From the IMG/VR virus record IMGVR_UViG_2579778842_000003: a DNA stretch of 64,000 bases; one strand, written 5' to 3'. Under the pieces are notes generated by a model. That model was not told where the DNA came from, did not search any database, and was given only the letters and a program-made list of their open reading frames with translations. The number at the start of each line of letters is the position of its first letter. Within the stretch, counting starts at the first letter, position 1. The position numbers and the translations under genes were made by a program. This DNA comes from a virus. Lineage: Duplodnaviria > Heunggongvirae > Uroviricota > Caudoviricetes. Shown here piece after piece: positions 1-64,000 of this stretch.

Positions 1-435
1 GAAGGTTGCCGACGTGACCCATACATGTGCCCGGCGGGTGTATGGACTGACGGGATTGGTAATACACACGGGGTAACGCCAGGCGTGCGAAAAACCGACC
101 AGCAAATCGCCGCTGATTGGGAAAAGAATATCCTGATCGCTGAACGCTGTATTAATCAGCACTTCCGGGGCAAAGACATGCCCGATAATGCCTTCAGTGC
201 AATGACAAGCGCGGCATTCAATATGGGATGCAATAGCTTACGGACCTACTACAGCAAAGCGCGAGGCATGCGAGTAGAAACGTCCATCCACAAGTGGGCG
301 CAGAAAGGGGAATGGGTGAATATGTGTAACCATCTCCCTGATTTCGTGAACAGTAACGGCGTGCCCCTGCGAGGTTTAAAGATTCGCCGTGAAAAAGAAC
401 GCCAGCTTTGCCTGACGGGACTGGTCAATGAATAA
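1..435 (+). CDS. lyz: T4-type (GH24) phage lysozyme, 5'-truncated by the window edge
   Basis: Reading frame is open from base 1 with no stop before the listed ATG at 25; stop at 433-435. Resembles the C-terminal part of P22 gp19 / T4 e-type lysozymes (DGIGNTHG, conserved core, basic RREKERQL tail). Confidence 0.7.
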   Translation, partial: EGCRRDPYMCPAGVWTDGIGNTHGVTPGVRKTDQQIAADWEKNILIAERCINQHFRGKDMPDNAFSAMTSAAFNMGCNSLRTYYSKARGMRVETSIHKWAQKGEWVNMCNHLPDFVNSNGVPLRGLKIRREKERQLCLTGLVNE

Positions 436-682
436 ACTCCGGCAGCTCCGCCGACTTTCGACAATGAAGTTATCGCTGGCGGCGATAGTTTTTGACTCGA
501 TTTTCATGGCGGTATATGTGCTCAATGAGACGTGGCCACTGGAACCGCTATTGTATGCCGGGCTTCGGCTGTGCCTGACATTTTTGAGCATGGCTGCAAG
601 ATTGATGCAGCAGAAAGAAACCGCTTCAGATTGCCCACGTCGCGCGGTGCGCAAATATATGGCACGCAGACGAAGGCGATAA
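428..682 (+). CDS. small predicted membrane protein overlapping the lysozyme stop (holin-like by position only)
   Basis: ATG at 428 overlaps the lyz stop (ATGAATAA); two hydrophobic stretches (LSLAAIVFDSIFMAVYVL, LLYAGLRLCLTFLSMAARL); followed by the hairpin terminator at 695-721. Confidence 0.35.
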   Translation: MNKLRQLRRLSTMKLSLAAIVFDSIFMAVYVLNETWPLEPLLYAGLRLCLTFLSMAARLMQQKETASDCPRRAVRKYMARRRRR

Positions 683-694
683 TAGTTAACGATA

Positions 695-721
695 ACCCCG
701 GCAGCCGCCGGGGTTATTTTT
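695..721. terminator. rho-independent terminator-like hairpin between convergent genes
   Basis: ACCCCGGC-agcc-GCCGGGGT stem-loop followed by TATTTTT; lies between the + strand lysis genes and the end of the - strand pro-like gene. Confidence 0.5.
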
Positions 722-726
722 GATGG

Positions 727-3457
<2,731 letters not shown>

Positions 3458-3490
3458 TTAATTAGAATAATTCGCATCGTGTTTGAACGG

Positions 3491-3512
3491 AATTTAACAC
3501 TAGTCACTTGTT
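3491..3512 (-). promoter_or_regulatory. P1-type late promoter candidate (AACAAGTGACT element + 5 nt + TAAATT)
   Basis: On the - strand: AACAAGTGACT-AGTGT-TAAATT, about 40 nt upstream of the prt start; the same element recurs upstream of two other structural operons. Confidence 0.4.
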
Positions 3513-3523
3513 AAGGATTACCA

Positions 3524-6500
3524 ATGAACAAGCTATCTATTGGGGTGTTTCGCTGTTCAAGTGTCAGCGAAATATTGAAATACATTAGGGCAATAACATC
3601 TCACCGAGCGCCGATTAAATACGGCGTGGAAAAGGTGGAAGGCAAAAGCTATGACCGACTGCGCCGGGAGGCGAATCAGAAGGCGATAGATTTGCTTAAT
3701 TCACTGGTGGACAGCGCGACACTGACAGATGAACAGCGCCAGATCCTGGCTGGGTACACCGGTGAAGGCGGCATTGGCGGGTCCGTCTCCGAATATTACA
3801 CACCAAAGCCGATCGCTGAAGGTGTCTGGGAGATCATGAAGCTCTACGGCGCGGACGTAGGTAACACTCTGGAACCATCGGCGGGCACCGGCGTTTTTAA
3901 TGAGACAAAACCGGTTGGTACGGTGATGACTGCGACTGAGATCAGCAGTGTTTCCGGTCGTATAAACCAGTTGTTACACCCGGAAGACAGCGTACAGATT
4001 TCCCCGTTCGAACAGCTGGCTATAAGCACACCTAACGATTCATTCGACCATGTTGTGGGTAACGTTCCGTTCGGCGGTCGTGATAACACACGCAACATCG
4101 ATAAGCCTTACGCAGAAGAAACGGACATGGGTTCTTACTTCATGCTCCGCATGCTGGACAAGATAAAGCCAGGCGGATTCATGTGCGTGATTGTGCCGCC
4201 GTCCATTGTTTCAGGTTCAAACATGAAGCGGTTACGCCTGCGCCTATCACGGAAAGCAGAATTTCTTGGTGCCCACCGCTTGCCTACCGGTACTTTTGAC
4301 GCAAACGGGACCAGTACGGTCGTAGATGTGGTGCTGATGCGCAAACATCCGGCAGAGATGGCTGAGAAAATCCCCCTGGTGGATGAAAGCACTCTTGAAT
4401 CAGCAAATGTGCTTTGGCCAACGTTTATTTCTGGCAAGTGGTTTGAAAAGGATGGCCGCCGGTTTGTTCATGGCACCCAAGAAAAGGGCTTCCGGGGGCG
4501 TATTGAGGTTCGTGCCGACGGTCAGATTGATAACCAGGCTCTTAAAGCGAAGCTGATTCATCGTTTCGAAAGCCGTATCGACTGGTCTTTGCTCGATATG
4601 GCTGAACCGTCACCGACCGCAGACGTTGTTGGTGAAGGGGAAATGCGCCTGATTAATGGCGTATGGCAAAAATATGCTGGTGGTCGCTGGATTGAAGCTG
4701 ATGCCGGGAAGGAACTTAAGATCGATGCTGCCAGTTATGGCGCGGATAGCTGGGAGGCTCTTCAGCGTAACCTGACTACAACAGAAGGCCGTCTCGGTAT
4801 GACATTTACCCAGATGGCAAATGTCCGCGATAAGTACACCACATCAATCAGCGACGATATGGTGCAGCTGGTGGACTGGATTAACAGCCAGCCTGAAAAA
4901 TACCGTGAACGCTTGTATCGCGGGGCGATGATTGGCCGGATGTTAATTGAATATCAGGATATGAAGGCCGCCGGGCATAGTGCTGAACAAATCGAACAGC
5001 AGCGCCTTTCTCTGGTATCCCGTTTGCAGGCAGAGATTGACCGTTTTGGTAACCCCGGTCGCGGTCCGATAGCGAAATTATCGGGGAGCGGTGCGCGCGC
5101 CTGGTTTGCTTTCCGTGGTGCAATTAAGCTGGATGGCACTATTTCTGACGAGCTGACAGGAAAACTGGTTACGCATGATTCCAGCGCCAGTTATGACTCC
5201 ACCAGCTATCAGGACACCCTGCGTTATCTCTACAGTGATCTCACTCGCGATCCAATCCAGCTCGATGATTTCCGCCTTGCGTTTACCGGCGAACTGCCAG
5301 CCAGTGATGATGAGTTGCTTAATTTATTGGCCAGCACCCCTGGCATTGCGGTTTCACCGTATGGCGGGATTGTTCCGTTCGCCCGCGCCACCAGCGGCGA
5401 CATTAACGAGATAGTGGCTCCAAAACAGGAATTCCTCGCCACGCTCCCCGACGGTCCAGTAAAGAACAACGTCCTTAATCAGCTGGCAGCGATCGAAGAG
5501 AAGCGCATCAAGACGCCAGCAGAGAATATCCGCTTTAAGCTCAATAGCCGTTGGTTCGACCGTTCCGTCATTCTGGAGTTTTTGCAGGAAAACGGCTATC
5601 CGGATCTGCGCTATGTGCAGTCAGTGCAGCTGGAAGGCGACGAAATGGTTTCTGACACCTATCACGGTGGTGATGGCCTGTTCGTCGGGCACCGATACGG
5701 TGTCGTCCAGCGCAAGGATAAAGAAACAGGCGAGATCCGCTACGAGTGGGACCGTAAATCAGGAGAAAACGCGACCGGGTTCCCGGCACAGCTGGAAAAG
5801 TATCTCAATGGTGCGCGTATCGGTGGCAAAGATAGCGCGACGGCGAACGGCTATCGTGAGCAGATGGCACTGCTTGAGGACCAGTTCAATAAGTGGATCA
5901 AGACGCACGATCGCTACGATGAGCTGGTTGCCAAATACAACGATGTGTTCAATAGCAATATCCCGTATGAACACTCTGGCGATCCGCTTGGGTTGAAGGG
6001 ATTAAGCGGTAAGCGCCAGCCATTTGATTACCAGAATAGCGAGGTGCGCCGACTGTCCGAAGATGGGCGCGGCATCCTGGGCTTCGGTACCGGGCTGGGT
6101 AAAACCACGACCGCGCTGGCGCTTGAGACGTTCAACTATGAGAACGGTCGCTCCACCCGTACTGCTTATGTAGTGCCTAAATCAGTGCTGGAAAACTGGT
6201 ATTACGAAGCAAAAGAATTCCTGAGTGAAGAGGCATTCAGTAACTACCTGTTCGTCGGTCTTGATGTGCTGATGGATGGCGATCAGATTCGCCAGGTGCC
6301 GGTGCTCGATGAGAACGGTAAACCTGTTCTTGGTACTGATGGCACTCCAGTTATGCGCGATGCTCTTAAGCTGGCAGATGAAGCCACTATCACAGCGCGG
6401 ATGAACGCGATCCCGCACTCAAACTACCGTGCAGTCGTGTTTACCAAAGAACAATACGCCCGCATTCCGCTACGTGATGACACCGTAGATGAGCATGCAC

Positions 6501-9500
6501 AAGACATGCTTTATGACTTCGTTGCCGCCGGGCGCGTAGCCAGCGCAATGGATTCCGACTCCCATCGTAAAGAGGCGGCGCGTCGCTGGGTATTGTCGGA
6601 GTATTCAGATACCGGTACCGAAAAAGCAGAGAAGTATCCGTACTTTGAGGATATGGGCTTCGATAGTGTGATCGCCGACGAAGGTCACAACTACCGCAAT
6701 AGCTATAAAAATGGTCGCGAAGCGTCACAACTGGCCTATCTGCCCACCAGCGCGGTGGCGCAATCGGCGCGGGATATGGCAATCAAAAACGCGTACCTGA
6801 TGAAAAAGAATGGCGGGCGCGGGCCGGTTCTCCTGACTGCAACGCCAGTCGTTAACACCCCGATCGATGCATACAACATGCTTTCTCATGTTCTGCCGAA
6901 GGAATACTGGCAGAAGATGGGGATCTACGGTCCTGATGACTTCGTTAAATTCTTCGGCAAGACCAGGCTGGAAACGGTACAGAAAATCAGCGGTGAAGTT
7001 GAAGAAAAAATGGCGCTGGTGGGCTTTGAAAACCTTGATGCGCTGCGCGGTATATTCCATCGCTGGGTAACGCTTAAAACGGCGGAAGACGTTAAGGATA
7101 CCGTGGAGATCCCGGAACTGGACGAACACCAGCAGGATGCACCACTTACTGAAGAACAACTGGCGGCGTATGAAGAATTGCGTCAGCAGGCGGAAGCGGC
7201 GGCCAAAGCCAACAATGGTGTAACGACCTCGGTCAATGAAGACGGCGTGATTGAGCACGAGAAAGCCCGTCCGATCTTCTCAATAATCAGGGATATGGAC
7301 CGCGTATGTACTGACATGGACCTGTACTATCGCCGGATCACCTATCGTTTCCTGCCGGAGTACGCCGATGCGGTGCAGCAGCTGGCGGACAGTTTGCCTA
7401 AACAAGCCACCAGCGAAGACGACGACAGTGATGATTCAATCACGCAGCAATCGCAATACTCCCTGATAGATAAGGGCGAGTTTATTCAGTTGCAGGTTCC
7501 GGAAGCGTTCGAGCAGGAAGTGAATAAGCGCCTGGCCAGGTTTGGCATTGACGAACAGACCGTAACTCACCCCGTTACGCCGAAATACGCGAAGCTGATC
7601 GCCACGCTGAAGGAGTTTTTCCCGGAAGGGAAGCAAATCATCTTCACCGACGAAAAAACGCAGCACCAGAAGCTCAAGCGCATTATCTGCAATGCTCTTA
7701 ACCTTGAACCTTCAAAGGTAGGGATCCTGAATGCTCAGACTGTTGCCGAGGCAGGTAAAACCGGTAAGAAACTGAAAGCGGTTAAACCGCCGAAAGAGTT
7801 ACCGGATGAACCAACAGATGCACAGATAGCGAAATACAACGAGCAAATGGCTCTGTATGACGCCTATATCGCGCAGCAAAATGAAATGTCGTTGGGCGGT
7901 CTGGAAAAGATTGCAGCCGACTTCCAGGAGGGCCGGACTCCGATCATCATCTGCAACAAAAAGGCAGAGGTGGGTATCAACCTGCATCGAGGAACGACTG
8001 ACATCCATCATCTGACGTTGCCATGGACACCAGCCAGTATCGCACAGCGTAACGGTCGCGGTGCTCGAGTTGGCTCCAACCGTGCAAGCGTTCGCGTTCA
8101 CTACTACTGCGGCAAGGGGTCTTTCGATGAATACCGATTGAAGACGCTGAAGCGTAAAGCAGGCTGGATCTCCGATATCCTCCGTTCAGATAAGTCGGAA
8201 ATGGAGAACGCCGACGCCAATGACATGATCGAAATGCAGATGTATACCGCGAAGGATGACGGCGAACGTCTGGCAATGATGCAGGTTCAAATGGATAAGG
8301 CGAAAGCTGCGAAACGCGCTCGCCAGAAAGAACAGGCTACTATCGACCTTCAGAATTACATCAAGGCGCAGCACGCAGCTGGCGAGGATGTGGAGGTACT
8401 TACCGCTGAATTAGAGCGAAGCAAAGCGGAACTTGAAAAGACCACCGCCGAGGTAGCTAAATTCAAACAGGCGGTAATGGCCAAAGCAGCTGATAACGCA
8501 GACTGGAAAGCCCGCTGGGGTAGCGTCCATCACACAGACCGTACGTTGTTAGCACAGTATCGCGCGTCGTTGAAAAGCGCCATTCAGCGCAAGGCTAATA
8601 TCTCTCAGGCCATCTCCCGCTATGAGAAATTATTGAACCGTACTCAGAAGGCCGCGACGGATATCAAACGCCTGCGCCCGCTGGTGGAGGATGCAATAAA
8701 TAAAGGCATTCTGGATGTTGATCCTGATCTGGTTAACCATGCGAATGAGTTCCTTGTTATCGGCGATCGCTCATGGCGTGTAGGCCAATACTACGATTGT
8801 GCCGGTGATATCGTTCGCATTAAGTCGCTGGACTTCGACAGCCAGCGCGCAGACGTGGAGATCATCTTTACCTTAAGAGGCACCAAATCGGGTAACTGGG
8901 ATGTGAAGACGCTGGATAAACAGGTGGATGTAACTCCCGATGAAGATGCTGTTATGCAGAAAATCAGTGGTGGCGTCTCCATCGCCGGGATTAACGACAT
9001 CATTTCCTGTGACGATTTCTACCGTTTCCAGCAGCGCGGCATGATCAAAATCACTGACTCGTACGGCGTTCAGACTACAGAGTCAGGCTATAGCATTGAT
9101 TTTGTTGGTACCTATACGGACCCACTGAAGCATGCGGTTTACCCGGATCGCCGTGACGGCGCGCTGAAGTCGTCAATTGCAAAATGGGTGCTTGGTATGA
9201 TGTCGGAAGGGAATAACCGCCAGATCCGTTCGGCAGAAACATTCCTGGTTGAATTGTTTGGCTCCAATTATGGCGATGTAATCGCGTCATACGGAGATAC
9301 GCTATCCCCTGAAGCAATTCAGGAGAAAATAGCGGATGCGATCGCCAGAATGCCGGAAAAAACAAGCCAGGGGTCTACTCGTAACGGGGATTCTGAACTT
9401 GAAGTCACCAATGCCATTTTCGGTACCAATGAGTTCCGGGCGTCAGATTATGAGATCACCACAGCACAGTTTGGCACCATTGGCATTTACAGCAATAAAG

Positions 9501-10291
9501 ACGAGATCAAGCAGGCAATGGACGCAGCAAGTGCGCGCATTGCAGCAGAACGGAAAGCCAATCTGAATCATGCAGTCGCCGCGCTGACTCAATCGTGGGT
9601 AACAGCAATCAGGGAGGCCGCCACCACAGGAAAAATCACACCGGCAATTGCGGATGTCGTAAACGACGGCTCTAAATTTATGGATGCCTATAAAATGGAT
9701 GCGGTGCAGTTGCCATCAGTCTATGGCCAACTCAGCTATCGCATGACCTACAACCTGGTATCAATGTTTACTGACCTTGCCATCCTTGGGCTGGTGGACC
9801 TTAACGAGGTTACGCCGGAATTACTCAGCATGCGCAAGAATCATGTTGAGATATTGCAGAGAATTAACACGGTTCTTGCCGGGCGCACCGATGAAGAGAA
9901 ACAGGCCGACGCTGATCGGATAAACCTGGCCCTAGGCAACATCACGGAGGAAGAAATTGCCGCCAGAAACGAGAAACAAGAAGAGTTATCATCAATACAG
10001 GGTGATGCCACCAGCATAGCTCAGTCTCTTGGGCTGAATTATCGCGTATCCACCGCCGACCTGAAGATGATGTACGCACCAAAATTCGCCGCTGGCGAGG
10101 TATTTGGGCTTCAGGAAGCCTCCGGCATGAAAGGGGTTCTTTTCCGTGCGAAAGACGCAATCAAGGCGAAATTCGGCGCTCGCTGGTTGCCAGCGAAGGC
10201 GAAGAACAGCGATTTCCCGGGTAACTGGTGGATTATCGAGACAAAACACAACGTGGCGGACGTTCTGGCCGTCATCCAACAATACGCATAA
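3524..10291 (+). CDS. darB: DarB antirestriction protein (N6-adenine methyltransferase-like domain + DExH helicase domain)
   Basis: Single 2255-aa ORF; AdoMet motif I (LEPSAGTGVF), motif IV-like (GNVPFG), Walker A (GFGTGLGKTT), DExH box (VIADEGHNY). Size and position match P1 DarB. Confidence 0.88.
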   Translation: MNKLSIGVFRCSSVSEILKYIRAITSHRAPIKYGVEKVEGKSYDRLRREANQKAIDLLNSLVDSATLTDEQRQILAGYTGEGGIGGSVSEYYTPKPIAEGVWEIMKLYGADVGNTLEPSAGTGVFNETKPVGTVMTATEISSVSGRINQLLHPEDSVQISPFEQLAISTPNDSFDHVVGNVPFGGRDNTRNIDKPYAEETDMGSYFMLRMLDKIKPGGFMCVIVPPSIVSGSNMKRLRLRLSRKAEFLGAHRLPTGTFDANGTSTVVDVVLMRKHPAEMAEKIPLVDESTLESANVLWPTFISGKWFEKDGRRFVHGTQEKGFRGRIEVRADGQIDNQALKAKLIHRFESRIDWSLLDMAEPSPTADVVGEGEMRLINGVWQKYAGGRWIEADAGKELKIDAASYGADSWEALQRNLTTTEGRLGMTFTQMANVRDKYTTSISDDMVQLVDWINSQPEKYRERLYRGAMIGRMLIEYQDMKAAGHSAEQIEQQRLSLVSRLQAEIDRFGNPGRGPIAKLSGSGARAWFAFRGAIKLDGTISDELTGKLVTHDSSASYDSTSYQDTLRYLYSDLTRDPIQLDDFRLAFTGELPASDDELLNLLASTPGIAVSPYGGIVPFARATSGDINEIVAPKQEFLATLPDGPVKNNVLNQLAAIEEKRIKTPAENIRFKLNSRWFDRSVILEFLQENGYPDLRYVQSVQLEGDEMVSDTYHGGDGLFVGHRYGVVQRKDKETGEIRYEWDRKSGENATGFPAQLEKYLNGARIGGKDSATANGYREQMALLEDQFNKWIKTHDRYDELVAKYNDVFNSNIPYEHSGDPLGLKGLSGKRQPFDYQNSEVRRLSEDGRGILGFGTGLGKTTTALALETFNYENGRSTRTAYVVPKSVLENWYYEAKEFLSEEAFSNYLFVGLDVLMDGDQIRQVPVLDENGKPVLGTDGTPVMRDALKLADEATITARMNAIPHSNYRAVVFTKEQYARIPLRDDTVDEHAQDMLYDFVAAGRVASAMDSDSHRKEAARRWVLSEYSDTGTEKAEKYPYFEDMGFDSVIADEGHNYRNSYKNGREASQLAYLPTSAVAQSARDMAIKNAYLMKKNGGRGPVLLTATPVVNTPIDAYNMLSHVLPKEYWQKMGIYGPDDFVKFFGKTRLETVQKISGEVEEKMALVGFENLDALRGIFHRWVTLKTAEDVKDTVEIPELDEHQQDAPLTEEQLAAYEELRQQAEAAAKANNGVTTSVNEDGVIEHEKARPIFSIIRDMDRVCTDMDLYYRRITYRFLPEYADAVQQLADSLPKQATSEDDDSDDSITQQSQYSLIDKGEFIQLQVPEAFEQEVNKRLARFGIDEQTVTHPVTPKYAKLIATLKEFFPEGKQIIFTDEKTQHQKLKRIICNALNLEPSKVGILNAQTVAEAGKTGKKLKAVKPPKELPDEPTDAQIAKYNEQMALYDAYIAQQNEMSLGGLEKIAADFQEGRTPIIICNKKAEVGINLHRGTTDIHHLTLPWTPASIAQRNGRGARVGSNRASVRVHYYCGKGSFDEYRLKTLKRKAGWISDILRSDKSEMENADANDMIEMQMYTAKDDGERLAMMQVQMDKAKAAKRARQKEQATIDLQNYIKAQHAAGEDVEVLTAELERSKAELEKTTAEVAKFKQAVMAKAADNADWKARWGSVHHTDRTLLAQYRASLKSAIQRKANISQAISRYEKLLNRTQKAATDIKRLRPLVEDAINKGILDVDPDLVNHANEFLVIGDRSWRVGQYYDCAGDIVRIKSLDFDSQRADVEIIFTLRGTKSGNWDVKTLDKQVDVTPDEDAVMQKISGGVSIAGINDIISCDDFYRFQQRGMIKITDSYGVQTTESGYSIDFVGTYTDPLKHAVYPDRRDGALKSSIAKWVLGMMSEGNNRQIRSAETFLVELFGSNYGDVIASYGDTLSPEAIQEKIADAIARMPEKTSQGSTRNGDSELEVTNAIFGTNEFRASDYEITTAQFGTIGIYSNKDEIKQAMDAASARIAAERKANLNHAVAALTQSWVTAIREAATTGKITPAIADVVNDGSKFMDAYKMDAVQLPSVYGQLSYRMTYNLVSMFTDLAILGLVDLNEVTPELLSMRKNHVEILQRINTVLAGRTDEEKQADADRINLALGNITEEEIAARNEKQEELSSIQGDATSIAQSLGLNYRVSTADLKMMYAPKFAAGEVFGLQEASGMKGVLFRAKDAIKAKFGARWLPAKAKNSDFPGNWWIIETKHNVADVLAVIQQYA

Positions 10292-10324
10292 CAGGAGCGC
10301 CCGGTTCGCCGGGCGTCGCATAAT

Positions 10325-10765
10325 ATGGCCACATTATCTGATACAATAAAACCGAATAAAACATATCTTGAGGCGGTGCTGCGTACGGCGTTGTTAGGAA
10401 AGACAGAAGACGAATACGTTGATTTCTTCCTGTCAGGGCTACGCGGGCGATTACTGAAAAATCCCCGCCTGTACCGCAGTTATGGCCCATACTGGCCGGA
10501 AATTAAAAAATTATTACTGGAGCGCGGTTATGGTAATTTCGGTCGTCTCGTTGACCGTGACGTTCGCAAAATTTACCGTTATGACCGCCCGGCGCTGACA
10601 CTCATAGCCGCGACGCTCTACAGCCAGGAGCGTTTTGATAATGGTCAGATATACTCAGCCTGGCATTTACTGCCAGTGCCTGAAGAAGTTGACGACCAGG
10701 ACTATGAGTTTGAGTCTTACGATTTGGAAGTTGAAGCCTTGGCACAGGCTGGAGAGAAAACTTGA
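10325..10765 (+). CDS. hypothetical protein (P1 Ulx-like by position and size)
   Basis: 146-aa ORF directly downstream of darB, same strand; P1-like codon usage. Confidence 0.5.
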   Translation: MATLSDTIKPNKTYLEAVLRTALLGKTEDEYVDFFLSGLRGRLLKNPRLYRSYGPYWPEIKKLLLERGYGNFGRLVDRDVRKIYRYDRPALTLIAATLYSQERFDNGQIYSAWHLLPVPEEVDDQDYEFESYDLEVEALAQAGEKT

Positions 10766-11010
10766 AAAAGCGATACTACACAGTAAAGCATGGGACGCTA
10801 CGAGCATTACAAGAGTTTGCTGACAAGCATAACGTTGAGGTGCGCAGGGAAGGGGGAAGTAAAGCTCTGCGTATGTACCGTCCGGATGGGAAATGGCGTA
10901 CGGTCGTCGATTTCAAAACTAACAGCGTTCCCCAGGGCGTCCGTGACCGGGCATTCGAAGAATGGGAGCAGATCATCATAGATAACGCATTGCTCCTGAA
11001 TGCTGATTAA
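10762..11010 (+). CDS. small protein (P1 Lxc/Bof-like by position and size)
   Basis: 82-aa ORF overlapping the previous stop (ATGA-type coupling); followed by a strong terminator hairpin. Confidence 0.45.
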   Translation: MKKRYYTVKHGTLRALQEFADKHNVEVRREGGSKALRMYRPDGKWRTVVDFKTNSVPQGVRDRAFEEWEQIIIDNALLLNAD

Positions 11011-11045
11011 TTTATCGGGCAGTTTTATCTGCCCGATAAATTTTT
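11011..11045. terminator. strong hairpin terminator between convergent lxc-like and SIR2-like genes
   Basis: Perfect 12-bp inverted repeat TTTATCGGGCAG / CTGCCCGATAAA with a 6-nt loop, followed by TTTTT. Confidence 0.55.
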
Positions 11046-11056
11046 ATCGACCACAA

Positions 11057-12364
11057 TTACACTATATTCTTAACTATAAGGTTGGCGTCCTTCAAGGTGC
11101 CTAATGTTTCAATGTGGTTTTTTATCATTAATCTATTTGAGGCAATTATTGCAGGCCATCGTGTTTCCCAAGCTCTGTAAGCATACCAAGAAACTCCCCA
11201 ATTCCTTTCTTTACTCATATGACCCATCGAGTATTCAACTGCGTCTAAATATGTTTTTTCATACTTAGTATTGCTAACCTCTATGATGCTTCCAAAATAT
11301 ATAAGCCATTTTGCCAACTGTTCATATTGCTCCCACGCTCCGTTATTCCTTGTTAACTTTCTCTTTTTTTCTATTATCCTTTCGAAAAGAGAAACGACTT
11401 TATCATCATTCCAATCTAAACCTTCCGATATAATTGATGATATAATTTGATAAAATGAATCCTCTAATTTAAGATATTCATTTTTATAAGTATAAGCCCC
11501 CGAAACAACTTTTCTGATATTTTCGCGCGCTCTTTCAATGATGTCTTTAATGAGAGACATCTTATAACTTAATCGACTAAAGAAACAATCTATTTCTGTA
11601 TTGTCAATTACCCTTATACCAAAGCAATAGAAGTAATAATCCTTCATATCTTGACTTACTTTGTTGCGAGATATCAAAAAGATATTAGAGCACAGGGCAT
11701 TATTTTTCGAAAATTTTTTATAGTCATTTATAATTGCTTTAAGATTTGTGTCGCTTAAAGAATACCCTAATATCGCAACTGTATTTTCATGCAGCATCGT
11801 ACTAAGTTTTCGTGAAAAATAAGTATCGGAATTTATAAATCTGAAGTAATCATCTGAAGTGACAATCATATTTTTTGGCGAATCAATAGAGCCATGAACA
11901 TGATATATTTTCACCTTGGATGGATACTTTGGAATTGGCAGGCCGGGCGTGATAGACTGTACACTTTCATCTCCAACCAAGCATTCAGCCAACTTGTCAT
12001 AATTTGTTGTAATGACACGGAATGAGTTTTTTTGGAAAAAATCTTTTATATTTGATATGTCTTCTCCAAGTTGAATTGGAGATATGATGTCAACAATTTC
12101 ATCATAAATCGACTTACCCTCAATATTGAGCTTCAAAGATAGTATTTGTGCGGCTTCTTCAAGACTCAGTGCTGGTGGTTTATCATCAGGGAATAACGTG
12201 TCTTCCAACTTTTTGGCATTGTGAACTTTGCTGCAAACTTTTTTTAATAGTTCCTTCCACGTTGGAGCTTCACCGTTCGAGACTGCCTTTGAAAAGCCAG
12301 TCCCGGTAAATAGACAAAGCCTGCTTGTAGCGGCAGCGTATGCTAACTCAACATATTCGCTCAT
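11057..12364 (-). CDS. SIR2-family (SIR2_2-like, putative NAD+ hydrolase) protein with uncharacterised C-terminal domain; candidate anti-phage defence gene
   Basis: 435-aa ORF, visibly AT-rich versus flanks. Motifs: LFTGTGFSKAV (GxGxS), VITTNYDKL (TNYD), IYHVHGS...IVTSDDYF. GGAG SD upstream of the ATG. Occupies the slot where P1 carries res/mod. Confidence 0.8.
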   Translation of the reverse strand: MSEYVELAYAAATSRLCLFTGTGFSKAVSNGEAPTWKELLKKVCSKVHNAKKLEDTLFPDDKPPALSLEEAAQILSLKLNIEGKSIYDEIVDIISPIQLGEDISNIKDFFQKNSFRVITTNYDKLAECLVGDESVQSITPGLPIPKYPSKVKIYHVHGSIDSPKNMIVTSDDYFRFINSDTYFSRKLSTMLHENTVAILGYSLSDTNLKAIINDYKKFSKNNALCSNIFLISRNKVSQDMKDYYFYCFGIRVIDNTEIDCFFSRLSYKMSLIKDIIERARENIRKVVSGAYTYKNEYLKLEDSFYQIISSIISEGLDWNDDKVVSLFERIIEKKRKLTRNNGAWEQYEQLAKWLIYFGSIIEVSNTKYEKTYLDAVEYSMGHMSKERNWGVSWYAYRAWETRWPAIIASNRLMIKNHIETLGTLKDANLIVKNIV

Positions 12365-12420
12365 TACTTACTCCATTTACTTATAGTTCTATGGAGAAGT
12401 ATACCCTAATGCATTGACGT

Positions 12421-13089
12421 TTATAGATAATTTCCTTTTCCAGTTAACTCCCCTTTAGGCACCCGTTTTTGTGCCAGTGTTTGGGTTCCGCGAATTATGT
12501 TAATCAGAGGGCTTAGTAACGATGATTCCTGGCGGGCATCAACTTCTCCTGCCATTGCCCTAATGTAGTCGGCGCTTGCAACGTTGTTATATTCCGTTGC
12601 GAAGCAGCATAACAACGTCAGAACGTGCTCTGTCGTTATTTCGCTCCAGTTGATGTTGAAAAATTCATCGCCTTTTTTGTCATGTTCGGAATCGAAGATG
12701 CTTTGGTGAAGGATGTATTTGCCGGATTCCTTGCGCGGTAACTTGATCGCTTTCTGGCGTTCCAATTCCTTGTAAATCTGCATCGCTTCAATCAGTACCG
12801 GTCTGCCGTTCATGAAGGGATCACGCAACCTTACACGCTGGCCAACTCGACCGGTAATAAAGCTGTTTTCCTCTTCCACCAGCACGATAAAACCCTTTTC
12901 CTCTTTTTCTCGCAATTCGCGCAGCAGCTGGAGTTCCATATCGCGGCGGCGTTCAGGGTAGCTGGTCCGCTCAGCCATTATCAGCTCATTGTTGATCCAT
13001 GCGGCAGTCATTGACGCCGGTTTGCCGACGCTCATCGAAACAACGCATATTTTCTTATCCATAGCGCCCCTACAAAAAAGAAAAGCCAC
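12421..13089 (-). CDS. hypothetical protein (P1 Mat-like by position)
   Basis: 222-aa ORF between ref and the SIR2-like gene; alternative start at MDKK (13062). Positional assignment only. Confidence 0.5.
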   Translation of the reverse strand: MAFLFCRGAMDKKICVVSMSVGKPASMTAAWINNELIMAERTSYPERRRDMELQLLRELREKEEKGFIVLVEEENSFITGRVGQRVRLRDPFMNGRPVLIEAMQIYKELERQKAIKLPRKESGKYILHQSIFDSEHDKKGDEFFNINWSEITTEHVLTLLCCFATEYNNVASADYIRAMAGEVDARQESSLLSPLINIIRGTQTLAQKRVPKGELTGKGNYL

Positions 13090-13250
13090 CAGCGGCGGCT
13101 TAGCAATACAACTGAAGGTAGCGCCCGGTACTCAGACTGTGCCGTCCATGGAATATTTGAAAAGGGATCCATCCGTACCGGGCGTGTGATGATTCTGACT
13201 GAAGTCACTTGTCAGTTGTCAATCATTTATCATTAAAAATAATATATTTA

Positions 13251-13811
13251 TTAGTGCATAATGTTTGTCATCTCATAGGCGTCAGCCAGTAACTCCATCT
13301 CTGACTTGTTCAGCAGGGTGAATTCTTTCTTGCCTCCAACCACACCATCGGCATGAACAGGGACCAGCCAGGGGTATTTTGCTCTTACTTCAGTCGGTGC
13401 TGCATGCTGGTGGTGCCATCTACAAAGTGGCAATTGCTTTTTATGACAACCCGGCGCAGTACGACCGGCGATATGGTGCAGAGACACCTCATTAGATATT
13501 ACTCCATGCATATAGCAGGCAATGCAGGGGAGAGTGCCAAGAGCATTGGCGATGCGCCGTTCCTCCGCCGTTGGTGTTCTCCCCTTCAAGCCACGAGATT
13601 TTATTTTTACCGCGCTTTTCCGCGTTTTGCTGGCTGGTGGGCGCTCTTTCTGTTTAGCGATACGGCGGTCGATAGTATCCCGCATTTTCTGATATTGAGA
13701 TTCTCGCCAGACCGGATCAGCCAACTTCTCCCGTTGCCGAGCGATCGCTCGTTCTCTGGCTGCCTTCTGCCACTTGCGGCACTGTTCAATTTTTTGTTCG
13801 ATTGTTTTCAT
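13251..13811 (-). CDS. ref: Ref recombination enhancement function, HNH-type endonuclease
   Basis: 186 aa; basic N-terminus, Cys/His-rich HNH-like core (CIACYMHG...HHIAG...CHKKQLPLCRWHH); C1 operator-like site just upstream. Confidence 0.85.
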   Translation of the reverse strand: MKTIEQKIEQCRKWQKAARERAIARQREKLADPVWRESQYQKMRDTIDRRIAKQKERPPASKTRKSAVKIKSRGLKGRTPTAEERRIANALGTLPCIACYMHGVISNEVSLHHIAGRTAPGCHKKQLPLCRWHHQHAAPTEVRAKYPWLVPVHADGVVGGKKEFTLLNKSEMELLADAYEMTNIMH

Positions 13812-13908
13812 ATGGTCAAAAAAAGGCGGCCTAATGGCCGCCTATGATGTCAAGGAGTGAAGTAATGGCAACGTCTTCGTAGTTGACAAAAACTGCGACT
13901 CAATTATA

Positions 13909-13925
13909 GCAACCAATTAGAGCAA
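13909..13925 (-). promoter_or_regulatory. C1 operator-like site upstream of ref
   Basis: - strand reads ATTGCTCTAATTGGTTG (11/17 contiguous match to ATTGCTCTAATAAATTT). Confidence 0.45.
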
Positions 13926-14057
13926 TTAAAGTTGTTTATTTATCGCGAATCACATTTTTTCACTTCAGTACCTGTGTGCTATACTCCTTCTTGATTGATT
14001 GGATGCGGAATACAAACCCGCTCTTTTGTGCAGCCTGACTCCTTGCCAGGCTTTTTT

Positions 14058-14369
14058 TTATTTCATCATGGAAGCTGTTAACGCTTTGGACCTTGCTGAA
14101 CTGATTGAGAGGGCTTTGTCAACGTGCCCCAAAAATTCGCCAAACTCAGACATCACTTTAGCAAAACCGCGCCGTGCTTCTTCCTCGGTGGCATTCATCA
14201 CGAAATGTTCAGCACCACGCATACTTTTGACAGGGAACGCAACGGATATTGAATCAATATCAGGCATTCTATCGCTCAGCTTTACAGTGACAATGACGGC
14301 TGGCGACTGAATATTAGTGCTTACAGACAGCACTACATATTTTCCGTCGATGTTGAAATCCTTTCTCAT
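14058..14369 (-). CDS. hypothetical small protein downstream of cre (cra-region ORF; strand uncertain)
   Basis: 103-aa ORF preceded by a C1 operator-like site; an overlapping 103-aa ORF exists on the + strand, so strand choice is tentative. Confidence 0.3.
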   Translation of the reverse strand: MRKDFNIDGKYVVLSVSTNIQSPAVIVTVKLSDRMPDIDSISVAFPVKSMRGAEHFVMNATEEEARRGFAKVMSEFGEFLGHVDKALSISSARSKALTASMMK

Positions 14370-14384
14370 ATGTCACCATAAATA

Positions 14385-14401
14385 TCAAAGAATTAGAGCA
14401 A
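14385..14401 (-). promoter_or_regulatory. C1 operator-like site
   Basis: - strand reads ATTGCTCTAATTCTTTG, between the cre 3' end and the small ORF start. Confidence 0.4.
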
Positions 14402-14419
14402 TCATTTACGCGTTAATGG

Positions 14420-15451
14420 CTAATCGCCATCTTCCAGCAGGCGCACCATTGCCCCTGTTTCACTATCCAGGTTACGGATATAGTTCATGACAATATTTAC
14501 GTTGGTCCAGCCACCAGCTTGCATGATCTCCGGTATTGAAACTCCGGCACGGGCCATATCTCGCGCGGCTCCGACACGGGCACTGTGTCCAGACCAGGCC
14601 AGGTACCTCTGGCCAGAGTCATCCTTAGCCCCGTAAATCAATCGGTGAGTTGCTTCAAAAATCCCTTCCAGGGCGCGAGTTGATAGCTGGCTGGTGGGTG
14701 ATGGCGAGGCAACACCATTTTTTCTGACCCGGCAAAACAAGTAGTTATTCGGATCATCAGCCACACCAGAGACAGAAATCCATCGCTCGACCAGTTTAGT
14801 TACCCCCAGGCTAAGTGCCTTCTCTACACCCGCGGTACTAACCAGCGTTTTCGTTCTGCCAATATGGATTAACATTCTCCCACCGTCTGTACGTGAGATA
14901 TCTTTAACCCTGATCCTGGCAATTTCGGCTATACGTAACAGGGTGTTATAAGCGATCCCCAGAAATGCCAGATTACGTATGTCCTGGCAGCGATCGCTAT
15001 TTTCCATGAGTGAACGAACCTGGTCGAAATCAGTGCGTTCGAACGCCAATGCCTGTTTTGCACGTTCACCGGCATCAACGTTTTCTTTTCGAATCCGCCG
15101 CATGACCAGTGAAACAGCATTGCTGTCACTTGGTCGTGGCAGCCCGGACCGACGATGAAGCATGTTTAGCTGGCCCAAATGTTGCTGGATAGTTTTTACT
15201 GCCAGACCGCGCGCCTGAAGATATAGAAGATAATCGCGAACATCTTCAGGTTTTGCGGGAAACCATTTCCGGTTATTCAACTTGCACCATGCCGCCCATG
15301 ACCGGCAAACGGACAGAAGCATTTTCCAGGTATGCTCAGAAAACGCCTGGCGATCCCTGAACATGTCCATCAGGTTCTTGCGAACCTCATCACTCGTTGC
15401 ATCGACCGGCAATGCAGGCAAATTTTGGTGTACGGTCAGTAAATTGGACAT
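14420..15451 (-). CDS. cre: Cre tyrosine site-specific recombinase
   Basis: 343 aa, MSNLLTVHQNLPALPVDATSDEVRKNLMDMFRDRQAF... through ...MVRLLEDGD; near-identical to P1 Cre as recalled; loxP lies about 420 bp upstream. Confidence 0.97.
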   Translation of the reverse strand: MSNLLTVHQNLPALPVDATSDEVRKNLMDMFRDRQAFSEHTWKMLLSVCRSWAAWCKLNNRKWFPAKPEDVRDYLLYLQARGLAVKTIQQHLGQLNMLHRRSGLPRPSDSNAVSLVMRRIRKENVDAGERAKQALAFERTDFDQVRSLMENSDRCQDIRNLAFLGIAYNTLLRIAEIARIRVKDISRTDGGRMLIHIGRTKTLVSTAGVEKALSLGVTKLVERWISVSGVADDPNNYLFCRVRKNGVASPSPTSQLSTRALEGIFEATHRLIYGAKDDSGQRYLAWSGHSARVGAARDMARAGVSIPEIMQAGGWTNVNIVMNYIRNLDSETGAMVRLLEDGD

Positions 15452-15869
15452 TTGACACTCAGATAATGGTTTTAAGTAAAGTGTACAGGATCGGCTCTGC
15501 CTTTACCTGTTTATGGTTCTCGTCATAGAAACGCCAGCGACCGCGCGTGCGTTCTATTTTCTCTTCACCGCGCGATAATGACAGTTGACAACTATCACGA
15601 TCAAACCCTTTTGCCCGCCAGTAACCACGGTTTTTCTCAAGCTCAATATGAGTGGACACTTTAGCAGCTGAATATCCCATTTTTCACCTCTGATTGATTG
15701 GTGGTGCTAAGTGCGCTACGCGAAATCTAGAGCACAAACACTGCCAACATTTCGCAGATTTTACGTAGCGCAACCTTGATCAAATGATCAAGTGATCACT
15801 ATTTGACCTGATAAGGTATTGAACTGTATGGATTTACAGGTAAATTGATCATGTTCAATAACCCCTAAT

Positions 15870-15903
15870 ATAACTTCGTATAATGTATGCTATACGAAGT
15901 TAT
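15870..15903 (+). other. loxP: loxP recombination site (13-bp inverted repeats + 8-bp spacer)
   Basis: Exact ATAACTTCGTATA-ATGTATGC-TATACGAAGTTAT. Confidence 0.97.
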
Positions 15904-15946
15904 TAGGTCTGAAGAGGAGTTTACGTCCAGCTGCGCATAAAAATCA

Positions 15947-15963
15947 ATAATTATTAGAGCAAT
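15947..15963 (-). promoter_or_regulatory. C1 operator (Op99-type region)
   Basis: - strand reads ATTGCTCTAATAATTAT; forms an inverted pair with the operator at 16030-16046. Confidence 0.6.
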
Positions 15964-16029
15964 AAATTTTGAGAGAAAAATCCCACTCCACCAGCCAAAA
16001 ACTGGATTGTTTTTCATAGTTGTTTGACA

Positions 16030-16046
16030 ATTGCTCTAATAAATTA
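16030..16046 (+). promoter_or_regulatory. C1 operator overlapping a promoter (TTGACA at 16024-16029, TATAGT at 16045-16050) directed toward coi-c1
   Basis: ATTGCTCTAATAAATTA on the + strand immediately after a TTGACA -35 hexamer; classic P1 operator-promoter overlap. Confidence 0.65.
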
Positions 16047-16284
16047 TAGTTTTGCCGCCGTTTCGTAATACGACTTTGGATTCACTATTTAATGTGTCTT
16101 CAGCGTTGTAGAGCGGCTCAGAAGGAAATGAGCAAACAGGGAAACCTTATACAACGGCATTACAGCTATGCATTGCTCATCTTACACACAGCGCAATGTT
16201 GTTAGATTACCCCAGCATGGATCATGGGTGAAACAGTAGGTCAGAGCTTCAGGCTCTGTGTTGTCAATACAGTGAGGCATAATT

Positions 16285-16494
16285 ATGGCTTTCATTCCAC
16301 CAACCATCGACGACGTTAGACATTGCTCTAACGCTTTATCTGTAGACCCCGCCGAAACCGACGCTGCCCGCGCCATTGCTGAACACTACTCAAAGATATC
16401 CAATCAGGAGTACCGCATCACCCAAGACGACCTGGATGATCTCACTGACACAATCGAATATCTCATGACCACTAACCAGCCAGACTCACAATAA
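16285..16494 (+). CDS. coi: Coi, C1 inactivator
   Basis: 69-aa ORF immediately upstream of c1 on the same strand; size and position match P1 coi. Confidence 0.75.
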   Translation: MAFIPPTIDDVRHCSNALSVDPAETDAARAIAEHYSKISNQEYRITQDDLDDLTDTIEYLMTTNQPDSQ

Positions 16495-16604
16495 ATGCAC
16501 TAATAAATCTATTATTTTCGTTGGATCCTTCTATAATGGTGGCCAACAACTCCCAGCGTAATCCGCTGTGAGTTGTTGGCCATGTCAATTCTGGAGGAGG
16601 ATCA

Positions 16605-17456
16605 ATGATAAATTATGTCTACGGCGAACAACTGTACCAGGAGTTCGTCAGTTTCAGGGATCTCTTTCTAAAAAAAGCTGTTGCACGCGCCCAACACGTT
16701 GATGCCGCCAGCGACGGTCGTCCTGTTCGCCCGGTTGTCGTTCTGCCGTTCAAAGAAACGGACAGCATTCAAGCTGAAATTGATAAATGGACTTTAATGG
16801 CGCGGGAACTGGAACAGTACCCAGACCTCAATATCCCAAAGACTATTTTATATCCAGTGCCTAACATCCTTCGCGGTGTGCGTAAGGTTACAACTTATCA
16901 GACAGAAGCTGTGAACAGCGTCAACATGACCGCTGGCCGCATTATTCATCTGATTGATAAGGACATTCGCATCCAGAAAAGCGCGGGGATCAATGAGCAC
17001 AGTGCGAAATACATAGAGAACCTGGAAGCAACAAAAGAGCTAATGAAGCAGTACCCGGAGGATGAAAAATTCCGTATGCGTGTACACGGCTTTAGCGAAA
17101 CAATGCTGCGCGTCCATTACATTTCCAGTAGCCCTAACTACAATGATGGTAAATCAGTTAGTTACCATGTGCCGCTGTGTGGTGTGTTTATCTGCGATGA
17201 AACTCTCCGTGATGGAATCATCATCAACGGTGAATTCGAGAAAGCAAAATTTAGCCTTTATGACTCTATAGAACCGATCATCTGCGACCGCTGGCCGCAG
17301 GCAAAAATATATCGCCTGGCAGATATTGAAAATGTAAAAAAACAAATTGCCATCACTCGCGAAGAGAAAAAGGTCAAATCAGCCGCATCAGTTACGCGCA
17401 GCCGTAAAACTAAGAAGGGGCAGCCAGTAAACGACAACCCCGAAAGCGCGCAATAG
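16605..17456 (+). CDS. c1: C1 repressor of lytic functions
   Basis: 283-aa ORF (size of P1 C1), downstream of coi and the Op99-type operators; its cognate operators are scattered through the window. Confidence 0.9.
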   Translation: MINYVYGEQLYQEFVSFRDLFLKKAVARAQHVDAASDGRPVRPVVVLPFKETDSIQAEIDKWTLMARELEQYPDLNIPKTILYPVPNILRGVRKVTTYQTEAVNSVNMTAGRIIHLIDKDIRIQKSAGINEHSAKYIENLEATKELMKQYPEDEKFRMRVHGFSETMLRVHYISSSPNYNDGKSVSYHVPLCGVFICDETLRDGIIINGEFEKAKFSLYDSIEPIICDRWPQAKIYRLADIENVKKQIAITREEKKVKSAASVTRSRKTKKGQPVNDNPESAQ

Positions 17457-17480
17457 TTTCTATCCGGCATGGTCAATGAG

Positions 17481-18965
17481 TTATTCATTAAGCCATGCCA
17501 GAGCTTCATCAACCTGCGCTTCGTCTTCGACGCTAAGCACTTCATCCTGGGGAACATAATCCGCCAGCATAGCGAAACAATATGTATCCCAATGGTCTGG
17601 TGAGTGCAGGTTGAGTTTTTTCTTCATATCCTCCTTACTCATCACCTTCCATTGACCTGCGGAGTTAATCCCTACAGGGATTTTCGACGCTTCCTCAATA
17701 GTTTCATTACCCTTATCCAGTCTCATACGACCAGATTTTACGGCCTCTGCGGCTTGAACGTTGGCATAAGCACGTTTATCAAAGTACAGGCTCTTATCTT
17801 CACGGCTATGCATCTTTTTACCCCAGCGTATACGCTGTACGGTAATACCATAATACTCGTACATCAGATCCGCCGTTGCTTTACCCAGGCCATCGCCGTC
17901 TATCGCTATGGTGATATTTGGGAATCGCTCAGGATTACATTCTGCGAAAATTTTGGCGGCAAGCTGCGTTTCTGTAACGTCTGTGTATTCCAGCATTCGA
18001 TAGTTGATTACACGGCGTTTATTTCGCTGGCCGGACACCATCATGATATTGATAACGGACTTATCCCGTCCCGTACCACCAGCAACGTCCACACATGCAA
18101 GCCAGCCCCATCCTTTTGCAATCTTGACTTTCCGCCTCGTTGCACGTTCAACCTCATCACGTCCAAGAAGGAAGCCATCCTGTGATTTAGGGAATAGGCC
18201 GCGTACCTTAATCATGTACATAGGGTTATCACGCCCGCCGTACTCCGCCAGCTTCATTTTGATAAATGCTGGCGTTACCAGCGGTGATTCCTCACTGTTA
18301 AGCGTGATCGCCGTATAAACGCCATCAGGGTTACCAGGACGCTTGGCCAGTTTATGGTGAGTATCGTAGAAATAGCCGCTTGGGCGTGTAGGCTGTGACA
18401 GTAATAAGATGCGGTTATCCTGTCCGGTAAGAGCACCGGTGATGATACCGAAAGCTCTATCACTGACACCGGAGGCTTCATCGATAATATACAGAAGATG
18501 ATCTGCGTGTTCACCGGCGAGAGCTTCTTCACTTCCCAGACGAAAGCCCTTCGGTACTACAGTCCATACACCTTTACCAGTAACCTCATAGAAAGCGGTT
18601 TCTGTCAGAACAAAATAATCAGCAAGCCATGGAAAACGGCTGGTGGCAGTAGCCCAGTTTATCTTGATGTACTTGAAAATACCGGTCATTACCTGCTGAA
18701 TTTTGTTCGCAACGATAATGGCGCGGGCACCGGGATACATGATTATGAACAACATGATCATGATAGAAGTCATGTCTGATTTCCCGGTACCGTGACCAGA
18801 CGAAACAGATGTCTTGCTACCCTGTTCCTGCACAGACTCAATAATCAGATCCTGCTGCCAGGTAGGTGTTTTGCCGAACAAAACATCAGCGGCCGCAATC
18901 CAGTCATAACGATATAGCGCCACCAGCTCGCGCCAACGTGGATCCGTTACGCAACTTCTGGCCAT
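17481..18965 (-). CDS. pacB: PacB terminase (pacase) large subunit
   Basis: 494-aa ORF directly downstream of pacA, overlapping stop/start; size and order as in P1. Confidence 0.8.
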
Positions 18966-20158
18966 TAATCATCATCCCCGTATAGCTTGCGGGTAACTTC
19001 TTCGTCTTCCTCCTCGTCTTCGTCCAGGTCTTGTTCCAGCCATGGGTCGTTTGATACACCTTCAGTATCAACATCTCCATAACCGCCTGTATCAACGATA
19101 TCGGCGATTTCTTCCCTACGCTGCTCAATCCACAATGCGGCATCGGCGCGGCGGTTGGCGGCCCGTTCTCGCGCAACTTTATCCAGATCTTCAAGAGAAG
19201 GGCCACCGACGGCTGTTTGCCTTTCCTCATCATCGGTATTGGTCTTAGGAGCACGCAGATCGGCTTTGATTTGCTCCAGCATCAGGGGCGGAACTTTCCC
19301 ACCATGCGCCTCGATGAATTCAGCTGCTTCCAGCACTGACCAGTTATTTTCACGCTTTCGTTCGTATGCCAGCTTAACAATGCCAGCTTGCCCCATAGAC
19401 AAAGCGTGCTTTTCCGCCTCCCGGCTTTCTTTTCGATAGTTATTCCGGATGCTGTAAATGGTGTTGATCAGGCTGCTTATCTGCGCGGAACAGCTGTTTA
19501 GCATGCTCGCGATACGGTATTCAGGCGGAGTACCTTCATCATCGTCTTTTTGCTGATCGCGCATTTCCTGCACCAGGCGAATACACGTATCCCTGGCGTT
19601 CTCCAGCATAAGGAGATGAGAAAGAGACTTTTCAAGAAGAGTGGTTTCCAGAACATCGGCCCCGGACCGACGCAACATAGCGCGCGCGGCCTTCCGCGCT
19701 TCAACGTTATCTATCAGGTAATCGCCAGCTTCGAATTCAAAGCGTTCACCATCATCATCCAGGGTGTCGCGTTCCAGGCGATCACGTAAGGTCCGGTGGG
19801 CGCGGGTGATCACGTCATGATCATCTGAACGATCATTTATGCGCTTATTTTGGCGCTTCGCATTCTCGACTGCGGCACTGATAACGGCATTAACTCTCTG
19901 TTTTTCCGCTATTTCAGCCGCAATATGATCACCTGCATGTTGATCATTAGAGTGATCAATGATCATGCTTTTTAGTGGCTTCCTGACTGGCTTATTTGGC
20001 TTGCGGCTGTCCGCAGTCCTGGAGTCTTCTTTGAAGGCACGGAGATAACGACGTGCGGTATTAGGGTTAAGATTAAACTCGGCGGCATACTGTGCGATGG
20101 TGTAACCACCATCTCGCGCCAGGCGAGCAAAATTCTTCTTGTGATCGTCCCAGGTCAC
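18965..20158 (-). CDS. pacA: PacA terminase (pacase) subunit; contains the pac site
   Basis: 397-aa ORF; helix-turn-helix-like N-terminus; the GATC-hexamer pac site lies in its 5' part. Confidence 0.8.
19779..19965. other. pac: pac packaging site: two clusters of (T/C)GATCA hexamers (Dam sites)
   Basis: GATC at 19780, 19808, 19819, 19831 and at 19927, 19942, 19954, 19961; four hexamers on each side of a ~90-bp core, inside pacA. Confidence 0.7.
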
Positions 20159-20243
20159 TTATGCTTCCTTTCGTAAAAACTCTTTTTGACGCGAGGGTAA
20201 CGAAAGTCACATGTCAAAAGGCCCGGAACGGGCAAGCAATCAA

Positions 20244-20696
20244 TCAGATACGTGCGGATGTGGCATTACCGTAATGACGGTGCTGACGGGCCACCTTATT
20301 GAAAAGTTGACGCGCCATTACCCAAGGCTGGTGCTCCCGGCGTTCCTTTTCGTCCTGCGTCATATAGAGTTCGTTCTGGAGTTTTTCATCAAACCGGCGC
20401 GGAGCGCGGCTACGGCGAAAGAATTCAGGATTCAGAGAGTGGATCTGAAATCTACGTGGGCGTGTACTGTCATCAATCAAAACAGACGAATACTTAGACA
20501 CAGCGATAGCCTTTAAGCGCAGATAAACATCGCGCTTATCGACATCCAGATGCGGGTATTCCTTTTCAAGAATTGCTGCGAGTTCTTTCGCTGATAGAAG
20601 AGATTTAGTGCGGATCATGTAATCCGCAATCTCGTACGATGTTATTCGTGAGTGATTTATTTCCATGAAGTGGCGTCCCTGCCAGTTAAGTAACAT
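20244..20696 (-). CDS. lpa: Lpa-like late promoter activator (gene 10 position)
   Basis: 150-aa ORF immediately upstream of pacA with a C1 operator-like site upstream; alternative start at MEINHS (20666). Positional assignment. Confidence 0.55.
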   Translation of the reverse strand: MLLNWQGRHFMEINHSRITSYEIADYMIRTKSLLSAKELAAILEKEYPHLDVDKRDVYLRLKAIAVSKYSSVLIDDSTRPRRFQIHSLNPEFFRRSRAPRRFDEKLQNELYMTQDEKERREHQPWVMARQLFNKVARQHRHYGNATSARI

Positions 20697-20766
20697 CCTG
20701 TCACCTACTGATTAGCCCATGTCAACTAATCAACGTGGAATATAATACCCTCGATTAAAGAAATAG

Positions 20767-20783
20767 CAATACATTAGAGCAAT
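20767..20783 (-). promoter_or_regulatory. C1 operator-like site upstream of lpa
   Basis: - strand reads ATTGCTCTAATGTATTG. Confidence 0.5.
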
Positions 20784-20784
20784 T

Positions 20785-21828
20785 TTATATAACGCTCGAC
20801 GAGTGACTTGTGATAGCGCCGACTCCAAGCGCGTAATCAAAGAACAATCGTTGATGCATCGCCAGCCTACCGTGCGTCTTCTCCCAATTATCGCGGTCAC
20901 GCTCAATATCACGCTGGCATGACTGGCACAGAGGAATTGCGTAAATGTCATGCGCGCATAATCGACTATGACGAACGATATAAGGCGTAATGTGAGCGCC
21001 AGCTCCCGCCGCTCCACACCCACAGCATGGACGGGAAGCAACAAAGTCCATGTACTCAGGTAATTTTAGCGATTGCAGTTTTGGTATTTTGAAATGCGCC
21101 ATGCCAGGGTCGGAGTCAACATCCACAGGGCATACTTTTGCACGCATCGGCGCGGCGCGTTCTTCCATCATCTGAACATATGCTGTAGCGCGATCGTCAT
21201 ACGGGCGAATATCCGCCTCTTTCAGAGGTCCGCTATCCTGCGTTGCGGCTTTCATCTTATTTATTGATATACGGCAAACTTCTTCCGGCATCAGGTGCAT
21301 CATGTTGCGCATGAAAGCCCACCAGCACAGTTCCTGAATACTTAGATCATGGCCATCTGAAAGCCCCATTTCCTGACGGGCGACATCCAGTATCCAGTTA
21401 ACGCGATTATTATGCAGCGTTTCTTTCAGCTCATTAAAACCACGCATCCGGTAATGGTTATCGTGATGCCAGCACAACAACACCGCGCTATTGTCTCGTT
21501 CTGCGTGGACAATATGGTTGTCACACCAGCTACGATCTGCGGCCTGGCATTGCCCCTCTTTCCTGCGCAACCACGCCACCAGCGCGTCAATTCCACCAAT
21601 ACGGCGAAACAGTTCATCGCTGTTAAAAAACGGCTGCAACGCCTCATTTGTTGCCATGGTTTGCTCGGTAACAACGAGGCCGTCTTCCATGTGCTCGATT
21701 AACTCGCGCGGCACCGGCTCCATAATAAATTTACGGCCAGCCTCCACCAGCTTTCTGACCTCCTGATCCACTTTGAACGTGGCGAGGCCAAGCTCTTTCT
21801 GTACAAAGGGAGTAATTACGGCTTTCAC
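20785..21828 (-). CDS. hypothetical Cys/His-rich protein (post-doc region, PdcB-like by position)
   Basis: 347-aa ORF; C-terminal CCGCG...H...C..C..C cluster suggests a metal-binding or HNH-like module. Confidence 0.5.
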
Positions 21829-21855
21829 ATCACACCTTTCATCACTGATTGGGCT

Positions 21856-22035
21856 TTATCTGCTGCCCGGCATTCTCTGTTTAAGCGCAACCATTTCCTG
21901 ACGGCATAACACAGCAATAGCGGTCCTGACTCCAATTTGCTTACCAACCAGGTATTGCTTTACCTTGCGGCGACTCACGCCATCAAGAAGCATCTTTAAC
22001 GCTTCACGGGACAATTTGTTGTATTTGCGTGCCAT
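21856..22035 (-). CDS. small basic protein downstream of doc (PdcA-like by position)
   Basis: ORF 21856..22056 trimmed to the internal Met (MARKYNKL) to avoid overlap with doc. Confidence 0.35.
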   Translation of the reverse strand: MARKYNKLSREALKMLLDGVSRRKVKQYLVGKQIGVRTAIAVLCRQEMVALKQRMPGSR

Positions 22036-22039
22036 TAAT

Positions 22040-22420
22040 CTACTCCGCAGAACCATACAATCTACGTAACGTGTCGGCGACAGAAGATACAGATATCTCT
22101 CCGGTCGCAGCCCCTACGGTAAGGTCTGCCAGTTCAGGTGAATCAAATACCTGCACCCCGTTACGGCGTAGAAATAACAGCGCACTGTTTAGCGCGGTAC
22201 GCTTATTGGCATCATTGAATATATGCCCTCTCGCTGTAGCCACCAGGTAGGTGGCGGAGACTTCGAAAAGGTCGGTGATCTCTTCGTAGGCAACTCTGGC
22301 CTGAACTCTCCCGATAATGGCCTCTGCCCTACCAGGATCTGACATTCCCGGCAGGCCGCCGTAGCGGTTTATATTCGCATCATGAAGCGCAATAAGTTCT
22401 TCCGGTGATATATGCCTCAT
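22040..22420 (-). CDS. doc: Doc toxin (Fic-fold kinase) of the Phd-Doc addiction module
   Basis: 126 aa, [25 protein letters not shown]...; matches P1 Doc as recalled; start overlaps the phd stop by 1 nt. Confidence 0.93.
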
Positions 22421-22641
22421 TATCGGTTAACCAGTTCCTTGTTGGTGGAGTCCAGGGTGTCAAACAGGGATGCAAATTCAGCATCCAGCGCCGCTTTTTT
22501 GTAGGCTTCGAAAGTAGCCTTGCTGACAATTACTGCTGGCTCACGGCCTCTGCGGGTGATTTCAACCTCTTCCCCGGCTTCAACATTGTTGAGCACTTCA
22601 GAAAGGTTGCCGCGCGCGGTACGGAAGTTAATGGATTGCAT
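22420..22641 (-). CDS. phd: Phd antitoxin
   Basis: 73 aa from [32 protein letters not shown]...; start set at the third codon of the listed ORF. Confidence 0.93.
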
Positions 22642-22713
22642 AAACACCTCGTGTACTCGTTATGTGTACACAATTATAAACTTCACAGGCATAAAGCACC
22701 AGCACTTTGCAGC

Positions 22714-23103
22714 TTAAATGACCGGACAATCATCAAACTCTCCACTCCGGGCATCATTGATGACATGAGTGATCACACCAAAAACAGCATTACTACCCGT
22801 GTAACCATCGTCATCTACTGGTAACGCCTCTTTCTTCCCGGTGCTTAAATCCTCCAGGTGCTGGCGCGGATACTTCCTGTATCTCTTTATGCGATATTCA
22901 CCCTCCATAGCGCACACAAGCAGAGAACCATCAACCGGAGTAAGCGAGGAATCAACCACCAGCAAAGCACCCTGCAATATTCCCTCACGGTGATGGCTAT
23001 CAGTTGCCCGCATGAAGTAGGTTGCTGATGGATGCCTGATTAGTTGCTGATCAAGAGAAATTCGGCTTTCAACATAATCCGCCGCAGGAGAAGGGAAGCC
23101 CAT
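22714..23103 (-). CDS. humD: HumD, UmuD-like S24 peptidase-family protein
   Basis: 129-aa ORF upstream of phd-doc; UmuD'-like architecture; position and size as P1 humD. Confidence 0.8.
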   Translation of the reverse strand: MGFPSPAADYVESRISLDQQLIRHPSATYFMRATDSHHREGILQGALLVVDSSLTPVDGSLLVCAMEGEYRIKRYRKYPRQHLEDLSTGKKEALPVDDDGYTGSNAVFGVITHVINDARSGEFDDCPVI

Positions 23104-23550
23104 AGCGTTTTCACCTCAATAATACTGTTCATTTATACAGTATACATTAAAGAGACACCTTTGGTGCAAACGCGTTACGTACATCAACCACCGCTGATGA
23201 TTTTGTGCTCTTTGCTACTATTCATCACCAACGGATCAGCGTAACCTCGTTGCCAATCAGTTAATAAGGAGATGCCGCAGCGACCGGATCATCAACAAGA
23301 AATTGTTGCTGAATTTTCCTCAAGGGATGAGATGAATCTCTTCTCATTAAAGCAGGAAGAAAGGGATCGCGTCGAAGTGTCTCCAACTCTCGACCACAAC
23401 CGGATGAACCTGGCCCAACTCGCCTAGTACAGCAAAGAATTAGAGATGTCTATTGCCCGACTTGAAAACGAAAAAGCCGCTATCCAAGTCCAGCACGAAG
23501 TAGTTCTGAACCGGATTAGAGAAATGCAAAACGATAACAGGGGATTTTGA

Positions 23551-23907
23551 ATGGCTAAAGTCGAGTACCATCGCGATCGCGGTAATTACCTGGAAATATA
23601 CGATCATGAATCTCTTAACGATATCAACGATGCGTTATATGAATACTGTGAAAAAACGAGCATCACAGATGCACCTGATGCATTTGTCGAGCTGCCGGTA
23701 TATCTCCGCGACATCTATGCAATACGAACACCGCCCGTATCGGTGATTCACATTGGCTATGTCCGCCTGTCCATCGAAGAAGATGAAGATCGTTATATCG
23801 TGCGCCACTATACATTGGACAGAAAAGAACTTCCTAATGAATGGAACATGAGTAATTTCTACAACGGTGAATATGGCTTAAAATCCGCTAATAATTTACG
23901 GTCATAA
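23551..23907 (+). CDS. hypothetical protein
   Basis: 118-aa ORF with plausible start context; no recognisable motif. Confidence 0.4.
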   Translation: MAKVEYHRDRGNYLEIYDHESLNDINDALYEYCEKTSITDAPDAFVELPVYLRDIYAIRTPPVSVIHIGYVRLSIEEDEDRYIVRHYTLDRKELPNEWNMSNFYNGEYGLKSANNLRS

Positions 23908-24769
23908 TCTATACAGGCATGTATAACAACAACGAGCCTATTAGCTGTCAACAACATTATTTTCTCAAATAAGAAAAAGCAGAAAACAAATTGTTTAAGA
24001 TCACAAATTGTGGCCTTGATGGAGGAGGGAGGCTTATTGGCTATGGCTAAAAATCAAATTAGACACTTCATGTTGCTGTAGCTCATCAAGATCCGAGGCC
24101 ACAAAACCTTTTCCGAAAAACTTCACAAGTAACTCACTAGCTGCATCATTGTCACCTATTACACGAAAGTCATACGGCAACGTCGCAAGTTGACGATGTA
24201 ATCCTGCTGAGAAAGTCGAATCTAACAGCGCCCAGAATTCCCACCGCAGGATAATACTCGCCTCTTAATACTGTATATATGTTGTTACGATATGTTTTTC
24301 TGTCTCTAAAAAAAGATGTTAATAGAATGCTAACCATTGAAGGGGATAAAAATATACAATTCCAACAAACGTTATTTTTAACAATTTTTTTCTTTGCGTT
24401 GACTTTCCCTGACACCTTGTCTGACCGAAGGTGCGCGAAAGCCACTTTTTCCTTCCTGAGTTATCCACAAAGTTATGCACTTGCAAGAGGGCCATTTTCT
24501 ACATATTGTGGTGGCTAACAGATGAAATGAATGTAGATTAATTGAAGATAAGGAGAAAATTTGAGATGCAATCATGACGTTAATAGATAGGGTCTGCATT
24601 ACAGACCCCACCCGCATCAAGGAATTAGCCGTTCCCTGATGTTTTTCCGAAAACATGTGCCGTAAGCTCACGTTAACGACTTTCATTCACCGAATCCAAC
24701 TATATAGGGGTTGGGTTTCTACGTCAACGTGAGCAAGTGCACCTTTACATTTGACAAGGAACCACCTGA

Positions 24770-24907
24770 ATGAACGCTTTTTTTCAGTTCCTGAGTGCAT
24801 TTTTAGATGCGCCTGTTATTAGCCAGATTCTGGCTATTATCCTCATCATCGTTTTGATTTTGCTTTTAAGGTCAGTAAAAAATGGAATTATGCACTGGCT
24901 TACTTAA
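24770..24907 (+). CDS. small hydrophobic peptide ORF (45 aa) in the AT-rich island; possible small membrane toxin-like peptide
   Basis: ATG at 24770 preceded by AAGGA; MNAFFQFLSAFLDAPVISQILAIILIIVLILLLRSVKNGIMHWLT; not in the ORF track because under 60 aa. Confidence 0.3.
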   Translation: MNAFFQFLSAFLDAPVISQILAIILIIVLILLLRSVKNGIMHWLT

Positions 24908-24982
24908 TGTTTCAGTGAAACATTAAAATATCCTTGATGAGGAAACAATCATTTTCTGTATGTGCTGGTGGGCACCTGTAGT

Positions 24983-25345
24983 TCAGCTTTCGTTGGCATT
25001 TAACTTCGTCTTTGCTTTCTCCACCAGCAACTTCCAGATGCCTATTTCATTAGCAGCCGCCTTGATGGCGGCATAAAAAGCATCTTGCTGATCGTAACGC
25101 TGGATCTGTTTTTTCAGTTTTGCCTCCACCAATTTAATTTCATTACGTGCTTTCTGAATCCGCATCACCGCCCGGTTACGTCTGTTCTTGTATAGCGTGT
25201 TAATCTCTGACAATTGCTTTAATTTACCAGCCTGACTGCGGATTATCGCCTCCCTGGCTTCTGCCGTGCGTCTCATCTGATCTCTTAAGAGTTCACCGTT
25301 TTCGATAATTCTTTCAAGGTGTTTGATGTGATCTGCAACTCTCAT
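24983..25345 (-). CDS. hypothetical coiled-coil protein
   Basis: 120-aa ORF; start of a run of tightly packed, often overlapping - strand ORFs. Confidence 0.5.
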   Translation of the reverse strand: MRVADHIKHLERIIENGELLRDQMRRTAEAREAIIRSQAGKLKQLSEINTLYKNRRNRAVMRIQKARNEIKLVEAKLKKQIQRYDQQDAFYAAIKAAANEIGIWKLLVEKAKTKLNANES

Positions 25346-26016
25346 ACTTCACCCTCGCTTGTATCACCAGCGTCCACCAACGACAATAAAGCCCTGGCCA
25401 TCTTATGAACCAACAGTGCATCAATAATGCCAAGCGTATGCCCCGGCTTAATGTTTAATGCTGCCTCAAGATGACACCTTTCCAGACCGCTTTTCTCGGC
25501 TTGTTTATGATGATATGGCGTAATAACGTCGCCCAAAACACGGCTAATTCTTTCTCGTAATTGCTGGGTGCCAGCACACTTGATCGCTGTATCGTGGAGA
25601 CGGTTAACCAGTTCGCGATAAACATGCGGTTTAATGCGGATACGTTCACCGGTGACGCCCTTTCCTGGCCCTGGCACCGAACTATCCGGAATATCCGGAT
25701 AGTTGCCAGCCTCGTAAGCTACCCGCAGCCAGTGCATGAATGTTTCAGTAGACACACAACCACAGTCCACATCGATTTTTCCGCGTTGCTGTTCCAGCCA
25801 CTGCTCAAAATTCAATCTACACGTATTACTTTCATGTTGCTCTTTTTGTCTTAAGGCCAGCACCTGTTGGGCCAGTTCCAGAACGATACCGGGTGACGCT
25901 AACCTCTCAAATTCCAATAAATAGTTTGCGTCAGGATGACAAGTAGCCTCGCCTGCAAAAAATACCAATTGCTGTAAGTATGCTGTCGTTAGAGTAGTCA
26001 TTTCTTTTTGCGCCAT
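25342..26016 (-). CDS. hypothetical protein
   Basis: 224-aa ORF overlapping the downstream start by 4 nt (coupled). Confidence 0.5.
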   Translation of the reverse strand: MAQKEMTTLTTAYLQQLVFFAGEATCHPDANYLLEFERLASPGIVLELAQQVLALRQKEQHESNTCRLNFEQWLEQQRGKIDVDCGCVSTETFMHWLRVAYEAGNYPDIPDSSVPGPGKGVTGERIRIKPHVYRELVNRLHDTAIKCAGTQQLRERISRVLGDVITPYHHKQAEKSGLERCHLEAALNIKPGHTLGIIDALLVHKMARALLSLVDAGDTSEGEV

Positions 26017-26372
26017 TTCTTTTCACATTCCTTAGTCCATTTTTCAATGTTCATTTTGGCAATATCAGTCATTCCATCACCTAAGAAATACTTTTTCCGG
26101 TACGTCTTGCACTTAAACCACACTACAACAGCCACCAGCCAGAAAATAAAAGGCCATACAGCAATACCAACGACAGCCGCGATAAAGCCCAATAGCCATA
26201 AATGAAGCTCTCCAACTTCTGTTTCCGGCAATATTCTTAAAGAATTAAACAGCAGGCTGAACGAATGGTCGTATGCATTGGCAGTATAAGACATGCAATC
26301 CATATAATTAAAGTCATAGCCTGCGGCTGCCGCCCATAATGGGCGGTCAAGAAAATGTTTTAGTGTCATCAT
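25998..26372 (-). CDS. predicted membrane protein
   Basis: 124-aa ORF with a long hydrophobic segment (LWLLGFIAAVVGIAVWPFIFWLVAVVVWF) and a basic C-terminus. Confidence 0.45.
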   Translation of the reverse strand: MMTLKHFLDRPLWAAAAGYDFNYMDCMSYTANAYDHSFSLLFNSLRILPETEVGELHLWLLGFIAAVVGIAVWPFIFWLVAVVVWFKCKTYRKKYFLGDGMTDIAKMNIEKWTKECEKKWRKKK

Positions 26373-26378
26373 ATAAAT

Positions 26379-26768
26379 TTAAGGTTCAGACCAGTTATCT
26401 TCAATAGCAATGCTTAATCTTTGTAGCCATTCTGCTAATTTCAGCATTGCTTCTCTTTCGCTTAAACCACGAGGAAAATCATCAAGCGAAATTGTTGGCT
26501 TGAATCCCCCGCAATTATCCATTTCAACTGTCAGATTTTGTTCCAGCACGGTATTTCTTACGCGGCTATTGTGCCGGAGCAAATATACTGAGCATGATTT
26601 ATTGGTTTTGTGGTCTAGCTTATATTCGGTAAGTATCATCTGGCTTTTGCCATGATTATTACCTCTCCACATACTTACCTCACTTAATAAAACAACTCCA
26701 TGCGTAGTTGATGATTTTTTCCCACGTAATATAAATCTGCACTCCGGCAGTAAAACCAAAGCCAACAA
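26379..26768 (-). CDS. hypothetical protein
   Basis: 129-aa ORF; start uncertain. Confidence 0.4.
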   Translation of the reverse strand: MLALVLLPECRFILRGKKSSTTHGVVLLSEVSMWRGNNHGKSQMILTEYKLDHKTNKSCSVYLLRHNSRVRNTVLEQNLTVEMDNCGGFKPTISLDDFPRGLSEREAMLKLAEWLQRLSIAIEDNWSEP

Positions 26769-26850
26769 TTGCTGAAAAAATCAAAACATTTACTTTTGAC
26801 ATTATAAACTTTCTCTCGGTGTCGTAGGTGATAGCACCATAATTGATAAT

Positions 26851-27084
26851 TTAGTGAGTTAGCAGTTCCATTTTTTTGATGATTTCCGCATGAGCATCAT
26901 CGTTATCAACACTTAGCTCGTTTAATGCTTCTCGCACTACATCAACTTCTTCAGGCTGAAAGAAGTCGTCGCGGTAATCACCAAATAGAACCGAAACCAG
27001 CCTGCTACCAGCAACATCAAGATTGGCGCTAACAGGTGGCTCTTTGCCATCCTCAAATTCGACTACAAAAGTTAATTTTCCCAT
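26851..27084 (-). CDS. small acidic hypothetical protein
   Basis: 77-aa ORF. Confidence 0.45.
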   Translation of the reverse strand: MGKLTFVVEFEDGKEPPVSANLDVAGSRLVSVLFGDYRDDFFQPEEVDVVREALNELSVDNDDAHAEIIKKMELLTH

Positions 27085-27160
27085 CGTTACCCCCAGAAGA
27101 TAAAAATAGCGGCAATCGCCATAGCTACGCCTACAATCGCAAATGCTTCAGGCCAGCTTA

Positions 27161-27421
27161 TTACCTCACCTCCAGTCTCCATACCGCCTGACCAATCCGG
27201 CTGGCATGGGTATCTTTGGATACTGTTCCATCTTTAGCCAGCTCCATAAGAATTTTGCGCAAATCTGCCGAACGCCATTCTTCATCAGGAAATTCCTTCT
27301 CCATTGCCAACCGCAGATTCCAGGTTGCTATCGTGAATGGATATTCCCCGCCGAGAGCTTTCTCTTGCAGGGCAGCACGGGAACGTATCACCTGCAAAAC
27401 CTTCTCTTTTACATCCATCAT
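27161..27421 (-). CDS. hypothetical protein
   Basis: ORF 27161..27493 trimmed to Met-25 (MMDVKEKV), which abuts the upstream stop. Confidence 0.45.
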   Translation of the reverse strand: MMDVKEKVLQVIRSRAALQEKALGGEYPFTIATWNLRLAMEKEFPDEEWRSADLRKILMELAKDGTVSKDTHASRIGQAVWRLEVR

Positions 27422-28605
27422 TTTGCCTCCTGCGGCGGTTCTGGTAGCGGCATCCAGTGTGATGGTATCCACGACGCACCAGGTATTACCCACCCATCAT
27501 TAGCGTCAGGATGCCCCGGGATGTAAGTCGCCCATTTCATTCGCCAGTCACCTTTCCTGTCAAACTCCCTGGCAACAAGAACGGCTGTTTTGGTATCCGG
27601 CATTCGCTCACTACAGCTTATCCAACTATCCGGAATTACCGGAAAGTTGCGCATTGCGACCTTTAATGCCTCATAGAAGCACTCTTTCAAATTGTTGAAC
27701 TGACACCCATTTAGAGGACCGTGTTCAGTCAGCATGTTGTGTAATTTCCATGCCGCGTCGTTTACTGCGTTGGATGACATGGGAGGCAACTTGTAAGCCT
27801 GGCTTACAGGCTCGGAACCATGAAGAATGGCGGCGCGGCAGGCATCCTCTACGCCCTTAACTGCATCTGCGCAGTAGTTATAGCGATTGCATTCCACTAA
27901 CTTCTGCTTGAGATTTTCAATTGCTTGTGCGACATCAGCCTGTATTGGTGGAACGGCTGTCTGCTGCTCTCGAACGTCATTAGTCGCTATCGGTTCTGCT
28001 GCCAACTGACTGGCATATTTGTTAATGGTAACGATAAGCTCTTGCTCAGCCTCATCCAGACAATCACCGATACCTCGTCTGTCGCCGTCAAAATCATCGA
28101 AATCAGCACGAACTCTGGCAAACTTCAGGATTGCGGACAACACCTCACCAGGAATTACCGGAGAGTTGGTTGACGTTTCCGCAATTTCCCGAAAATTATT
28201 GGTTGACGCATTCGCGTTTTTCCGAAAGTTTCCGGCATGAAGCATAGCCGCGCGGCAGGCGTTCCAGCCTCTCACCTCTGCAATAGCGGCAACAGCATCG
28301 ACCGCGTACATGCTAAGAGGGTTAGGCATTGGTTTTTCTTCCGGTACTACTGGCGCTGGAGGGGCAGTGTAAAGCTGGTGCGTTCCATCAGGTAGCGAGT
28401 GACCCACATACTCACCGACCCCGTCAATACACATGCCCCCATCTTCAACAATGCATTCCGCTACAGGCTCTGCTTCCAGTGATGCCAGCGCAATCCGTGC
28501 CAGCTCTTCCGCTTCTTCTGCTGGCAGTACAACGTTGCTACCAGGTCCGTATGTTTCGCGCCACTCCTTGATTGTCAGCAGTCGCTCTTTGGTAATAGTG
28601 ATCAT
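27418..28605 (-). CDS. hypothetical protein with DUF551-like Trp-rich C-terminal domain
   Basis: 395 aa; C-terminus WISCSERMPDTKTAVLV...HWMPLPEPP resembles the DUF551 family as recalled. Confidence 0.5.
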   Translation of the reverse strand: MITITKERLLTIKEWRETYGPGSNVVLPAEEAEELARIALASLEAEPVAECIVEDGGMCIDGVGEYVGHSLPDGTHQLYTAPPAPVVPEEKPMPNPLSMYAVDAVAAIAEVRGWNACRAAMLHAGNFRKNANASTNNFREIAETSTNSPVIPGEVLSAILKFARVRADFDDFDGDRRGIGDCLDEAEQELIVTINKYASQLAAEPIATNDVREQQTAVPPIQADVAQAIENLKQKLVECNRYNYCADAVKGVEDACRAAILHGSEPVSQAYKLPPMSSNAVNDAAWKLHNMLTEHGPLNGCQFNNLKECFYEALKVAMRNFPVIPDSWISCSERMPDTKTAVLVAREFDRKGDWRMKWATYIPGHPDANDGWVIPGASWIPSHWMPLPEPPQEAK

Positions 28606-29117
28606 GCCGCGTTTCCTTCTTTCTTATTAACAATTACACCGTCATATATTTCATTAAGGTGCCCTCTCAACTCCATGCGCCTTAATGCAGATAACATGTA
28701 ATCGCATTCAACCTGCTTATTCCCAATAAAAGGTTTATCTTCAGGGTTACCCCAACAGCAATTCCCCTTGGGCCATCCATGTACTTTCCGTACTCTTCCG
28801 TTAACAACGTGAAGTAATCCCCAGCCAGGAGGTAAATCCTCAATTGAAATAATTCCCGGCTCACTAATAAAGAATCGCCAGTCGCCCATGCCAAGTGAGG
28901 GATTTTTACGGAAACGCTTTTTTCTATCTGCCAACAAATCAGCACGAGAACACTTCGCCTCTATCAGGCATGATGCTGAATTTCTGAATCCCATAGCATC
29001 TGGCTGTTCTCCGGTACTGGTTACAGCTATAAAGCGGTCATGAAAACAAACCTTGAACCCGTTGCGCTTAAGGAACTTGTACGCAATCTGACAGAGTTCG
29101 CGGTGTGTTAACGCCAT
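28602..29117 (-). CDS. putative PD-(D/E)xK-type nuclease
   Basis: Start at MALTHREL; TGEQPDAMGF ... CLIEAKCS gives a D/E ... PD ... E-x-K pattern. Confidence 0.45.
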   Translation of the reverse strand: MALTHRELCQIAYKFLKRNGFKVCFHDRFIAVTSTGEQPDAMGFRNSASCLIEAKCSRADLLADRKKRFRKNPSLGMGDWRFFISEPGIISIEDLPPGWGLLHVVNGRVRKVHGWPKGNCCWGNPEDKPFIGNKQVECDYMLSALRRMELRGHLNEIYDGVIVNKKEGNAA

Positions 29118-29118
29118 A

Positions 29119-29787
29119 TCACTCTCCTTTGATGCGAATGCCAGCGGCGCGTGGCACATTAACTTCCACGATGCGCACAGTTGGTTTGTACATCTCAATC
29201 GCAGTCAGCCAGTCAGCGCCAGTCATGCGCTTTTCTGCATCGCCATTAGTCCACTTAACCGGTACACCAATAGCCTTCATCGCGATTTCTATTTCCCCGG
29301 CAATGGCGCTTTTTCCGCAACCAGTAAAACCAGATACAACGACCAGAACTTCACCTTTGGCTGGTTTTATTTCCCGCGCTTCCAGTTCTGCTATGCGCTT
29401 ACTTCCATCCGAGATAACACCTTCGTAATACTCACGCTGCTCGTTGAGTTTTGATTTTGCTTCCTCAAGCTCAACTCTCAGCTTCCCTACCGTTAGCGCA
29501 ATATCCTCGTTCTCCTGGTCACGGCGTTTGATGTATTGCTGGTTTCTTTCCCGTTCATCCAGTAGTGCCAGCACGGTTTCTGGTCCGGCCAGAAATTTGA
29601 AGGCGTTGAGCGCATCAATATCCACACCGTAATCTTTAAGTTCCTGTTCACTTAACAAATCATCATCAGCTGGCAACATTAACAGGCGTTCCATTGCTGG
29701 AATTGCACGTTCCGCCGCCTCACGCAGTGCCTGATAGTCAATCTTGCTCACTGGTTGCCTCCTTGGCGGAGTTGCGCTGCGATGCAT
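29119..29787 (-). CDS. coiled-coil protein with C-terminal P-loop (Walker A GFTGCGKS)
   Basis: 222-aa ORF; Walker A motif in the C-terminal third. Confidence 0.5.
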   Translation of the reverse strand: MHRSATPPRRQPVSKIDYQALREAAERAIPAMERLLMLPADDDLLSEQELKDYGVDIDALNAFKFLAGPETVLALLDERERNQQYIKRRDQENEDIALTVGKLRVELEEAKSKLNEQREYYEGVISDGSKRIAELEAREIKPAKGEVLVVVSGFTGCGKSAIAGEIEIAMKAIGVPVKWTNGDAEKRMTGADWLTAIEMYKPTVRIVEVNVPRAAGIRIKGE

Positions 29788-29987
29788 GAAAAAAAAGACT
29801 CCCGAGTGTGACAGTTAAGAGCTGGTGCGAACGCCGCGTTAAGAACGGCGGCATCACAGCCGTCATCAATATAGAGCGCAATTTTTTTCTCCAGGCGCGC
29901 TTTGGCTTCCTGCAACTGCATACCCCGGCACGCACGCGGGATATAATCAGCAATTTGAGCGATAGCTTTTTCGTTCTGTTTAAACAT
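29748..29987 (-). CDS. hypothetical small protein
   Basis: 79-aa ORF overlapping neighbours; weak. Confidence 0.3.
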   Translation of the reverse strand: MFKQNEKAIAQIADYIPRACRGMQLQEAKARLEKKIALYIDDGCDAAVLNAAFAPALNCHTRESFFSCIAAQLRQGGNQ

Positions 29988-30183
29988 GCTTCACCTCGAT
30001 AGGCTTGATGGTGTCTAACAGCAGTCGGCGGCGCGTATTTTCTGCAAAATGGCGGCGCCCAGTTTCTTTGTGGTAAAACTCGTTTTTGCCGACGACCCAC
30101 ATCCGCTCTGTTTGGTGCAGTTTTTTTACCTTCGGGCCATCTTTGGTGATCACGGTACCGGTATGGGTTTTTACGATTGTCAT
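29980..30183 (-). CDS. hypothetical small basic protein
   Basis: 67-aa ORF coupled to the upstream PAPS-reductase-like gene (stop/start overlap). Confidence 0.4.
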   Translation of the reverse strand: MTIVKTHTGTVITKDGPKVKKLHQTERMWVVGKNEFYHKETGRRHFAENTRRRLLLDTIKPIEVKHV

Positions 30184-31058
30184 TCCACTACCTCTTCGAA
30201 TTTCAACTCCAATTGGTCACCCCAGATTTCACATGATTCGGAACACGAACCAGTATCAAACCGCTTGGCCAGCACCATCGCCTGATACAAATTTCTGTAG
30301 TCACTGTCGGCATACATTCTGGCAATCCCGTCAAGCGTCAGGTGGCCACGGTACATAACGTCTTTACCTGTTCTGCGCTGACCATCCCTGACGTGTTTGC
30401 CTGTAACCAGTTCATTAAAAACCCGCATCAGACCTGGTTCGTCTTTACATGCAAGCCCCAGCTTTTGCGTTGACTTTTTGATGCAAAAAACACAGTTCCC
30501 GAGGTGCTCCGGGATTTGCAAATCAAAAGGTTGTTTTCGCCACCACCGGATAACATCCGACTTATCAAAATCTGACAGTTCGGCAAGATACCGGACGCCC
30601 GGTTTCGGTTTCAGCCTACGGGGTTCGTCCGCACGAATACCGAGCCATGTGATGTAATTCCCTCGCCCAAAATGATCATCGCAATATTTCGTGAAAGGGG
30701 TGAGTTTTAGCCTGTCGGTACAGAACGCGCCGCCGATGTATGGCGTACCGTACTTTTTAACCATGTCCATAAACGGTTTAAGCACCGGCATTCGCGTCTG
30801 AATATCCTTTGGTTCCCATTCCGTATAACCATTTGGCTGCCCAAGTTCTGGATTTATATCGACCTGCAACACCGTTAGCGGTACGTTCCAGAACTTCACA
30901 ACCTCACGAATAAAGCGATACGTCAGAGGATGTTCACAGCCGGTATCCATAAAAATGAAATGGACGCTAGCGCCAGCTTTTCGCTGTGCTTCCATCAGAT
31001 GAACGAGATAAGCCGATGTTCGTCCACCTGAAAAGCTGACAACTTGATGCATACTCAC
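30180..31058 (-). CDS. PAPS reductase-like / PP-loop ATP pyrophosphatase family protein
   Basis: 292 aa; N-terminal SFSGGRTSAYL (SGGxDS-type PP-loop). Confidence 0.7.
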   Translation of the reverse strand: MSMHQVVSFSGGRTSAYLVHLMEAQRKAGASVHFIFMDTGCEHPLTYRFIREVVKFWNVPLTVLQVDINPELGQPNGYTEWEPKDIQTRMPVLKPFMDMVKKYGTPYIGGAFCTDRLKLTPFTKYCDDHFGRGNYITWLGIRADEPRRLKPKPGVRYLAELSDFDKSDVIRWWRKQPFDLQIPEHLGNCVFCIKKSTQKLGLACKDEPGLMRVFNELVTGKHVRDGQRRTGKDVMYRGHLTLDGIARMYADSDYRNLYQAMVLAKRFDTGSCSESCEIWGDQLELKFEEVVE

Positions 31059-31061
31059 GGT

Positions 31062-31790
31062 TTATTCCTGAATGCGCTTAAACTCGATTACCCACACCCA
31101 GGGATTAGCGTTCCAGCTTTCTTCACCATAGATGGATTCCCACAGGCGCTGGAACGCAACCTTGGCCATTGCGAAATCCCCCTTGGGAGTAAGGAATGTT
31201 CCCGGGTGATCAGGAAGCAAACTTCCAGCAGGCGGAACGCCCTCATCCCTTGCATCGCATTCGCTGATATCGTTCAACCGCTCAACGCGCACGTTGGTAA
31301 TTTCCAACAGGATGCGTGATGCCCATCGCGGCATGTGAATTGATGGACGCCACCCACCATCAAACTTTTCATTCACTGTGTGAGGTTTCCAGTCGGCATC
31401 ATCTGGTATCGACCATAAACCGTAATCACCAGGCTTTTGCTCACAACTGGCCCGATAAATCCTTGCTGCGTTCTTCTCATCGCCACGACAAAGGTTGTCG
31501 TTCCAGTCCACACTGCAACCATCTTCATTGCCTAATATCGCCCATGTTTCACGAACCCAAATTCGATCGCCGACGATACCAAAGGGGCAATTGAAAACAC
31601 TGCTTACACCATCAGCCCCGTACCACTGAAAACCTGCACCAATTTTTCTAACCATCACTGGTGCTTCTGGACCAACTTCCGCAGGCTGATTTTTCATTAT
31701 CCGCCGCGTCTGCGTTTTCCTTCCTTCGAGGATGGCCCGGACCATCTCATCGTTGAAAATCATGCCGCGCTCTTTCACTTCGCCTTTCAT
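31062..31790 (-). CDS. hypothetical protein, ASCH/PUA-like (tentative)
   Basis: 242 aa; N-terminal MIFNDEMVRAILEGRKTQTRR as in ASCH-like phage proteins as recalled; start may be Met-10. Confidence 0.45.
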   Translation of the reverse strand: MKGEVKERGMIFNDEMVRAILEGRKTQTRRIMKNQPAEVGPEAPVMVRKIGAGFQWYGADGVSSVFNCPFGIVGDRIWVRETWAILGNEDGCSVDWNDNLCRGDEKNAARIYRASCEQKPGDYGLWSIPDDADWKPHTVNEKFDGGWRPSIHMPRWASRILLEITNVRVERLNDISECDARDEGVPPAGSLLPDHPGTFLTPKGDFAMAKVAFQRLWESIYGEESWNANPWVWVIEFKRIQE

Positions 31791-31968
31791 GCATCCCCCT
31801 TACCCATGCGCGACGATGCCGCCAAAAGTGATAGAGAACAGCCAGAAATAGATCGCGGCCATAATGATTTTGAATGCCGTGTTCATATTTTCAGCTCCTG
31901 TGATTGATTGGATACATGCCGCGCCTTGCGGCATGTTTTTATTTTCACTTTCTCTGTTTTAAAAATCA

Positions 31969-31985
31969 AGATTTATTAGAGCAAT
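31969..31985 (-). promoter_or_regulatory. C1 operator upstream of the ASCH-like / PAPS-reductase-like operon
   Basis: - strand reads ATTGCTCTAATAAATCT (15/17 match to consensus). Confidence 0.6.
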
Positions 31986-32491
31986 TATTGTTGATGAAGA
32001 AGCGCATTTTCATACTCCCTGACCATTAACGTAAGCACGCCGTGCCTCCTGAAAACACGCGCCACTTCAATCTTATCTTCCAGCGCGAACGCGATTTTAC
32101 TTAGACCAATTTTCTTAAGGAGATCAATCTTTGCTGGGCCGTCATTTCTGTCATCGGTGGCAGGACGCATAGATAGCAAAGGCTCAGCCCCGTTTGTTAC
32201 GTACTTCCGCAGCCAGGCTCGTGTTTTATCCCTTGCGATCTCACAGCGCCCGGTTACAAACCAGACCGTGTAAACGCTAAATAACTGGCGCACCATATCA
32301 ATAACTGGAGTGATGGGAGTATCGGTGTCACAGGCGAGATTAAACTCGTTCCAGTCCTTTGTTAATGCACCTTTACTTGGTGGCGGAAGCAAATGCAGTC
32401 TGTCTTCAGTTGCCTCTGATATTGTTCCATCAATATCGACTATGACGATATACGGACGTTCCTGGTGTGCATGTTTATTGAAAATACTCAA
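31985..32491 (-). CDS. HAD-superfamily phosphatase-like protein
   Basis: 168 aa; DxDGT motif (IVIVDIDGTI) near the N-terminus. Confidence 0.6.
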   Translation of the reverse strand: MSIFNKHAHQERPYIVIVDIDGTISEATEDRLHLLPPPSKGALTKDWNEFNLACDTDTPITPVIDMVRQLFSVYTVWFVTGRCEIARDKTRAWLRKYVTNGAEPLLSMRPATDDRNDGPAKIDLLKKIGLSKIAFALEDKIEVARVFRRHGVLTLMVREYENALLHQQ

Positions 32492-32563
32492 ATGCCCTCC
32501 TCATTGGATGAAAAAAATGCTGGTGGGCGCACTCCACCAGCATTAAAAGTGACACTGTAACTA

Positions 32564-33826
32564 TCAGCGGACGTAAATAGTGCCGCCGTTCTCTTTTTCC
32601 CATGCATCGCTACGTGCATAGCAAACATCGAGAAGTCTTCTTGCCGCTGTTTCCTCTAAACCCAATTCGACAACCAACTGCTCATGACGGCGGGTAACCA
32701 CATCAAACAGGGTATGCAACCCTTTAGTTGCCAGATCATCAATGAATTCCGGTTCGAACGGCAGCTCTGCATCTGCCAACATAACCTCTTGCGCCCACTC
32801 AACTCGACGGACCAATTCCGGGCGGCGGCTTTCCATCTCTTTACAGATCAATTCATGGAAGAACTCTACCCAACCTTCCGGCTGGAACTCGCGGAAAATT
32901 GCCAACGGCTGGAAGTTTGGCATCAACCATTCGTTGATTCGGATATCAATGGCATAGCCCATGTCGCAGCAGAACTGATAAGCAAAGTCCAGCTTAGAAA
33001 CGATATAAGGACGCTCGTTATTGAACTCTTTAGGCGATGAGATCCCATAAGCCAGGAGGCGCGGGAAGAAGGAGATTTGCCCTAACGTCGGATGAAGTTT
33101 GCTTGCAGGGAAACGGCGCTCAGTAATGCCATACATTTCCTTCTTGAGCGTCGCAAATTTGGCATTCTCATTAACCAGCGCGGTAACCTCTGCTTTTTTA
33201 TTAGCAAATGCCACGCGCGCCTCGCTTGCATCTTTAATAGTTTTTTTGAGCTGTTGGTTAAGGTCGGCGACCTGCTTACGCAGTTCCTGTCGCTCGCTTT
33301 TAGCTTTGTTATAGCGTTTCTCAAGGTTAAAAGGATCAAGTTTCATGATCTCTTTATATTGAGATTTTAGCGTTGAAATCTGTGAGTTCCGCAGTTCAAC
33401 CATCGCGGTCATTTCATTGAGTTTTGTTTCCAGCTCAATGCTTATACGTTCGGCATTATCAGCACGCTGGTTGGCGTCATGCGTCGCATCGTCGATCGCG
33501 TCCTGTTGCTGGCGTTTCAAATGTTCAATTTGCAGCTGAAGCTCTTCAATTTCTTTACCCTTCAGACCGAGATCCAACTGCATATTTTCAGCTGCATCTA
33601 CCAGGGAGTTATGGCTATCAGCTTCTGCGTTATAAACATCAATAAGCTGTGCGTGAAGCATCTCCGCTGACTGAACCGCATTATCAAAAAAACGTGCTGT
33701 GAGGTCATCACAACTAACGCGGCGTTGCGCGGCCCGGATGTTCTGGATAATGGCCGGGATACCGGCATTCAGGACGTCAGGGATAGATACATTTTCGATT
33801 GATTGGTTTTGTGCTGAAGTGCTCAT
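32564..33826 (-). CDS. hypothetical coiled-coil protein
   Basis: 420 aa with a long central coiled-coil-like region. Confidence 0.5.
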   Translation of the reverse strand: MSTSAQNQSIENVSIPDVLNAGIPAIIQNIRAAQRRVSCDDLTARFFDNAVQSAEMLHAQLIDVYNAEADSHNSLVDAAENMQLDLGLKGKEIEELQLQIEHLKRQQQDAIDDATHDANQRADNAERISIELETKLNEMTAMVELRNSQISTLKSQYKEIMKLDPFNLEKRYNKAKSERQELRKQVADLNQQLKKTIKDASEARVAFANKKAEVTALVNENAKFATLKKEMYGITERRFPASKLHPTLGQISFFPRLLAYGISSPKEFNNERPYIVSKLDFAYQFCCDMGYAIDIRINEWLMPNFQPLAIFREFQPEGWVEFFHELICKEMESRRPELVRRVEWAQEVMLADAELPFEPEFIDDLATKGLHTLFDVVTRRHEQLVVELGLEETAARRLLDVCYARSDAWEKENGGTIYVR

Positions 33827-33827
33827 T

Positions 33828-34046
33828 TCAAAGTTCCGTATTAGCTTGTGCTTCGGTCATTTTTCCTAAGTATGAAGGTGGAAGGACTACGCAATTTGTA
33901 TCCAGCCCCTCACCCAGGGCAGCCTGTAAAATTCTGGCTAAGGAGAGTCTCTTGTTGCGATACCGGGTGATGACATGCCTGATATCGCCGGACGGCGTAA
34001 CAAAGGCGATCAGCCAGTAGTGATATTTCCGTCGGAATGGCCACAT
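33828..34046 (-). CDS. hypothetical small protein
   Basis: 72-aa ORF coupled to the upstream gene. Confidence 0.4.
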   Translation of the reverse strand: MWPFRRKYHYWLIAFVTPSGDIRHVITRYRNKRLSLARILQAALGEGLDTNCVVLPPSYLGKMTEAQANTEL

Positions 34047-34060
34047 AGTGCACCTTATGG

Positions 34061-34077
34061 ATTGCTCTAATAAAAAA
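34061..34077 (+). promoter_or_regulatory. C1 operator (one of an inverted pair)
   Basis: ATTGCTCTAATAAAAAA on the + strand. Confidence 0.6.
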
Positions 34078-34109
34078 CGTGATGAGTGTACATCACGTTT
34101 TAAAAATAT

Positions 34110-34126
34110 GGAATTATTAGAGCAAT
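34110..34126 (-). promoter_or_regulatory. C1 operator (second of the inverted pair)
   Basis: - strand reads ATTGCTCTAATAATTCC; the pair lies between two - strand genes. Confidence 0.6.
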
Positions 34127-34127
34127 A

Positions 34128-34829
34128 TTATTCTGATTCTTGCTCAAAAAACGCGCTAATGAGAGGAAGCCAATCCTCTGACACTTCACGCGGTCGCGGT
34201 TTGCCATGGAAGAAGATTATTCGGCAGTCTTTTGGTAATGCCCCATTCCCCCTGGAGTAGCGCGCACTTGCATATTTCGAACCAGGTTCCACAACATCGG
34301 CCTTGTAACTTACAAACCATCCCGGATACAGATCCTGAAATGCTGGTGTATCATCGCCCATAACCTTCCGTAAGAACCCCTGATCACCCCAGCATTCAGT
34401 AGTAACACAATGAGCAATCCAACCTTCCGGATCTTGCCAGAATGCACTCCAGATATGCGCTTTTACACTATTTGGTATCCACAGGGCACCGCTGCCACGA
34501 TATTGTGGATGGTAAAAATCCCTAAGCATGGTGAAGCTGGTTGGTGGATCCTCAAGGATTGGGCGTATATCACCGGCAATAACCGTGTCCAAATCCAGAT
34601 AAAACAGATCATCGGTTATATCCGGTCGGAACAACTCGATTTTCGCCCACCAGCCACGGCACTTTTGCCACTGGTTGATCAATGGGATAACTTTGACGCC
34701 AGGTACATGTAAACGCTTCAGGTCTGTCAGGCAAATAATTTCATAGCCTTTTGGCAGTTGATTAACCAGCCACTGCACATCGGAAGCGTTATAGTCGCCA
34801 CCAGAGCGAAGAACTAAAGCAATCTTCAT
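34128..34829 (-). CDS. hypothetical protein
   Basis: 233-aa ORF coupled to ppp (overlap ATGA). Confidence 0.5.
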
Positions 34830-35518
34830 GCTGCACCATCACCTTTCACTTTCATCAATGTCAGGTTTCCGCAAAATACGGCACCAGTGTCGATATAATG
34901 CTGATTCCAGAATGTCTTCGGGCTTTTCACCGGAGTGTGACCAAAGATAAAACGATCTGCGCCCGAAATTTCGCCACCAATATCATCCATCGAATCACTG
35001 ATACGCTCGCGCGCCCAGACAACGTTGAAAAGCGGCACCTCCTTACCGAATTGATATTCATTATCCGGATAGTCGGCATGGGCTATAACGATAGTTTCTT
35101 GCCCGGTGTTCAACTCAATGATATAGGGCAGTCGTCTTACCAACTCCACCAGCGCCCTGGCTAATATTTCCTGATCAGTGTCCAGCATGAAGAACCATTG
35201 TCCGCCATTCATTAGCCAGTTATTCACGTTGCCATCAGGACTTAACGCATCGAGCATCAACCGCTCATGGTTCCCCATTACTGCCCTGAACCAGGGCATC
35301 TGCAATAGTTCCAGACATTCGACATTTTCAGTACCGCGATCGATAAGGTCGCCGACCGATATCAGTAAATCCTGCGCCGGGTCAAAATCCACACGATGGA
35401 GTTCGGACATCAGTCTGGTGTAGCAACCATGCAGATCACCAACAACCCAGATATTCCTGTATTTGGTACCGTCGATACGGTGATAAATTGTTGGTGCCAT
35501 CATGTATTCTTCAGCCAT
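34826..35518 (-). CDS. ppp: Ser/Thr protein phosphatase, calcineurin-like (P1 Ppp)
   Basis: 230 aa with GDLHG, GDLIDRG and GNHE metallophosphatase motifs. Confidence 0.85.
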
Positions 35519-36126
35519 TCTTTAAGAGTCATCTGCGGAATACCTCCCATTTTCCCGCATGAAACAACGTCAATCTGTTCACGCGCAGACTGGAATAACA
35601 AAGGCAGGTGACTTAGATTTTTTGGCGTGCCGCCGGAGTGAACGCGTGGTTCTTGCGTAGCGTCAACGCCCACCAGGGCGACATGTTTGAATCCGATATG
35701 GAAAGCCAGGTTCAGAGCACCATATGCACTATTGCCGCTGGCAATTTCATTCTCATCTTCACAAAGGCCGAAATGTGCGGACCAGCGCCACGCCCACCAC
35801 TCGGGAGAATTCGTATTTTTTGGCTCCGTGCCGCGTTCAGCCACACGACGGAAGCACAGAACGCCATCTCTGACTTCACGTTCTTTAACATCGGGTAGTG
35901 CCATGCAATAACAAACACCACGGCGACGGCGGCCACGACCAACGCGCCGCATATTGTCTGGCGATGGATCAAGTGTGAAAAAATAAGAAGCGCGGTTAAG
36001 CCAGTCGATGGCCCCATTGACCGCTATAATCGGCACTCCGCGCGGCGCAACAAAGTTTGCGGCGCTTGGGCCACTGCCGACGATAATAACGCGATCACTG
36101 CCTCTAAATTTATTCTTGGGAAACAT
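35500..36126 (-). CDS. hypothetical protein, GSGPS...AVN family (paralogue of next gene)
   Basis: 208 aa; IIVGSGPSA...IIAVNGA and VALVGVD motifs; overlaps the upstream paralogue by about 100 nt. Confidence 0.5.
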
Positions 36127-36686
36127 TGAATTGCACTGCTCCTACTTGCATTCAAAATATGTAAATCTGCGTGTTTTTTGCGGGTATCCAGGAACTGCTG
36201 TTGCCATTTTGAAATAGACACCTGCGTTGGATTCCGTAGTGCTTGAGGGTGCGCGCCATGCCAATGAAGGCCGTTTTGCAGAGAACAGTCATAGCCGACT
36301 AATACCACTACTTCAGCCCCTGATTCAGCAGCCAGACTGATAGCCTGCGCGCCGCTATTTACCCCTTCCGCCGGTCCACAATATCGCCTGTACTCCAACG
36401 AAAATGATTTCGCCGCCGCCAGGTTGGCTGTCACTTTGCGGAATCTCCCTCCCGGTATGGTGGATCCGTATTGCTTCCACCATGACAAATCACCGGCGTA
36501 TAAGGCATAAATGTCATCGAACATCTGCCAGGAATTGTTAACCGCGATGATTGAACAGCCAGTTTTTTCTATAGCAGCACAGTCCTCACGAGTGAGTGAC
36601 GGACCGCTACCGACACAAAAAACAGTCCTAGTCGCCCTGGGTGGTATGTTCATTCTCAGCTGCAAATTCAGCCTCCAGGCGAGCAT
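36024..36686 (-). CDS. hypothetical protein, GSGPS...AVN family (paralogue of previous gene)
   Basis: 220 aa; FCVGSGPSL...IIAVNNS and VVLVGYD motifs. Confidence 0.5.
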   Translation of the reverse strand: MLAWRLNLQLRMNIPPRATRTVFCVGSGPSLTREDCAAIEKTGCSIIAVNNSWQMFDDIYALYAGDLSWWKQYGSTIPGGRFRKVTANLAAAKSFSLEYRRYCGPAEGVNSGAQAISLAAESGAEVVVLVGYDCSLQNGLHWHGAHPQALRNPTQVSISKWQQQFLDTRKKHADLHILNASRSSAIQCFPRINLEAVIALLSSAVAQAPQTLLRRAECRL

Positions 36687-36849
36687 TCATTTCAGCGATT
36701 ACAGGGTCCACTACAGCATCTGTTTCCTGTTCATTACGCGGCATGACCGATGCCAGCGACTCATAATTAACCTTGGATGACACGATTATTCTCCCGATGT
36801 TAAAGTGCACTACCACAAAGAGCGTACATGCACTAATTAATTTATTATT

Positions 36850-37428
36850 TTAAGCAGCATGCAACCACTTATCGCCGTTCAATACATGCTCAATAGCCTC
36901 ACCCTTTTTAAGACTTATGTATTCCAGGATGGCGGTAATCGCTTGTTCTGCACCATACGCAAGAACAACGTAGTAGCCTTCCTCTCTAAGCCTGCGCATC
37001 CAGGCGATCTGCTCTTTCGTCGGGGCTTTACCATTTGGTTCTTTAAGCTCAATTCGCATGCCGTGATAAATACCGCATGCTTTATCGAGACTCATGTCCG
37101 GATAACCTTTTTTCTGCCCTTCAGCCTTCATTTTCCCGGCGGTTGCTTTTGAACGTTTCCCTCCGTTAGGCGTTGCATGCAACAGCTCATAGATGTCAGG
37201 GTGCTTGCGTTCGAAGTAATCAAAAATGAAAACCTGCTCGAAGTGCTCGCAATTTCCGTCGCGCAGGTCTGGGTTCTTTGCAAGTGCTGCAAGTGCCTTC
37301 GCATGTGGAGAAACTTCTTTTACCGGCGCAAGCGATAAGAATGGATCCTTTTTGGTTTTTGGCCTGGACCGCCCCTTATTTCGACGCTCACTAAAAGCCT
37401 GAAACTCTTCCTCAGTAAAGCGCAACAT
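36850..37428 (-). CDS. hypothetical protein, possibly VRR-NUC-like nuclease
   Basis: 192 aa; C-terminal YHGMRIELKEPNGKAPTKEQIAWM pattern; weak. Confidence 0.4.
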   Translation of the reverse strand: MLRFTEEEFQAFSERRNKGRSRPKTKKDPFLSLAPVKEVSPHAKALAALAKNPDLRDGNCEHFEQVFIFDYFERKHPDIYELLHATPNGGKRSKATAGKMKAEGQKKGYPDMSLDKACGIYHGMRIELKEPNGKAPTKEQIAWMRRLREEGYYVVLAYGAEQAITAILEYISLKKGEAIEHVLNGDKWLHAA

Positions 37429-37430
37429 AA

Positions 37431-37676
37431 TCAGTCAAATCCTGCCGGTCGCATGCCATATTTACGCTGTTTTGCGGCCTGCTCTTCCCTGTGCCATTGC
37501 GCACATTCAGCGTCACAATAAATGCCTGATTCAATCGATTCATTGCAGTAACGACACTTCCCTGTAAATACCTGGCTCACGACCTGTGCCTGCTTTCTGA
37601 TGTTATCGATGGCCATGTCTTTGAGAGCTTCTAACTGATTCATGCTCAGCTCTGCATCATCAACACGTTCTGCCAA
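37431..37676 (-). CDS. small Cys-rich protein (putative zinc-binding)
   Basis: 81 aa with CRYCNESIESGIYCDAECAQWH. Confidence 0.45.
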   Translation of the reverse strand: MAERVDDAELSMNQLEALKDMAIDNIRKQAQVVSQVFTGKCRYCNESIESGIYCDAECAQWHREEQAAKQRKYGMRPAGFD

Positions 37677-37732
37677 TTTTGTTTCCTCGTGAAGAACCTA
37701 CTTAAGGGCAGAATGATACATTTCACAATCAA

Positions 37733-37749
37733 AATTGCACTAATAATTT
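37733..37749 (+). promoter_or_regulatory. C1 operator-like site in a divergent intergenic region
   Basis: ATTGCACTAATAATTTT (two mismatches to consensus). Confidence 0.35.
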
Positions 37750-37790
37750 TCTTTTATTGAGTTAAATATTCAACAAATGACTAGCGGTAG

Positions 37791-37812
37791 AATCACCATC
37801 ATCTATTTCTGG
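37791..37812 (+). promoter_or_regulatory. P1-type late promoter candidate upstream of the baseplate/tail operon
   Basis: AACAAATGACT-AGCGG-TAGAAT, 10 nt before the ATG at 37823. Confidence 0.4.
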
Positions 37813-37822
37813 CAGGCTGACT

Positions 37823-38200
37823 ATGGCTACATCAATCACTACAACCCAAAGCACCCGGCAATATCCTCTGTCGCGGTATGACGACCGCAACATAGCCGAT
37901 CCAATACTCAGGGCAGAGCTACGCAAAGAGGTGATGCTTATGTGTGAATCGAACGACAAGAATATGACGATTTATTACGTTCTTCCCGATGAGCAATATC
38001 GCCCGGATTTGCTGGCTTACCGTATGTGGGGCATAGCAGAGCTACGCTGGGTTGTGACGCTCGCCGCCGGGCTTGAGGATGAGTCTCAGGGTATGACTGT
38101 TGGCAAAAAATTAAAACTCCCACCTGCCACCTGGATCCGCGAAATGATTCGCCATTTCCAATACGACGGCCAGGTAATAGGGACATTATCCATTGCGTAA
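37823..38200 (+). CDS. tail/baseplate operon protein (first gene)
   Basis: 125-aa ORF heading a + strand structural cluster; positional. Confidence 0.5.
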   Translation: MATSITTTQSTRQYPLSRYDDRNIADPILRAELRKEVMLMCESNDKNMTIYYVLPDEQYRPDLLAYRMWGIAELRWVVTLAAGLEDESQGMTVGKKLKLPPATWIREMIRHFQYDGQVIGTLSIA

Positions 38201-38209
38201 GGGAAATGA

Positions 38210-39427
38210 ATGCCAACTGAATATGCTCGCGACAACCTTGGTCGCTATCAGACTGATGGATTAAGTGCAAAAGACTTTAACAAGGTCTTCGATCTTATCC
38301 GTAAACAGCAGCGTCAGAATCGGCGAAACGCGCGACGTACACTCACCCCAAGGATTATGGGGATGCGTAACCGCGAACTTGAGGCATTCCTCAGCCTTGG
38401 GAAAAAGAAAGATGGCACCTACTTTACGCCCGAAGATATACGCAGTTTCAACACCTCAAGGCAGGCTCATAAAACCAAATTCAAGAGCACGGTACCCGGC
38501 ATTACCTATGCTCAGCTGGTGGCGCAGTCCACCAGCATTGATATAAAACGCGCTAACAACAAGGTTTCTGATGGCACAGGGATCAAAGCCGCGACATTCC
38601 TCGGGCTAAAACACAACCTTGCATTGATATCTGTTAATGCCTCGGATGAGTCGGTCCACCAGCATCACCGTGTCAGAATTCGATTTGAGGAATGGGATAA
38701 AGCCGTTGAGGAAATTGCTGAAGACGGTGCGAAAAAAGCCCGAATCGCTGCCGATCTCTGCAAGGGCCGGGTATCTTTCGACTGTGATTGTGGACGCCAT
38801 CAATACTGGTATCGTTATATGGCCACTGCTGGTAACTATGCTGTCGCGCCGCCAAAAGAGTATGCATTCCCCAAGATCCGCAACCCTGATCTGACTGGTG
38901 TAGCCTGCAAACATGTGTTGCACGCTATGACGCGTTTTCAGTCTCCCACATGGCACAAGGCCATCATTATTGCCCTGGAAAAAGCAGCTGAACAGGTAGC
39001 CTTCGGCGATGACAAGCGGAAGACAACAACCTATTTCAAAGGCGAACTGGCTAAATCGCTCGCGCGCAACCGGACAACAACGACGGATCAGGCTAAAGCG
39101 GCGCGTGAGTATGAGTTATATCTGAAATCTCAGGATGCATTAGGCAAAAAACTACGCGCCAAAGATAGCGCCACGGACAACGTTCGCCGGTTGTTAAAAA
39201 AAGCTCGCACCACGGCAAACAGGAAGAATGCCGAACTAAAAGCATCGCGGGTGAGGGAAGCCCAGGCTCGCGCTGAAGCCGACGCTCTCAAAAAAGCCCT
39301 GCAAACGCAGGCGAACAACCTCATAAAGTTTTTCATGAGTCAGGGAATGGACAAGGCCGCTGCCACTGCGCAGGCGCGAAGCATTCTTGAGACACAAATT
39401 AACGAAGCCCGTAAACGGAAAGGATAA
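38210..39427 (+). CDS. tail/baseplate operon protein with SWIM-like Cys/His motif
   Basis: 405 aa; CDCGRHQYWY...CKHVLHA; basic coiled-coil C-terminus. Confidence 0.5.
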   Translation: MPTEYARDNLGRYQTDGLSAKDFNKVFDLIRKQQRQNRRNARRTLTPRIMGMRNRELEAFLSLGKKKDGTYFTPEDIRSFNTSRQAHKTKFKSTVPGITYAQLVAQSTSIDIKRANNKVSDGTGIKAATFLGLKHNLALISVNASDESVHQHHRVRIRFEEWDKAVEEIAEDGAKKARIAADLCKGRVSFDCDCGRHQYWYRYMATAGNYAVAPPKEYAFPKIRNPDLTGVACKHVLHAMTRFQSPTWHKAIIIALEKAAEQVAFGDDKRKTTTYFKGELAKSLARNRTTTTDQAKAAREYELYLKSQDALGKKLRAKDSATDNVRRLLKKARTTANRKNAELKASRVREAQARAEADALKKALQTQANNLIKFFMSQGMDKAAATAQARSILETQINEARKRKG

Positions 39428-42574
<3,147 letters not shown>

Positions 42575-42620
42575 GAAAAGCCCGGCGATCGGGCTTTTCT
42601 GTTATGACGGGTTCAATTTT

Positions 42621-43619
42621 TTATCCGTTACCGCGCGACGGTTTCTGCGTGATAAACGTCTCAAGCATCTTTTCCGCAATTGCCGACCAGGTGTGACACT
42701 GGACCTTTTCAGCATTTTTCACGCGATCAACGCGAGCAATAACCTCATCCCAATCAATCCGCGACTTGATAACCATATGGTTCACCAACTCCAGGCGATC
42801 CGGCGGAAGGCAATCGGGCGGAGTTAATATCAACGCTCCACACATTGCCGCCTCAAGAACAGTTAATCCAAGGCTTTCGGGATGCGTAACGATAAAAACG
42901 TCACTCTTACGCAATTCAGCTGCAAATTCGGTTGCTGGCACCGGCGTCCGCCTGTATGGAGTTACCGAAATATTCCCCGGATCAATGGTAACCAATCCGT
43001 CATCAGTCAACGTTCTGGCCTCATACGGAACGGTCAGACGCTGAAGGTTCATAAGGATACTTAAGGAGTGATCAAAACCACTAACATCAAATGCAGCGTG
43101 GTCTACAAAAATACGCAGAATATCGTCTGTTTTGGTTTCCAGATGGAACAGCTCCTGATTCGCTGCCCATCCAACATGTTTGTTAAAACGATTATGACGC
43201 TCTAACCTGCCGGGATTATCCAGGTACCGCCAGGTATCATCGCGGACAGTAAAAGTAATATCGACTGGTGCCGAATCCAGCATAGAACCGTCATATACCT
43301 GGGCTACCCATCCAGAGAATCGGCGACACAGTTGCATGCCTATTTCCCTGGGTACCGTAGTAAAATACCTCAATCCTGGTGCCAAAATGGCCTTCGCAGA
43401 ACATGCGGTCGCAGCAGTCAACACAGCTTCAACATAATCCTCCGGGCTTTCGACGCCAGGGGAATATGGACGATGGTATTGCAATGTTACCCCTGCCTCA
43501 CTAAAGGCGCAGGCCAGGTTATAAGCCCACATTTCCGTATATGTTTTCACATCACTGATAGCTTCAAATTTTCGCCCAATGATCAGGATGTTCATCGGCT
43601 TTTCCTCATTCCATTGCAT
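42621..43619 (-). CDS. GT-B fold glycosyltransferase-like protein (P1 Dbn position, downstream of ban)
   Basis: 332 aa; C-terminal HPESLGLTVLEAAMCGALIL resembles the GT4 E-x7-E motif region. Confidence 0.5.
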   Translation of the reverse strand: MQWNEEKPMNILIIGRKFEAISDVKTYTEMWAYNLACAFSEAGVTLQYHRPYSPGVESPEDYVEAVLTAATACSAKAILAPGLRYFTTVPREIGMQLCRRFSGWVAQVYDGSMLDSAPVDITFTVRDDTWRYLDNPGRLERHNRFNKHVGWAANQELFHLETKTDDILRIFVDHAAFDVSGFDHSLSILMNLQRLTVPYEARTLTDDGLVTIDPGNISVTPYRRTPVPATEFAAELRKSDVFIVTHPESLGLTVLEAAMCGALILTPPDCLPPDRLELVNHMVIKSRIDWDEVIARVDRVKNAEKVQCHTWSAIAEKMLETFITQKPSRGNG

Positions 43620-44989
43620 TAATAATCCTCTTGCCAGTCAGCACCAGCATAGTTATCAAACCGTGAGTATTGGCCGTTAAAAGCCAATCTCACCGTGCCA
43701 ATTGGGCCATTTCGTTGCTTTCCGATAATTACCTCGGCAATGCCCTTCATTTCGCTATCCGGGTGATAAACTTCGTCGCGATACAGAAACATGATCAGGT
43801 CTGCGTCCTGCTCAATTGCTCCTGATTCACGTAAATCTGAATTTACCGGTCGTTTGTCCGCACGCTGTTCAAGCGATCGATTAAGTTGTGACAATGCCAC
43901 CACCGGTACTTGTAATTCCTTCGCCAACGCCTTCAGTGAGCGAGAAATCTCGGCAATTTCCAGCGTTCGGTTATCTTGCAGCTCGGGGACGCGCATAAGT
44001 TGCAGGTAGTCGATCATAATCATGCTCAAACCACCATTTTCTTTATAAACACGACGAGCGCGGGAACGAAGCTCTGTAGGTGTCAGGGCGCTTGAGTCAT
44101 CAATAAAAATATTCTGCTTGTCCAACAGAATACCCATTGCGCCAGAAACCCGCGCCCAATCCTCGTCGTTAAGTTGCCCTGTCCGAATACGAGTCTGATC
44201 AACGCGTGCAAGAGAAGCCAGTGAGCGCATCATCAGCTGGTGGCTCGGCATCTCAAGGCTAAAAACCAATACGGGCTTATCGTTACGAACTGCGGCATTT
44301 TCGACGAGATTCATCGCAAACGTGGTCTTCCCCATAGATGGGCGGGCGGCGACAATGATGAGATCGGACGGCTGAAGCCCTGCCGTCTTCTTATTGAGAT
44401 CGGTAAATCCCGTATCAAGCCCCGTTACACCATCATGTGGTCGCTGAAACAACTCTTCTATGCGAGATACCGTTGCATCGAGAATGCTGGCGATATCTTT
44501 TGGACCACTACCGCTCTTTTGTCGTTTTTCAGCTATTTCAAAAACGCGGCGCTCGGCCATATCTAGCAATTCATTGCTGCCCCTGCCATCCTGCGCATAT
44601 CCAGCTTCGGCTATTTCATTTGCGACGGAAATCATTTCACGAACAACCGCGCGTTCACGAACGATATCCGCATAAGCACAAATATTTGCCGCGCTGGGCG
44701 TGTTCTTTGACATCTCCGCAAGGTACGCAAAACCACCGGCGCGTTCTAATTTACCGTTCTGTTCAAGTGCTTCAGCAAGTGTTATCAAATCAATCGGTTT
44801 GCCATGACTTAATAACCTCTCCATCTCACTGAAAATTTCACGATGAGCACTGGTATAAAAATCATCAGCAACTATACGATCTGCAACTTCATCCCAGCGG
44901 CAGTTATCAAGCATTAAGCCACCAAGTACAGCTTGTTCTGCACTAAGGGAATTTGGCATGGATTCAAGAGGGGATGCAGACATTAGCAC
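43619..44989 (-). CDS. ban: Ban, DnaB-family replicative helicase
   Basis: 456 aa; N-terminal DnaB-like region (AEQAVLGGLMLDN), Walker A (ARPSMGKTTFA), C-terminal RecA-like core. Confidence 0.9.
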   Translation of the reverse strand: MLMSASPLESMPNSLSAEQAVLGGLMLDNCRWDEVADRIVADDFYTSAHREIFSEMERLLSHGKPIDLITLAEALEQNGKLERAGGFAYLAEMSKNTPSAANICAYADIVRERAVVREMISVANEIAEAGYAQDGRGSNELLDMAERRVFEIAEKRQKSGSGPKDIASILDATVSRIEELFQRPHDGVTGLDTGFTDLNKKTAGLQPSDLIIVAARPSMGKTTFAMNLVENAAVRNDKPVLVFSLEMPSHQLMMRSLASLARVDQTRIRTGQLNDEDWARVSGAMGILLDKQNIFIDDSSALTPTELRSRARRVYKENGGLSMIMIDYLQLMRVPELQDNRTLEIAEISRSLKALAKELQVPVVALSQLNRSLEQRADKRPVNSDLRESGAIEQDADLIMFLYRDEVYHPDSEMKGIAEVIIGKQRNGPIGTVRLAFNGQYSRFDNYAGADWQEDY

Positions 44990-45269
44990 TCCACCCAGGC
45001 GTGCTGAATGTCAGATATAATCGGCATACTCAAATCACTCCTAACGATATGAGTCATCACCAGAAAATCAGGATTAATGCGCCGGACTCTTCCCGGCTGT
45101 CACACCGAATCGCCAGGATGGTGAATCCCTTTACCCGAGAAACAACAAACGGTGGCTTGCACATTCCGGCTACCTGGTTCGTTGCCTGAGCTAGGGGCAA
45201 GGTTCCCCCCTTTTAACGTCACCAGACCGCTAACGACGCATGTGCCAGACGCCGTGTTACAACCAAATA

Positions 45270-45345
45270 TGGTGGCCCCTACCGGACTTGAACCGGTGAC
45301 CGTGCGATTATGAGTCGCCAGCTCTAACCACTGAGCTAAAGGGCC
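45270..45345 (-). tRNA. trnI: tRNA-Ile (anticodon CAU, lysidine-type; could formally be Met)
   Basis: 76 nt, GGCCCTTTAGCTCAGTGGTTAGAGC...CTCATAA...GGTTCAAGTCCGGTAGGGGCCACCA; close to E. coli ileX as recalled; cloverleaf folds by hand. Confidence 0.8.
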
Positions 45346-45372
45346 GGATTACTGCCAATTTTGCTTACGCTT

Positions 45373-46200
45373 TTATTTCACCGGAACAAACGGAACAGCG
45401 GTATTACTGGTCATATACTGCGGTAATGTACCGTTCCATTTGTTGATCGCTTCCAACTCCATAACACCGGGGTTCTGGCGCAGAGCTTCACCACGTAAAC
45501 GAATGGCATCAGCTTCGGCCTGGGCTTTTGTGCGAATAGCATCAGCCTGTCCGGCAGCTTCCGCGCGCAGCATGTTGGCCTCTGCTTCACGTTGTTTGAC
45601 CTCTTGCTCGCGTTGCAGGGTTTTTTGGTTTGCCGTGACTTTGGCGTTAATACTGTCAATAACTGTTGGCGGGTATTCTGGCTTACCTACATAAGAGAGG
45701 CTCATCACCTGAATGCCGATTGGCGTCATTTCTTCCTGAATGTCTTTAAGGGCTGCATCAAGCAATTCAGATTTGCCACCGTCGATAAATTTGTCGGTGG
45801 TCATTTTGCTGGCTAACCGGTTCAGAGCATCTGCAACCTTCTGGCGTAGATCGGTATCAGTAATATCATCTACACCTTTGCGATAGGTCTGAAATACCGT
45901 TGTGACTTTTGCTGGATCAACCTTGTAGGCTACGCCGATGTGGTAACCAATGGTTGTTCCGTCGCTCATCTGGAAGCTGAACGGCTCATCGTATGTCTTC
46001 ATTTGCTTAAAGGTCGGGAAGATATAAACTTCAGTATTCAAGCCTGTCCAGTAGCGACCAACGCCAACTACTTCACCGATACCTTTATCATCCCCCAGCT
46101 TATTTACTTTGATCCCTACGTTACCTGGCTCTACCCGATCGCATCCGGTCAGACATAAAGAACCCAAAATAATCGCTGCACTAATCAACGTTTTTTTCAT
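45373..46200 (-). CDS. SPFH/band-7 domain lipoprotein
   Basis: 275 aa; signal peptide and lipobox (LCLTGC); central SPFH-like region and Ala/Glu-rich coiled-coil C-terminus. Confidence 0.6.
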   Translation of the reverse strand: MKKTLISAAIILGSLCLTGCDRVEPGNVGIKVNKLGDDKGIGEVVGVGRYWTGLNTEVYIFPTFKQMKTYDEPFSFQMSDGTTIGYHIGVAYKVDPAKVTTVFQTYRKGVDDITDTDLRQKVADALNRLASKMTTDKFIDGGKSELLDAALKDIQEEMTPIGIQVMSLSYVGKPEYPPTVIDSINAKVTANQKTLQREQEVKQREAEANMLRAEAAGQADAIRTKAQAEADAIRLRGEALRQNPGVMELEAINKWNGTLPQYMTSNTAVPFVPVK

Positions 46201-55193: not shown

Positions 55194-56390
55194 ATGAGTG
55201 ATTCCAGCCAGCTTCACAAGGTTGCTCAAAGAGCAAACAGAATGCTCAATGTTCTGACTGAACAAGTACAGTTGCAAAAGGATGAGCTACACGCGAACGA
55301 GTTTTACCAGGTCTATGCGAAAGCGGCACTGGCAAAATTGCCTCTACTGACTCGAGCGAACGTTGACTATGCCGTAAGTGAAATGGAAGAAAAGGGTTAT
55401 GTTTTCGATAAACGCCCTGCTGGCTCTTCAATGAAATATGCGATGTCAATTCAGAACATCATTGACATATATGAACATCGCGGAGTGCCAAAATACCGGG
55501 ATCGCTACAGCGAAGCGTATGTGATTTTCATCTCCAATCTTAAAGGCGGTGTGTCAAAAACTGTATCGACGGTTTCTCTGGCGCATGCAATGCGTGCCCA
55601 CCCTCATCTTCTGATGGAAGATTTAAGAATTCTGGTTATTGACCTTGATCCGCAATCTTCAGCAACGATGTTTTTAAGCCATAAACACTCTATTGGTATC
55701 GTAAACGCAACATCTGCACAGGCTATGTTGCAGAATGTAAGCCGTGAAGAGCTGTTAGAGGAGTTTATTGTTCCTTCTGTTGTACCTGGGGTTGACGTTA
55801 TGCCTGCGTCGATTGACGATGCCTTTATTGCATCCGATTGGAGAGAGCTGTGCAATGAGCATCTACCGGGTCAGAACATCCATGCAGTCCTGAAAGAAAA
55901 TGTGATTGATAAGCTGAAGAGCGATTATGACTTTATCCTCGTTGATAGTGGTCCTCACCTTGACGCCTTCCTGAAAAATGCTTTGGCCTCGGCCAATATA
56001 CTGTTTACACCTCTGCCGCCTGCAACTGTCGATTTCCACTCATCGCTTAAATACGTTGCCCGCCTTCCTGAGTTGGTAAAACTCATTTCGGATGAAGGCT
56101 GCGAGTGCCAGCTTGCGACTAACATTGGTTTTATGTCCAAGTTGAGTAACAAGGCAGATCATAAGTATTGCCATAGCCTGGCTAAAGAAGTGTTCGGTGG
56201 GGATATGCTCGATGTCGTCCTCCCTCGCCTTGACGGTTTTGAACGTTGCGGCGAGTCTTTTGACACTGTTATTTCAGCTAACCCGGCAACGTATGTTGGT
56301 AGTGCTGATGCATTGAAGAACGCGCGAATTGCCGCGGAAGATTTTGCTAAAGCAGTTTTTGACCGTATTGAATTTATCAGATCTAACTGA
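55194..56390 (+). CDS. parA: ParA partition ATPase
   Basis: 398 aa, MSDSSQLHKVAQRANRMLNVLTEQ...; deviant Walker A (KGGVSKT); matches P1 ParA as recalled. Confidence 0.93.
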   Translation: MSDSSQLHKVAQRANRMLNVLTEQVQLQKDELHANEFYQVYAKAALAKLPLLTRANVDYAVSEMEEKGYVFDKRPAGSSMKYAMSIQNIIDIYEHRGVPKYRDRYSEAYVIFISNLKGGVSKTVSTVSLAHAMRAHPHLLMEDLRILVIDLDPQSSATMFLSHKHSIGIVNATSAQAMLQNVSREELLEEFIVPSVVPGVDVMPASIDDAFIASDWRELCNEHLPGQNIHAVLKENVIDKLKSDYDFILVDSGPHLDAFLKNALASANILFTPLPPATVDFHSSLKYVARLPELVKLISDEGCECQLATNIGFMSKLSNKADHKYCHSLAKEVFGGDMLDVVLPRLDGFERCGESFDTVISANPATYVGSADALKNARIAAEDFAKAVFDRIEFIRSN

Positions 56391-56406
56391 GGAGTAAGAA
56401 ACCCCC

Positions 56407-57408
56407 ATGTCAAAGAAAAACAGACCAACAATTGGGCGAACCCTTAATCCTTCAATATTAAGCGGATTTGATAGTTCTTCAGCCTCTGGCGATCGAGTCG
56501 AGCAGGTATTCAAGTTATCAACTGGTCGCCAGGCCACATTTATTGAAGAGGTAATACCTCCGAACCAGGTAGAAAGCGATACCTTTGTTGATCAGCATAA
56601 CAACGGGCGTGACCAGGCATCTCTTACGCCAAAATCATTAAAAAGTATCCGAAACACTATTAAGCATCAGCAATTTTACCCTGCAATAGGTGTTAGACGG
56701 GCTACAGGGAAAATTGAAATTTTGGATGGTTCCCGGCGTCGAGCTTCTGCCATCTTAGAGAACGTAGGGTTGCGGGTTTTAGTCACGGACCAGGAGATCA
56801 GCGTTCAGGAAGCGCAAAATTTAGCGAAAGACGTTCAGACAGCATTGCAGCACAGCATTCGAGAAATAGGTCTGCGTTTGATGCGAATGAAAAATGATGG
56901 GATGAGTCAGAAGGATATTGCAGCCAAAGAAGGGCTGTCTCAGGCGAAGGTCACGCGTGCTCTCCAGGCAGCGAGTGCTCCGGAAGAATTAGTCGCCCTT
57001 TTCCCTGTTCAGTCGGAATTAACCTTTTCGGACTACAAAACGCTTTGTGCTGTTGGCGACGAAATGGGGAACAAGAATTTAGAGTTTGATCAGCTTATTC
57101 AAAACATATCCCCGGAAATAAACGACATCTTATCCATTGAAGAAATGGCCGAAGATGAAGTTAAAAATAAAATCCTGCGCTTGATAACAAAGGAAGCCTC
57201 ACTACTCACGGATAAAGGTTCTAAAGATAAGTCCGTAGTTACTGAATTATGGAAATTTGAGGACAAGGATCGCTTTGCAAGGAAGCGCGTGAAAGGCCGT
57301 GCATTTTCTTATGAGTTTAATCGACTTTCAAAAGAGCTACAGGAAGAACTCGACAGGATGATTGGGCATATCCTTAGAAAGAGCCTCGATAAAAAGCCGA
57401 AGCCTTAA
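56407..57408 (+). CDS. parB: ParB partition protein
   Basis: 333-aa ORF directly downstream of parA and upstream of parS. Confidence 0.93.
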   Translation: MSKKNRPTIGRTLNPSILSGFDSSSASGDRVEQVFKLSTGRQATFIEEVIPPNQVESDTFVDQHNNGRDQASLTPKSLKSIRNTIKHQQFYPAIGVRRATGKIEILDGSRRRASAILENVGLRVLVTDQEISVQEAQNLAKDVQTALQHSIREIGLRLMRMKNDGMSQKDIAAKEGLSQAKVTRALQAASAPEELVALFPVQSELTFSDYKTLCAVGDEMGNKNLEFDQLIQNISPEINDILSIEEMAEDEVKNKILRLITKEASLLTDKGSKDKSVVTELWKFEDKDRFARKRVKGRAFSYEFNRLSKELQEELDRMIGHILRKSLDKKPKP

Positions 57409-57421
57409 ATTTTCGCCATTC

Positions 57422-57500
57422 AAATTTCACTATTAACCAACTGTTTTTAAAGTAAATCCATCTAAAATTTCAAGGTGAAATCGCCACGATTTCACCTTGG
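57422..57500. promoter_or_regulatory. parS: parS centromere (box A ATTTCAC heptamers and box B TCGCCA)
   Basis: ATTTCAC at 57424-57430; palindromic GTGAAATCGCCACGATTTCAC at 57475-57495; AT-rich segment between them. Confidence 0.8.
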
Positions 57501-57560
57501 ATTTTACCTTCCTCCCCTACTCCCGAAAAAAATAAAAAAATTGCTTGTCACGAGAAAGTC

Positions 57561-57582
57561 AACAAGTGACTTTCAATAAAAT
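57561..57582 (+). promoter_or_regulatory. P1-type late promoter candidate upstream of the major head gene
   Basis: AACAAGTGACT-TTCAA-TAAAAT. Confidence 0.45.
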
Positions 57583-57612
57583 CTCTTCCGAAAAGGGATT
57601 CACACAAGTGCC

Positions 57613-59340
57613 TTGTGTTTAAGGAAGAGTAAATTGAGTAACTTACGCGAATACCAGAATCGTATTGCAGATATCGCAAAACGCTCTAAAGCTGTGCTTG
57701 GCTGGGCAAGCACTGCGCAGTTCGGTACTGATAACCAATTCATTAAAGATGATGCCGCGCGTGCCGCATCTATCCTTGAAGCTGCACGTAAAGACCCGGT
57801 TTTTGCGGGTATCTCTGATAATGCCACCGCTCAAATCGCTACAGCGTGGGCAAGTGCACTGGCTGACTACGCCGCAGCACATAAATCTATGCCGCGTCCG
57901 GAAATTCTGGCCTCCTGCCACCAGACGCTGGAAAACTGCCTGATTGAGTCCACCCGCAATAGCATGGATGCCACTAATAAAGCGATGCTGGAATCCGTCG
58001 CAGCAGAGATGATGAGCGTTTCTGACGGTGTTATGCGTCTGCCTTTATTCCTCGCGATGATCCTGCCTGTTCAGTTGGGGGCAGCTACCGCTGATGCGTG
58101 TACCTTCATTCCGGTTACGCGTGACCAGTCCGACATCTATGAAGTCTTTAACGTGGCAGGTTCCTCTTTTGGTTCTTATGCTGCTGGTGATGTTCTGGAC
58201 ATGCAATCCGTCGGTGTGTACAGCCAATTACGTCGCCGCTATGTGCTGGTGGCAAGCTCCGATGGCACCAGCAAAACCGCAACCTTCAAGATGGAAGACT
58301 TCGAAGGCCAGAATGTACCAATCCGAAAAGGTCGCACTAACATCTACGTTAACCGTATTAAGTCTGTTGTTGATAACGGTTCCGGCAGCCTACTTCACTC
58401 GTTTACTAATGCTGCTGGTGAGCAAATCACTGTTACCTGCTCTCTGAACTACAACATTGGTCAGATTGCCCTGTCGTTCTCCAAAGCGCCGGATAAAGGC
58501 ACTGAGATCGCAATTGAGACGGAAATCAATATTGAAGCCGCTCCTGAGCTGATCCCGCTGATCAACCACGAAATGAAGAAATACACCCTGTTCCCAAGTC
58601 AGTTCGTTATCGCGGCTGAGCACACGGTACAGGCGGCGTATGAAGCACAGCGTGAATTTGGTCTGGACCTGGGTTCCCTACAGTTCCGCACCCTGAAGGA
58701 ATACCTGTCTCATGAACAGGATATGCTGCGTCTTCGCATCATGATCTGGCGCACTCTTGCGACCGACACCTTTGACATCGCTCTGCCGGTTAACCAGTCC
58801 TTTGATGTATGGGCAACCATCATTCGTGGCAAATTACAGACTGTATATCGCGACATTATTGAGCGCGTTAAATCTTCTGGTGCGATGGGGATGTTTGCTG
58901 GTGCTGATGCAGCATCTTTCTTCAAACAGTTGCCGAAGGATTTCTTCCAGCCAGCCGAAGACTATATCCAGACTCCGTATGTTCACTACATCGGTACCCT
59001 GTTCGGTAACGTGAAAGTGTACGAAGTACCTGCTGGTATTTGTAAGAACTTAACGACAGATAACATTCAGTTCAGCTCGATGGATGTGCTGTGCTACGTC
59101 CGTGATGAAAATCCGGGTAAAGCAGGCTTCGTGACTGGTGATGCTGTCCCGGCCATCCCGTTCCAGCATCCAACCACTCCGGCGCTGGTCAACCGTACCA
59201 CGCTGTGGGGTTCGGCTATCAACGATATGCACCCACGCAACGGCGCTGATTACTTCACTCGTGTAACGCTGACAATGGCCAAAAAAGGCGGGCTTAACTT
59301 CATAAGCGGCGACACGATTGATGCCGGTGACTCTGAGTAA
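57613..59340 (+). CDS. major head (capsid) protein, P1 gene 23 position
   Basis: 575-aa ORF with TTG at 57613; a likelier start is TTG at 57634 preceded by AGGAAG. Late promoter upstream; followed by a sheath-like gene. Confidence 0.65.
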   Translation: MCLRKSKLSNLREYQNRIADIAKRSKAVLGWASTAQFGTDNQFIKDDAARAASILEAARKDPVFAGISDNATAQIATAWASALADYAAAHKSMPRPEILASCHQTLENCLIESTRNSMDATNKAMLESVAAEMMSVSDGVMRLPLFLAMILPVQLGAATADACTFIPVTRDQSDIYEVFNVAGSSFGSYAAGDVLDMQSVGVYSQLRRRYVLVASSDGTSKTATFKMEDFEGQNVPIRKGRTNIYVNRIKSVVDNGSGSLLHSFTNAAGEQITVTCSLNYNIGQIALSFSKAPDKGTEIAIETEINIEAAPELIPLINHEMKKYTLFPSQFVIAAEHTVQAAYEAQREFGLDLGSLQFRTLKEYLSHEQDMLRLRIMIWRTLATDTFDIALPVNQSFDVWATIIRGKLQTVYRDIIERVKSSGAMGMFAGADAASFFKQLPKDFFQPAEDYIQTPYVHYIGTLFGNVKVYEVPAGICKNLTTDNIQFSSMDVLCYVRDENPGKAGFVTGDAVPAIPFQHPTTPALVNRTTLWGSAINDMHPRNGADYFTRVTLTMAKKGGLNFISGDTIDAGDSE

Positions 59341-59400
59341 TCAGGGGAAGTTCTCCGTTTAACATAGCGCCCCCGTGCGGGGCGCATAACAGGGAAAGTT

Positions 59401-60990
59401 ATGTCTCAATATTCAATTCAACAGTCATTAGGTAATGCATCCGGCGTCGCGGTTAGCCCGATCAATGCCGATGCGACGTTATCTACCGGTGTTGCATTAA
59501 ATAGCAGCTTGTGGGCTGGTATTGGCGTATTTGCGCGTGGCAAGCCGTTTACTGTTCTTGCGGTTACTGAGTCCAATTACGAAGATGTTCTCGGCGAACC
59601 GCTGAAGCCGTCTTCCGGCTCACAGTTCGAACCAATTCGCCATGTATACGAAGCTATTCAGCAAACGTCTGGTTATGTTGTTCGCGCTGTTCCGGATGAT
59701 GCGAAGTTCCCGATTATTATGTTCGATGAATCAGGCGAACCGGCTTACAGTGCGTTGCCATACGGTTCTAAAATTGAACTTGATAGTGGCGAAGCCTTTG
59801 CTATCTACGTTGATGATGGTGATCCGTGTATTTCACCTACCCGTGAGTTAACCATCGAAACGGCAACAGCGGACAGCGCGGGTAATGAACGCTTCCTCTT
59901 AAAACTGACCCAGACGACTTCGCTCGGCGTGGTAACGACCCTGGAGACACACACTGTGTCTTTGGCGGAAGAAGCGAAAGATGACATGGGCCGCTTGTGT
60001 TATCTGCCTACGGCTCTGGAAGCCCGTTCTAAATATCTGCGCGCGGTTGTTAATGAAGAGCTGATTTCGACAGCGAAAGTAACAAACAAAAAATCGTTGG
60101 CGTTCACTGGCGGTACCAACGGCGATCAGTCGAAAATCTCAACCGCTGCGTACCTGCGTGCGGTGAAAGTGCTGAACAATGCGCCGTACATGTACACCGC
60201 TGTTCTTGGCTTGGGCTGCTATGACAATGCGGCTATCACCGCATTAGGTAAAATCTGTGCAGATCGCCTGATTGATGGCTTCTTTGATGTCAAACCGACA
60301 TTGACGTACACGGAAGCGATCTCTGCTGTTGAAGATACCGGTTTACTTGGTACCGATTATGTAAGCTGTGCTGTCTATCACTACCCGTTCTCCTGCAAAG
60401 ACAAATGGACCCAATCCCGTGTGGTCTTTGGTCTGTCTGGCGTGGCGTATGCGGCGAAAGCTCGTGGCGTCAAGAAAAACTCTGATGTCGGCGGTTGGCA
60501 TTACTCACCGGCTGGTGAAGAACGTGCCGTCATTGCTCGTGCGTCAATTCAACCGCTGTATCCGGAAGATACCCCGGACGAAGAAGCTATGGTCAAGGGC
60601 CGTCTCAATAAAGTATCTGTTGGCACCTCTGGCCAGATGATCATCGACGATGCTTTAACTTGCTGCACGCAGGATAACTATCTGCACTTCCAGCACGTCC
60701 CATCCCTGATGAATGCAATCAGCCGTTTCTTTGTCCAGTTAGCCCGACAGATGAAGCATAGCCCGGACGGTATTACTGCGGCTGGCCTGACTAAAGGGAT
60801 GACCAAACTTTTAGATCGCTTTGTCGCCTCCGGCGCTCTGGTGGCTCCTCGTGATCCTGATGCTGACGGTACAGAACCGTATGTGCTGAAAGTTACGCAG
60901 GCGGAATTCGATAAATGGGAAGTAGTCTGGGCCTGCTGCCCGACTGGCGTAGCCCGTCGTATCCAGGGCGTACCGCTGCTTATTAAGTAA
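59401..60990 (+). CDS. tail sheath protein (P1 gene 22 position)
   Basis: 529-aa ORF downstream of the head gene; size and position typical of a contractile-tail sheath. Confidence 0.6.
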   Translation: MSQYSIQQSLGNASGVAVSPINADATLSTGVALNSSLWAGIGVFARGKPFTVLAVTESNYEDVLGEPLKPSSGSQFEPIRHVYEAIQQTSGYVVRAVPDDAKFPIIMFDESGEPAYSALPYGSKIELDSGEAFAIYVDDGDPCISPTRELTIETATADSAGNERFLLKLTQTTSLGVVTTLETHTVSLAEEAKDDMGRLCYLPTALEARSKYLRAVVNEELISTAKVTNKKSLAFTGGTNGDQSKISTAAYLRAVKVLNNAPYMYTAVLGLGCYDNAAITALGKICADRLIDGFFDVKPTLTYTEAISAVEDTGLLGTDYVSCAVYHYPFSCKDKWTQSRVVFGLSGVAYAAKARGVKKNSDVGGWHYSPAGEERAVIARASIQPLYPEDTPDEEAMVKGRLNKVSVGTSGQMIIDDALTCCTQDNYLHFQHVPSLMNAISRFFVQLARQMKHSPDGITAAGLTKGMTKLLDRFVASGALVAPRDPDADGTEPYVLKVTQAEFDKWEVVWACCPTGVARRIQGVPLLIK

Positions 60991-60999
60991 GGGAATACA

Positions 61000-61815
61000 A
61001 TGAGCAAAAACTTTTTTCAATCCGGGGCATTTTTGGGGAATGGACTGTCCCGTTTCGCTTTGAACTCTGATCCTGTGCAGCTGATGGAGTCTGCCCGAGC
61101 AAGCGCCGAACCGCCAACAGATCCGGTTATTAATAATAATCCGGAACCGGCGGCACAGACTAACGATAACGTTCCATCTGATCCGGCTCCTGAGCAAATC
61201 CTGGAAGAGAAAGACGGTAAAGAATGGACCGTTGAACAGGCGCACCAGATGATTCTGGAAGCTGCAAATCGAAGTGCGATGCAGAATGCGTTGAGTGATG
61301 CGGCCGACGCCGTTTTCGCCTGGGCTGATAGCGGTGATCTGACTTTCGACTCCCTTGATGGTTTCGTTCAGGCTATCGCTGGTATCTCTGATGACGACGA
61401 CTCCGAAGTTACAGAAGAACAGGACGATGCCTATAACGAAGCATGGGCAAATGTTGCTGACTTCCTCGCAGCATGCGGTGTAGATGATGACATGATCGAA
61501 GCACTGGCTGACGATGAAGACGACGACGCTGCTGCTGATGTTGGTGCCTCTATCGCTGGTTTAGATAGCGACGACCGCGACGAACTGGAAGCGGCGTTTG
61601 TTGTTGCTGGCACTTCTGATGAAATGCTGACTGAAGCATTTAAGAAGGTTGTTCGTAACGGTGAGATCAAACTCATCCGTAAACGCCTGCGGAAAAAACG
61701 TCTGACTGCGGCTCAAAAATCGGCGCTGAAAAAAGCGCGTCGAAAAGCCCAGACCGGCGCGGCAAAACTTGCCCGCAAAAAGTCAATGAAACTGCGCCGT
61801 AAGCGCCTTGGCTAA
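61000..61815 (+). CDS. bipartite protein: highly acidic body with strongly basic C-terminal tail
   Basis: 271 aa; Asp/Glu-rich runs (DDDDSEV, DDEDDDAAAD) then KRLRKKRLTAAQKSALKKARRKAQ...RRKRLG. Confidence 0.5.
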   Translation: MSKNFFQSGAFLGNGLSRFALNSDPVQLMESARASAEPPTDPVINNNPEPAAQTNDNVPSDPAPEQILEEKDGKEWTVEQAHQMILEAANRSAMQNALSDAADAVFAWADSGDLTFDSLDGFVQAIAGISDDDDSEVTEEQDDAYNEAWANVADFLAACGVDDDMIEALADDEDDDAAADVGASIAGLDSDDRDELEAAFVVAGTSDEMLTEAFKKVVRNGEIKLIRKRLRKKRLTAAQKSALKKARRKAQTGAAKLARKKSMKLRRKRLG

Positions 61816-61850
61816 AGGAGGAGGCCGGAGAACTCCGGCCTTTAACTTGA

Positions 61851-62432
61851 ATGGCACCTATACCTTATGGGGTTTACAGCCAGGCTGATGGTGTATCGCC
61901 ATTTCTGAAAGTTACTTTAACGAACTCTCAGTACCAGGTTACCGGATATATCAGCCAGGGGGCAGCAATGAACATGGCCCAGAATTGGGAAGCGCCGTTT
62001 ACCGGTATGTCCATGGGGTCTGTTGCTGGTGCTTTCAGTGGTTTTGCGCAGGTTGGTACTGAAACAACGTCGGTGGCCCGTTGGAACAGCTTAATGGTTT
62101 GGGAGGGGGGAACACCGCCGACTTTCACGCTGCCAGTAACTTTCATCGCTTTGTTTGACCCATTCACGGAGGTTTCAGGAGCTATCGCCGCATTGTCAGC
62201 GATGATTAGCCCGGAACTTAAAGATGCCAGTATTGGTGGTCGAATCCCGGAGCGTGTGACGCTAAACATTGGTCGCCGGATCAACATCATTGATGTCGCT
62301 ATCCAGGACATAAGTTTCGATCTCGATGCACCCAGGGACAGCAATGGGCATTTCCTGAAAAACACCGTCAACCTCCAGTTGACCGGTTCTTCGATATATA
62401 ACAGCTCCGATATTGTTCGGGCGTTCCAGTAA
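61851..62432 (+). CDS. virion tail protein (tail tube candidate)
   Basis: 193-aa ORF in the sheath operon; positional. Confidence 0.4.
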   Translation: MAPIPYGVYSQADGVSPFLKVTLTNSQYQVTGYISQGAAMNMAQNWEAPFTGMSMGSVAGAFSGFAQVGTETTSVARWNSLMVWEGGTPPTFTLPVTFIALFDPFTEVSGAIAALSAMISPELKDASIGGRIPERVTLNIGRRINIIDVAIQDISFDLDAPRDSNGHFLKNTVNLQLTGSSIYNSSDIVRAFQ

Positions 62433-62443
62433 AAGGATTTTAT

Positions 62444-62953
62444 ATGGGGCACAATAACACTAAGGGAAACCGTAAATTTATTAAGGGCCGCTATACTGCC
62501 AACGCGGCCAAAGGCGAACGACTGGTATCTTCTGAATTCCAGCTCACTTTTGCAGGCCATGAAGATATCAGCGTACTGGTTCGCACGTCGCAAATTCCTG
62601 AAATGACCCGCGAGGATGTGGAGGACTATGGTCCGAATGGTGTGAAGTTCAACCAGCACGGTCCAATTCGAAACTCTGGGGAAATCCAGGTCCAGTGCGT
62701 GGAGACTATCGAAGGCGATATTCTTCAGTTCATTAAAGATCGCATTGCGGCGAAGGACTATGTTGATATCACGATGGCTGCTACCCCTGAATCCAAATCT
62801 TCCGGGGTTAACGCTGTGACAAAAGCTGCTACAACAATTGAAATGTTGGACTGCAAAATCTACAGTGATGCAATCGACTTTAGTACCGAAGATGTGACTG
62901 CCGCTGTGCGCCCGTCACTTCGTATCGTCTACAACTGGATTGAGTGGGATTAA
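62444..62953 (+). CDS. virion tail protein (tail tube/assembly candidate)
   Basis: 169-aa ORF; followed by a GGGGAGG/CCTCCCC hairpin at 62984-63002. Confidence 0.4.
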   Translation: MGHNNTKGNRKFIKGRYTANAAKGERLVSSEFQLTFAGHEDISVLVRTSQIPEMTREDVEDYGPNGVKFNQHGPIRNSGEIQVQCVETIEGDILQFIKDRIAAKDYVDITMAATPESKSSGVNAVTKAATTIEMLDCKIYSDAIDFSTEDVTAAVRPSLRIVYNWIEWD

Positions 62954-63250
62954 GTGTTATCCCTTGTACTTTTAATCTTCTTCGGGGGAGGTTTACCTCC
63001 CCTTGATACAACCGCATTCCACCGCCTAGCGAATAGAGTAAAATAACATCTTGTAAATACTCTGGTATGAAGTGAGTGTAAACTAACAGTTACCTATTAA
63101 TAAATACTCCTATACTTTTCTACCTTAAATATTTAGTATGCACATGGTTAAATTTATGTAGCGTCAAAGTTTGTGAAGGCAAGATGTCCGTTAATCTTTG
63201 TCGAAGCATATATGGTTCTAGGAAGTATTGGCTTATTTAAGAGGAATGTC

Positions 63251-64000
63251 ATGTTACGTATCAATGATATGAGCAATATTATTGTAGGTATTTACAGCAA
63301 AAAAAATGAAGAAAAATCATTTGAGTATATGTACTCTTATCTGACAAGGAAAACAGCTTATTTAACACGTGAGTTTATTCGTGATGGTAATCAGGATAAA
63401 GAATTATTAAAAAATACCTATATAGAAGCATTGTCTTGGCTTTTTGCAATCTGTGATAAACTTGAAATACAACCACAGGAAGCATTTTATAAAAAATTTC
63501 CTAGTTGCTGTCCTTATTGCTTAGGGGCGCCTTGTTCCTGTTCTCAAACACACAGAAAGCCAGAGAAAATAAGAAGCGCAAAAGGAATTAAAGATGAGCT
63601 TTTCAATAAATATAACGCTATTAAACCTATGCAATTTCCGCCTTATGCGCCACGAATGATTAATGACATCTATCCGTCGAATAGAACCATTTGGTCTACT
63701 TTTGGTGGGTTTTATCATTCATCCAGGTTATTCGAAGAGTTGGGTGAGTTGCAAGAGGCTTATGCTAAATCAATTGAAGATAAAAATTACAACAAAGAAA
63801 ATCTTCATGAAGAGTGTGCTGATATATATGCTTGGTTGTTTTCTTTATGGGGGATTATTTTTAAAGATGATGATCTTGGCGAGGCGTTTGAAAGTTATTA
63901 TCTAAATGGTTGTCCTGTCTGCAATAAAAGAGAATGTGTTTGTGTCAGTTATTCAGGGAAGATTAGTAAAACTGATGAGAAAAGAGCATCATTGGAAAAA
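63251..64000 (+). CDS. AT-rich ORF running off the window end: MazG-like NTP pyrophosphohydrolase-type helices with CxxC/CxC clusters (3'-truncated)
   Basis: Open from ATG 63251 to base 64000 with no stop (absent from the ORF track); LFEELGELQEAYAK and EECADIYAWLFSL match MazG-type EExxE / EExxD helices; Cys clusters CCPYCLGAPCSCS and CPVCNKRECVCV. Confidence 0.5.
   Translation, partial: MLRINDMSNIIVGIYSKKNEEKSFEYMYSYLTRKTAYLTREFIRDGNQDKELLKNTYIEALSWLFAICDKLEIQPQEAFYKKFPSCCPYCLGAPCSCSQTHRKPEKIRSAKGIKDELFNKYNAIKPMQFPPYAPRMINDIYPSNRTIWSTFGGFYHSSRLFEELGELQEAYAKSIEDKNYNKENLHEECADIYAWLFSLWGIIFKDDDLGEAFESYYLNGCPVCNKRECVCVSYSGKISKTDEKRASLEK

Follow-up and report, generated by a model that had tools for sequence, protein, structure and literature searches.

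A SIR2-family gene between lxc and mat

The DNA analyzed here, a stretch of 64,000 nucleotides referred to as the window, is a P1-like IncY phage-plasmid. On its plus strand, lxc (positions 10762 to 11010) codes for the C1 modulator, an 82-aa ORF with a full-length match to phrog_2160. The maturation control gene mat, an ORF matching phrog_1837, lies on the minus strand (12421 to 13062); in the identical plasmid NZ_CP091040, its annotated product has 213 aa. The interval between these two genes is occupied by a cargo cassette of 1410 bp (11011 to 12420), composed of three parts, i.e., a 14-bp hairpin, an ORF of 435 aa, and a 56-nucleotide leader. This ORF, the only one between lxc and mat, is a SIR2-family gene (11057 to 12364, minus strand, 435 codons followed by a stop codon). 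It is convergent with lxc and located downstream of mat on the same strand. The flanking genes (darB, ulx, and lxc on the plus strand; mat, ref, c8, and cre on the minus strand) are 95 to 98% identical to those of P1. An earlier note on this DNA had described a single AT-rich ORF, convergent with lxc, in a backbone that is P1-like on both sides, and our analyses bear out this description.

Comparison of homologous sequences showed that the edges of the slot are stop codons, that of lxc on the left (11010) and that of mat on the right (12421). The backbone is homologous to P1, RCS47, and SJ46 up to 11010, and homology to P1 and SJ46 restarts at 12421. The GC content of the cassette is 0.35, versus 0.48 for the backbone. 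For the SIR2 coding sequence it is 0.348, compared with 0.484 ± 0.030 in the remaining 1308-bp tiles of the window (z = -4.6); this is the lowest value of the window, and no other 1308-bp tile is as low. The composition of the gene thus indicates that the cassette is of foreign origin.

The hairpin (11009 to 11042) has a perfect 14-bp stem and a 6-nt loop. It folds with a ΔG of -23.1/-23.6 kcal/mol (z = -6.7/-6.0), and none of 200 shuffled sequences folded as well. Because the stem is followed by UUUUUAU on the plus strand only, lxc has a classical terminator here, and for the SIR2 gene the hairpin can at most be a weaker terminator; it is probably a stop for convergent transcription. The earlier note had proposed a perfect 12-bp hairpin terminator; the stem is indeed perfect, but it is 14 bp long. 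Alternative cargo cassettes each have their own, different hairpin at the same position. BLAST homology with phage Ro157c2YLVW extends to 11041, yet direct inspection revealed a different hairpin with patchy similarity, and a hairpin common to the two was therefore rejected.

The leader (12365 to 12420, minus strand) spans the 56 nt between the mat stop codon and the ATG of the SIR2 gene, with a GGAG Shine-Dalgarno sequence 7 nt upstream of the latter. It is identical at 55 of 56 positions across two SIR2 clades whose proteins share only 59% identity, and it has no counterpart in the other cargo states or upstream of the non-P1 homologues. A consensus scan revealed no convincing sigma-70 promoter upstream of the SIR2 gene, and a relaxed scan returned only TTAACT-16-TATAAA, with 9/12 matches and overlapping the mat stop codon. 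A leader hairpin masking the Shine-Dalgarno sequence is present in the minimum free energy fold but is no better than those of shuffled sequences (z = -1.1, -0.3, and +1.4 for three variants), and it was not retained. There is no terminator between mat and the SIR2 gene. As the gene has no convincing promoter of its own and is not separated from mat by a terminator, its expression in the lysogen is unproven. Read-through from the C1-repressed or late mat promoters would fit a role in the lytic phase rather than defense of the lysogen.

Domain organization and conservation of the SIR2 protein

The protein comprises an N-terminal SIR2 (Rossmann) domain (residues 1 to 257; 11594 to 12364, minus strand) and an all-helical C-terminal domain of 178 aa (residues 258 to 435; 11060 to 11593, minus strand), which we propose to be a sensor or regulatory module. 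The four SIR2_2 hallmarks listed in the earlier note were all located, with LFTGTGFSKAV starting at residue 18, VITTNYDKL at 117, IYHVHGS at 153, and IVTSDDYF at 167. A search with the Pfam SIR2_2 profile (PF13289) aligned residues 117 to 252 with profile positions 3 to 140 of 141, with a score of 84.3 bits that is well above the gathering cutoff of 24.5 (E = 1e-23). The predicted affiliation was also upheld at the level of the fold, the closest matches being the immune SIR2 NADases KomC, ThsA, Avs5, and FAM118B. Residues 21 to 23 form the NAD-binding GTG loop, and the candidate catalytic residues are N121 (12002 to 12004) and H157 (11894 to 11896), both encoded on the minus strand. They align with N133 and H171 of DSR2, i.e., the Asn/His pair mutated in DSR2 studies has been kept. 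G21, T22, G23, N121, and H157 are invariant in 42/42 homologues, among which approximately 120 columns, including the catalytic residues, show no variation.

Full-length homologues sharing 52 to 62% identity are found across Proteobacteria, and residues 1 to 434 match positions 1 to 434 of the 434 of phrog_7567, a family with no annotated function (E = 5.5e-247). Our literature and structure search retrieved no paper and no solved structure for this family. Between slot alleles, dN/dS ratios are 0.07 to 0.18 (0.13 to 0.18 for the C-terminal domain); judged from its sequence, the gene is functional and under purifying selection. Allelic differences affect 22 to 30% of the residues in the C-terminal domain versus 0 to 2% in residues 1 to 114, and the mean pairwise identity of the C-terminal domain across genera is 57%. 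That this domain is fairly conserved and under purifying selection differs from what is classically seen in rapidly evolving sensors of phage proteins, and counts against the sensor-effector model proposed below.

The idea that the C-terminal domain is a module shuffled onto other effectors was rejected, as each of the 75 representative clusters either shows the SIR2 architecture or consists of fragments. The helical domain is confined to this SIR2 family and is never paired with another effector. No conserved partner gene was found across seven other unrelated genomic contexts of homologues. The E. coli homologue is at the end of a prophage, next to the integrase gene; that of Pantoea adjoins an HD/dGTPase-like gene, that of Vibrio adjoins GmrSD, and that of Halomonas is found within an HNH/HSDR_N/DUF87 island. 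These neighborhoods are of the defense type. A 207-aa gene upstream of the homologue in Pseudoalteromonas was considered as a partner and proved to be lineage-specific. The absence of a conserved neighbor in the seven contexts, together with that of other effectors linked to the C-terminal domain, argues for the autonomy of the SIR2 gene.

Slot occupants and prevalence of the SIR2 cassette

The earlier note had stated that the interval between mat and lxc carries res and mod in P1. This is the case in P1 (NC_005856), where these genes are found at this site (EcoP1I in classical P1), and in P7. The alternative states of the slot are a type III restriction-modification (R-M) system, CapRelSJ46, a PIN gene, a DUF2971 gene, an AraC+EAL pair, or no cargo. 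The slot product of phage SJ46 is identical over all 373 residues to the protein of PDB entry 7ztb (CapRelSJ46), which protects E. coli from phages (PMC9712102). In relatives, the slot is thus alternatively held by validated defense genes, and its PIN and DUF2971 occupants resemble PADLOC candidates. Nevertheless, the commonest slot cargo in PLSDB is the pair formed by an AraC-HTH and an EAL gene, with no known role in defense, so location alone is no proof of a defense function. The lxc-mat slot is a hotspot for cargo in general and not for defense alone. Of the "defense-cassette swap at a hotspot" put forward in the earlier note, the swap stands, with edges at the lxc and mat stop codons and with the validated CapRelSJ46 in the same slot, but the hotspot does not serve defense exclusively.

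SIR2 genes occupy the slot in 120 (56 + 64) of about 703 P1-like plasmids in PLSDB, i.e., approximately 17% or about one in six, and the cassette described here, with both flanks, was found in 56 of the PLSDB plasmids. The slot genes form two clades, A and B, that are 59% identical to each other, and at least three alleles and the two deep clades coexist on near-identical backbones. Clade A alone is present in 134 of 5426 complete E. coli genomes, and 136 of the 138 E. coli sites of the gene are on plasmids. Across dozens of plasmids that come from different hosts and continents, the gene is 99 to 100% conserved; some clade B copies are shortened to 274 and 338 aa. Approximately 30 IMG/VR viral contigs, prophage contigs among them, harbor full-length members, and the annotation "SIR2 family protein" appears in well over 100 database records. 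The SIR2 gene is therefore neither rare nor unique to the plasmid analyzed here. It occurs in IMG/VR and in database entries submitted as plasmids. The cassette yielded no megablast match in the 50,697 phage records of INPHARED, and with a best tblastn match of 27% identity, a copy of the gene in sequenced phages was discounted.

In our literature search, no paper connected SIR2 to P1-like elements. A survey of such elements with DefenseFinder reports RM III, dGTPase, PrrC, and CapRel, and the SIR2 gene is absent from it (10.1101/2025.09.12.675607). A domain-centric screen of 2026 left out single-gene systems. No PADLOC model matched the protein over its full length (PADLOC-DB 2.0.0). If our interpretation of the gene is confirmed, its omission from the survey and its partial PADLOC match imply that phage therapy and transduction studies relying on such surveys may underestimate the immunity of P1-type lysogens.

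Proposed function and comparison with known systems

The SIR2 protein is uncharacterized, and it most likely kills infected cells by destroying NAD+. We consider it probable, without being certain, that the cassette was acquired horizontally as an anti-phage module of a single gene, that it belongs to the swappable lxc-mat cargo, and that it codes for a compact, two-domain, DSR-like sensor-effector acting as an abortive-infection NADase. In this model, the N-terminal SIR2 domain would be an NAD+ glycohydrolase with N121 and H157 as catalytic residues, joined to the helical C-terminal domain found only in this family. The enzyme would be held inactive in the lysogen. Upon infection by another phage, the C-terminal domain would sense a phage-derived cue, and the SIR2 domains would then be set free or form an active oligomer, as their nearest structural relatives do. 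Hydrolysis of NAD+ would cause metabolism to collapse and the infection to abort, thereby protecting sister cells that carry the plasmid.

Several other functions were weighed against this proposal. The SIR2 protein might be a weapon or stabilizer in conflicts between mobile elements, i.e., an NAD+-depleting toxin that punishes plasmid loss or is triggered by incoming plasmids or prophages, including for the exclusion of rival P1-like elements. The nearly exclusive location of the gene on plasmids and prophages, as illustrated by the E. coli sites and the IMG/VR prophage contigs, and the coexistence of alleles and deep clades on near-identical backbones are in keeping with such a role, and R-M, the historical occupant of the slot, is described as doubling as an addiction module (PMC10879196). 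We nevertheless regard it as rather unlikely, since the cassette contains no antitoxin-like partner and no second ORF, addiction would make little sense for the chromosomal homologues in ordinary loci, and the nearest relatives in both sequence and fold are all phage-triggered immune enzymes. Another possibility, which we judge quite unlikely, is that the protein is an NAD-dependent protein deacylase or ADP-ribosyltransferase whose target, in the host or a phage, is modified so as to adjust the physiology of the lysogen or the development of P1. The RefSeq/PGAP name "SIR2 family NAD-dependent protein deacylase" suggests such an activity, the position directly downstream of mat with no intervening terminator might allow co-expression with a late or maturation function, and the AraC+EAL cargo resembles lysogenic-conversion or regulatory genes. 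The classical features of sirtuin deacylases, namely a match to PF02146 and a Zn-binding Cys4 module, are absent from the protein.

A counter-defense gene that aids P1 entry, for instance by consuming NAD+-derived immune signals or their precursor, would extend the Dar/Ulx anti-restriction cluster, and the SIR2 gene is indeed close to darB and ulx. However, lxc separates ulx from the slot, the other validated slot occupants are defense and not anti-defense systems, and homologues are found in chromosomal settings that resemble defense islands. No SIR2-fold anti-defense protein is known to us or turned up in the literature consulted, and this function appears very unlikely, even if P1-like elements often carry anti-defense genes such as Tad2 (10.1101/2025.09.12.675607). 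Lastly, the truncated clade B copies and the fact that the slot may be empty are what one would expect of a passenger that is neutral or decaying and has no function at present. The intact 435-aa ORF, its low dN/dS ratios, the invariant columns that include the catalytic residues, and the near identity of the gene in plasmids from several continents and hosts make this extremely improbable.

Returning to the anti-phage module, a more far-reaching version can be put forward tentatively. The 435-aa protein may represent an unnamed sensor-effector immune system that is minimal and autonomous, shorter than any other DSR-type design to date, and overlooked by current defense finders despite its frequency in P1-like phage-plasmids, with the lxc-mat slot serving as a plug-in socket. 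The finding of an almost invariant leader upstream of two clades as divergent as A and B would imply that it is a slot-specific regulatory element. It might make expression of this immune gene dependent on the state of the prophage, e.g., by an RBS-masking hairpin or by read-through from the C1-controlled mat promoters.

If confirmed, the proposal would provide a SIR2 immune protein that is very small, consists of a single chain, and is genetically tractable, and in which gating of the NADase by a 178-residue domain should be easier to work out than in DSRs of 1000 residues. It would also mean that P1-like phage-plasmids swap immune cargo at one socket (EcoP1I, CapRel, SIR2, PIN, and DUF2971). 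E. coli and Salmonella of clinical and livestock origin commonly harbor these elements, often with resistance genes, and the versions of the slot represent near-isogenic natural backbones on which defense systems can be compared.

Among known SIR2 systems, Thoeris relies on ThsA, whose C-terminal SLOG/STALD domain binds gcADPR and which requires the TIR protein ThsB. In contrast, the C-terminal domain of the present protein is all-helical with no SLOG-like match; the ThsA HMMs match only at positions 107 to 227 of 478, in the SIR2 part, and no TIR-domain ThsB gene is present in the cassette or beside the seven homologues, which argues against membership in Thoeris. KomC of Kongming is described as a bare SIR2 domain of 264 to 278 aa that acts with KomA/KomB and a nucleotide signal (Zeng et al. 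2025, cited in PMC13069673), whereas the protein described here has an extra C-terminal domain and no partner genes. SIR2-HerA (Nezha), the type to which Nezha of V. cholerae belongs, requires a HerA-type ATPase gene (PMC11212891), and PD-T7-2 is described as a two-gene SIR2+ATPase system (PMC9519451). No HerA/DUF87 gene is present in the cassette, and the only DUF87 gene nearby, in the Halomonas context, is separated from the homologue by approximately 2.6 kb with three intervening genes and has a 401-aa partner gene of its own; the cassette was thus not assigned to this type. Avs5 (SIR2-STAND) has a fused STAND NTPase that is missing here. Similarly, short pAgo SPARSA, Lamassu-SIR2, Avs5, and Kongming were dismissed, as neither the protein nor the neighboring genes include a pAgo, LmuB SMC, STAND NTPase, or KomA/KomB.

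The matches to the PADLOC LmuA, SIR2, and Dsr models are limited to the SIR2 region. The best PADLOC match (E = 1e-26) is PDC-S25, also a single-gene SIR2 candidate family, but only positions 127 to 289 of the 517 of its profile are covered, and we did not assign the protein to it. Likewise, only the SIR2 core aligns with phrog_2695 (positions 120 to 282 of 531). Since both similarities are restricted to the SIR2 core, the protein described here has a different architecture.

With CapRelSJ46, the SIR2 gene shares the lxc-mat socket and the orientation, as well as the organization as a single AT-rich gene, CapRelSJ46 being a fused sensor-effector abortive-infection protein (PMC9712102); EcoP1I shares the socket. 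The proteins are unrelated to the SIR2 protein and use other chemistry, CapRelSJ46 being a toxSAS-family toxin and EcoP1I a type III R-M system. Both have been validated experimentally, whereas we infer the function of the SIR2 protein.

The protein also resembles DSR1 and DSR2, which are likewise single polypeptides with no partner gene, an N-terminal SIR2_2 domain, and a helical C-terminal region. DSR2 is the best PDB sequence match of the protein (E = 4e-10), and its C-terminal region is described as forming an alpha-solenoid to which the tail tube protein of the phage binds (PMC11850899). The similarity to DSR2 is limited to the SIR2 domain, and no relationship could be detected between the 178-aa C-terminal domain and the MID and CTD of DSR2. 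Scores of 26 bits with NF041818 and 23 bits with NF041819, versus cutoffs of 1400, place the protein outside the DSR1/DSR2 families, and its length of 435 aa compares with about 1000 to 1260 aa in DSRs.

Cargo exchange between lxc and mat

The window derives from a P1-like phage-plasmid whose orientation is reversed relative to P1 coordinates. The genes darB (3524-10291), ulx (10325-10765) and lxc (10762-11010) lie on the plus strand, followed on the minus strand by a 435-aa SIR2-family ORF (11057-12364), mat (12421-13062/13089), ref (13251-13811), c8 (14058-14369) and cre (14420-15451). Positions 10300-13200 are 100% identical to plasmid unnamed3 of Escherichia coli W25K (NZ_CP091040, IncY, 97.7 kb). 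In the P1 reference, mat (2716-3468) and lxc (9750-9998) are separated by res (3544-6456) and mod, the latter interrupted by IS5, in agreement with the earlier note; P7 is organized likewise, with res/mod of EcoP7. Pairwise BLAST analyses showed that backbone homology to P1, RCS47 and SJ46 stops at the lxc stop codon (11010) and resumes at the mat stop codon (12421-12425). Thus, the replaced segment is 11011-12420, i.e., 1410 bp. A run of four G (13067-13070, minus strand), located directly ahead of the mat start codon (ATG at 13062), replaces the five G of the P1 reference, so that two ORFs, a short one upstream and a main one of 213 aa, correspond here to the 250-aa Mat of P1. This split annotation is common to RCS47, SJ46 and most P1-like plasmids, and the difference could stem from an indel specific to the reference, from phase variation or from frameshifting.

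The composition of the SIR2 gene is foreign to its surroundings, as had been noticed by inspection: its GC content is 0.348, compared with a mean of 0.484 ± 0.030 for the other 1308-bp tiles of the window (z = -4.6), none of which has a lower value. A second strongly AT-rich stretch at the window end (63001-64000; GC 0.34) is devoid of ORFs longer than 80 aa, and further low-GC patches (0.39-0.43) inside the P1 backbone at 23001-27000 contain only small ORFs of 90-224 aa. Between the convergent stop codons of lxc and the SIR2 gene lies a hairpin (11009-11042) with a 6-nt loop and a perfect stem, which measures 14 bp rather than the 12 bp initially reported (dG -23 kcal/mol, z = -6.7; 0 of 200 shuffled sequences as stable). 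As a U-run follows the stem on the 3′ side on the plus strand only, the hairpin is the lxc terminator, and for the SIR2 gene it is a weaker terminator at best.

Other elements carry different contents at this site. The slot is empty in RCS47 (39 bp with a GC-rich hairpin). In phage SJ46 (L013 3047-4168) it encodes a RelA/SpoT protein of 373 aa that matches PDB entry 7ztb, CapRelSJ46, with complete identity from end to end; CapRelSJ46 protects E. coli from phages experimentally (PMC9712102). This well-studied fused toxin-antitoxin defence protein is encoded exactly in the SJ46 lxc-mat slot; its gene is oriented like the SIR2 gene and has an upstream region of 112 bp. JL22 harbors a 316-aa PIN_12 protein with a partial match to PDC-S34, MH422554 a 346-aa DUF2971 protein that matches PDC-S31, and phage Ro157c2YLVW (L014 3050-4624) an AraC-type HTH gene with an EAL gene for a putative c-di-GMP phosphodiesterase. 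The GC content is 0.33-0.39 in all occupied slots, and each cassette has its own, distinct hairpin directly after the lxc stop codon. The type III restriction-modification region had already been named among the variable regions of P1-like elements in a 2024 study (PMC11165635).

The lxc/mat backbone was found in about 702-703 PLSDB plasmids. Slot states were counted using lxc + cargo + mat queries, at least 80% of which had to be covered at one place. AraC+EAL was the commonest cargo (127 records), followed by DUF2971 (86), an empty or very short slot (71), type III restriction-modification (66), SIR2 clade B, a second SIR2 type (64), SIR2 clade A, the window's type (56), PIN (22) and CapRel (21); about 250 backbone records were left unassigned. 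Taken together, the two SIR2 clades fill at least 120 of some 703 slots (17%), and the family is not rare. Clade A is present in 134 of 5426 complete E. coli genomes, with 136 of 138 places being plasmid-borne. Full-length family members occur on some 30 IMG/VR viral contigs, and none of the records of a 50,697-entry phage collection contains the gene; the elements that carry it are found among plasmid deposits. In 2025, a survey that applied DefenseFinder to P1-like phage-plasmids listed RM III, dGTPase, PrrC and CapRel and reported no system of the SIR2 type. The proposal of a defence-cassette swap at a hotspot holds for the swap and for the presence of validated defences, CapRelSJ46 and EcoP1I, in the same socket. 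AraC+EAL is no obvious defence system, so the site is one for general cargo rather than for defence alone.

A SIR2 domain joined to a family-exclusive helical domain

The four motifs quoted in support of a SIR2 assignment, LFTGTGFSKAV, VITTNYDKL, IYHVHGS and IVTSDDYF, start at residues 18, 117, 153 and 167, and Pfam SIR2_2 matches residues 117-252 (84 bits, cutoff 24.5); the same search yielded no match to the classical Sir2 family. The protein also matches phrog_7567, a family with no assigned function, over its full length. An AlphaFold2 model built from 42 homologues (mean pLDDT 84, pTM 0.68) predicts two domains, a Rossmann-type SIR2 domain at residues ~1-257 and, C-terminal to it, an all-helical one at 258-435. 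When the PDB was searched by sequence and by profile, both approaches agreed on DSR2, ThsA, KomC and FAM118B, and no match extended past residue 270. N121 and H157 align with N133 and H171 of DSR2, the latter being the residue changed in PDB entries titled 'DSR2 H171A'. Both candidate catalytic residues and the GTG loop (21-23) are invariant across the 42 homologues. The 435-aa protein contains no CxxC zinc module.

Full-length homologues of ~434 aa (52-62% identity) are spread over Gamma-, Beta- and Alphaproteobacteria, and no neighbor gene is conserved across seven contexts. The homologue is isolated in Pseudoalteromonas and Rhizobium; it is the last prophage gene, adjoining the integrase, in E. 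coli, adjoins an HD/HD_assoc (dGTPase-like) gene in Pantoea, and has a GmrSD_N gene nearby in Vibrio cholerae, and PDDEXK_4 and AAA_23/SMC_N genes nearby in Paracidovorax; in Halomonas it lies inside an island with HNH, HSDR_N, DUF4145 and DUF87 genes. The gene stands alone and keeps company with defence-type neighborhoods. Within the Halomonas daqingensis island (L020 7700-10667), a 401-aa gene and a 591-aa DUF87 (HerA-like) gene form a pair downstream of the homologue, possibly a HerA-type defence system in its own right.

Clade A comprises at least four sub-alleles (the window, L023, L024 and L025) with 84-88% mutual identity. Codon-wise comparisons of L023 and L024 with the window revealed differences of 0-2% in residues 1-114, 8-11% in residues 115-256 and 22-30% in the C-terminal domain. 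Both domains are under purifying selection (dN/dS 0.07-0.08 for the SIR2 domain and 0.13-0.18 for the C-terminal domain), and their differing dS values indicate a recombinational mosaic. Across genera, pairwise identity is 79% in the catalytic core and 57% in the C-terminal domain. The 434-aa clade B protein, identical to cluster P0008, shares with clade A the slot position, the orientation and the 56-nt spacing from mat, but only 59% protein identity, a distance equal to that of homologues from other genera; the clades are long-branch sisters in a neighbor-joining tree without support values. In some IMG/VR P1-like contigs (L049 3509-4809; L053 4001-5303), clade B genes are shortened to 274 and 338 aa, which suggests occasional inactivation.

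A near-invariant leader upstream of both clades

The 56-nt leader (window 12365-12420, minus strand; 3945-4000 in the SIR2 slot record L030) is identical at 55 of 56 positions between clades A and B, whereas their coding sequences share ~67% nucleotide identity and their downstream hairpins are unlike. Neither the other contents of the slot nor the regions preceding non-P1 homologues have it. Either a regulatory element under purifying selection or homogenization by recombination with the adjacent, near-identical backbone would fit this conservation. A leader hairpin masking the ribosome-binding site (GGAG) appeared in the minimum-energy fold but was no better than in shuffled sequence, and was rejected. 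Upstream of the SIR2 gene we found no convincing sigma-70 promoter, and between mat and the SIR2 gene no terminator; SJ46, by contrast, has a hairpin after mat. Its transcription may therefore originate partly at promoters of mat, annotated in P1 as C1-controlled and late, and this is where the case for a defence function is weakest.

Interpretation and comparison with known systems

Overall, the analyses support what the earlier note had observed and proposed, with the stem length as the sole correction to the observation. The explanation with the best support, which we consider probable, is abortive infection by a DSR-like module made up of one gene. In this model, a helical domain private to the family would control a SIR2 NADase effector, and the lxc-mat socket would house the whole unit as cargo open to exchange. 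NADase activity, triggering by phage, sensing by the C-terminal domain, oligomerization and abortive infection are all predicted here. Competition between mobile elements or plasmid addiction is an improbable alternative function, and regulation through a genuine deacylase or ADP-ribosyltransferase activity slightly more so. Counter-defence appears very unlikely, and a neutral passenger gene least likely of all.

Among known systems, DSR1/DSR2 appear closest to the proposed abortive-infection module in mode of action, by analogy; the 435-aa protein is not a member, scoring 23-26 bits against cutoffs of 1400. PDC-S25 matches only its SIR2 core. Thoeris was rejected because the protein has no SLOG domain and ThsB is absent, SIR2-HerA and PD-T7-2 because their ATPase is absent, and Kongming, Avs5, Lamassu and short pAgo because required partners or fused domains are absent. 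We found no publication or structure for the family. As SIR2 effectors and defence hotspots in prophages are already well documented, the finding should strike specialists as plausible rather than astonishing. What is new is the compact architecture with its family-exclusive domain, the prevalence in P1-like plasmids despite absence from one DefenseFinder survey, and a single socket common to CapRelSJ46, EcoP1I and two deep SIR2 clades that share a near-invariant leader.

Follow-up and report, generated by a model that had tools for sequence, protein, structure and literature searches.

The window, as the whole 64,000-nt stretch of DNA analysed here is called, represents a P1-type plasmid-prophage, and it carries on the minus strand (11057..12364) a gene for a 435-amino-acid protein in which an N-terminal SIR2_2 domain is joined to a C-terminal helical-repeat domain. 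The gene is the only one in its insertion, which lies in a cargo slot between two backbone genes of the prophage. Regarding function, we lean slightly towards a self-contained, single-polypeptide NADase that would act by abortive infection as a moron of the P1-like plasmid-prophage, with the helical domain as the regulatory part.

The open reading frame, including its stop codon at 11057-11059, is a real gene. It starts with ATG, preceded at 6-9 nt by a GGAG ribosome-binding site, and encodes a protein identical to WP_032167077.1 (“SIR2 family protein”) of plasmid NZ_CP091040.1. The exact 435-aa protein was present on 152 contigs and matched PHROG 7567 from end to end (residues 1-434 against profile positions 1-434 of 434, E = 5.5e-247), a family labelled “unknown function”, and public annotation goes no further than “SIR2 family protein” or “SIR2 family NAD-dependent protein deacylase”. 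A preliminary description, made from the nucleotide sequence, had proposed a SIR2-like gene at this position, which was confirmed by the 435-aa ORF, the Pfam SIR2_2 match and the homologues. The domain limits given there, with a SIR2-like part at about residues 1-230 and an unassigned C-terminal part of about 200 aa, were only partly upheld. The SIR2 fold is present, and residues 255-435 gave no Pfam match at E≤10 except a sub-threshold BBH37; however, both the structure model and the DSR2 alignment (residues 14-282) carry the SIR2 part further, to about residue 254, and the unassigned part is therefore about 180 aa long (residues 255-435). The AlphaFold2 model of the full-length protein, built from the full alignment, reached a pLDDT of 81.8, with moderate inter-domain confidence (pTM 0.64).

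The N-terminal domain (residues 1-254, 11603..12364, minus strand) is of the SIR2_2, NADase-type kind according to Pfam, invariant residues, the DSR2 alignment and Foldseek. SIR2_2 (PF13289) matched residues 117-252 with an E-value of 1.1e-23 and 84.3 bits against a cut-off of 24.5, and this score above the gathering cut-off, together with the GxGxS motif and the catalytic Asn and His, places the protein in the family. The SIR2 motifs GxGxS (G21, G23, S25), TTNYD (N121, D123) and HVHGS (H155, H157) were complete, each of the residues in brackets being invariant in an alignment of 64 homologues, and N121 and H157 corresponded in the alignment to N133 and H171, the catalytic pair of DSR2; an H171A mutant entry confirmed the column. 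Foldseek returned DSR2, ThsA and KomBC, the SIR2-only chains with TMt of ca. 0.7, and the closest solved relatives by both sequence and fold were all defence NADases (DSR2, ThsA, KomC). The characterised SIR2_2 defence proteins ThsA, DSR1/2, SIR2-HerA, SPARSA, Avs5 and KomC all hydrolyse NAD+. The 435-aa protein is thus very likely an NAD+-consuming enzyme.

The deacylase label in public annotation points to another reading, in which the protein would be a protein-modifying SIR2 enzyme, either a deacylase or an ADP-ribosyltransferase, serving temperate phages in lysogenic conversion, host takeover or counter-defence, with the helical domain as substrate adaptor; alpha-solenoids are, after all, generic protein-binding scaffolds. 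This we consider decidedly unlikely. Canonical sirtuin deacylases (CobB/Sir2) combine a PF02146 match with a Cys4 zinc-binding module, whereas a Pfam scan at E≤0.1 of the protein gave SIR2_2 and the sub-threshold BBH37 only, without any canonical sirtuin match, and no CxxC zinc-ribbon pairs were present in the 435-aa sequence. The NADase activity of the characterised SIR2_2 clade members likewise speaks against a modifying enzyme and is consistent with the NADase reading.

The C-terminal domain (residues 255-435, 11060..11602, minus strand) has no family assignment, but it models confidently as an all-helical repeat of the alpha-solenoid type. Modelled alone, it gave a pLDDT of 91.4 and a pTM of 0.83, with nine predicted helices in about four hairpins and no SLOG or other nucleotide-binding fold. 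Its invariant residues in the 64-homologue alignment include a Trp-rich cluster (W344, W353, W393, W399, W403, N410, R411). A profile of the domain was searched against 1.84 billion representative proteins, and 94 proteins were found. All full-length matches were SIR2 proteins of 406-480 aa with the module at about residues 255-445, and the ten most distant matches each had SIR2_2 at the N-terminus (10/10). The idea of a swappable sensor that is also attached to other effectors was accordingly rejected, the module search having found no such case; the profile finds only SIR2 proteins, which indicates a helical module dedicated to the SIR2 enzyme and not shuffled among effectors. Foldseek of the domain against the PDB returned nothing significant and no specific similarity to DSR2, and this lack of a specific structural relative counts against the proposed mechanism.

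The genes for DarB (2255 aa), Ulx, Lxc, Mat, Ref, C8 and Cre follow each other in P1 order in the window, with a backbone nucleotide identity of 95-97% to P1 and its relatives, and at the SIR2 gene the window was 100% identical to the IncY plasmid NZ_CP091040.1 (97.7 kb) of E. coli W25K. The left flank of the slot is lxc (10762..11010, plus strand), the P1 backbone gene for the C1 modulator, as identified by megablast against P1, RCS47 and others and by P1 annotation. The right flank is the P1 backbone maturation-control gene mat (12421..13089, minus strand; 96.5% identity to P1 1988-3462, P1 annotation), which is located directly upstream of the SIR2 gene and in the same direction. Both were 95-97% identical to phage P1, in agreement with the preliminary description, which had taken the immediate neighbours for backbone genes.

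Between the convergent lxc and SIR2 genes lies a perfect 12-bp inverted repeat, TTTATCGGGCAG-ATAAAA-CTGCCCGATAAA (11011..11040), which is probably a bidirectional terminator and marks the distal edge of the cassette; the aligned empty site of RCS47 has a different, GC-rich hairpin at the same position. The foreign DNA spans from just after the lxc stop codon, where the hairpin 11011-11040 is located, to the mat stop codon at 12421. When these edges are set against the empty site of RCS47, in which the lxc-mat interval is 39 nt long and holds the hairpin, the cassette amounts to about 1.4 kb with SIR2 as its sole gene. Its GC content is 33.5%, compared with about 50% in the flanks.

Across elements, the lxc-mat slot holds res/mod, nothing, a RelA/SpoT-family gene, or one of three SIR2 lineages, and it is thereby documented as a defence slot with exchangeable contents in P1-like elements. 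P1 itself carries there, over ca. 6.3 kb, the EcoPI type III res/mod genes and IS5. EcoPI res/mod thereby shares with the SIR2 gene both the lxc-mat position and, on the proposed reading, prophage-encoded protection of the lysogen, whereas it is a type III restriction-modification system of two genes and about 6 kb, in the opposite orientation to the SIR2 gene. The same neighbourhood can be read in favour of a protein-modifying enzyme, as the gene adjoins the anti-restriction genes darB and ulx and lies downstream of mat with no terminator in between; its place in the res/mod slot, and the finding of homologues in islands with R-M/GmrSD and with TIR/SMC genes, argue instead for defence.

The 56-nt leader from the mat stop codon to the SIR2 start codon (12365..12420, minus strand) contains the GGAG site and no hairpin, and an alignment of the three P1-borne SIR2 alleles with RCS47 showed it to be almost unchanged from lineage to lineage. 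Neither a P1 late-promoter box nor a C1 operator was found in the leader, and a scan of it for sigma-70 promoters gave weak matches at a frequency within chance expectation. No terminator was seen between mat and the SIR2 gene. With no convincing promoter and no terminator after mat, the SIR2 gene might be expressed together with the P1 lytic genes and not in the lysogen, which counts against the abortive-infection reading.

A search of 5,426 complete E. coli genomes with the cassette gave matches in 134 (ca. 2.5%), with 135 of the 137 places on plasmids. The allele of the window (A) was present with an intact full-length ORF in 43 complete genomes, whereas a second allele (B), with 83-87% nucleotide identity to the cassette, was found in about 19. 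Some 70 further genomes matched only the leader and the first ca. 90 nt, yet in these a 434-aa SIR2 gene (allele C) adjoins mat, its product being 58% identical to that of the window. Three diverged SIR2 lineages thus occupy the same P1 slot. On plasmid pO26_98E11_1, allele C has mat on one side and a type III res gene on the other, from which it follows that SIR2 and res/mod can co-exist.

Divergence between alleles A and B was distributed unevenly over the protein. The SIR2 domains had a protein identity of ca. 95% (dN 0.03, dS 0.57) and the helical domains of ca. 70% (dN 0.20, dS 1.41), giving dN/dS ratios of 0.05 and 0.14, respectively, by which both domains are indicated to be under purifying selection. 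Since dS rises together with dN in the helical domain, the pattern suggests recombinational replacement of the module rather than faster evolution in place, and the concentration of the A/B divergence in this domain fits an exchange of specificity modules. The family is unusually conserved for a sensor of phage proteins, and the low dN/dS in both domains is an observation that runs counter to a NADase with a built-in sensor. Such strong conservation and purifying selection would suit an enzyme with a fixed substrate better than a sensor in an arms race, and in this respect the data favour the protein-modifying alternative.

The same figures bear on a further alternative. The gene could be a plasmid-addiction or otherwise selfish toxin, or decaying cargo without current function that hitch-hikes in a recombination-prone P1 slot. 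Many truncated or partial copies exist in the family (partial ones being P0004, P0143 and P0247-P0256), and an IS interrupts at least one copy (P0153 carries rve domains). Moreover, RCS47 shows that the slot may hold nothing, and phd/doc and hok-type modules are present on the element in any case. Against this stand the ORF that is intact, for allele A alone, in 43 complete E. coli genomes, the dN/dS of 0.05-0.14, and the catalytic and C-terminal residues that are invariant across bacterial classes; besides, no antitoxin-like small ORF was found to travel with the SIR2 gene among 42 loci. Toxin or decaying cargo is a very remote prospect.

Known SIR2 effectors often act with a second gene, and a partner was accordingly sought at three levels: the window, the identical plasmid and the loci of homologues. 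On the 97.7-kb identical plasmid, no TIR, HerA, SMC/LmuB, STAND or Argonaute gene was annotated. A PADLOC scan of the 63 further window ORFs likewise found no TIR/ThsB, HerA, STAND or pAgo partner, and its sole matches were the Dmt methylase of the backbone, a PAPS-reductase-family protein (SspD/DndC/BrxP-like), Ban, which is a DnaB-type helicase matched by the mad8 profile, and a weak “LmuB” (E = 1.4e-4). For the survey of neighbours, 42 loci were used, among them P1-like, P2-like and lambdoid prophages as well as plain chromosomes; the SIR2 proteins were grouped at 90% identity into 21 lineages, and the genes within three positions on each side were clustered. Neighbours common to at least three lineages were P1 backbone genes only, and every other cluster was confined to at most two lineages. 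When 99 flanking proteins were assigned to Pfam families, none of these families was represented by more than 2 proteins. At several of the 42 loci, the SIR2 gene is flanked on both sides by genes of the opposite strand. Small upstream ORFs in Halomonas and Pseudoalteromonas, considered as hidden partners, were unrelated to each other and to Mat.

Two single loci deserve mention. At one (L032), the second gene downstream of the SIR2 gene encodes a TIR_2 protein and a gene upstream an SMC_N protein, and the locus, a single case, looks like a defence island; in another (L009), also a single locus, a DUF87 gene is found ca. 2.6 kb downstream with three genes in between. A TIR gene was near the SIR2 gene in 1 of the 21 lineages.

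These results were weighed against the view of the protein as an orphan effector that needs a partner or signal encoded elsewhere, either as in Thoeris, where a nucleotide made by a TIR protein activates the effector, or as in Lamassu, where an SMC-type LmuB restrains it. The SIR2 domain matched the PADLOC profiles of ThsA (E = 1.8e-17) and LmuA-SIR2 (E = 5e-16, with residues 13-241 covering positions 14-238 of the 433 in the profile), the TIR_2 and SMC_N genes of L032 would suit either version, and a window ORF matched LmuB. However, both effector profiles match the SIR2 half only, the C-terminus is all-helical and has no SLOG or nucleotide-binding fold, a TIR gene accompanies a single lineage and no neighbour is conserved, and the gene moves as a one-gene cassette into unrelated phages and chromosomes. 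Lamassu, which had been raised by the LmuA and weak LmuB matches, was rejected, as the “LmuB” match falls on the coiled-coil segment of PmgS, which belongs to the backbone and is encoded by P1 as well. Thoeris was rejected on the lack of a SLOG domain and of a TIR gene, with the TIR neighbour in L032 as the single case. An orphan effector consequently appears highly unlikely.

With high confidence, then, the SIR2 gene is a stand-alone gene. The preliminary description, which had found no recognisable partner, is borne out on this point by plasmid annotation, PADLOC scans and the 42-locus survey, while its alternative of a partner elsewhere on the element was not supported by either the window or the identical plasmid. 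Two outcomes that it had named as contrary to its proposal did not materialise: the C-terminus is all-alpha and not a ThsA-type SLOG domain with a TIR gene on the element, and no conserved neighbour across the 42 loci and 21 lineages marks the gene as the remnant of a pair. A compact single-gene system with a C-terminal sensor had been its other suggestion; the one-gene cassette without partner agrees with the former part, whereas the sensor is a part that we infer.

The search for homologues covered 5.8 billion proteins and gave 678 at E<1e-5. The best 120 of the 678 were full-length (431-477 aa, almost all 431-444 aa) with 52-62% identity over the whole length, and their hosts were Xenorhabdus, Pantoea, Klebsiella, Vibrio, Halomonas, Pseudoalteromonas, Marinobacter, Pseudomonas, Paracidovorax, Delftia and Rhizobium, so that this identity and the strictly conserved length span alpha-, beta- and gamma-proteobacteria. 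Eight assembly contexts of homologues had no common neighbour. An E. coli homologue is located at one end of a lambdoid prophage, immediately following the integrase gene, that of Marinobacter adjoins an island of type I R-M and GmrSD on a mobile element, that of Halomonas lies in an island with HNH, DUF4145, DUF87 and AAA_16-TPR genes, and that of Pantoea follows an HD-domain hydrolase gene. The homologues of Pseudoalteromonas, Paracidovorax and Rhizobium were in ordinary chromosomal settings, and about half of the non-viral contexts resembled ordinary chromosome and not defence islands. That several chromosomal contexts are not islands is an observation against a defence reading.

Full-length members were also found on 29 viral contigs in a scan of IMG/VR, and at one locus (L023) the SIR2 gene directly adjoins those for spike and baseplate proteins in a P2-like prophage. 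Temperate phages of three unrelated types, P1-, P2- and lambda-like, thus carry the SIR2 family in positions typical of accessory cargo (morons). A literature search found no paper describing or testing the family of SIR2 and helical-repeat proteins; a Vibrio cholerae paper on NAD depletion concerns SIR2-HerA (Nezha) and not the 435-aa protein, and one domain-centric discovery study explicitly left out single-gene candidates.

An anti-phage role of the 435-aa protein is reasonably probable, and it would be exerted by abortive infection. At rest, the SIR2_2 NADase would be inactive, and the helical domain of ca. 180 aa would be its regulatory module, which, by analogy with the HEAT-like sensor of DSR2, would most probably bind a product of an infecting rival phage or else control oligomerisation. 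The trigger, or the oligomerisation event, would switch on NAD+ hydrolysis, and the infection would be aborted, an outcome that would protect the lysogen population and hence the prophage. It would follow that the trigger is nothing that the carrier prophage normally makes, or else that the prophage controls the protein while it grows lytically itself. That the helical domain itself is the direct sensor is a possibility to which we would give somewhat less than an even chance; it is suggested by the analogy to DSR2, by a module exclusive to this architecture, and by the divergence concentrated in the module.

A bolder version is conceivable but rather unlikely. The protein would then be the smallest self-sufficient SIR2 immune protein, its four-hairpin domain would be sensor and switch at once and would respond to a conserved cue, P1-, P2- and lambda-like phages would trade the cassette, and specificity would be re-set by swapping the module. 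On account of the high conservation and the invariant Trp-rich cluster, the domain may sense such a conserved cue and not a variable phage protein; candidates would be a change of host state, some feature of nucleic acids or a small molecule.

If the gene works alone, it would offer a minimal model for the repression and subsequent activation of a SIR2 NADase, and at 435 aa, compared with the 1005 aa of DSR2, structural and mutational dissection would be much easier. Members of the family are common among E. coli from clinical and livestock sources and could shape which phages, therapeutic ones included, infect strains with P1-like plasmids; these plasmids often carry resistance genes as well.

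In comparison with known SIR2 systems, ThsA is similar in size (476 vs 435 aa) and has an N-terminal SIR2_2 domain, and the 435-aa protein matched the ThsA profile of PADLOC as well as PDB entries 6LHX and 8BTO; however, ThsA ends in a SLOG (STALD) domain that binds gcADPR, whereas the C-terminus here is all-alpha, and the TIR sensor gene of Thoeris, ThsB, is absent from the window (63 ORFs) and the identical plasmid. SIR2-HerA (Nezha/Gao_Her), Lamassu LmuA-SIR2, Kongming KomC, SPARSA (SIR2-APAZ) and Avs5 (SIR2-STAND) share the SIR2_2 domain, but the HerA-type (DUF87) ATPase gene of the first is absent from window and plasmid, and equally absent here are the SMC-like LmuB of Lamassu, whose LmuA profile was matched in its SIR2 part only, the KomA/B partner genes of Kongming, the short pAgo partner and APAZ module of SPARSA, and the fused NTPase module of Avs5. 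The PADLOC candidate PDC-S25 is also a single-gene SIR2 system and was the best PADLOC match (E = 1.1e-26); this match is confined to profile positions 127-289 of 517, i.e. the SIR2 core, and the C-terminal parts are unrelated.

The nearest relative is DSR2 of B. subtilis (PDB 8WKX, 8K98 and others), which is likewise encoded by a single gene with an N-terminal SIR2_2 NADase domain and was both the best sequence match (E = 4e-10, residues 14-282) and the best fold match, with equivalent catalytic Asn and His; the C-terminal part is of the alpha-solenoid class in both proteins. In DSR2, a single protein, a HEAT-like solenoid binds the phage tail tube protein, upon which the SIR2 active site opens (PMC11850899). 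DSR2 is about 1005 aa long, with a linker, a helical bundle and 11 HEAT-like hairpins, compared with 435 aa and about four hairpins here, and the NCBIfam models of Dsr1 and Dsr2, which fit proteins of ca. 1000-1260 aa, scored 26.2 and 22.6 bits against a cut-off of 1400, on the SIR2 core only. The design shared with DSR1/DSR2, a single gene with SIR2 followed by a helical region, is hence a resemblance and not homology of the sensor.

Judged from these comparisons, the 435-aa protein falls outside Thoeris, DSR1/2, Nezha, Lamassu, Kongming, SPARSA and PDC-S25. By analogy, its proposed working would resemble that of DSR most, with a familiar design principle in a family that is widespread and small in protein size. 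It represents a candidate for a compact single-gene system of SIR2 and helical repeats, a variation on that principle.

The interval between lxc and mat behaves as an exchangeable cargo slot in P1-like elements. On comparison of the window with P1 (L002), RCS47 (L065) and loci L018, L019 and L020, the interval was found to enclose a SIR2 lineage in the window (11011-12420) and res/mod together with IS5 in P1 (3469-9749), and to be empty in RCS47 (1012-1050). For SJ46 and vB_EcoM-673R5, the annotation under the match gives a RelA/SpoT-family protein in the slot; for JL22 and Ro157c2YLVW it gives other genes, either hypothetical or of the HTH type. Three diverged SIR2 lineages were identified in the slot of E. 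coli plasmids, and in pO26_98E11_1 SIR2 was accompanied by a type III res gene.

Among the P1-borne alleles, the 56-nt leader between the mat stop codon and the SIR2 start codon and the first ca. 28 codons (window positions 12279-12420, and the equivalent stretches of alleles B and C at L019 and L020) were conserved at ca. 85-100%; beyond these codons, protein identity of the coding sequence fell to as low as 58%. One possibility is that this conserved stretch is a recombination arm, another that it is a regulatory element; a search of 12279-12420 for known P1 signals recognised none.

Many database copies of the SIR2 gene were truncated or partial (P0004, P0143, P0247-P0256), and one (P0153) was fused to integrase-core (rve) domains of an IS, which together suggest recurrent inactivation of the gene, although some of these copies may be assembly fragments.

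Elsewhere in the window, an ORF of the PAPS-reductase family was observed at 30180-31058 on the minus strand. It is probably the member of the window that matches the PADLOC profiles SspD (E=1.8e-13), DndC and BrxP, the match being placed on this ORF via position in the plasmid annotation and not by a per-ORF scan. The surrounding block, at ca. 23-31 kb of the window and with GC dips to 39-42%, looks like non-P1 cargo, and ead/Ea22-like and DUF551 genes are annotated near the ORF in the identical plasmid (NZ_CP091040.1). A second strongly low-GC stretch (33.7%) was present at the window end, 63001-64000, which by position matches the gene for a “MazG-like family protein” of the same plasmid and may represent another foreign cargo gene.

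A family member of 54% identity was located on a viral contig (L032), in a region (1674-9662) that looks like a defence island: a DUF2971 protein is encoded directly upstream, an 857-aa SMC_N/AAA_23 protein upstream on the opposite strand, and, two genes downstream and in the same orientation, a 288-aa TIR_2 protein. This was the only one of the 21 SIR2 lineages with a TIR neighbour. In a P2-like prophage (L023, 3893-7311), a family member of 58% identity, in opposite orientation, is separated by 13 bp from the gpV spike gene and also adjoins Baseplate_J; this site is a tail-gene cargo position, unlike the P1 and lambdoid positions.

Follow-up and report, generated by a model that had tools for sequence, protein, structure and literature searches.

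Organisation of the Cre-loxP module

The 64,000-nucleotide stretch of viral DNA analysed here (the window) carries, at 14420–15903, a module consisting of cre, the Cre-associated gene cra, a cre/cra regulatory region and a loxP site (Table 1). Inspection of the open reading frame list together with alignment to a PDB entry identified the product of cre as a tyrosine recombinase, which matched the Pfam Phage_integrase family PF00589 (E = 6e-33), and which aligned with wild-type Cre (PDB 1nzb) at E = 6e-229. A sequence search confirmed the original prediction that the loxP site is exact: all 34 positions are canonical, with no difference from the loxP of the original P1 record X03453 as annotated there. 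This cognate 34-bp site, comprising 13-bp inverted repeats and an 8-bp spacer, adjoins cre, upstream of which it lies at a distance of 452 nt from the ATG, a spacing also recorded for P7, phiW39, SJ46 and phi456. It was the only copy present in the 64-kb window, the number expected by chance from shuffled sequence being none, and no second or pseudo-lox site was found in the window when up to three mismatches were allowed.

A Cre tetramer brings two loxP sites into synapsis, each site being bound at its two 13-bp inverted repeats, and strands are exchanged via phosphotyrosyl intermediates formed by Tyr324; in P1, the Cre-loxP system both closes infecting DNA into a circle and resolves dimers of the plasmid. 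The module described here would likewise serve for cyclisation and dimer resolution in a phage-plasmid.

Table 1. Positions in the window of the module components, the substituted cre codons and two accessory genes
Feature	Position	Strand	Remarks
cre	14420–15451	-	343 aa tyrosine recombinase; 340/343 residues identical to P1 Cre
cre codon 252	14696–14698	-	GCC>CCC (Ala to Pro, A252P)
cre codon 249	14705–14707	-	GCG>TCG (Ala to Ser, A249S)
cre codon 67	15251–15253	-	GAA>AAA (Glu to Lys, E67K)
cra (Cre-associated)	15459–15680	-	73 aa; two differences from P1 Cra (T5A, L12I)
cre/cra regulatory region	15681–15869	-	189 nt; P1 annotation transferred via gap-free alignment
P3cre positional equivalent	15758–15783	-	transferred from P1 annotation
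P2coi positional equivalent	15819–15846	-	transferred from P1 annotation
LexA box positional equivalent	15822–15841	-	transferred from P1 annotation
loxP	15870–15903	+	34 bp; exact, 34/34
SIR2_2-domain gene	11057–12364	-	435 aa; best PADLOC matches to PDC-S25, ThsA-like and LmuA-like models
PAPS-reductase/SspD-like gene	30180–31058		inside the 5.4-kb insertion

The host element

Comparison of the window with the whole P1 genome by local blastn indicated that 54.1 of the 64 kb are collinear with P1, in reverse orientation and at 94.5–98.8% identity, the 1484-nt span of the module being itself 97.1% identical to the reference. This genome-scale synteny at high identity takes in the immC, pac, rep/par and morphogenesis regions, and is interrupted by five non-P1 segments. 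The proposal that the element is a close relative of P1 with swapped accessory loci, rather than reference P1, was thereby borne out, and on sequence grounds it belongs to the wild P1-like phage-plasmids (Punavirus, IncY) found in E. coli, as distinct from either laboratory P1 or a Cre vector. NZ_CP091040.1, the 97.7-kb plasmid unnamed3 of E. coli W25K from a pig in China, is classified as IncY by PLSDB and is presumably the record from which the window derives: the two stretches of the window compared with it (1–16661 and 39001–64000, 41.7 kb) were 100% identical, as were the Cre protein, the cre nucleotides and the whole 1484-nt span.

With respect to the non-P1 segments, the stretch of P1 holding the EcoPI type III restriction-modification genes (res/mod) and IS5 (P1 3469–9749) is replaced at 11011–12420 by a gene with a SIR2_2 domain, and this occupant of the res/mod slot is probably an anti-phage defence gene. 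The segment at 25718–31095 is a 5.4-kb insertion relative to P1, located at P1 coordinate 85182, which in addition to the PAPS-reductase/SspD-like protein encodes a DUF551 protein, an Ead/Ea22-like protein and several unannotated ORFs. The segment at 45355–46442 stands in place of the P1 tciA-C region, while 23534–24361 and 62987 to the end of the window (64000) are without a P1 counterpart.

The surroundings of lox (12421–23270) were further removed from P1 (96.6% identity on the mat-ref-c8-cre side and 94.5% on the immC-c1-pac side) than were the structural gene blocks (98.0–98.8%), and this higher divergence points to the immunity and lox region having had a different history.

Comparison of the window Cre with P1 Cre

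The original prediction had suggested that the Cre of this element carries a few substitutions relative to textbook P1 Cre, and had proposed pairwise alignment with the reference as a check. When conducted both against 1nzb and codon-by-codon against NC_005856, alignment revealed 340 identities in 343 positions, short of the full identity that would have contradicted the prediction, and exactly three differences, E67K, A249S and A252P. The two peptide differences named in the prediction proved correct, the reference reading FPAEPEDV and GVAAPSATSQ where the window Cre reads FPAKPEDV and GVASPSPTSQ, and the same reference protein is encoded by X03453, NC_005856 and phage phi456.

At the nucleotide level, cre differs from that of P1 at 26 positions, 23 of them synonymous and three non-synonymous. 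The corresponding Nei-Gojobori estimates (dS = 0.100; dN = 0.0038; dN/dS = 0.039) represent a significant deficit of replacements relative to neutrality (binomial p = 6e-12). The catalytic residues R173, E176, K201, H289, R292, W315 and Y324 are all intact, and residues in contact with DNA, K244 in the minor groove plus R259 and E262 of helix J, are unchanged. Taken together, these data point to a gene under purifying selection with an intact and functional-looking ORF. The alternative that cre is decaying, whether through relaxed selection or by pseudogene formation in a defective prophage-plasmid, could draw on the presence of the substitutions and on nothing beyond; set against the full-length ORF, the dN/dS value, the intact catalytic residues and the exact loxP, it is extremely improbable.

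The regulatory region

Across cra and the region upstream of it, the window and P1 align without gaps. The 206-nt upstream region contains 12 substitutions relative to P1, none of which falls within either the promoter hexamers annotated in P1 or the LexA box, and eight of which are clustered in the cra leader (P1 coordinates 133–158; window positions 15729–15754). P1 (NC_005856, X03453; PDB 1NZB) and the window share the catalytic residues, the 34-bp loxP, the gene order cra-cre-c8-ref, the promoter hexamers, the LexA box and the lox-to-cre spacing, but differ by the three Cre substitutions, the 23 synonymous changes in cre, the two residues of Cra and the 12 upstream substitutions.

Four GATC sites are present in the regulatory region (15778, 15786, 15794 and 15847) as against three in P1. 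The additional Dam site (15794–15797) results from a G-to-A change at 15795, and is next to the three that the P1 annotation lists as Dam sites.

Location of residues 67, 249 and 252

An alignment of Cre with five distant homologues recovered by plasmid tblastn (30–42% identical to Cre) contained 45 invariant columns, among which none of the three substituted positions was included. Position 67 was occupied in the homologues by E, K, S or T, and the motif PAKPEDVR found in the window Cre recurred in a Citrobacter homologue; positions 249 and 252 fell within a variable, indel-bearing loop.

A single-sequence AlphaFold model, with a mean pLDDT of 47.5 and values below 50 for residues 128–343, was usable for the N-terminal domain only, and played no part in placing residues 249 and 252. 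In its confident N-terminal part, the loop leading into helix C (68–80) ends with residue 67. At the largest monomer–monomer interface of Cre, residues 25, 29, 32 and 33 face residues 69, 72 and 76 (PMC8789052), and E67K thus places a charge reversal two residues away from interface residue E69, which is the same in the window Cre as in P1 Cre. In the published description of the DNA-binding elements, loop 241–245 makes minor-groove contacts, and helix J reads the major groove via R259, E262 and G263 (PMC5766204); on that placement, A249S and A252P are located in the linker between the minor-groove loop and helix J. No study of Cre residues A249, A252 or E67 was found in the literature, the sole mention being that of the evolved designer recombinase RecHTLV, which carries A248V/A249V/P250S (PMC10362392). 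The three substitutions are consequently near, yet not at, known functional contacts.

This proximity of both regions to functional surfaces (PMC8789052, PMC5766204, PMC10362392) is one reason for considering that one or more of the substitutions might be adaptive and measurably alter the behaviour of Cre, a proposition that is nonetheless quite improbable. E67K could in principle affect the assembly or the cooperativity of the tetramer where helices A and C meet, and A249S/A252P could act through the linker preceding helix J to change how tightly or how specifically DNA is bound. However, residue 67 is outside the published interface set of 69, 72 and 76 (PMC8789052), and all three positions vary in the homologues, one of which naturally carries K67. 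Given the location of E67K near interface residues 69, 72 and 76, and of residues 249 and 252 near the DNA-reading elements, subtle effects of the substitutions on cooperativity or specificity may occur.

Distribution of the module and of its cre alleles

Elements of this kind are common: of the 5426 complete E. coli genomes searched, 699 (~13%) contained the Cre-loxP module, nearly always on plasmids, and it was also present in 705 plasmids of PLSDB. In a peptide tblastn survey of all plasmids, a 30-mer spanning S249/P252 was matched exactly in 109 of ~705 plasmid records (~15%), with one mismatch in a further 152 and with two in 440, while a 30-mer spanning K67 was matched exactly in only four of 699 plasmid cre genes. 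Of the four K67 plasmids, one came from a pig in China, one from cattle in the UK, one from human urine in the USA and one from poultry meat in Switzerland.

A survey of 14 sampled related cre genes indicated that the combination A249S plus A252P is common to several plasmids (CP033251, CP010243 and CP080373), and that CP123018 combines A249S with A252S. Taken with the peptide survey, codons 249 and 252 between them present three alleles at high frequency. pTB211 (NZ_CP033251.1), the cre of which is 6 nt from that of the window, shares A249S and A252P without E67K, as do other S249/P252 carriers. pRHB26-C21_3 (CP057446.1, UK cattle) is identical to the window in both Cre protein and cre nucleotides, but its sequences flanking lox are different, and the region upstream of cre contains a 1-bp indel relative to the window. 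Among the remaining relatives, each with the same module and an exact loxP where that site is present, P7 Cre has the private substitutions A178S and G280D, the Cre of phiW39, SJ46 and a Klebsiella plasmid has T206A, and that of RCS47 has A252S; a few amino acid differences per lineage can accordingly be regarded as the norm. Whatever the Cre allele, loxP was identical in all 13 relatives in which the site lay within the examined stretch.

The exact window Cre protein is present on 505 public contigs, annotated as a site-specific integrase (WP_032167081.1), and the allele is thus already known. These contigs, together with the recurrence of the same cre nucleotide sequence in the independent assembly CP057446 from UK cattle, the 23 synonymous differences from laboratory P1 and the location of cre inside a 54-kb collinear stretch of P1-like genome, leave a practically negligible probability that the substitutions reflect sequencing or assembly errors, or contamination with a laboratory Cre vector, in favour of which no observation was made.

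K67 occurs on two cre lineages which are 30 nt apart, one of the window type and the other resembling P7, with Q35H, Q144L, A178S and S226T in addition. Its presence on two distinct lineages could be a hint of selection over drift, and the three high-frequency alleles at codons 249/252, maintained despite a dN/dS of 0.04 for the gene as a whole, would also be compatible with an adaptive effect. The two K67 lineages are, however, identical from cre nt 154 to about nt 350, a pattern that repeated mutation and transfer on a short recombination tract would fit alike; the latter would explain the sharing of K67 without recourse to selection. The rarity of K67 and the lack of any co-variation of loxP with the Cre allele are likewise at odds with adaptation. 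Although nothing in the data requires it and it is very improbable, E67K, which reverses the charge at the helix C N-cap and occurs on two lineages, may be a selected modifier of tetramer assembly or cooperativity which together with S249/P252 alters the accuracy or kinetics of recombination; were that so, this natural Cre could possibly be useful for engineering.

Interpretation

The account that with high confidence best accommodates these various data is that the locus is a normal, functional Cre-loxP module carried by a P1-like phage-plasmid from the wild, in which the three substitutions are standing polymorphisms and the activity of the enzyme is most likely unchanged. A249S, A252P and E67K are natural variants at what would be unconstrained surface or loop positions, A249S plus A252P constituting a common haplotype on top of which E67K would be a rare derived change. 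The activity of the window Cre on loxP would be essentially that of the P1 enzyme, an expectation based on the purifying selection acting on cre, the intact active-site and recognition residues, the invariance of loxP, and the variability of positions 67, 249 and 252 in homologues. Judged by these sequence comparisons, recombination at the unchanged site is very probably affected little, if at all, by the three substitutions.

The overall importance of the result is small, the allele being a known natural one. Natural Cre alleles nevertheless prove to be a handful of residues removed from the laboratory enzyme while loxP is invariant, and positions 67, 249 and 252, among others, provide recombinase engineers with a mild pointer to substitutions in Cre that are naturally tolerated.

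Additional observations on database records

Of 713 cre-lox matches in complete E. coli genomes, 19 were on records labelled as chromosome, which could represent either integrated P1-like elements or misassigned replicons. Many phage records name Cre as a 'GST-loxP-cre recombinase fusion protein', and the second of the features matched in several plasmid records, at the position of cra, is named 'creatininase'. A 35-nt exact match covering loxP was also recorded inside the portal gene of Lactococcus phage Q33 (JX564242.1, 17547–17581), where it looks like the product of engineering or an assembly artefact.

Follow-up and report, generated by a model that had tools for sequence, protein, structure and literature searches.

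What is carried by an AT-rich stretch of about 1 kb in which no long open reading frame (ORF) stands out? We addressed this question for positions 23908 to 24982 (the island) of a 64,000-nucleotide stretch of DNA (the window; IMG/VR record IMGVR_UViG_2579778842_000003), whose source genome is a P1/P7-type punavirus phage-plasmid. The initial annotation had described the island as AT rich, largely noncoding, and lacking a convincing long ORF. The composition agrees with this, as its G+C content is 38.9%, versus 48.0% across the entire window, and only 2.4% of equal-sized segments are equally low. The longest ORFs (102, 91, 79, and 58 amino acids [aa]) likewise fail to convince, since they overlap each other on both strands and are counterparts of the P7 "upf91.x" and P1 "upfM/N/O" ORFs, which are not conserved. 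However, the description as largely noncoding missed what appears to be the main structure, a cassette with an nrdAB-type promoter whose cargo would be a 45-codon ORF (ORF45). The locus lies within "highly variable region 8" of P1-like phage-plasmids (PMC9603915), and an IS903 insertion in the island is tolerated by P7. We tentatively read the right ~600 bp of the island as a single functional, conserved, and uncharacterized cassette with the order nrdAB promoter copy, leader with an internal minus-strand promoter, ORF45, and terminal hairpins. A search of the window for a second copy of this module found none.

The left ~470 bp (23908 to 24380) is recombination debris, made up of a primase-like gene that has lost its N-terminal part and of a disrupted LexA box. 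A minus-strand reading frame lacking a start codon had been flagged here as a possible gene remnant, and this proved correct: the segment from 24034 to 24245 (minus strand) is a Toprim/DNA-primase-like pseudogene that preserves the C-terminal 66 codons (24234 to 24037) and the stop codon (24036 to 24034), with 58 of 66 aa identical (88%; E = 4e-40) to residues 109 to 174 of the 174-aa PhiR41_1 protein (accession no. XSB42472.1). The N-terminal 108 codons and the start codon are missing from the window, and all eight amino acid differences from the intact homolog are nonconservative. The PhiR41_1 protein matches phrog_849 ("DNA primase"; E = 9.5e-54), and the PHROG matches at the remnant gene are phrog_849 and phrog_17952, both "DNA primase"; at the nucleotide level, the region from 23953 to 24245 is 89 to 90% identical to CMS-2020a and PhiR41_1. 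The adjacent fragment (24255 to 24380) aligns with DNA upstream of humD in the SSU5-like phage Cyrano and contains a fossil LexA box, of which the left half, TACTGTAT, survives at 24269 to 24276 and the right half was lost by an 11-bp deletion; the intact box in Cyrano reads TACTGTATACACATACAGTA.

The right part opens with a 117-bp segment (24383 to 24499, plus strand) copied from the host ypaB-nrdA intergenic region, where it forms the upstream half of the nrdAB promoter; it shows 94 to 95% identity to 5426/5426 complete Escherichia coli genomes, and this homology establishes the origin of the segment as a captured host promoter. The copy has the nrdA orientation and points rightward; the E. 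coli nrdA ATG lies 124 nt past the end of the homology. Two DnaA boxes (24461 to 24481, plus strand), a perfect one at 24461 to 24469 (TTATCCACA) and one matching at 8/9 positions at 24473 to 24481 (TTATGCACT), adjoin or overlap the -35 element. The promoter hexamers (24481 to 24509, plus strand) are a -35 TTGCAA (24481 to 24486) and, after a 17-nt spacer, a -10 TATTGT (24504 to 24509), from which plus-strand transcription would start near 24516. The homology ends at 24499, ahead of the -10, which is TATCTT in E. coli and shares T1, A2, T3, and T6 with the phage hexamer.

Both DnaA boxes, the -35 TTGCAA, an upstream inverted repeat, an AT-rich tract, and the 17-nt spacer are thus common to the E. 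coli promoter and the phage copy, whereas NrdR boxes 1 and 2 and the nrdA 5' untranslated region (UTR) are missing from the latter; a search of the promoter alignment for the NrdR box 1 and 2 sequences (as in PMC12176259) found neither. In E. coli, nrdAB is repressed by DnaA-ATP (PMC2500167), and the functional NrdR site is located past the promoter (PMC12176259), in the region excluded from the copied segment. The E. coli promoter serves ribonucleotide reductase, whereas the phage copy points at a 45-aa peptide. Both DnaA boxes are unchanged in 14/15 distinct sequences covering them, the exception (L051) having a single T>C change at 24473, the first base of the second box. Across 25 haplotypes, the DnaA boxes together with the -35 stand out as conserved while the sequence on either side varies, and the nrdA-like promoter is retained in a divergent lineage. 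Extra DnaA-box-like sites within ORF45 (24837 and 24888) are not kept in that lineage and were therefore taken as chance occurrences. The equivalent P1 segment is already labeled "nrdA-like promoter" and "dnaA box" in record M95666; a full-text literature search for "nrdA-like promoter" returned no match.

ORF45 (24770 to 24907, plus strand) and its Shine-Dalgarno (SD) sequence AAGGA (24756 to 24760, 9 nt before the ATG; whole unit, 24756 to 24907) lie exactly where they were initially placed, and the single hydrophobic helix attributed to the peptide, MNAFFQFLSAFLDAPVISQILAIILIIVLILLLRSVKNGIMHWLT, corresponds to residues 15 to 33 (mean Kyte-Doolittle value, 3.1) and is retained in the divergent lineage. 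The predicted single-pass membrane peptide has a net charge of -1 at its N terminus and +2 at its C terminus. The proposed resemblance to type I toxins stands as regards shape, that of a small (<60 aa) hydrophobic membrane peptide, but not as regards membership in a known toxin family: there was no profile match to the known type I toxin families (Hok/Gef, Ldr, Ibs, TisB, ShoB, Fst, SymE, and others). Searches of Pfam, NCBIfam, and PADLOC with both peptide variants gave no match below E = 0.01, and the PHROGs yielded a single, marginal match (E = 0.055), to the 54-aa family phrog_1184, whose function is unknown. The product is named "hypothetical protein" in SJ46 (J46_0085) and RefSeq (WP_000123562.1). 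Downstream, a perfect 11-bp hairpin overlaps the stop codon (24904 to 24926, plus strand), and a hairpin of partly different sequence is kept at this stop in the divergent lineage. It is followed by a terminator-like hairpin read from the sequence, CTGTATGTGC-TGGTGG-GCACCTGTAG and then TTCAGCTTTCGTT (24956 to 24981, plus strand), which lies between ORF45 and the convergent pmgV homolog (24983 to 25345, minus strand) and was not reported by a strict scan.

By itself, an ORF of such length could arise by chance in AT-rich DNA; it is by its conservation that ORF45 rises above chance. All 60 phage and viral loci retrieved have the frame intact, as do 18/19 metagenome loci, and full-length tblastn matches were obtained in 228/229 plasmids; the module is carried by 216 of the 5426 complete E. 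coli genomes (~4%). Between its two lineages, ORF45 shows 77% nucleotide identity, with 32 substitutions and an unchanged length of 45 codons; the dN/dS ratio of 0.39 to 0.43, like the other conservation statistics, is weak because the two lineages amount effectively to one evolutionary branch. Both preserve the AGGA of the SD at a comparable spacing from the ATG, in a 34-nt stretch upstream of the start codon that is only 64 to 67% identical. In its intactness in every phage and viral locus, its constant length, its dN/dS ratio of ~0.4, and its preserved SD and hydrophobic helix, the small ORF thus behaves as a real gene. The module occurs in three genomic contexts, namely, P7-type genomes, P1-type genomes, and upstream of hsdMS in IncY and SSU5-like plasmids. 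Searches for a third lineage recovered none: protein searches, both word indexed and exhaustive, returned nothing beyond copies of the ORF45 peptide and variants of it with frameshifts or truncations; a scan of 185,579 species-representative genomes with a back-translated pattern found no relative; a viral 20-mer scan (53 loci) and a metagenome 19-mer scan (19 related loci, with another 5 hits to unrelated AT-rich DNA attributed to chance) found known lineages only; and tblastn against plasmids returned the same 229 records.

Sequence comparison demonstrates conservation not only of ORF45 but also of both promoters and of the leader, which is ~250 nt long. The leader core (24547 to 24735, plus strand) is 90.5% identical between the two lineages, versus 77% for ORF45 and 67 to 74% for the flanks, and is better conserved than the synonymous sites of ORF45 (pS, ~0.40); this identity could come from recombination between coresident plasmids. 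The block opens just before a consensus SD, AAGGAG (24550 to 24555), followed by a mini-ORF, ATGCAATCATGA, and the unit from 24547 to just past the ORF45 stop codon measures exactly 363 nt in every lineage. Two leader ORFs of 21 and 25 codons were rejected as genes for want of a coding signature; in the 21-codon ORF, ~9 nucleotide changes produce six amino acid changes, two compensatory hairpin changes included.

Support for RNA structure is thin. In the divergent lineage, a hairpin, GGGTCTG-CATTA-CAGACCC (24590 to 24608), has undergone one compensatory double change (U-A to C-G), and compensatory pairs number two in all. A 13-nt inverted repeat (12/13 complementary) around an inner 10-bp hairpin (24666 to 24734) is nearly invariant and hence offers no covariation test. 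Global structure is unsupported, because ~55 to 60% of the changed pairs break on both strands (~40 to 45% stay paired in a cross-lineage test based on single-sequence minimum free energy structures, neither strand being favored); wobble-pair asymmetry and alignment folding on both strands also favored neither strand as structured. Locally, the GG of the ORF45 SD has a predicted unpaired probability of 0.00 to 0.13 in three lineages, versus an mRNA mean of 0.4, and the minus-strand segment from 24560 to 24692 folds with a z score of -4.8. In the hsd-linked divergent lineage, the 5' and 3' ends share a 17-bp complementarity of -27.3 kcal/mol, a value reached by 0/5816 background windows; neither the window's own lineage nor P1 shows a significant 5'-3' fold-back. 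A search of both strands of positions 23000 to 25800 with Rfam covariance models gave no hit at E <= 1.

Within the leader lies a leftward sigma-70 promoter (24699 to 24727, minus strand; TTGACG at 24727 to 24722, a 17-nt spacer, and TATAGT at 24704 to 24699) that matches 10/12 consensus positions and is the best-scoring site of the region. No haplotype departs from either hexamer, two positions of the spacer are variable, and the promoter corresponds to the predicted "PupfN" of P1. A transcript from it would be antisense to the leader, and the presence of so strong and invariant a promoter makes the antisense regulatory RNA that had been suggested for this region plausible. The predicted RNA would have its 5' end ~65 nt upstream of the ORF45 SD, without overlapping the start region, and no canonical terminator is evident for it. 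A TTGACA at 24751 to 24756 was rejected as a promoter because it has no usable -10. The comparison with P1 that had been recommended found the same DNA there, but with the annotated ORFs on the opposite strand and ORF45 unannotated, as it also is in the P7 reference. These references fill the segment with small ORFs of unknown function (upfM, upfN, and upfO in P1; upf91.3 to upf91.7 in P7) and the predicted promoters PupfN, P1upfM, and P2upfM. Of these, upfM is absent from the divergent lineage; the start and frame of upfN are not kept across lineages, and the ATG opening the longest upfN-frame ORF of the window is missing in both P1 and the divergent lineage; knockdowns of upfN and upfO in P1 leave lytic growth unaffected (PMC10695390). 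The P1upfM and P2upfM promoters, which face the 3' end of ORF45 from the opposite strand, are destroyed in the divergent lineage and were set aside.

We consider it plausible, with a probability of about 40%, that the cassette is a type I toxin-antitoxin-like module, a reading that stands unproven and in which we infer from sequence both transcripts, the translation of ORF45, the masking of its SD, toxicity, and DnaA control. On this reading, the nrdAB-derived promoter would start a plus-strand mRNA near 24516 that ends at the hairpins at 24904 to 24981 and consists of the conserved, putatively structured leader of ~250 nt followed by the coding sequence of the 45-residue single-pass membrane peptide. 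The peptide might be a small toxin active at the membrane or else a modulator of growth. Local pairing would mask its translation start, and the minus-strand RNA would silence it by pairing with the leader and through convergent transcription. The captured promoter would couple transcription of ORF45 to DnaA-ATP and replication status. A fuller version appears decidedly unlikely, namely, that P1-family phage-plasmids harbor a second RNA-controlled addiction or abortive module ~2 kb from phd/doc, with a toxin promoter captured from nrdAB that would make the output of a new membrane toxin report the DnaA-ATP/replication-initiation state of the host, free of NrdR control, with restraint by an antisense RNA from within the leader, and with P1/P7 annotations on the wrong strand.

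Among the alternatives, the one that survives best, if still somewhat unlikely, is that ORF45 encodes a genuine but nontoxic membrane protein, an accessory factor for membrane-protein modulation, exclusion, or envelope physiology under a DnaA-controlled promoter, with the minus-strand promoter belonging to another unit (hot in P1) and overlapping the leader incidentally. Many single-transmembrane-helix peptides of ~30 to 50 aa from bacteria and phages are regulators rather than toxins. The evidence that ORF45 is a real gene, including its intactness across loci and its dN/dS ratio, serves this explanation equally well, and in every hot-carrying lineage, hot lies downstream of the minus-strand promoter. 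This promoter may be the lysogenic promoter of hot in P1, given that hot is active in lysogens despite its annotated late promoter (PMC7556043, which cites Chikova and Schaaper [2007]). Yet, P7-type genomes have lost hot and keep the minus-strand promoter, the leader is conserved more than ORF45 itself, and a predicted masked SD with a long leader would be unusual for a simple accessory gene.

Less likely again is that ORF45 is untranslated and that only regulatory DNA or RNA is functional. The minus-strand promoter and its block would then be a sigma-70 promoter and 5' UTR for hot or other leftward genes, the nrdA-like promoter would modulate them through DnaA binding or convergent transcription, and the frame would be open by chance over a short divergence. 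Random-mutation simulations leave ORF45 open in 16% of runs, the substitutions fall 11/8/13 by codon position with no third-position excess, the lineages number only two, and PGAP calls the frame in only about half of the records; moreover, Cyrano has the same promoter followed by a predicted short terminated transcript without ORF45. Against this, amino acid conservation as good as that observed arose in 2.3% of the simulations and helix hydrophobicity as high in 1.6%, the SD and start codon are kept in a poorly conserved segment with the length identical, and the frame persists both in P7-type genomes, which lack hot, and in hsd-linked settings. That the whole island is a nonfunctional leftover at a recombination hot spot, its conservation reflecting recent ancestry and gene conversion among P1-like plasmids, is very improbable: the location in "highly variable region 8," the demonstrable debris of the left half, and the tolerance of IS903 by P7 would fit, but the conservation is patterned, with the DnaA boxes, the -35, and the leader kept between variable flanks, and the module persists in three distinct genomic backgrounds.

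Phage P1 serves as a reference, and phd/doc, which is among the founding toxin-antitoxin pairs, comes from it. If ORF45 is a gene, the segment now annotated with nonconserved "upf" ORFs would carry a conserved gene on the strand opposite to them, correcting the P1 and P7 reference annotations; if it encodes only an accessory membrane protein, the gain would be a modest annotation fix. Should the peptide be a toxin under antisense control, it would define a new toxin family in ~4% of complete E. coli genomes, and its promoter would clearly exemplify how a mobile element can take over host regulatory DNA as a sensor of the host's replication state.

For the type I toxin-antitoxin-like reading, the nearest counterparts are hok/sok of plasmid R1 and tisB/istR-1 of E. 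coli, loci whose toxin mRNAs have long structured leaders. ORF45 lacks sequence similarity to Hok, TisB, and other catalogued toxins, and the likeness in mechanism would be one of predicted organization; with other small membrane peptides of phages and bacteria that cross the membrane once it shares, without homology, the size, the single helix, and the positively charged C-terminal tail. The locus also differs from hok/sok in having no demonstrated mok-like overlapping frame and no evident antisense terminator, and a 5'-3' fold-back like that of hok mRNA is predicted in the hsd-linked relative lineage only. With both systems it shares a hydrophobic single-helix peptide of <60 aa, a ~250-nt untranslated leader (here with a predicted masked SD), a constitutive-looking opposite-strand promoter in or beside the leader whose RNA would be complementary to sequence upstream of the toxin start, and, in the present case, a plasmid-prophage location. 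IstR-1 acts in this manner ~100 nt upstream of the tisB start. Finally, tisB and ORF45 resemble each other in having promoters that respond, or would respond, to stress or cell status, through LexA for tisB and through the DnaA boxes for ORF45.

The AT-rich island at 23908-24982 (38.9% G+C versus 48.0% for the window, within the lowest 2.4% of equal-sized windows) lies in a P1/P7-type punavirus, a phage-plasmid, between two plus-strand homologues of P7 upf94.2 and upf93.6, ending at 23907, and a minus-strand pmgV homologue (24983-25345), the first gene of the next operon. Further left, on the minus strand, are doc (22040-22420), phd (22420-22647), and humD (22714-23103). The initial annotation found no convincing long ORF here, and indeed the island's longer ORFs overlap one another on both strands; the P7 annotation likewise consists of four overlapping ORFs (upf91.3 to upf91.7). 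The island is 99.4% identical to its P7 counterpart, which is broken by IS903, and 99.2 to 99.3% identical to SJ46 and a gut-derived Punavirus record. The comparison with P1 proposed in the initial annotation yielded a counterpart for the right half (24431-25100, 96%) and none for the rest.

The left half contains the startless minus-strand frame earlier flagged as a possible gene remnant, which proved to be real: 24234-24037 plus a stop codon encodes a match (58/66 aa, 88% identity; E = 4e-40) to the C-terminal 66 residues of a protein of phage PhiR41_1 (174 aa) that itself matches PHROG 849 ("DNA primase"; E = 9.5e-54). This primase-like remnant lacks the first 108 codons and a start codon, and 8/8 of its amino acid differences from the PhiR41_1 protein are non-conservative, as expected for what looks like a decaying pseudogene. 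The IS903 of P7 is inserted within it, at window positions 24162-24170, with a 9-bp target duplication (CACGAAAGT); the window has the uninterrupted state, without IS903. In Cyrano, an SSU5-like phage, the homologue of the adjacent stretch (24255-24380) lies directly upstream of humD and contains a perfect LexA box (TACTGTATACACATACAGTA). In the window (24269-24290), the left half of this box (TACTGTAT) is retained and the right half is gone through an 11-bp deletion relative to Cyrano; the fossil box is 1.2 kb from the window's working humD. The truncated primase gene and the broken LexA box thus mark 23908-24380 as a patchwork of truncated pieces, and the left half of the island is identifiable debris, a finding new to this analysis.

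The right half is of a different nature. DNA searches recovered this segment from 229 Escherichia, Salmonella, and Shigella plasmids and from 216 of 5,426 complete E. coli genomes, almost always on P1-like plasmids and as one copy per replicon. The copies form two lineages: the P1/P7 type, internally 92 to 100% identical, and a second, about 77 to 81% identical, found upstream of the type I restriction-modification operon hsdM-hsdS (hence, hsd-linked) in both an IncY P1-like plasmid and SSU5-like plasmids. In hsd-linked L009 and L010 (2501-2863, then 3400 onward), the distance from the divergent copy to hsdM and hsdS, which lie downstream of it and stand in place of the pmgV-side genes, is always about 540 bp. 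No third lineage was recovered from protein databases, species-representative genomes, viral contigs, metagenomes, or a six-frame plasmid search. The unit that begins at 24547 and runs slightly beyond the stop codon of the 45-codon ORF described below is exactly 363 nt long in every lineage. On these comparisons, a promoter, a leader, an antisense promoter, and a peptide gene move jointly as one conserved cassette, which is new. The cassette is flanked by an imperfect direct repeat of 22 nt (77% identity; CATTTTCTACATATTGTGGTGG at 24493-24514 and CATTTTCTGTATGTGCTGGTGG at 24950-24971), which spans the promoter -10 at one end and the terminator region at the other and may be a trace of the cassette's assembly or movement.

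The small plus-strand ORF at 24770-24907 (ORF45), with AAGGA (24756-60) 9 nt before its ATG, was correctly located in the initial annotation. Its peptide has one strongly hydrophobic segment (residues 15 to 33) and a positively charged C terminus. The ORF is intact in 60/60 fetched phage and viral loci and 18/19 metagenome loci and is full length in 228 of 229 plasmids (tblastn). Between lineages it has accumulated 32 substitutions in 138 nt with no indel and no change in length; 18 of 45 residues differ, mainly by I/V/L/F and K/R exchanges (dN/dS, 0.39 to 0.43; pS, ~0.40; Nei-Gojobori). When the observed number of changes was placed at random in 20,000 simulations, the frame remained open in 16% of runs, amino acid conservation matched that observed in 2.3%, and helix hydrophobicity was as high in 1.6%. 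The AGGA of the Shine-Dalgarno (SD) sequence and the ATG are retained, while the 34 nt before the ATG are just 64 to 67% identical. ORF45 is therefore probably a real gene, short of proof because its substitutions are spread over the codon positions as 11/8/13 and derive from a single evolutionary branch. Some pipelines already list it as a hypothetical protein (SJ46 J46_0085; RefSeq WP_000123562.1). In P1, the right half is annotated with upfM, upfN, and upfO, three small ORFs on the minus strand given as "unknown protein function." As alternative genes, upfM, on the opposite strand, is nonexistent in the divergent lineage, and the ATG of the window's longest ORF in the upfN frame is missing from both P1 and that lineage. 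What appears to be the conserved coding strand is thus the opposite of the one used for the ORFs of the P1 and P7 reference genomes, which is new. Public data also hold disrupted variants (locus L088 and proteins P0001 to P0004): some carry a frameshift or a rejoined C-terminal end, with a tail ...MTPTY common to L088 and P0003, which belong to different lineages, and P0002 is cut off at residue 31 and joined to foreign sequence.

Upstream, 24383-24499 is 94 to 95% identical to a segment present in 5,426/5,426 complete E. coli genomes, the ypaB-nrdA intergenic region, and keeps the nrdA orientation, so that the promoter points rightward to ORF45. It comprises a perfect DnaA box (24461-69), a second matching at 8/9 positions (24473-81), and a -35 TTGCAA (24481-86) with the 17-nt spacer of E. 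coli; the -10 is TATTGT, where E. coli has TATCTT. A comparison of 25 distinct haplotypes, drawn from 60 phage, plasmid, and viral loci, shows variable sequence on both sides of the DnaA boxes and -35, which are themselves conserved; the divergent lineage has them unchanged. This promoter and its boxes were already known: P1 records note predicted sigma-70 promoters and resemblance to an E. coli region that carries two DnaA boxes, and the older record M95666 labels an "nrdA-like promoter" and "dnaA box." Homology stops at the -10, leaving outside the copied segment NrdR boxes 1 and 2, which lie downstream of the nrdAB promoter and constitute the functional NrdR site (PMC12176259). Cyrano (L007, 2655-2802) has the same promoter, with the DnaA boxes, -35 TTGCAT, and the E. 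coli -10 TATCTT; no ORF45 module follows it, and a strong bidirectional terminator (AAAAAGCCCAGTTGACTAGGCTGGGCTTTTT) lies ~60 nt downstream. The captured host promoter could drive an ~80-nt sRNA there. Elsewhere in the window, two adjacent DnaA boxes (TTATCCACA and TTATCCACT; 53498-53515) presumably belong to the part of the P1-type replicon that holds its plasmid replication origin.

Between lineages, the leader (24547-24735) shares 90.5% identity, versus 77% for ORF45 and 67 to 74% for the flanks; it is thus more conserved than the synonymous sites of ORF45. The conserved block opens slightly before a consensus SD (AAGGAG, 24550-55), after which comes a mini-ORF, 3 codons long in the window (ATGCAATCATGA) and a bare start-stop, ATGTAA, in the divergent lineage. 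In the window, where this arrangement spans 24550-24578, the stop of the mini-ORF overlaps the ATG of a 21-codon leader ORF that shows no protein-level constraint. On the minus strand, the region's best promoter match (10/12), a sigma-70-type TTGACG-17 nt-TATAGT (24727-24699; predicted "PupfN" in P1), has both hexamers invariant in all haplotypes. Since no conserved minus-strand ORF follows it, it would here produce a non-coding transcript that is complementary to the leader. Rfam searches matched the cassette to no family. Hairpins are predicted at 24590-24608, at 24666-24734 (a 13-nt inverted repeat around a 10-bp hairpin), and over the ORF45 stop codon; pairing of the ORF45 SD is predicted in 3/3 lineages tested. 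Folding z-scores are -4.8 for minus-strand 24560-24692 and -2.5 for the plus-strand leader. A consensus structure derived from the same alignment on which it was scored has 99.8% of cells pairing, two pairs with compensatory double changes, and nine with wobble-compatible single changes. When the structure was predicted from one lineage and scored in the other, an unbiased test, just ~40 to 45% of changed pairs remained paired, with no preference for either strand. Overall, structure is suggested in no more than a few helices.

The peptide, small and hydrophobic, the long and conserved leader, a start predicted to be masked, a strong opposing promoter within the leader, and carriage by plasmid-prophages together make up a type I toxin-antitoxin anatomy, and we tentatively read the cassette as such a module (probability of roughly 0.4), its transcripts, translation, and toxicity being putative. 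The toxin shape first proposed stands as regards the small size and single hydrophobic segment; profile searches place the peptide in no known toxin family. A non-toxic accessory membrane peptide is unlikely though credible. It is doubtful that ORF45 is wholly untranslated and the conserved block is the sigma-70 promoter and 5' UTR of leftward genes: hot lies downstream of this promoter in P1 and the hsd-linked lineage, and its expression in lysogens is reported (PMC7556043, citing Chikova and Schaaper 2007) though its annotated promoter is late; however, P7-type genomes retain the promoter without hot. That the whole island is leftover DNA at a recombination hot spot is very improbable; the locus is "variable region 8" of P1-like plasmids (PMC9603915). 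In P1, knock-downs mark upfN and upfO as non-essential for lytic growth, and upfM, not among the genes knocked down, is listed as non-essential on the basis of an earlier deletion survey (PMC10695390), which is compatible with all of these readings.

In a toxin-antitoxin module, the regulation contributed by the captured promoter would be by DnaA-ATP, which is held to repress nrdAB (PMC2500167), and not by NrdR; the minus-strand promoter would yield an RNA antisense to the leader. A toxic peptide would then define a new toxin family within a known kind of system, one whose control region, taken from the host, is unusual. Such an antisense RNA would resemble that of tisB/istR-1 in acting upstream of the toxin start. 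The fold-back of hok mRNA has its likeness in the hsd-linked relatives, where a 17-bp complementarity brackets the cassette (GCACACACAGGAAATGG and CCATTTTTTGTGTGTGC; L009 2450-2466 with 2896-2912, also in L010) at -27.3 kcal/mol, a value reached by 0 of 5,816 background windows; its two G-U pairs make it better on plus-strand RNA than as DNA, and the window's own lineage has a weak version of it.

Follow-up and report, generated by a model that had tools for sequence, protein, structure and literature searches.

An Ea22-family protein ending in a mini P-loop module next to an MmcB-like PD-(D/E)xK nuclease-fold protein in the accessory operon of a P1-like phage-plasmid

In a 64,000-nucleotide stretch of viral DNA (Caudoviricetes; hereafter the window), two small genes follow one another on the minus strand. 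The first, gene A, encodes a protein with a Walker A motif near its C-terminus, and the second, gene B, a protein with a PD-(D/E)xK-like signature. An earlier note, made from the sequence alone, had compared them with small ATPase-plus-nuclease pairs of DNA-processing or toxin/defence modules. The question raised by this locus is whether A and B form such a pair or are separate genes that happen to adjoin.

The accessory operon and its C1 operator

The whole window was 100% identical to the IncY P1-like E. coli plasmid NZ_CP091040.1, and its nearest phage relative was the punavirus JL22. The locus is a P1-like phage-plasmid with a variable leftward accessory operon, which is composed of lambdoid exo-xis/ea-type genes and has a C1 operator at its head (Table 1). 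This operator occupies the position equivalent to Op(hea) of phage P7, annotated there directly after pap, and is overlapped by a weak promoter-like site at 32013-31984. Operator-like matches numbered 12 in the window, against 0.44 expected. Gene C, located after gene B, gave a PF04448 match (E 8.6e-20, residues 327-392), and the order gene B followed by DUF551 is common to JL22, P7, and the Stx phages. A PAPS-reductase-family gene matching SspD/DndC-type models was located at 30180-31058, two genes upstream of gene A.

A P1 core function for genes A and B was considered and rejected: P1 carries pmgT/U/V at this place, and the matches were instead to lambdoid Stx-phage DNA and to P7 upf88.3/upf89.0, the Stx phages matching the DNA query in part only. 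Neither protein could be traced to a known role in the replication or morphogenesis of P1, an outcome that would have refuted the earlier note.

Table 1. Features of the locus and their positions in the window.
Feature	Position	Strand	Remarks
C1 repressor operator ATTGCTCTAATAAATCT	31969..31985	-	consensus with 1 mismatch; heads the leftward accessory operon
Upstream 79-aa ORF	29748..29987	-	stop overlaps the probable gene A GTG start as GTGA; 'hypothetical protein' in the identical plasmid
Gene A, Ead/Ea22-family protein	29119..29787	-	222 aa from ATG; 210 aa from the probable GTG start
[quoted passage not shown]
Mini P-loop module, ~65-70 aa	29158..29355	-	residues 145-210 (222-aa reading)
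Walker A motif GFTGCGKS	29308..29331	-	residues 153-160 (222-aa reading)
Conserved Ea22 3' junction cgcgccgctggcattcgcatcAAAGGAGAG-TGA-t-ATG	29115..29151	-	encodes RAAGIRIKGE; holds the Shine-Dalgarno of the next gene; marks a mosaic joint
Gene B, MmcB-like PD-(D/E)xK nuclease-fold protein	28602..29117	-	171 aa from ATG
Gene B catalytic core E37, P39-D40...E53-A54-K55	28953..29009	-	from homologue conservation; P39-D40...E53-A54-K55 at 28953-29003
Gene C, 395 aa, C-terminal DUF551 ('EaA')	27418..28605	-	start overlaps gene B stop (ATGA)

Families and conserved sites of the two proteins

The 222-aa open reading frame of gene A was recovered as described in the earlier note, including its GFTGCGKS motif, with a probable correction of its start to the GTG at 29751, which would give 210 aa. 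This GTG is preceded by AAGGAGG at 6-nt spacing and overlaps the stop of the 79-aa ORF, homologues start MSKIDYQ.../MSEINYQ..., and the JL22 annotation corresponds to the 633-nt version; no ribosome-binding site was found at the ATG at 29787. The coiled coil read from the sequence proved to be that of a named family. Pfam Ead_Ea22 matched residues 14-136 (profile positions 1-139) with an E value of 7e-38 and a score of 130.8 bits (cut-off 27), and the gene product is called 'Ea22 protein' in JL22 and 'ead/Ea22-like family protein' in RefSeq. The function, which had been left unassigned, is so only by half, since gene A belongs to a studied family: tetramers and a pro-lysogenic influence on the choice between lysis and lysogeny are known only for the Ea22 proteins of lambda, Phi24B, 933W, and P27 (PMC7093339, PMC10834534), and both coiled coil and tetramer have been documented for the lambda and P27 proteins (PMC10834534). 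Gene A shows the same layout of an N-terminal and coiled-coil part, an exchangeable C-terminus, and a (K/R)GE end (...IKGE). Its architecture is mosaic. P7 Upf88.3 is identical to it over residues 61-104 (210-aa numbering) and joins the same coiled coil to an unrelated C-terminus, and the C-terminal module of gene A (at least 89% identical) was found behind unrelated N-termini.

In this C-terminal module the predicted elements follow the order strand, Walker A, helix, strand, helix, strand, with the hydrophobic strand LVVVS directly before GFTGCGKS; the placement of the Walker A segment LVVVSGFTGCGKSAIAGEIE between a hydrophobic strand and a helix is kept across the family. The bare pattern [AG]xxxxGK[ST] arose in 1.4% of 100,000 shuffles of the gene A protein, and a Walker A with three hydrophobic residues ahead of it in 0.02% of 100,000. 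The first homologue search with the gene A C-terminus returned near-identical sequences only; diverse relatives came from tblastn and from an additional query with a sequence of Burkholderia phage BcepC6B. The resulting alignment of 35 sequences (36-62% identity) included stand-alone proteins of 68-77 aa and fusions in Burkholderia and Ralstonia phages, and its invariant positions were G156, G158, K159, S160, A161, E185, and E208 (222-aa numbering). As judged from this alignment, the Walker A element is genuine and family-conserved.

When the 35-sequence profile was compared with the PDB, 84 chains were matched at E<=10, and nearly all of the 60 matches listed were P-loop NTPases, the alignments spanning no more than the first strand, Walker A, and the first helix. 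Sub-threshold matches to AAA_16/AAA_18 were obtained for 28 of the 35 members, and searches of PDB, Pfam, and NCBIfam with gene A and its C-terminus gave sub-threshold P-loop matches only (SRP54, ArsA, FtsY, APS kinase), all confined to that same part. Neither an alpha/beta core complete with five or more strands nor significant similarity to a known NTPase family was found in this module of ~65-70 residues, which to our knowledge is roughly half as large as the P-loop NTPases described so far. The AF2 model of the P-loop C-terminus, for which the input was 16 sequences at least 89% identical, was unreliable (pLDDT 44.7); the invariant E208, which closes the last predicted strand (VRIVE), is a candidate for the Walker B acidic residue. 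A link to APS kinase was also considered and rejected: APS_kinase was the best Pfam match of the C-terminus (E 0.012-0.059), with the similarity confined to the Walker A region, and, as to the PAPS-reductase-family gene, JL22 bears the A-B pair without it and phiV10, D6, and others bear the module without it.

For gene B, the PD...EAK nuclease-like signature reported in the 171-aa protein is present. The bare pattern is not significant, occurring in 5% of shuffles with the P and 57% without it, and its backing comes from homology and fold searches. The catalytic tetrad E37, D40, E53, and K55, as well as P39 and A54, showed no variation among the 30 close and the 40 distant homologues aligned. 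The structure model was confident, and fold searches were unanimous for the PD-(D/E)xK core alpha-beta-beta-beta-alpha-beta fold. The closest structural relative was 3dnx, the solved structure of the MmcB family, to which gene B also showed profile-level homology, its extended motif IE(A/C)KxSRxD(L/F)xxDxK aligning with IECKSSRADFQADAK of 3dnx. The fold of gene B is that of a PD-(D/E)xK nuclease, and its catalytic signature is both intact and invariant. Gene B itself gave no Pfam match at E<=0.1; PF06319 was matched by 9 of 40 family members, with a best E value of 0.0029. The open reading frame is intact, with RefSeq shortening it or marking a frameshift and the program-made ORF list lengthening it to 198 aa via an upstream TTG.

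The gene B family comprised 2,616 cluster representatives and 643 phage records, and gene B was present in 931 of 5,426 complete E. coli genomes. The phage records include ~158-kb phages of Salmonella, Klebsiella, Dickeya, and Vibrio, the first three of which we take to be virulent Ackermannviridae. In lambdoid prophages the place of gene B is the early-left operon, where it comes right after erf and anti-RecBCD genes. Three sequences (P0089, P0090, P0100) carried the gene B domain fused to an Ea22 N-terminus, and one (P0263) carried it fused to a TniB-like ATPase. The neighbours of distant homologues were highly variable, with no conserved partner; an Ea22-like gene was directly upstream in only 2 of 79 distant loci, and DUF551 was somewhere in 15 of the 79.

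Assortment of the two modules and proposed explanation

The modules of A and B assort independently in phages, E. coli genomes, and metagenomic viral contigs. In the set of 5,426 E. coli genomes, 396 places had the P-loop module and 1,300 had gene B, the two adjoining in 79 records, so that about 20% of the module copies adjoin gene B; the exact A-B junction was found in 78 genomes. In the phage collection only 28 records carried the P-loop module, and none of them was an Stx phage. Seven phages with the module (phiV10, D6, phiv142-3, PhiR49_2, APC_JM3.2, 689R5, and Tbat1_6) lacked gene B and had other genes downstream of the module. P7, conversely, has gene B behind an Ea22 gene without the P-loop module. 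At the distant IMG/VR gene B loci, searched on both strands, the module was found in 0 of 80 (positive controls were detected in 17 of 17), and gene B was found at 0 of 14 mini-P-loop loci.

The junction itself reads ...AAA GGA GAG TGA t ATG, with 1 base between the gene A stop and the gene B ATG and with AAGGAG falling within the last three codons of gene A, and both features make the translational coupling proposed in the earlier note plausible. The coupling is not specific to the pair: it is tight at each neighbouring operon junction (GTGA, TGAtATG, ATGA), and the A-B junction is generic. The same ~30 nt end the Ea22 genes of JL22, P7, phiv142-3, APC_JM3.2, 689R5, and 813R1, which differ in their C-terminal domains and downstream genes; P7 Upf88.3, for example, has only the last 10 residues in common with the gene A C-terminus.

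These observations bear directly on the suggestion of a dedicated two-component ATPase-nuclease system (defence/exclusion or toxin-antitoxin-like), in which the P-loop protein would sense or regulate and the nuclease execute. Its attraction lies in the adjacency with a one-base gap, the exact junction repeated across 78 E. coli genomes, and the fusions of the nuclease domain to the Ea22 N-terminus and, once, to a TniB-like ATPase. However, independent shuffling among phages argues that A and B are not such a system, and the independence held at every evolutionary distance sampled. Moreover, PADLOC models searched at E<=0.01 gave no match for the gene A or gene B protein, gene B occurs in the ~158-kb, apparently virulent phages without such a partner, and the coupling is equally tight at all neighbouring operon genes. 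We consider a dedicated pair very improbable, and the ATPase-plus-nuclease comparison of the earlier note is not supported. Given the ~20% adjacency in E. coli, some selective benefit of the combination is possible, as is functional traffic with Ea22 scaffolds or ATPases, given the fusions of the gene B domain.

The explanation that we regard as probable is that A and B are independent lambdoid exo-xis/ea-type accessory modules in the C1-operator operon of a P1-like phage-plasmid, with the following roles. The N-terminal segment and coiled coil of gene A would act as a scaffold for oligomerisation (the relatives that have been studied are tetramers), to which one of several interchangeable modules is attached at the C-terminus. 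The mini P-loop would most likely bind a phosphate-bearing ligand, either a nucleotide or a nucleic acid, and the oligomerisation imposed by the coiled coil would complete or activate it. Gene B would be a stand-alone Mg2+-dependent PD-(D/E)xK DNA endonuclease of MmcB-like lineage, most likely cutting damaged or branched DNA in early phage DNA replication, recombination, or repair. The operon would be repressed by C1 and expressed early in lytic growth, and A and B would adjoin because recombination at the conserved Ea22 3' junction can join any Ea22 variant to any downstream cassette. A further proposal, offered tentatively, is that the mini P-loop may constitute a natural autonomous family, either stand-alone (68-77 aa) or grafted on oligomerising scaffolds such as Ea22, which would have to oligomerise in order to bind, and perhaps hydrolyse, nucleotides.

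Regarding gene B, two other roles were weighed. As a Hjc-like resolvase of Holliday junctions or branched DNA, it would serve phage recombination rather than MmcB-type lesion repair. Sub-threshold Pfam Hjc matches in 16 of 40 family members (best E 1.3e-4), profile matches to Hjc chains at E 0.17-0.4, and the early-left site just after erf and anti-RecBCD genes in lambdoid prophages all point in this direction, and we nevertheless hold a resolvase to be unlikely. Gene B could also attack foreign or host DNA (superinfection exclusion, host takeover, or counter-defence) instead of processing the DNA of its own phage, as would suit its occurrence in hypervariable temperate-phage regions among many moron-like genes and its fold neighbours after 3dnx, which are restriction endonucleases and CRISPR ancillary nucleases. 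Against this role stand the lack of a PADLOC match, the lack of a conserved specificity or modification partner, and the presence of gene B in ~158-kb phages as well, none of them decisive; we judge it quite unlikely.

As for gene A, the Walker A element might be a structural relic. The module is only ~70 residues long, no P-loop family was reached at threshold, the AF2 model is of low confidence, and no enzymatic activity is known for the other C-terminal domains of Ea22 proteins (PMC10834534). However, the residues that stay invariant over 36-62% identity are exactly the G, G, K, S, and A of Walker A plus two Glu, the pattern expected of a conserved ligand-binding or catalytic site and not of a relic. 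A relic is thus doubtful in our estimation, with a minority chance of being correct.

With the two genes understood as independent accessory modules, the apparent ATPase-nuclease 'system' of a P1-like plasmid resolves into two lambdoid accessory genes that are shuffled independently and belong to recognisable families. The widespread 171-aa gene (>2,600 sequence clusters) can carry the label MmcB-like PD-(D/E)xK nuclease instead of 'hypothetical', and the 'unexplained' +GE tripeptide of Ea22 has a simple reading: its codons form the ribosome-binding site of the gene that follows, within a conserved joint at which recombination would occur. The pair is ordinary overall, and the mini P-loop is its sole mildly novel item. 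If it is a functional nucleotide-binding unit of ~70 residues, it would be relevant to how P-loop enzymes originated and what they minimally require, and Ea22 research would gain a C-terminal domain with a testable ligand; if it works as an oligomer, it would be a living counterpart of the laboratory beta-(P-loop)-alpha prototypes that model the origin of P-loop NTPases.

Comparison with known systems

Those designed prototypes and the de novo ATPase PL2x4_2 (bioRxiv 10.1101/2020.07.30.228619; PMC10119929) are likewise tiny, oligomerisation-dependent units of strand, Walker A, and helix, and among PDB sequences the mini P-loop profile matched PL2x4_2 (9jix) best (E 0.005), a resemblance in concept and motif only and not one of demonstrated homology or activity. 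They are laboratory constructs, whereas the gene A module is natural and carries two further conserved Glu-bearing elements. Gene B, for its part, shares with archaeal Hjc (PF01870) a minimal PD-(D/E)xK nuclease of similar size and the D-x12-E-x-K spacing, with sub-threshold sequence matches. Its likeness to MmcB/DUF1052 (PF06319; 3dnx = SPO1766 of Silicibacter pomeroyi; PMC9578287, PMC3424549) extends to the fold and the extended active-site motif. In contrast to that family, gene B falls below the PF06319 threshold and adds the invariant E37 and a conserved C-terminal W-G-L-L / E137 / R146-R147. MmcB has been characterised mainly by genetics, and in Caulobacter it is SOS-regulated and protects against mitomycin C or cisplatin (PMC9578287); the family is chromosomal and SOS-regulated in alpha-proteobacteria, whereas gene B is phage-borne in Enterobacterales, Vibrio, and others.

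Finally, gene A shares the '+GE' terminal tripeptide with lambda Ea22 and the Stx variants V1-V3 (PF13935; PMC7093339, PMC10834534), and its counterparts in lambdoid prophages are the Ea22 genes of the early-left operon, situated after the recombination genes. Its C-terminus is the mini P-loop, unrelated to the solved C-terminal domain of lambda Ea22 (no PDB sequence match) and missing from every Stx phage of the collection, which indicates that gene A is not V1, V2, or V3. Gene A also differs from lambda Ea22 in its setting, being carried by a P1-like plasmid under a C1 operator and not under pL.

Organization and regulation of the locus

On the minus strand, region 28602-29787 of the window contains two adjacent ORFs, which agrees with an earlier note on this DNA: gene A, encoding a protein with the Walker A sequence GFTGCGKS in its C-terminal part, and gene B, encoding a protein with a PD...EAK signature. 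The gene A protein is assigned here to the Ead/Ea22 family. In gene A, the hydrophobic run LVVVS is directly followed by GFTGCGKS (residues 153-160 in the 222-aa reading); among 100,000 protein shuffles, the bare Walker A pattern had a chance frequency of 1.4%, and the pattern including the preceding hydrophobic strand one of 0.02%. The gene B motif is composed of P39-D40 and E53-A54-K55. As a bare pattern it was without significance (chance of 5% with the proline and 57% without it in shuffles), so its reality is carried by the homology and fold evidence.

Features of the locus and of related loci (L- handles denote fetched loci)
Feature	Position	Strand	Remarks
Gene A	29119..29787	minus	ORF, 222 aa with ATG start
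Gene B	28602..29117	minus	ORF, 171 aa
DUF551 gene	27418-28605	minus	395 aa; downstream of gene B
PAPS-reductase-family gene	30180-31058	minus
242-aa protein gene	31062-31790	minus	precedes PAPS-reductase-family gene
C1 operator ATTGCTCTAATAAATCT	31969-31985	minus	one mismatch to consensus; directly after pap
C1 operator-like sites	3578, 15947, 16030, 16494, 20767, 31969, 34061, 34110, 37734, 47959, 47970, 51246		17-bp consensus
Ea22 3' junction	29115-29151; also in L001, L002, L004, L012, L014, L015	minus	conserved block of ~30 nt
Mishandled ORFs	L005 5603-5935; L005 4419-4604; L102 2838-3016		RefSeq/PGAP annotation
BcepC6B gp37	L008 1917-2516		mini P-loop N-terminal
RSL2 ORF127	L009 1494-2636		mini P-loop central

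The proposed coupling of the two genes is plausible in that the gene A stop codon (TGA) and the gene B ATG are separated by one base, with an AAGGAG inside the last three codons of gene A. It is not special to them, since the gene B stop also overlaps the ATG of the DUF551 gene (ATGA) and tight coupling is thus a trait of the whole operon. The true start of gene A is probably the GTG at 29751, giving a 210-aa product: AAGGAGG lies upstream of this codon with a spacing of 6 nt, the codon overlaps the stop of an upstream 79-aa ORF as GTGA, the homologues begin with MSKIDYQ..., and the JL22 annotation corresponds to the 633-nt version.

The 12 kb surrounding both genes (24000-36000) were 100% identical to NZ_CP091040.1, a 97.7-kb IncY plasmid of E. 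coli W25K, and the closest phage relatives were punaviruses (P1-like), such as JL22, P7, and 813R1. RefSeq/PGAP mishandles the intact gene B and DUF551 ORFs. The annotation of the identical plasmid reduces gene B to 110 aa, with a start at residue 62, and the 395-aa product of the DUF551 gene to 61 aa; in the NZ_CP019961.1 chromosome, a copy of gene B with 100% identity is labelled a 'frameshifted' pseudogene. The 171-aa ORF is uninterrupted, with a confident full-length model and full-length homologue matches in many genera.

Genes A and B are situated in a variable stretch flanked by pap and pmgV/upfN/humD. P1 bears pmgT/U/V at this place, and no P1 core function was recovered for either protein; P7 has the Ead-like upf88.3 there, together with upf89.0, its version of gene B (98.8% identity). 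The C1 operator at the operon head occupies the place annotated as Op(hea) in P7, which suggests that this accessory operon is probably C1-repressed in the lysogen and would be expressed early upon infection or induction. Twelve P1 C1 operator-like sites with at most three mismatches were found in the window, compared with 0.44 expected by chance, and map the C1 regulon of the phage-plasmid; of these, the site at 31969-31985 alone was linked to genes A and B. Many Stx-converting and other lambdoid phages hold the same genes with 94-97% DNA identity, and in a lambdoid prophage they are located in the early-left operon after kil, erf, and the anti-RecBCD gene, indicating that accessory genes of the lambdoid exo-xis/ea type have been moved into a P1 backbone.

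In the same operon, the PAPS-reductase-family protein (Pfam 2.8e-9) had SspD as its best defence-library match (1.8e-13), with weaker matches to DndC and BrxP, and the 242-aa protein was without a family match. These two may constitute a DNA-modification or nucleotide-modifying cassette; in JL22, the corresponding position is taken by an adenine methyltransferase.

Gene A, an Ea22 protein with a mini P-loop module

Residues 14-136 of gene A matched Pfam Ead_Ea22 (E 7e-38). In Ea22 proteins, a short N-terminal part precedes a central coiled coil, and the C-terminal domain is exchangeable; those of lambda and P27 are tetramers, a pro-lysogenic effect is described for the family, and a lambda type and three Stx variants (V1-V3) are distinguished (PMC7093339, PMC10834534, PMC8614690). 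The ea22 gene of lambda is non-essential (PMC10695390). The last ~87 residues of gene A are at least 89% identical in proteins with unrelated N-terminal parts, and P7 Upf88.3, which carries a different C-terminal domain, is identical to gene A along part of the coiled coil and coincides with it again only in the last ten residues, RAAGIRIKGE. The P-loop C-terminus matched no solved structure by sequence and is thus unrelated to the NMR-solved C-terminal domain of lambda Ea22. Only 28 phage records contained it, with no Stx phage among them, and it therefore constitutes one more Ea22 C-terminal type in addition to those of lambda and V1-V3.

Distant relatives of the module were gathered through tblastn and a second protein search. 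They include Burkholderia phage BcepC6B gp37 (58% identity), proteins from jumbo phages of Ralstonia and Burkholderia (35-40%), and ~40 metagenomic proteins; many of the metagenomic ones are complete, stand-alone proteins (68-77 aa) in early regions of temperate phages. Outside enterobacteria, the module forms part of larger proteins: in gp37 a ~110-aa domain with many conserved W and P residues comes after it, and in ORF127, a 381-aa protein of the jumbo Ralstonia phage RSL2, it is central; neither partner domain had a Pfam match. An alignment of 35 sequences (36-62% identity to the window's module) displayed a conserved block of only ~65-70 residues, in which the Walker A residues G-x-G-K-S-A and two glutamates, one within an EK dipeptide and the other at the end of the last hydrophobic strand, were invariant. 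With the alignment profile, 84 PDB chains were retrieved (E<=10), and among the 60 listed nearly every one was a P-loop NTPase, the best match being a de novo designed ATPase (E 0.005); the alignments extended no further than strand 1, Walker A, and helix 1. Matches to AAA_16 and AAA_18 were sub-threshold in 28 of the 35 members, no curated library gave a match at its threshold, and the AF2 model from a shallow alignment reached a pLDDT of only 44.7. The conservation and the P-loop NTPase matches indicate that the Walker A element is real and evolutionarily maintained. In size, the mini P-loop reaches only about half that of any P-loop NTPase domain known so far. This 70-residue family, absent from the curated libraries, is the one mildly novel element of the locus. 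As a working model, it would bind a phosphate-bearing ligand and would require oligomerisation via the Ea22 coiled coil or self-association.

The same ~30 nt, cgcgccgctggcattcgcatcAAAGGAGAG-TGA, end Ea22 genes that differ both in their C-terminal domains and in the genes downstream, and the next start codon lies 1-2 nt past the TGA. For lambdoid mosaicism, a part played by such short conserved boundary sequences has been proposed. Conservation beside unrelated C-termini and unrelated downstream genes makes it plausible that the block acts as a homologous-recombination joint for cassette swapping. The K/R-G-E tripeptide is translated from AAAGGAGAG, the Shine-Dalgarno of the downstream gene, which lies within this block; this provides a reading for the '+GE' C-terminal tripeptide common to Ea22 proteins and called unexplained (PMC7093339).

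Co-occurrence of genes A and B

Genes A and B are not a pair. In phiV10, D6, phiv142-3, PhiR49_2, APC_JM3.2, 689R5, and Tbat1_6, the P-loop Ea22 module is directly followed by other small genes, and gene B was not found within the fetched flanks; in P7, gene B stands behind an Ea22 gene without the P-loop module, and the Stx phages matched the DNA query in part only, the module being present in none. Among complete E. coli genomes (5,426), 365 carried the module, at 396 places in all, and 931 carried gene B, at 1,300 places, but a 401-nt junction probe (>=80% coverage) matched only 79 records in 78 genomes. The module was likewise absent from all 80 IMG/VR gene B loci (41-75% identity) within 3 kb on both strands, with 17/17 positive controls detected, and none of the 14 loci fetched through the mini P-loop contained a gene B homologue. 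An ATPase-nuclease pair, raised in the earlier note, is not supported by these counts, and no defence or toxin signature was found. A few apparent fusions, which may be gene-calling run-throughs, join the gene B domain to an Ea22 N-terminus, DUF551, a dATP/dGTP pyrophosphohydrolase, and once a TniB-like (AAA) ATPase (homologue proteins P0089, P0090, P0100 from Salmonella, P0263, P0315, and P0374); they would show the nuclease domain to be a mobile module and do not establish a fixed ATPase partner.

Gene B and the MmcB-like nucleases

Gene B matched no Pfam, NCBIfam, or PADLOC model, and PHROGs returned families of unknown function and a weak 'DNA repair protein' match. A word-indexed search yielded 319 family matches and an exhaustive one 2,616 representatives at 50% clustering (1,390 with E<=1e-10). 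The family is mostly phage-borne (643 phage records), including Stx phages, P1 variants, Vibrio and Klebsiella phages, as well as ~158-kb Salmonella, Klebsiella, and Dickeya phages, presumably virulent Ackermannviridae. Among 40 homologues (35-56% identity), E37, P39, D40, E53, K55, D60, K67, R70, G78, R81, L101, E137, and R146 were invariant, catalytic residues included. For gene B, the fold searches proposed in the earlier note all agree: the AF2 model was confident (pLDDT 84.9, pTM 0.81), its only significant Foldseek match in the PDB was 3dnx (E 6.9e-6), Foldseek against viral models retrieved proteins named 'MmcB-like DNA repair protein', and the sequence profile reached 3dnx (E 1.3e-4) through the motif GE.PD..G...IECKxSRxDFxxDxK. 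The 3dnx structure represents DUF1052/PF06319 in a PD-(D/E)xK census (PMC3424549), and MmcB of Caulobacter, a PD-(D/E)xK endonuclease under SOS control, confers protection from mitomycin C and cisplatin, presumably in concert with translesion polymerases (PMC9578287). Gene B fell below the PF06319 cut-off (best family-member E 0.0029), and sub-threshold Hjc matches were commoner among its members; it was therefore filed as a phage-borne sister family of the MmcB-like nucleases, outside PF06319 itself. With the nuclease fold and catalytic residues shown, gene B most likely performs metal-dependent cleavage of damaged or branched DNA, which would take place in early phage DNA metabolism.

The earlier interpretation is therefore partly supported, by the nuclease-like fold and the genuine Walker A element. 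Both genes are of recognisable kinds, common in E. coli. Gene A has the same architecture as the Ea22 family, a coiled coil with an exchangeable C-terminus, and gene B has the 3dnx-type fold and active-site motif in common with MmcB, while differing from it in missing the PF06319 threshold.

Follow-up and report, generated by a model that had tools for sequence, protein, structure and literature searches.

The C1-repressed OpmgT (Op88) unit of a wild P1-like phage-plasmid as a probable gathering of independent accessory genes, with a lambda NinC orthologue as candidate counter-defence enzyme

Do pap, pmgT and ninC, three neighbouring minus-strand genes of a P1-like phage-plasmid, form one pathway under control of the C1 repressor, or are they independent genes brought together by recombination? 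The question was raised by a sequence-only reading of a viral stretch of 64,000 nucleotides (IMGVR_UViG_2579778842_000003; hereafter, the window), which had proposed a C1-controlled cluster of enzymes that modify the DNA or RNA of the phage in its lytic phase. Profile annotation of the three proteins bore out the families that had been guessed, namely a HAD phosphatase, a weakly ASCH-like protein, and a PAPS-reductase-like PP-loop enzyme. The region is nevertheless probably best understood as the known C1-repressed OpmgT/Op88-pmgT early unit of a wild P1-like IncY phage-plasmid, in which independent, dispensable accessory genes were gathered by recombination, NinC being a candidate for an enzyme of counter-defence. 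This answer draws on the identity of the operator, the gene families, the mosaic history of the region and the absence of conserved partners. The stretch is 100% identical to NZ_CP091040.1, the IncY plasmid unnamed3 of E. coli W25K, in which the genes are annotated. The locus itself is already known: descriptions of the operator date back decades, RefSeq annotates the genes, and dozens of sequenced plasmids carry the arrangement. The features discussed are collected in Table 1.

Table 1. Features of the OpmgT region and its regulator, in window coordinates.
Feature	Position	Strand	Remarks
c1 repressor gene, 283 aa	16605..17456	+	trans-acting regulator of the operator; cognate, same replicon
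pmgV	24983..25345	-	last minus-strand gene before plus-strand genes; 96% identical to P1 PmgV
224-aa ORF	25342..26016	-	C-terminal half corresponds to P1 'PmgU'; residues 114-224 92% identical
segment absent from canonical P1, 5,379 bp	25717..31095		from DNA alignments with NC_005856
395-aa protein, C-terminal DUF551	27418..28605	-	Pfam PF04448, E 8.6e-20
unknown ORF (phrog_9263/631)	28602..29198	-	PHROG match
Ead/Ea22-like protein, 222 aa	29119..29787	-	Pfam PF13935, E 7e-38
79-aa ORF (phrog_1344)	29748..29987	-	PHROG match
67-aa ORF (phrog_1226)	29980..30183	-	start overlaps ninC stop (ATGA, 30180-30183)
ninC, PP-loop ATP-pyrophosphatase-type, 'PAPS reductase-like', 292 aa	30180..31058	-	GTG start
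pmgT, ASCH-like, 242 aa	31062..31790	-	large insertion at residues ~84-148 (~65 residues)
small hydrophobic ORF, 28 aa, MNTAFKIIMAAIYFWLFSITFGGIVAHG	31800..31886	-	AGGAG Shine-Dalgarno; first cistron past the operator
9-bp GC-rich hairpin	31914..31936		predicted 5′ end of pmgT transcript
predicted sigma-70 promoters P1pmgT/P2pmgT	31941..31984	-	-35 boxes overlap operator; positions transferred from NC_005856
C1 operator OpmgT (former Op88)	31969..31985	-	last base overlaps pap stop codon
pap, HAD-type polynucleotide 3′-phosphatase domain, 168 aa	31985..32491	-	TTG start; no kinase domain
strong intrinsic-terminator-like hairpin, 11-bp stem then T7	32516..32544	-	between pmgS stop and pap start

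The C1 operator at the head of the minus-strand gene string is genuine, and had been described previously. Its sequence, ATTGCTCTAATAAATCT, departs at one position from the 17-bp asymmetric C1 consensus used for site matching, ATTGCTCTAATAAATTT, and is base-for-base the same as the P1 OpmgT (formerly Op88) annotated in NC_005856, a record that cites the earlier Op88 deposits M25414 and X98146. Consensus-like C1 sites with no more than three mismatches are abundant in the window (12, against 0.44 expected), and none of 100 shuffled sequences contained 12 or more. Because the site is identical in sequence to P1 Op88, it would be expected to bind C1. The repressor encoded on the same replicon matches P1 C1.100 at 282 of 283 positions (99%), the single difference falling inside the product that is annotated as thermosensitive in the P1 record. 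The stretch that carries the predicted P1pmgT and P2pmgT promoters is likewise the same in the window and in P1, and a promoter consensus scan near the operator returned one weak promoter-like site only (32013-31984). The GC-rich hairpin with which the pmgT transcript is predicted to begin resembles, when read on the plus strand, an intrinsic terminator and is followed by TTTTATTTT. The 86-nt leader region containing this hairpin was assigned a folding energy of -20.2 kcal/mol (z = -3.4), and the stem is kept in P1 and in the P1-like phage 813R1. An Rfam search revealed no RNA family in the region, the three tRNAs of the window lying elsewhere, and a repeat search of 29900-32600 gave short, chance-level matches only.

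We infer the structure of the OpmgT transcript and the timing of its expression as follows. When C1 is absent, upon infection or induction, transcription would begin just downstream of the operator, at a start predicted near 31934, cross the genes for the 28-aa membrane peptide, PmgT and NinC and then a dozen or so closely spaced small genes, and end at pmgV. From ninC onward, start and stop codons overlap, at first by the ATGA listed in Table 1 and then by 8, 40 and 4 nt, and terminators inside the string were not above chance (10 found against 8.9 expected). The small genes past NinC resemble those of the lambdoid early-left and nin regions; the 67-aa ORF accompanies ninC in Stx-type phages.

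The HAD-type phosphatase that had been noticed just upstream of the operator was confirmed. Pap contains the motif VIVDIDGT, in which DIDGT (residues 19-23) forms the DxDxT nucleophile motif, and it passes the cut-off of Pfam PF25109 (HAD_PNKP) with 46.2 bits against 27.6 (E 6.5e-12). The protein also matches phrog_415 (polynucleotide kinase) and the phosphatase domain of Pnkp1 (PDB 4xrp, E 2e-4), and is 97% identical to P1 Pap. An N-terminal P-loop kinase domain was not found in Pap, the profiles and 4xrp matching the phosphatase part only. Because pap lies upstream of the operator, it falls outside the operator-headed string, and is part of the preceding transcription unit, not of the OpmgT unit. 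The strong terminator-like hairpin is situated 25 nt before the pap TTG, so that expression of pap would need read-through. Between pap and the operator there is no terminator, and read-through from upstream could therefore also feed the OpmgT unit.

The 28-aa ORF that follows the operator is identical in P1 and 813R1. It carries no annotation in the P1 record, and a 'membrane protein' is annotated in Salmonella phage SJ46 under its match to this region. The next product, PmgT, matches phrog_874 (E 2e-94). Its description as an ASCH/PUA-like protein is weakly supported: the homologues and fold matches are weakly ASCH-like, but the window protein itself falls below the ASCH thresholds. Pfam ASCH (PF04266) was matched weakly by 28 of 41 PmgT homologues (best E 6e-4), and gave no match to the window PmgT even at E ≤ 1. 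The top five matches in a Foldseek search of the PDB were all ASCH proteins (E 0.17-0.8), a result that is only suggestive because the predicted model is poor (pLDDT 53). Comparison of the N-terminal motif with E. coli YqfB by hhalign, in which GRKTQTRR of PmgT aligns with GRKTITIR, was weak (E 0.0045, probability 8%), and a profile search against PDB sequences found nothing. Literature searches found no functional study of pmgT, or of NinC with PAPS reductase.

The third prediction, a PAPS-reductase-like PP-loop enzyme, was borne out and could be given an identity, that of a lambda NinC orthologue. NinC carries the PP-loop motif VVSFSGGRTSAYL and exceeds the cut-off of Pfam PF01507 (PAPS_reduct; 37.7 bits against 22.5), through N-terminal residues 6-72 only. 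It is 80% identical over 285 aa to lambda NinC (Orf290, NP_040635); RefSeq places the start at the ATG at 31052, which gives a protein of 290 aa. Together with a dN/dS of 0.063, this identity marks the window ninC as functional and as orthologous to lambda NinC. The SFSGGRTS motif is invariant in 45 NinC homologues, and NinC, in which six cysteines are conserved, is probably a PP-loop enzyme that uses ATP. Its AF2 model (pLDDT 87.6) has PAPS/APS reductase, LarE, TilS, TtuA and GMP synthetase as fold neighbours, with QueC structures as distant neighbours only (E > 0.006); a Foldseek search of BFVD revealed no further named relatives. In the PADLOC defence library, the best match was SspD, followed by BrxP and DndC. 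The SspD profile (PDLC02782) was matched at E 1.8e-13, with residues 5-148 aligned to profile positions 2-121 of 277; the DndC match was at E 5e-4, DndC and BrxP both lying in the range of E ~1e-4. An assignment of NinC as a DndC orthologue was rejected, as the score is far below the equivalog cut-off (TIGR03183, 17.8 bits against 290.4) and partner genes are absent. Several members of the NinC family are fused to a Dam methyltransferase.

A functional precedent for this family comes from Vibrio phage 44E38.1. NinC and the PAPS module of the phage protein p0018 share 55% identity (BLASTP 1e-110, residues 3-282), and the six conserved cysteines and the PP-loop are all retained between the two. 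A sensitive phage to which p0018 was transferred along with p0019 became able to infect a Dnd+ host (Piel et al., bioRxiv 10.1101/2021.05.05.442762), and the Vibrio phage cassette has been cited as anti-Dnd (PMC13551039). A nucleic-acid or anti-restriction role of the PP-loop protein finds an experimental precedent in this homologue. By analogy with p0018, the role of NinC would most plausibly be counter-defence against phosphorothioate-dependent (Dnd/Ssp-type) restriction, and the enzyme might either act on phage DNA with host sulfur-transfer proteins or interfere with the host system. Because the plasmid lacks Dnd/Ssp partner genes, any DNA sulfuration would need host proteins. In laboratory hosts, lambda ninC and P1 pap and pmgT are not known to have a phenotype, all three having proved dispensable for plaque formation (PMC10695390). 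p0019 was also considered as a relative of PmgT and rejected, since it belongs to DUF6475 (hhalign probability 0.1%).

A more specific form of this proposal is put forward tentatively. Stand-alone NinC, as in lambda Orf290 and the Stx-phage and P1-like copies, might be a single-protein counter-defence against Dnd/Ssp immunity that acts early with host IscS-type donors, either by sulfurating phage DNA or by hijacking the host modification complex. If true, this would give a role to a lambda gene that has lacked one ever since the genome sequence appeared; the P1 Op88 unit would be an early anti-defence island, in which the ASCH-like PmgT could read or erase modified bases. Given the sequence similarity to the Vibrio anti-Dnd cassette, the function of lambda NinC, and of its P1-like and Stx orthologues, is open to a cheap test.

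The distribution of the genes indicates how the OpmgT unit was assembled. The segment missing from canonical P1 runs from the last 11 codons of pmgT across ninC and into the 224-aa ORF, of which it takes the 5′ half. The P1 junction truncates two ORFs, which favours a deletion in canonical P1; insertion of a lambdoid block into the P1 backbone was considered, and was set aside on the basis of this junction analysis. The tail of P1 pmgT and 'pmgU' look like a deletion scar, and in the pmgT-pmgU region laboratory P1 seems to have arisen by deletion. The names pmgT (309 aa) and pmgU would therefore describe a scar and not native genes, which matters for the transfer of P1 annotation to wild phage-plasmids. 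In 813R1, ninC alone was deleted and pmgT was kept, and the losses of ninC in 813R1 and in canonical P1 were independent deletions. Among PLSDB plasmids, ninC is present in 75 as against 404 with pmgT. In Stx-type phages, the early-left operon carries the block made up of ninC, the 67-aa and 79-aa ORFs, and the Ead/Ea22 and DUF551 genes; in lambdoid nin regions, NinB and NinE flank a 54%-identical NinC homologue; and in Klebsiella prophages, PmgT homologues stand by themselves, with RecT/Dam on one side and xis/int on the other. No PAPS reductase was found near PmgT homologues in eight Klebsiella prophage loci, and no ASCH gene near NinC at lambdoid, Xenorhabdus and Moritella loci. A conserved PmgT-NinC pair beyond P1-like plasmids was rejected, each gene occurring alone in lambdoid phages.

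Against this background, a joint action of the three proteins on RNA is unlikely. Pap would heal 3′-phosphate ends, PmgT would bind or deacylate modified RNA bases, and NinC would thiolate or otherwise modify tRNA, so that together they would counter tRNA-targeting defences. RNA binding was the first prediction made for the ASCH fold, Pap is similar to the phosphatase domain of Pnkp1, an RNA-repair enzyme, and the fold neighbours of NinC include the tRNA enzymes TilS and TtuA, although these two match more weakly than the APS/PAPS reductases do. The ASCH enzyme YqfB acts on N4-acetylcytidine (PMC12707154). However, Pap has no kinase or ligase partner, pap, pmgT and ninC do not co-occur outside P1-like plasmids, and experiment has linked the NinC family to a DNA-based defence alone.

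The single C1-controlled pathway initially proposed, in which Pap, PmgT and NinC would modify phage DNA or RNA in lytic growth by a Dnd-like sulfur or 7-deazaguanine-like chemistry, is quite improbable. All three proteins belong to families acting on nucleotides or nucleic acids, their genes lie within 2.3 kb on the same strand, and fusions of NinC relatives to Dam methylases could be taken to point the same way. The cluster as drawn did not hold, however: Pap, upstream of the operator and after a terminator-like hairpin, belongs to the preceding unit, the adjacency of PmgT and NinC is not conserved in lambdoid contexts, 813R1 lost ninC by itself, and the Vibrio partner p0019 is a DUF6475 protein, not an ASCH protein. 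Nor did the Dnd-like or 7-deazaguanine chemistry find its partner genes, the RefSeq annotation of the whole identical plasmid listing no DndA/D/E, cysteine desulfurase, TGT/DpdA, FolE or QueC-E. Beside NinC homologues in phages, no DndA/IscS, DndD/SspC or DndE/SspB was found.

It is very unlikely that NinC serves as a true PAPS/APS reductase of the CysH type, an auxiliary metabolic enzyme that boosts host sulfate assimilation. The names of phrog_424 ('moron, auxiliary metabolic gene') and PF01507 suggest such a function, and APS/PAPS reductases are the closest solved folds (E ~2e-5), but TM-scores are just 0.36-0.5, the PF01507 match is confined to the N-terminal part, and NF002537, the NCBIfam CysH equivalog, gives 21.9 bits where 154 are required. 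NinC moreover keeps the canonical ATP-binding PP-loop SGGRTS, where the aligned PAPS reductase 6vpu has SSFGIQ. The catalytic cysteine of CysH lies in a C-terminal ECG(L/I)H motif; this motif is absent from the NinC translation, the tail of which reads GSCSESCEIWG.

A function in virion morphogenesis, suggested by the P1 GenBank annotation (pmg, putative morphogenetic), is scarcely credible and already largely refuted, as the domain content is enzymatic, canonical P1 forms normal virions despite its truncated pmgT and the absence of the other genes, and CRISPRi knock-down of P1 pap, pmgT, pmgU and pmgV left plating normal, with lambda ninC also non-essential (PMC10695390).

The preferred reading, that of independent accessory genes within the OpmgT unit, can be set beside the known systems. 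The closest is the OpmgT/pmgT-pmgU-pmgV region of P1 (NC_005856), where the operator is identical and the promoter stretch, the small ORF and the first 231 codons of pmgT are nearly identical; in P1, however, pmgT ends by running out of frame into the 3′ half of the 224-aa gene, annotated there as pmgU. Pap shares its phosphatase domain with the T4-type polynucleotide kinase-phosphatases (HAD_PNKP, Pnkp1), but consists of the phosphatase alone, without a kinase domain and without a ligase partner. PmgT resembles YqfB, the E. coli ASCH protein and N4-acetylcytidine amidohydrolase, in its GxKTxTxR motif and in a VIEFK strand near the C-terminus, and differs from ASCH proteins in its length of 242 aa, its insertion of ~65 residues, its extra conserved motifs (PSIHMPRWASR), and scores below every ASCH threshold.

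For NinC, the nearest counterpart is lambda NinC, which is similar along its full length and has the same PP-loop and cysteine motifs; the lambda gene sits between ninB and ninD under pR/N control, whereas the window ninC belongs to a C1-controlled P1-like operon. DndC, SspD and BrxP have a similar N-terminal PP-loop half, and the 277-position SspD profile approaches the size of NinC, but the C-terminal half does not align and the replicon is without DndA/D/E or SspA/B/C. In Vibrio phage 44E38.1, finally, anti-Dnd activity was conferred by a two-gene cassette, in which the PAPS-Dam fusion was moved together with its partner and not as the PAPS module alone; compared with p0018, the window NinC has neither the Dam domain nor the DUF6475 partner.

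From 27400 to 32500, the sequence matches E. coli W25K plasmid unnamed3 (NZ_CP091040.1, IncY, 97.7 kb), which is a P1-like phage-plasmid, with 100% identity; to phage P1, identity is 97-98% over parts of the region. A sequence-only reading had placed pap, pmgT, and ninC in a cluster of putative nucleotide- or nucleic-acid-modifying enzymes under control of the C1 repressor. Its coordinates and motifs were correct, and the repressor control and protein families that it named hold, with an ASCH-like PmgT being only plausible; the joint pathway of Pap, PmgT, and NinC found no support. The operator is real and was previously described, since it is identical to P1 OpmgT, C1-operator-like sites are enriched in the window (12 with three or fewer mismatches, compared to 0.44 expected), and the C1 gene itself is present.

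Coordinates of the pap-ninC region and of associated features in the window
Feature	Position	Strand	Description
c1 repressor gene	16605-17456		282/283 identical to P1 C1
ninC	31058-30180	-	292-aa ORF containing VVSFSGGRTSAYL
pmgT	31790-31062	-	242-aa ORF
Small hydrophobic ORF	31886-31800	-	28 aa, MNTAFKIIMAAIYFWLFSITFGGIVAHG; first cistron past operator; AGGAG ribosome-binding site
C1 operator OpmgT (former Op88)	31969-31985	-	17 bp, reads ATTGCTCTAATAAATCT; every base as in the annotated P1 operator heading pmgT
pap	32491-31985	-	168-aa ORF with VIVDIDGT
Strong terminator-like hairpin	32516-32544	-	11-bp stem then T7; between pmgS and pap, 25 nt before pap TTG start
tRNA genes (three)	45273-45345, 47153-47225, 47231-47303	-	Rfam RF00005, 65-75 bits

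Several observations argue that pap, pmgT, and ninC are independent genes rather than a cluster. Pap lies outside the operator-headed unit, because its gene is upstream of the operator and behind the strong hairpin, and its expression may depend on read-through of that hairpin. Adjacency of pmgT and ninC is not kept outside P1-like plasmids. In Stx-type lambdoid phages, NinC belongs to a block (NinC, 67 aa, 79 aa, Ead-Ea22, hypothetical, DUF551) that follows RecT-exonuclease-SSB within the early-left operon and contains no ASCH gene; in nin regions, a 54% identical homologue is flanked by NinB and NinE. In Klebsiella prophages, PmgT homologues (62-73% identity) have RecT/YqaJ (sometimes Dam) on one side and DUF1382/TraR/int on the other, with no PAPS reductase nearby. 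Among PLSDB plasmids, ninC occurs in 75 records and pmgT in 404, and phage vB_EcoM-813R1 keeps pmgT with a ~796-bp internal deletion of ninC (record 4285-4367, corresponding to window ~30200-30996) that leaves a 23-codon remnant. No partner genes for phosphorothioation or 7-deazaguanine synthesis were found in the RefSeq annotation of NZ_CP091040.1, and CRISPRi knock-down showed P1 pap, pmgT, pmgU, and pmgV, as well as lambda ninC, to be dispensable for plating (PMC10695390). In the vB_EcoM-813R1 record, product names in this stretch seem to be displaced by one gene: pap is labelled 'PmgS' and pmgT '3'-phosphatase'.

In the absence of C1, transcription would start near 31934 from predicted promoters overlapping the operator, at a stable hairpin predicted for the 86-nt leader region (-20.2 kcal/mol, z = -3.4). 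The transcript would cover the small peptide, pmgT, ninC, and tightly coupled downstream genes, a run of small minus-strand ORFs with overlapping starts and stops, as far as pmgV; we infer its start and extent from the P1 annotation and from gene packing. Expression right on entry, ahead of repressor build-up, suits counter-defence genes. The 28-aa ORF is unannotated and has the same sequence in P1 and 813R1; Pfam and PHROG searches with a longer, 44-aa reading (31800-31934) gave no match. Read on the plus strand, a GC-rich hairpin followed by TTTTATTTT (31914-31945) resembles an intrinsic terminator facing against the operon, and runs antisense to this ORF's leader and ribosome-binding site. 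A weak plus-strand -10 element (CATAAT, 31860-31865), for which no convincing -35 box was found, would make a predicted ~70-nt antisense RNA possible. The ORF and this putative RNA are reminiscent of type I toxin-antitoxin pairs.

Pap is 97% identical to P1 Pap and exceeds the Pfam HAD_PNKP cut-off (46.2 versus 27.6 bits). Within the RNA-repair enzyme Pnkp1, it is the phosphatase domain that Pap aligns with (4xrp, E 2e-4). Pap consists of that domain by itself, without a kinase domain. PmgT (phrog_874) has no Pfam match of its own. An ASCH-like character is plausible but not proven, based on weak ASCH matches in 28 of 41 homologues (best E 6e-4), on a poor structural model (pLDDT 53) whose best five Foldseek PDB matches are all ASCH proteins (E 0.17-0.8), and on motifs shared with the ASCH enzyme YqfB (invariant GRKTQTRR resembling GRKTITIR, and a C-terminal WVWVIEFK strand resembling FYVIEFK). 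Natural guesses would be that PmgT reads or erases modified bases and that Pap is a 3'-end-healing phosphatase.

The canonical P1 record follows the window colinearly as far as 31096 (pmgT codon ~232), and the match picks up again at 25716, within a 224-aa ORF (25342-26016); P1 therefore lacks 5,379 bp (25717-31095). The tail of the 309-aa P1-annotated PmgT is an out-of-frame read into this ORF, and lacks W233, V234, and F237, all invariant in the 41 homologues, while P1 'PmgU' represents only the C-terminal half of that 224-aa protein, at 92% identity. The gene pmgV is present in both (96%). As the P1 junction truncates two ORFs, a deletion in the P1 lineage would be the simpler direction, and the pmgT/pmgU annotation of laboratory P1 appears to describe a deletion scar.

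A minus-strand metallophosphoesterase gene (34826-35518) is syntenic with P1 Ppp, for which the P1 record gives 64% identity to NinI, the serine/threonine phosphatase of lambda; the plasmid thus has homologues of lambda ninC and ninI within 5 kb of one another, both in regions that bear a C1 operator. P1-type phages encode a few tRNAs, and three tRNA genes are found in the window. A 435-aa SIR2_2-domain protein (11057-12364, minus strand; Pfam E 1e-23; PADLOC PDC-S25 1e-26, ThsA 2e-17, LmuA 5e-16) is a candidate anti-phage defence cargo. Upstream of its gene lies a 222-aa ORF without an assigned family (12421-13089, minus strand), and the locus (11057-13089) is downstream of ref, the place of the res/mod genes on the P1 map.

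NinC is 80% identical to lambda NinC/Orf290 over its full length. Its confident model (pLDDT 87.6) points to the general PP-loop fold, the closest solved folds being APS/PAPS reductases, then LarE, TtuA, TilS, and GMP synthetase, with TM-scores of only 0.36-0.5. The PAPS reductase family PF01507 is matched by residues 6-72 only, and the CysH equivalog scores 21.9 bits versus a cut-off of 154. NinC keeps a canonical SGGRTS PP-loop, whereas PAPS reductase 6vpu has SSFGIQ, and its C-terminus shows no ECG(L/I)H catalytic-cysteine motif as in CysH; on these grounds NinC is not a true PAPS reductase. A DndC orthologue is dismissed at 17.8 bits versus a cut-off of 290. The top match in a defence-protein library was SspD (E 1.8e-13, N-terminal half only). 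Across 45 homologues, six cysteines (C113, C126, C189xxC192, C272xxxC276) are conserved together with the PP-loop and a DTGxEH motif. A dN/dS of 0.063 against the Shigella phage Ss-VASD copy indicates strong purifying selection, and the clustering of 57 of 66 nucleotide differences within the first ~420 nt suggests a recombination breakpoint within the gene. A 294-aa protein on 20 contigs, identical (100%) over 79% of NinC (~first 230 residues) before a DUF551 C-terminus, is apparently another deletion, joining ninC to the downstream DUF551 gene.

The elements of the pmgT-ninC region are already known and annotated; the analysis adds a hypothesis, open to testing, on what lambda NinC, long an orphan, may do. 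We tentatively favor, as a possibility short of an even chance, that NinC is an enzyme that depends on ATP, probably binds a metal or Fe-S cluster, and counters phosphorothioate-dependent restriction. It might act by modifying phage DNA using host sulfur donors, or by interfering with the host system. This reading draws on homology to p0018 of Vibrio phage 44E38.1, whose N-terminal module is 55% identical to NinC residues 3-282 and is fused to a Dam methylase. When p0018 and the neighboring p0019 were moved together into a sensitive phage, that phage became able to infect Dnd-carrying Vibrio crassostreae (bioRxiv 10.1101/2021.05.05.442762), a result cited in a 2026 paper as Dnd evasion by a phage PAPS reductase, such genes being found in anti-defence operons (PMC13551039).
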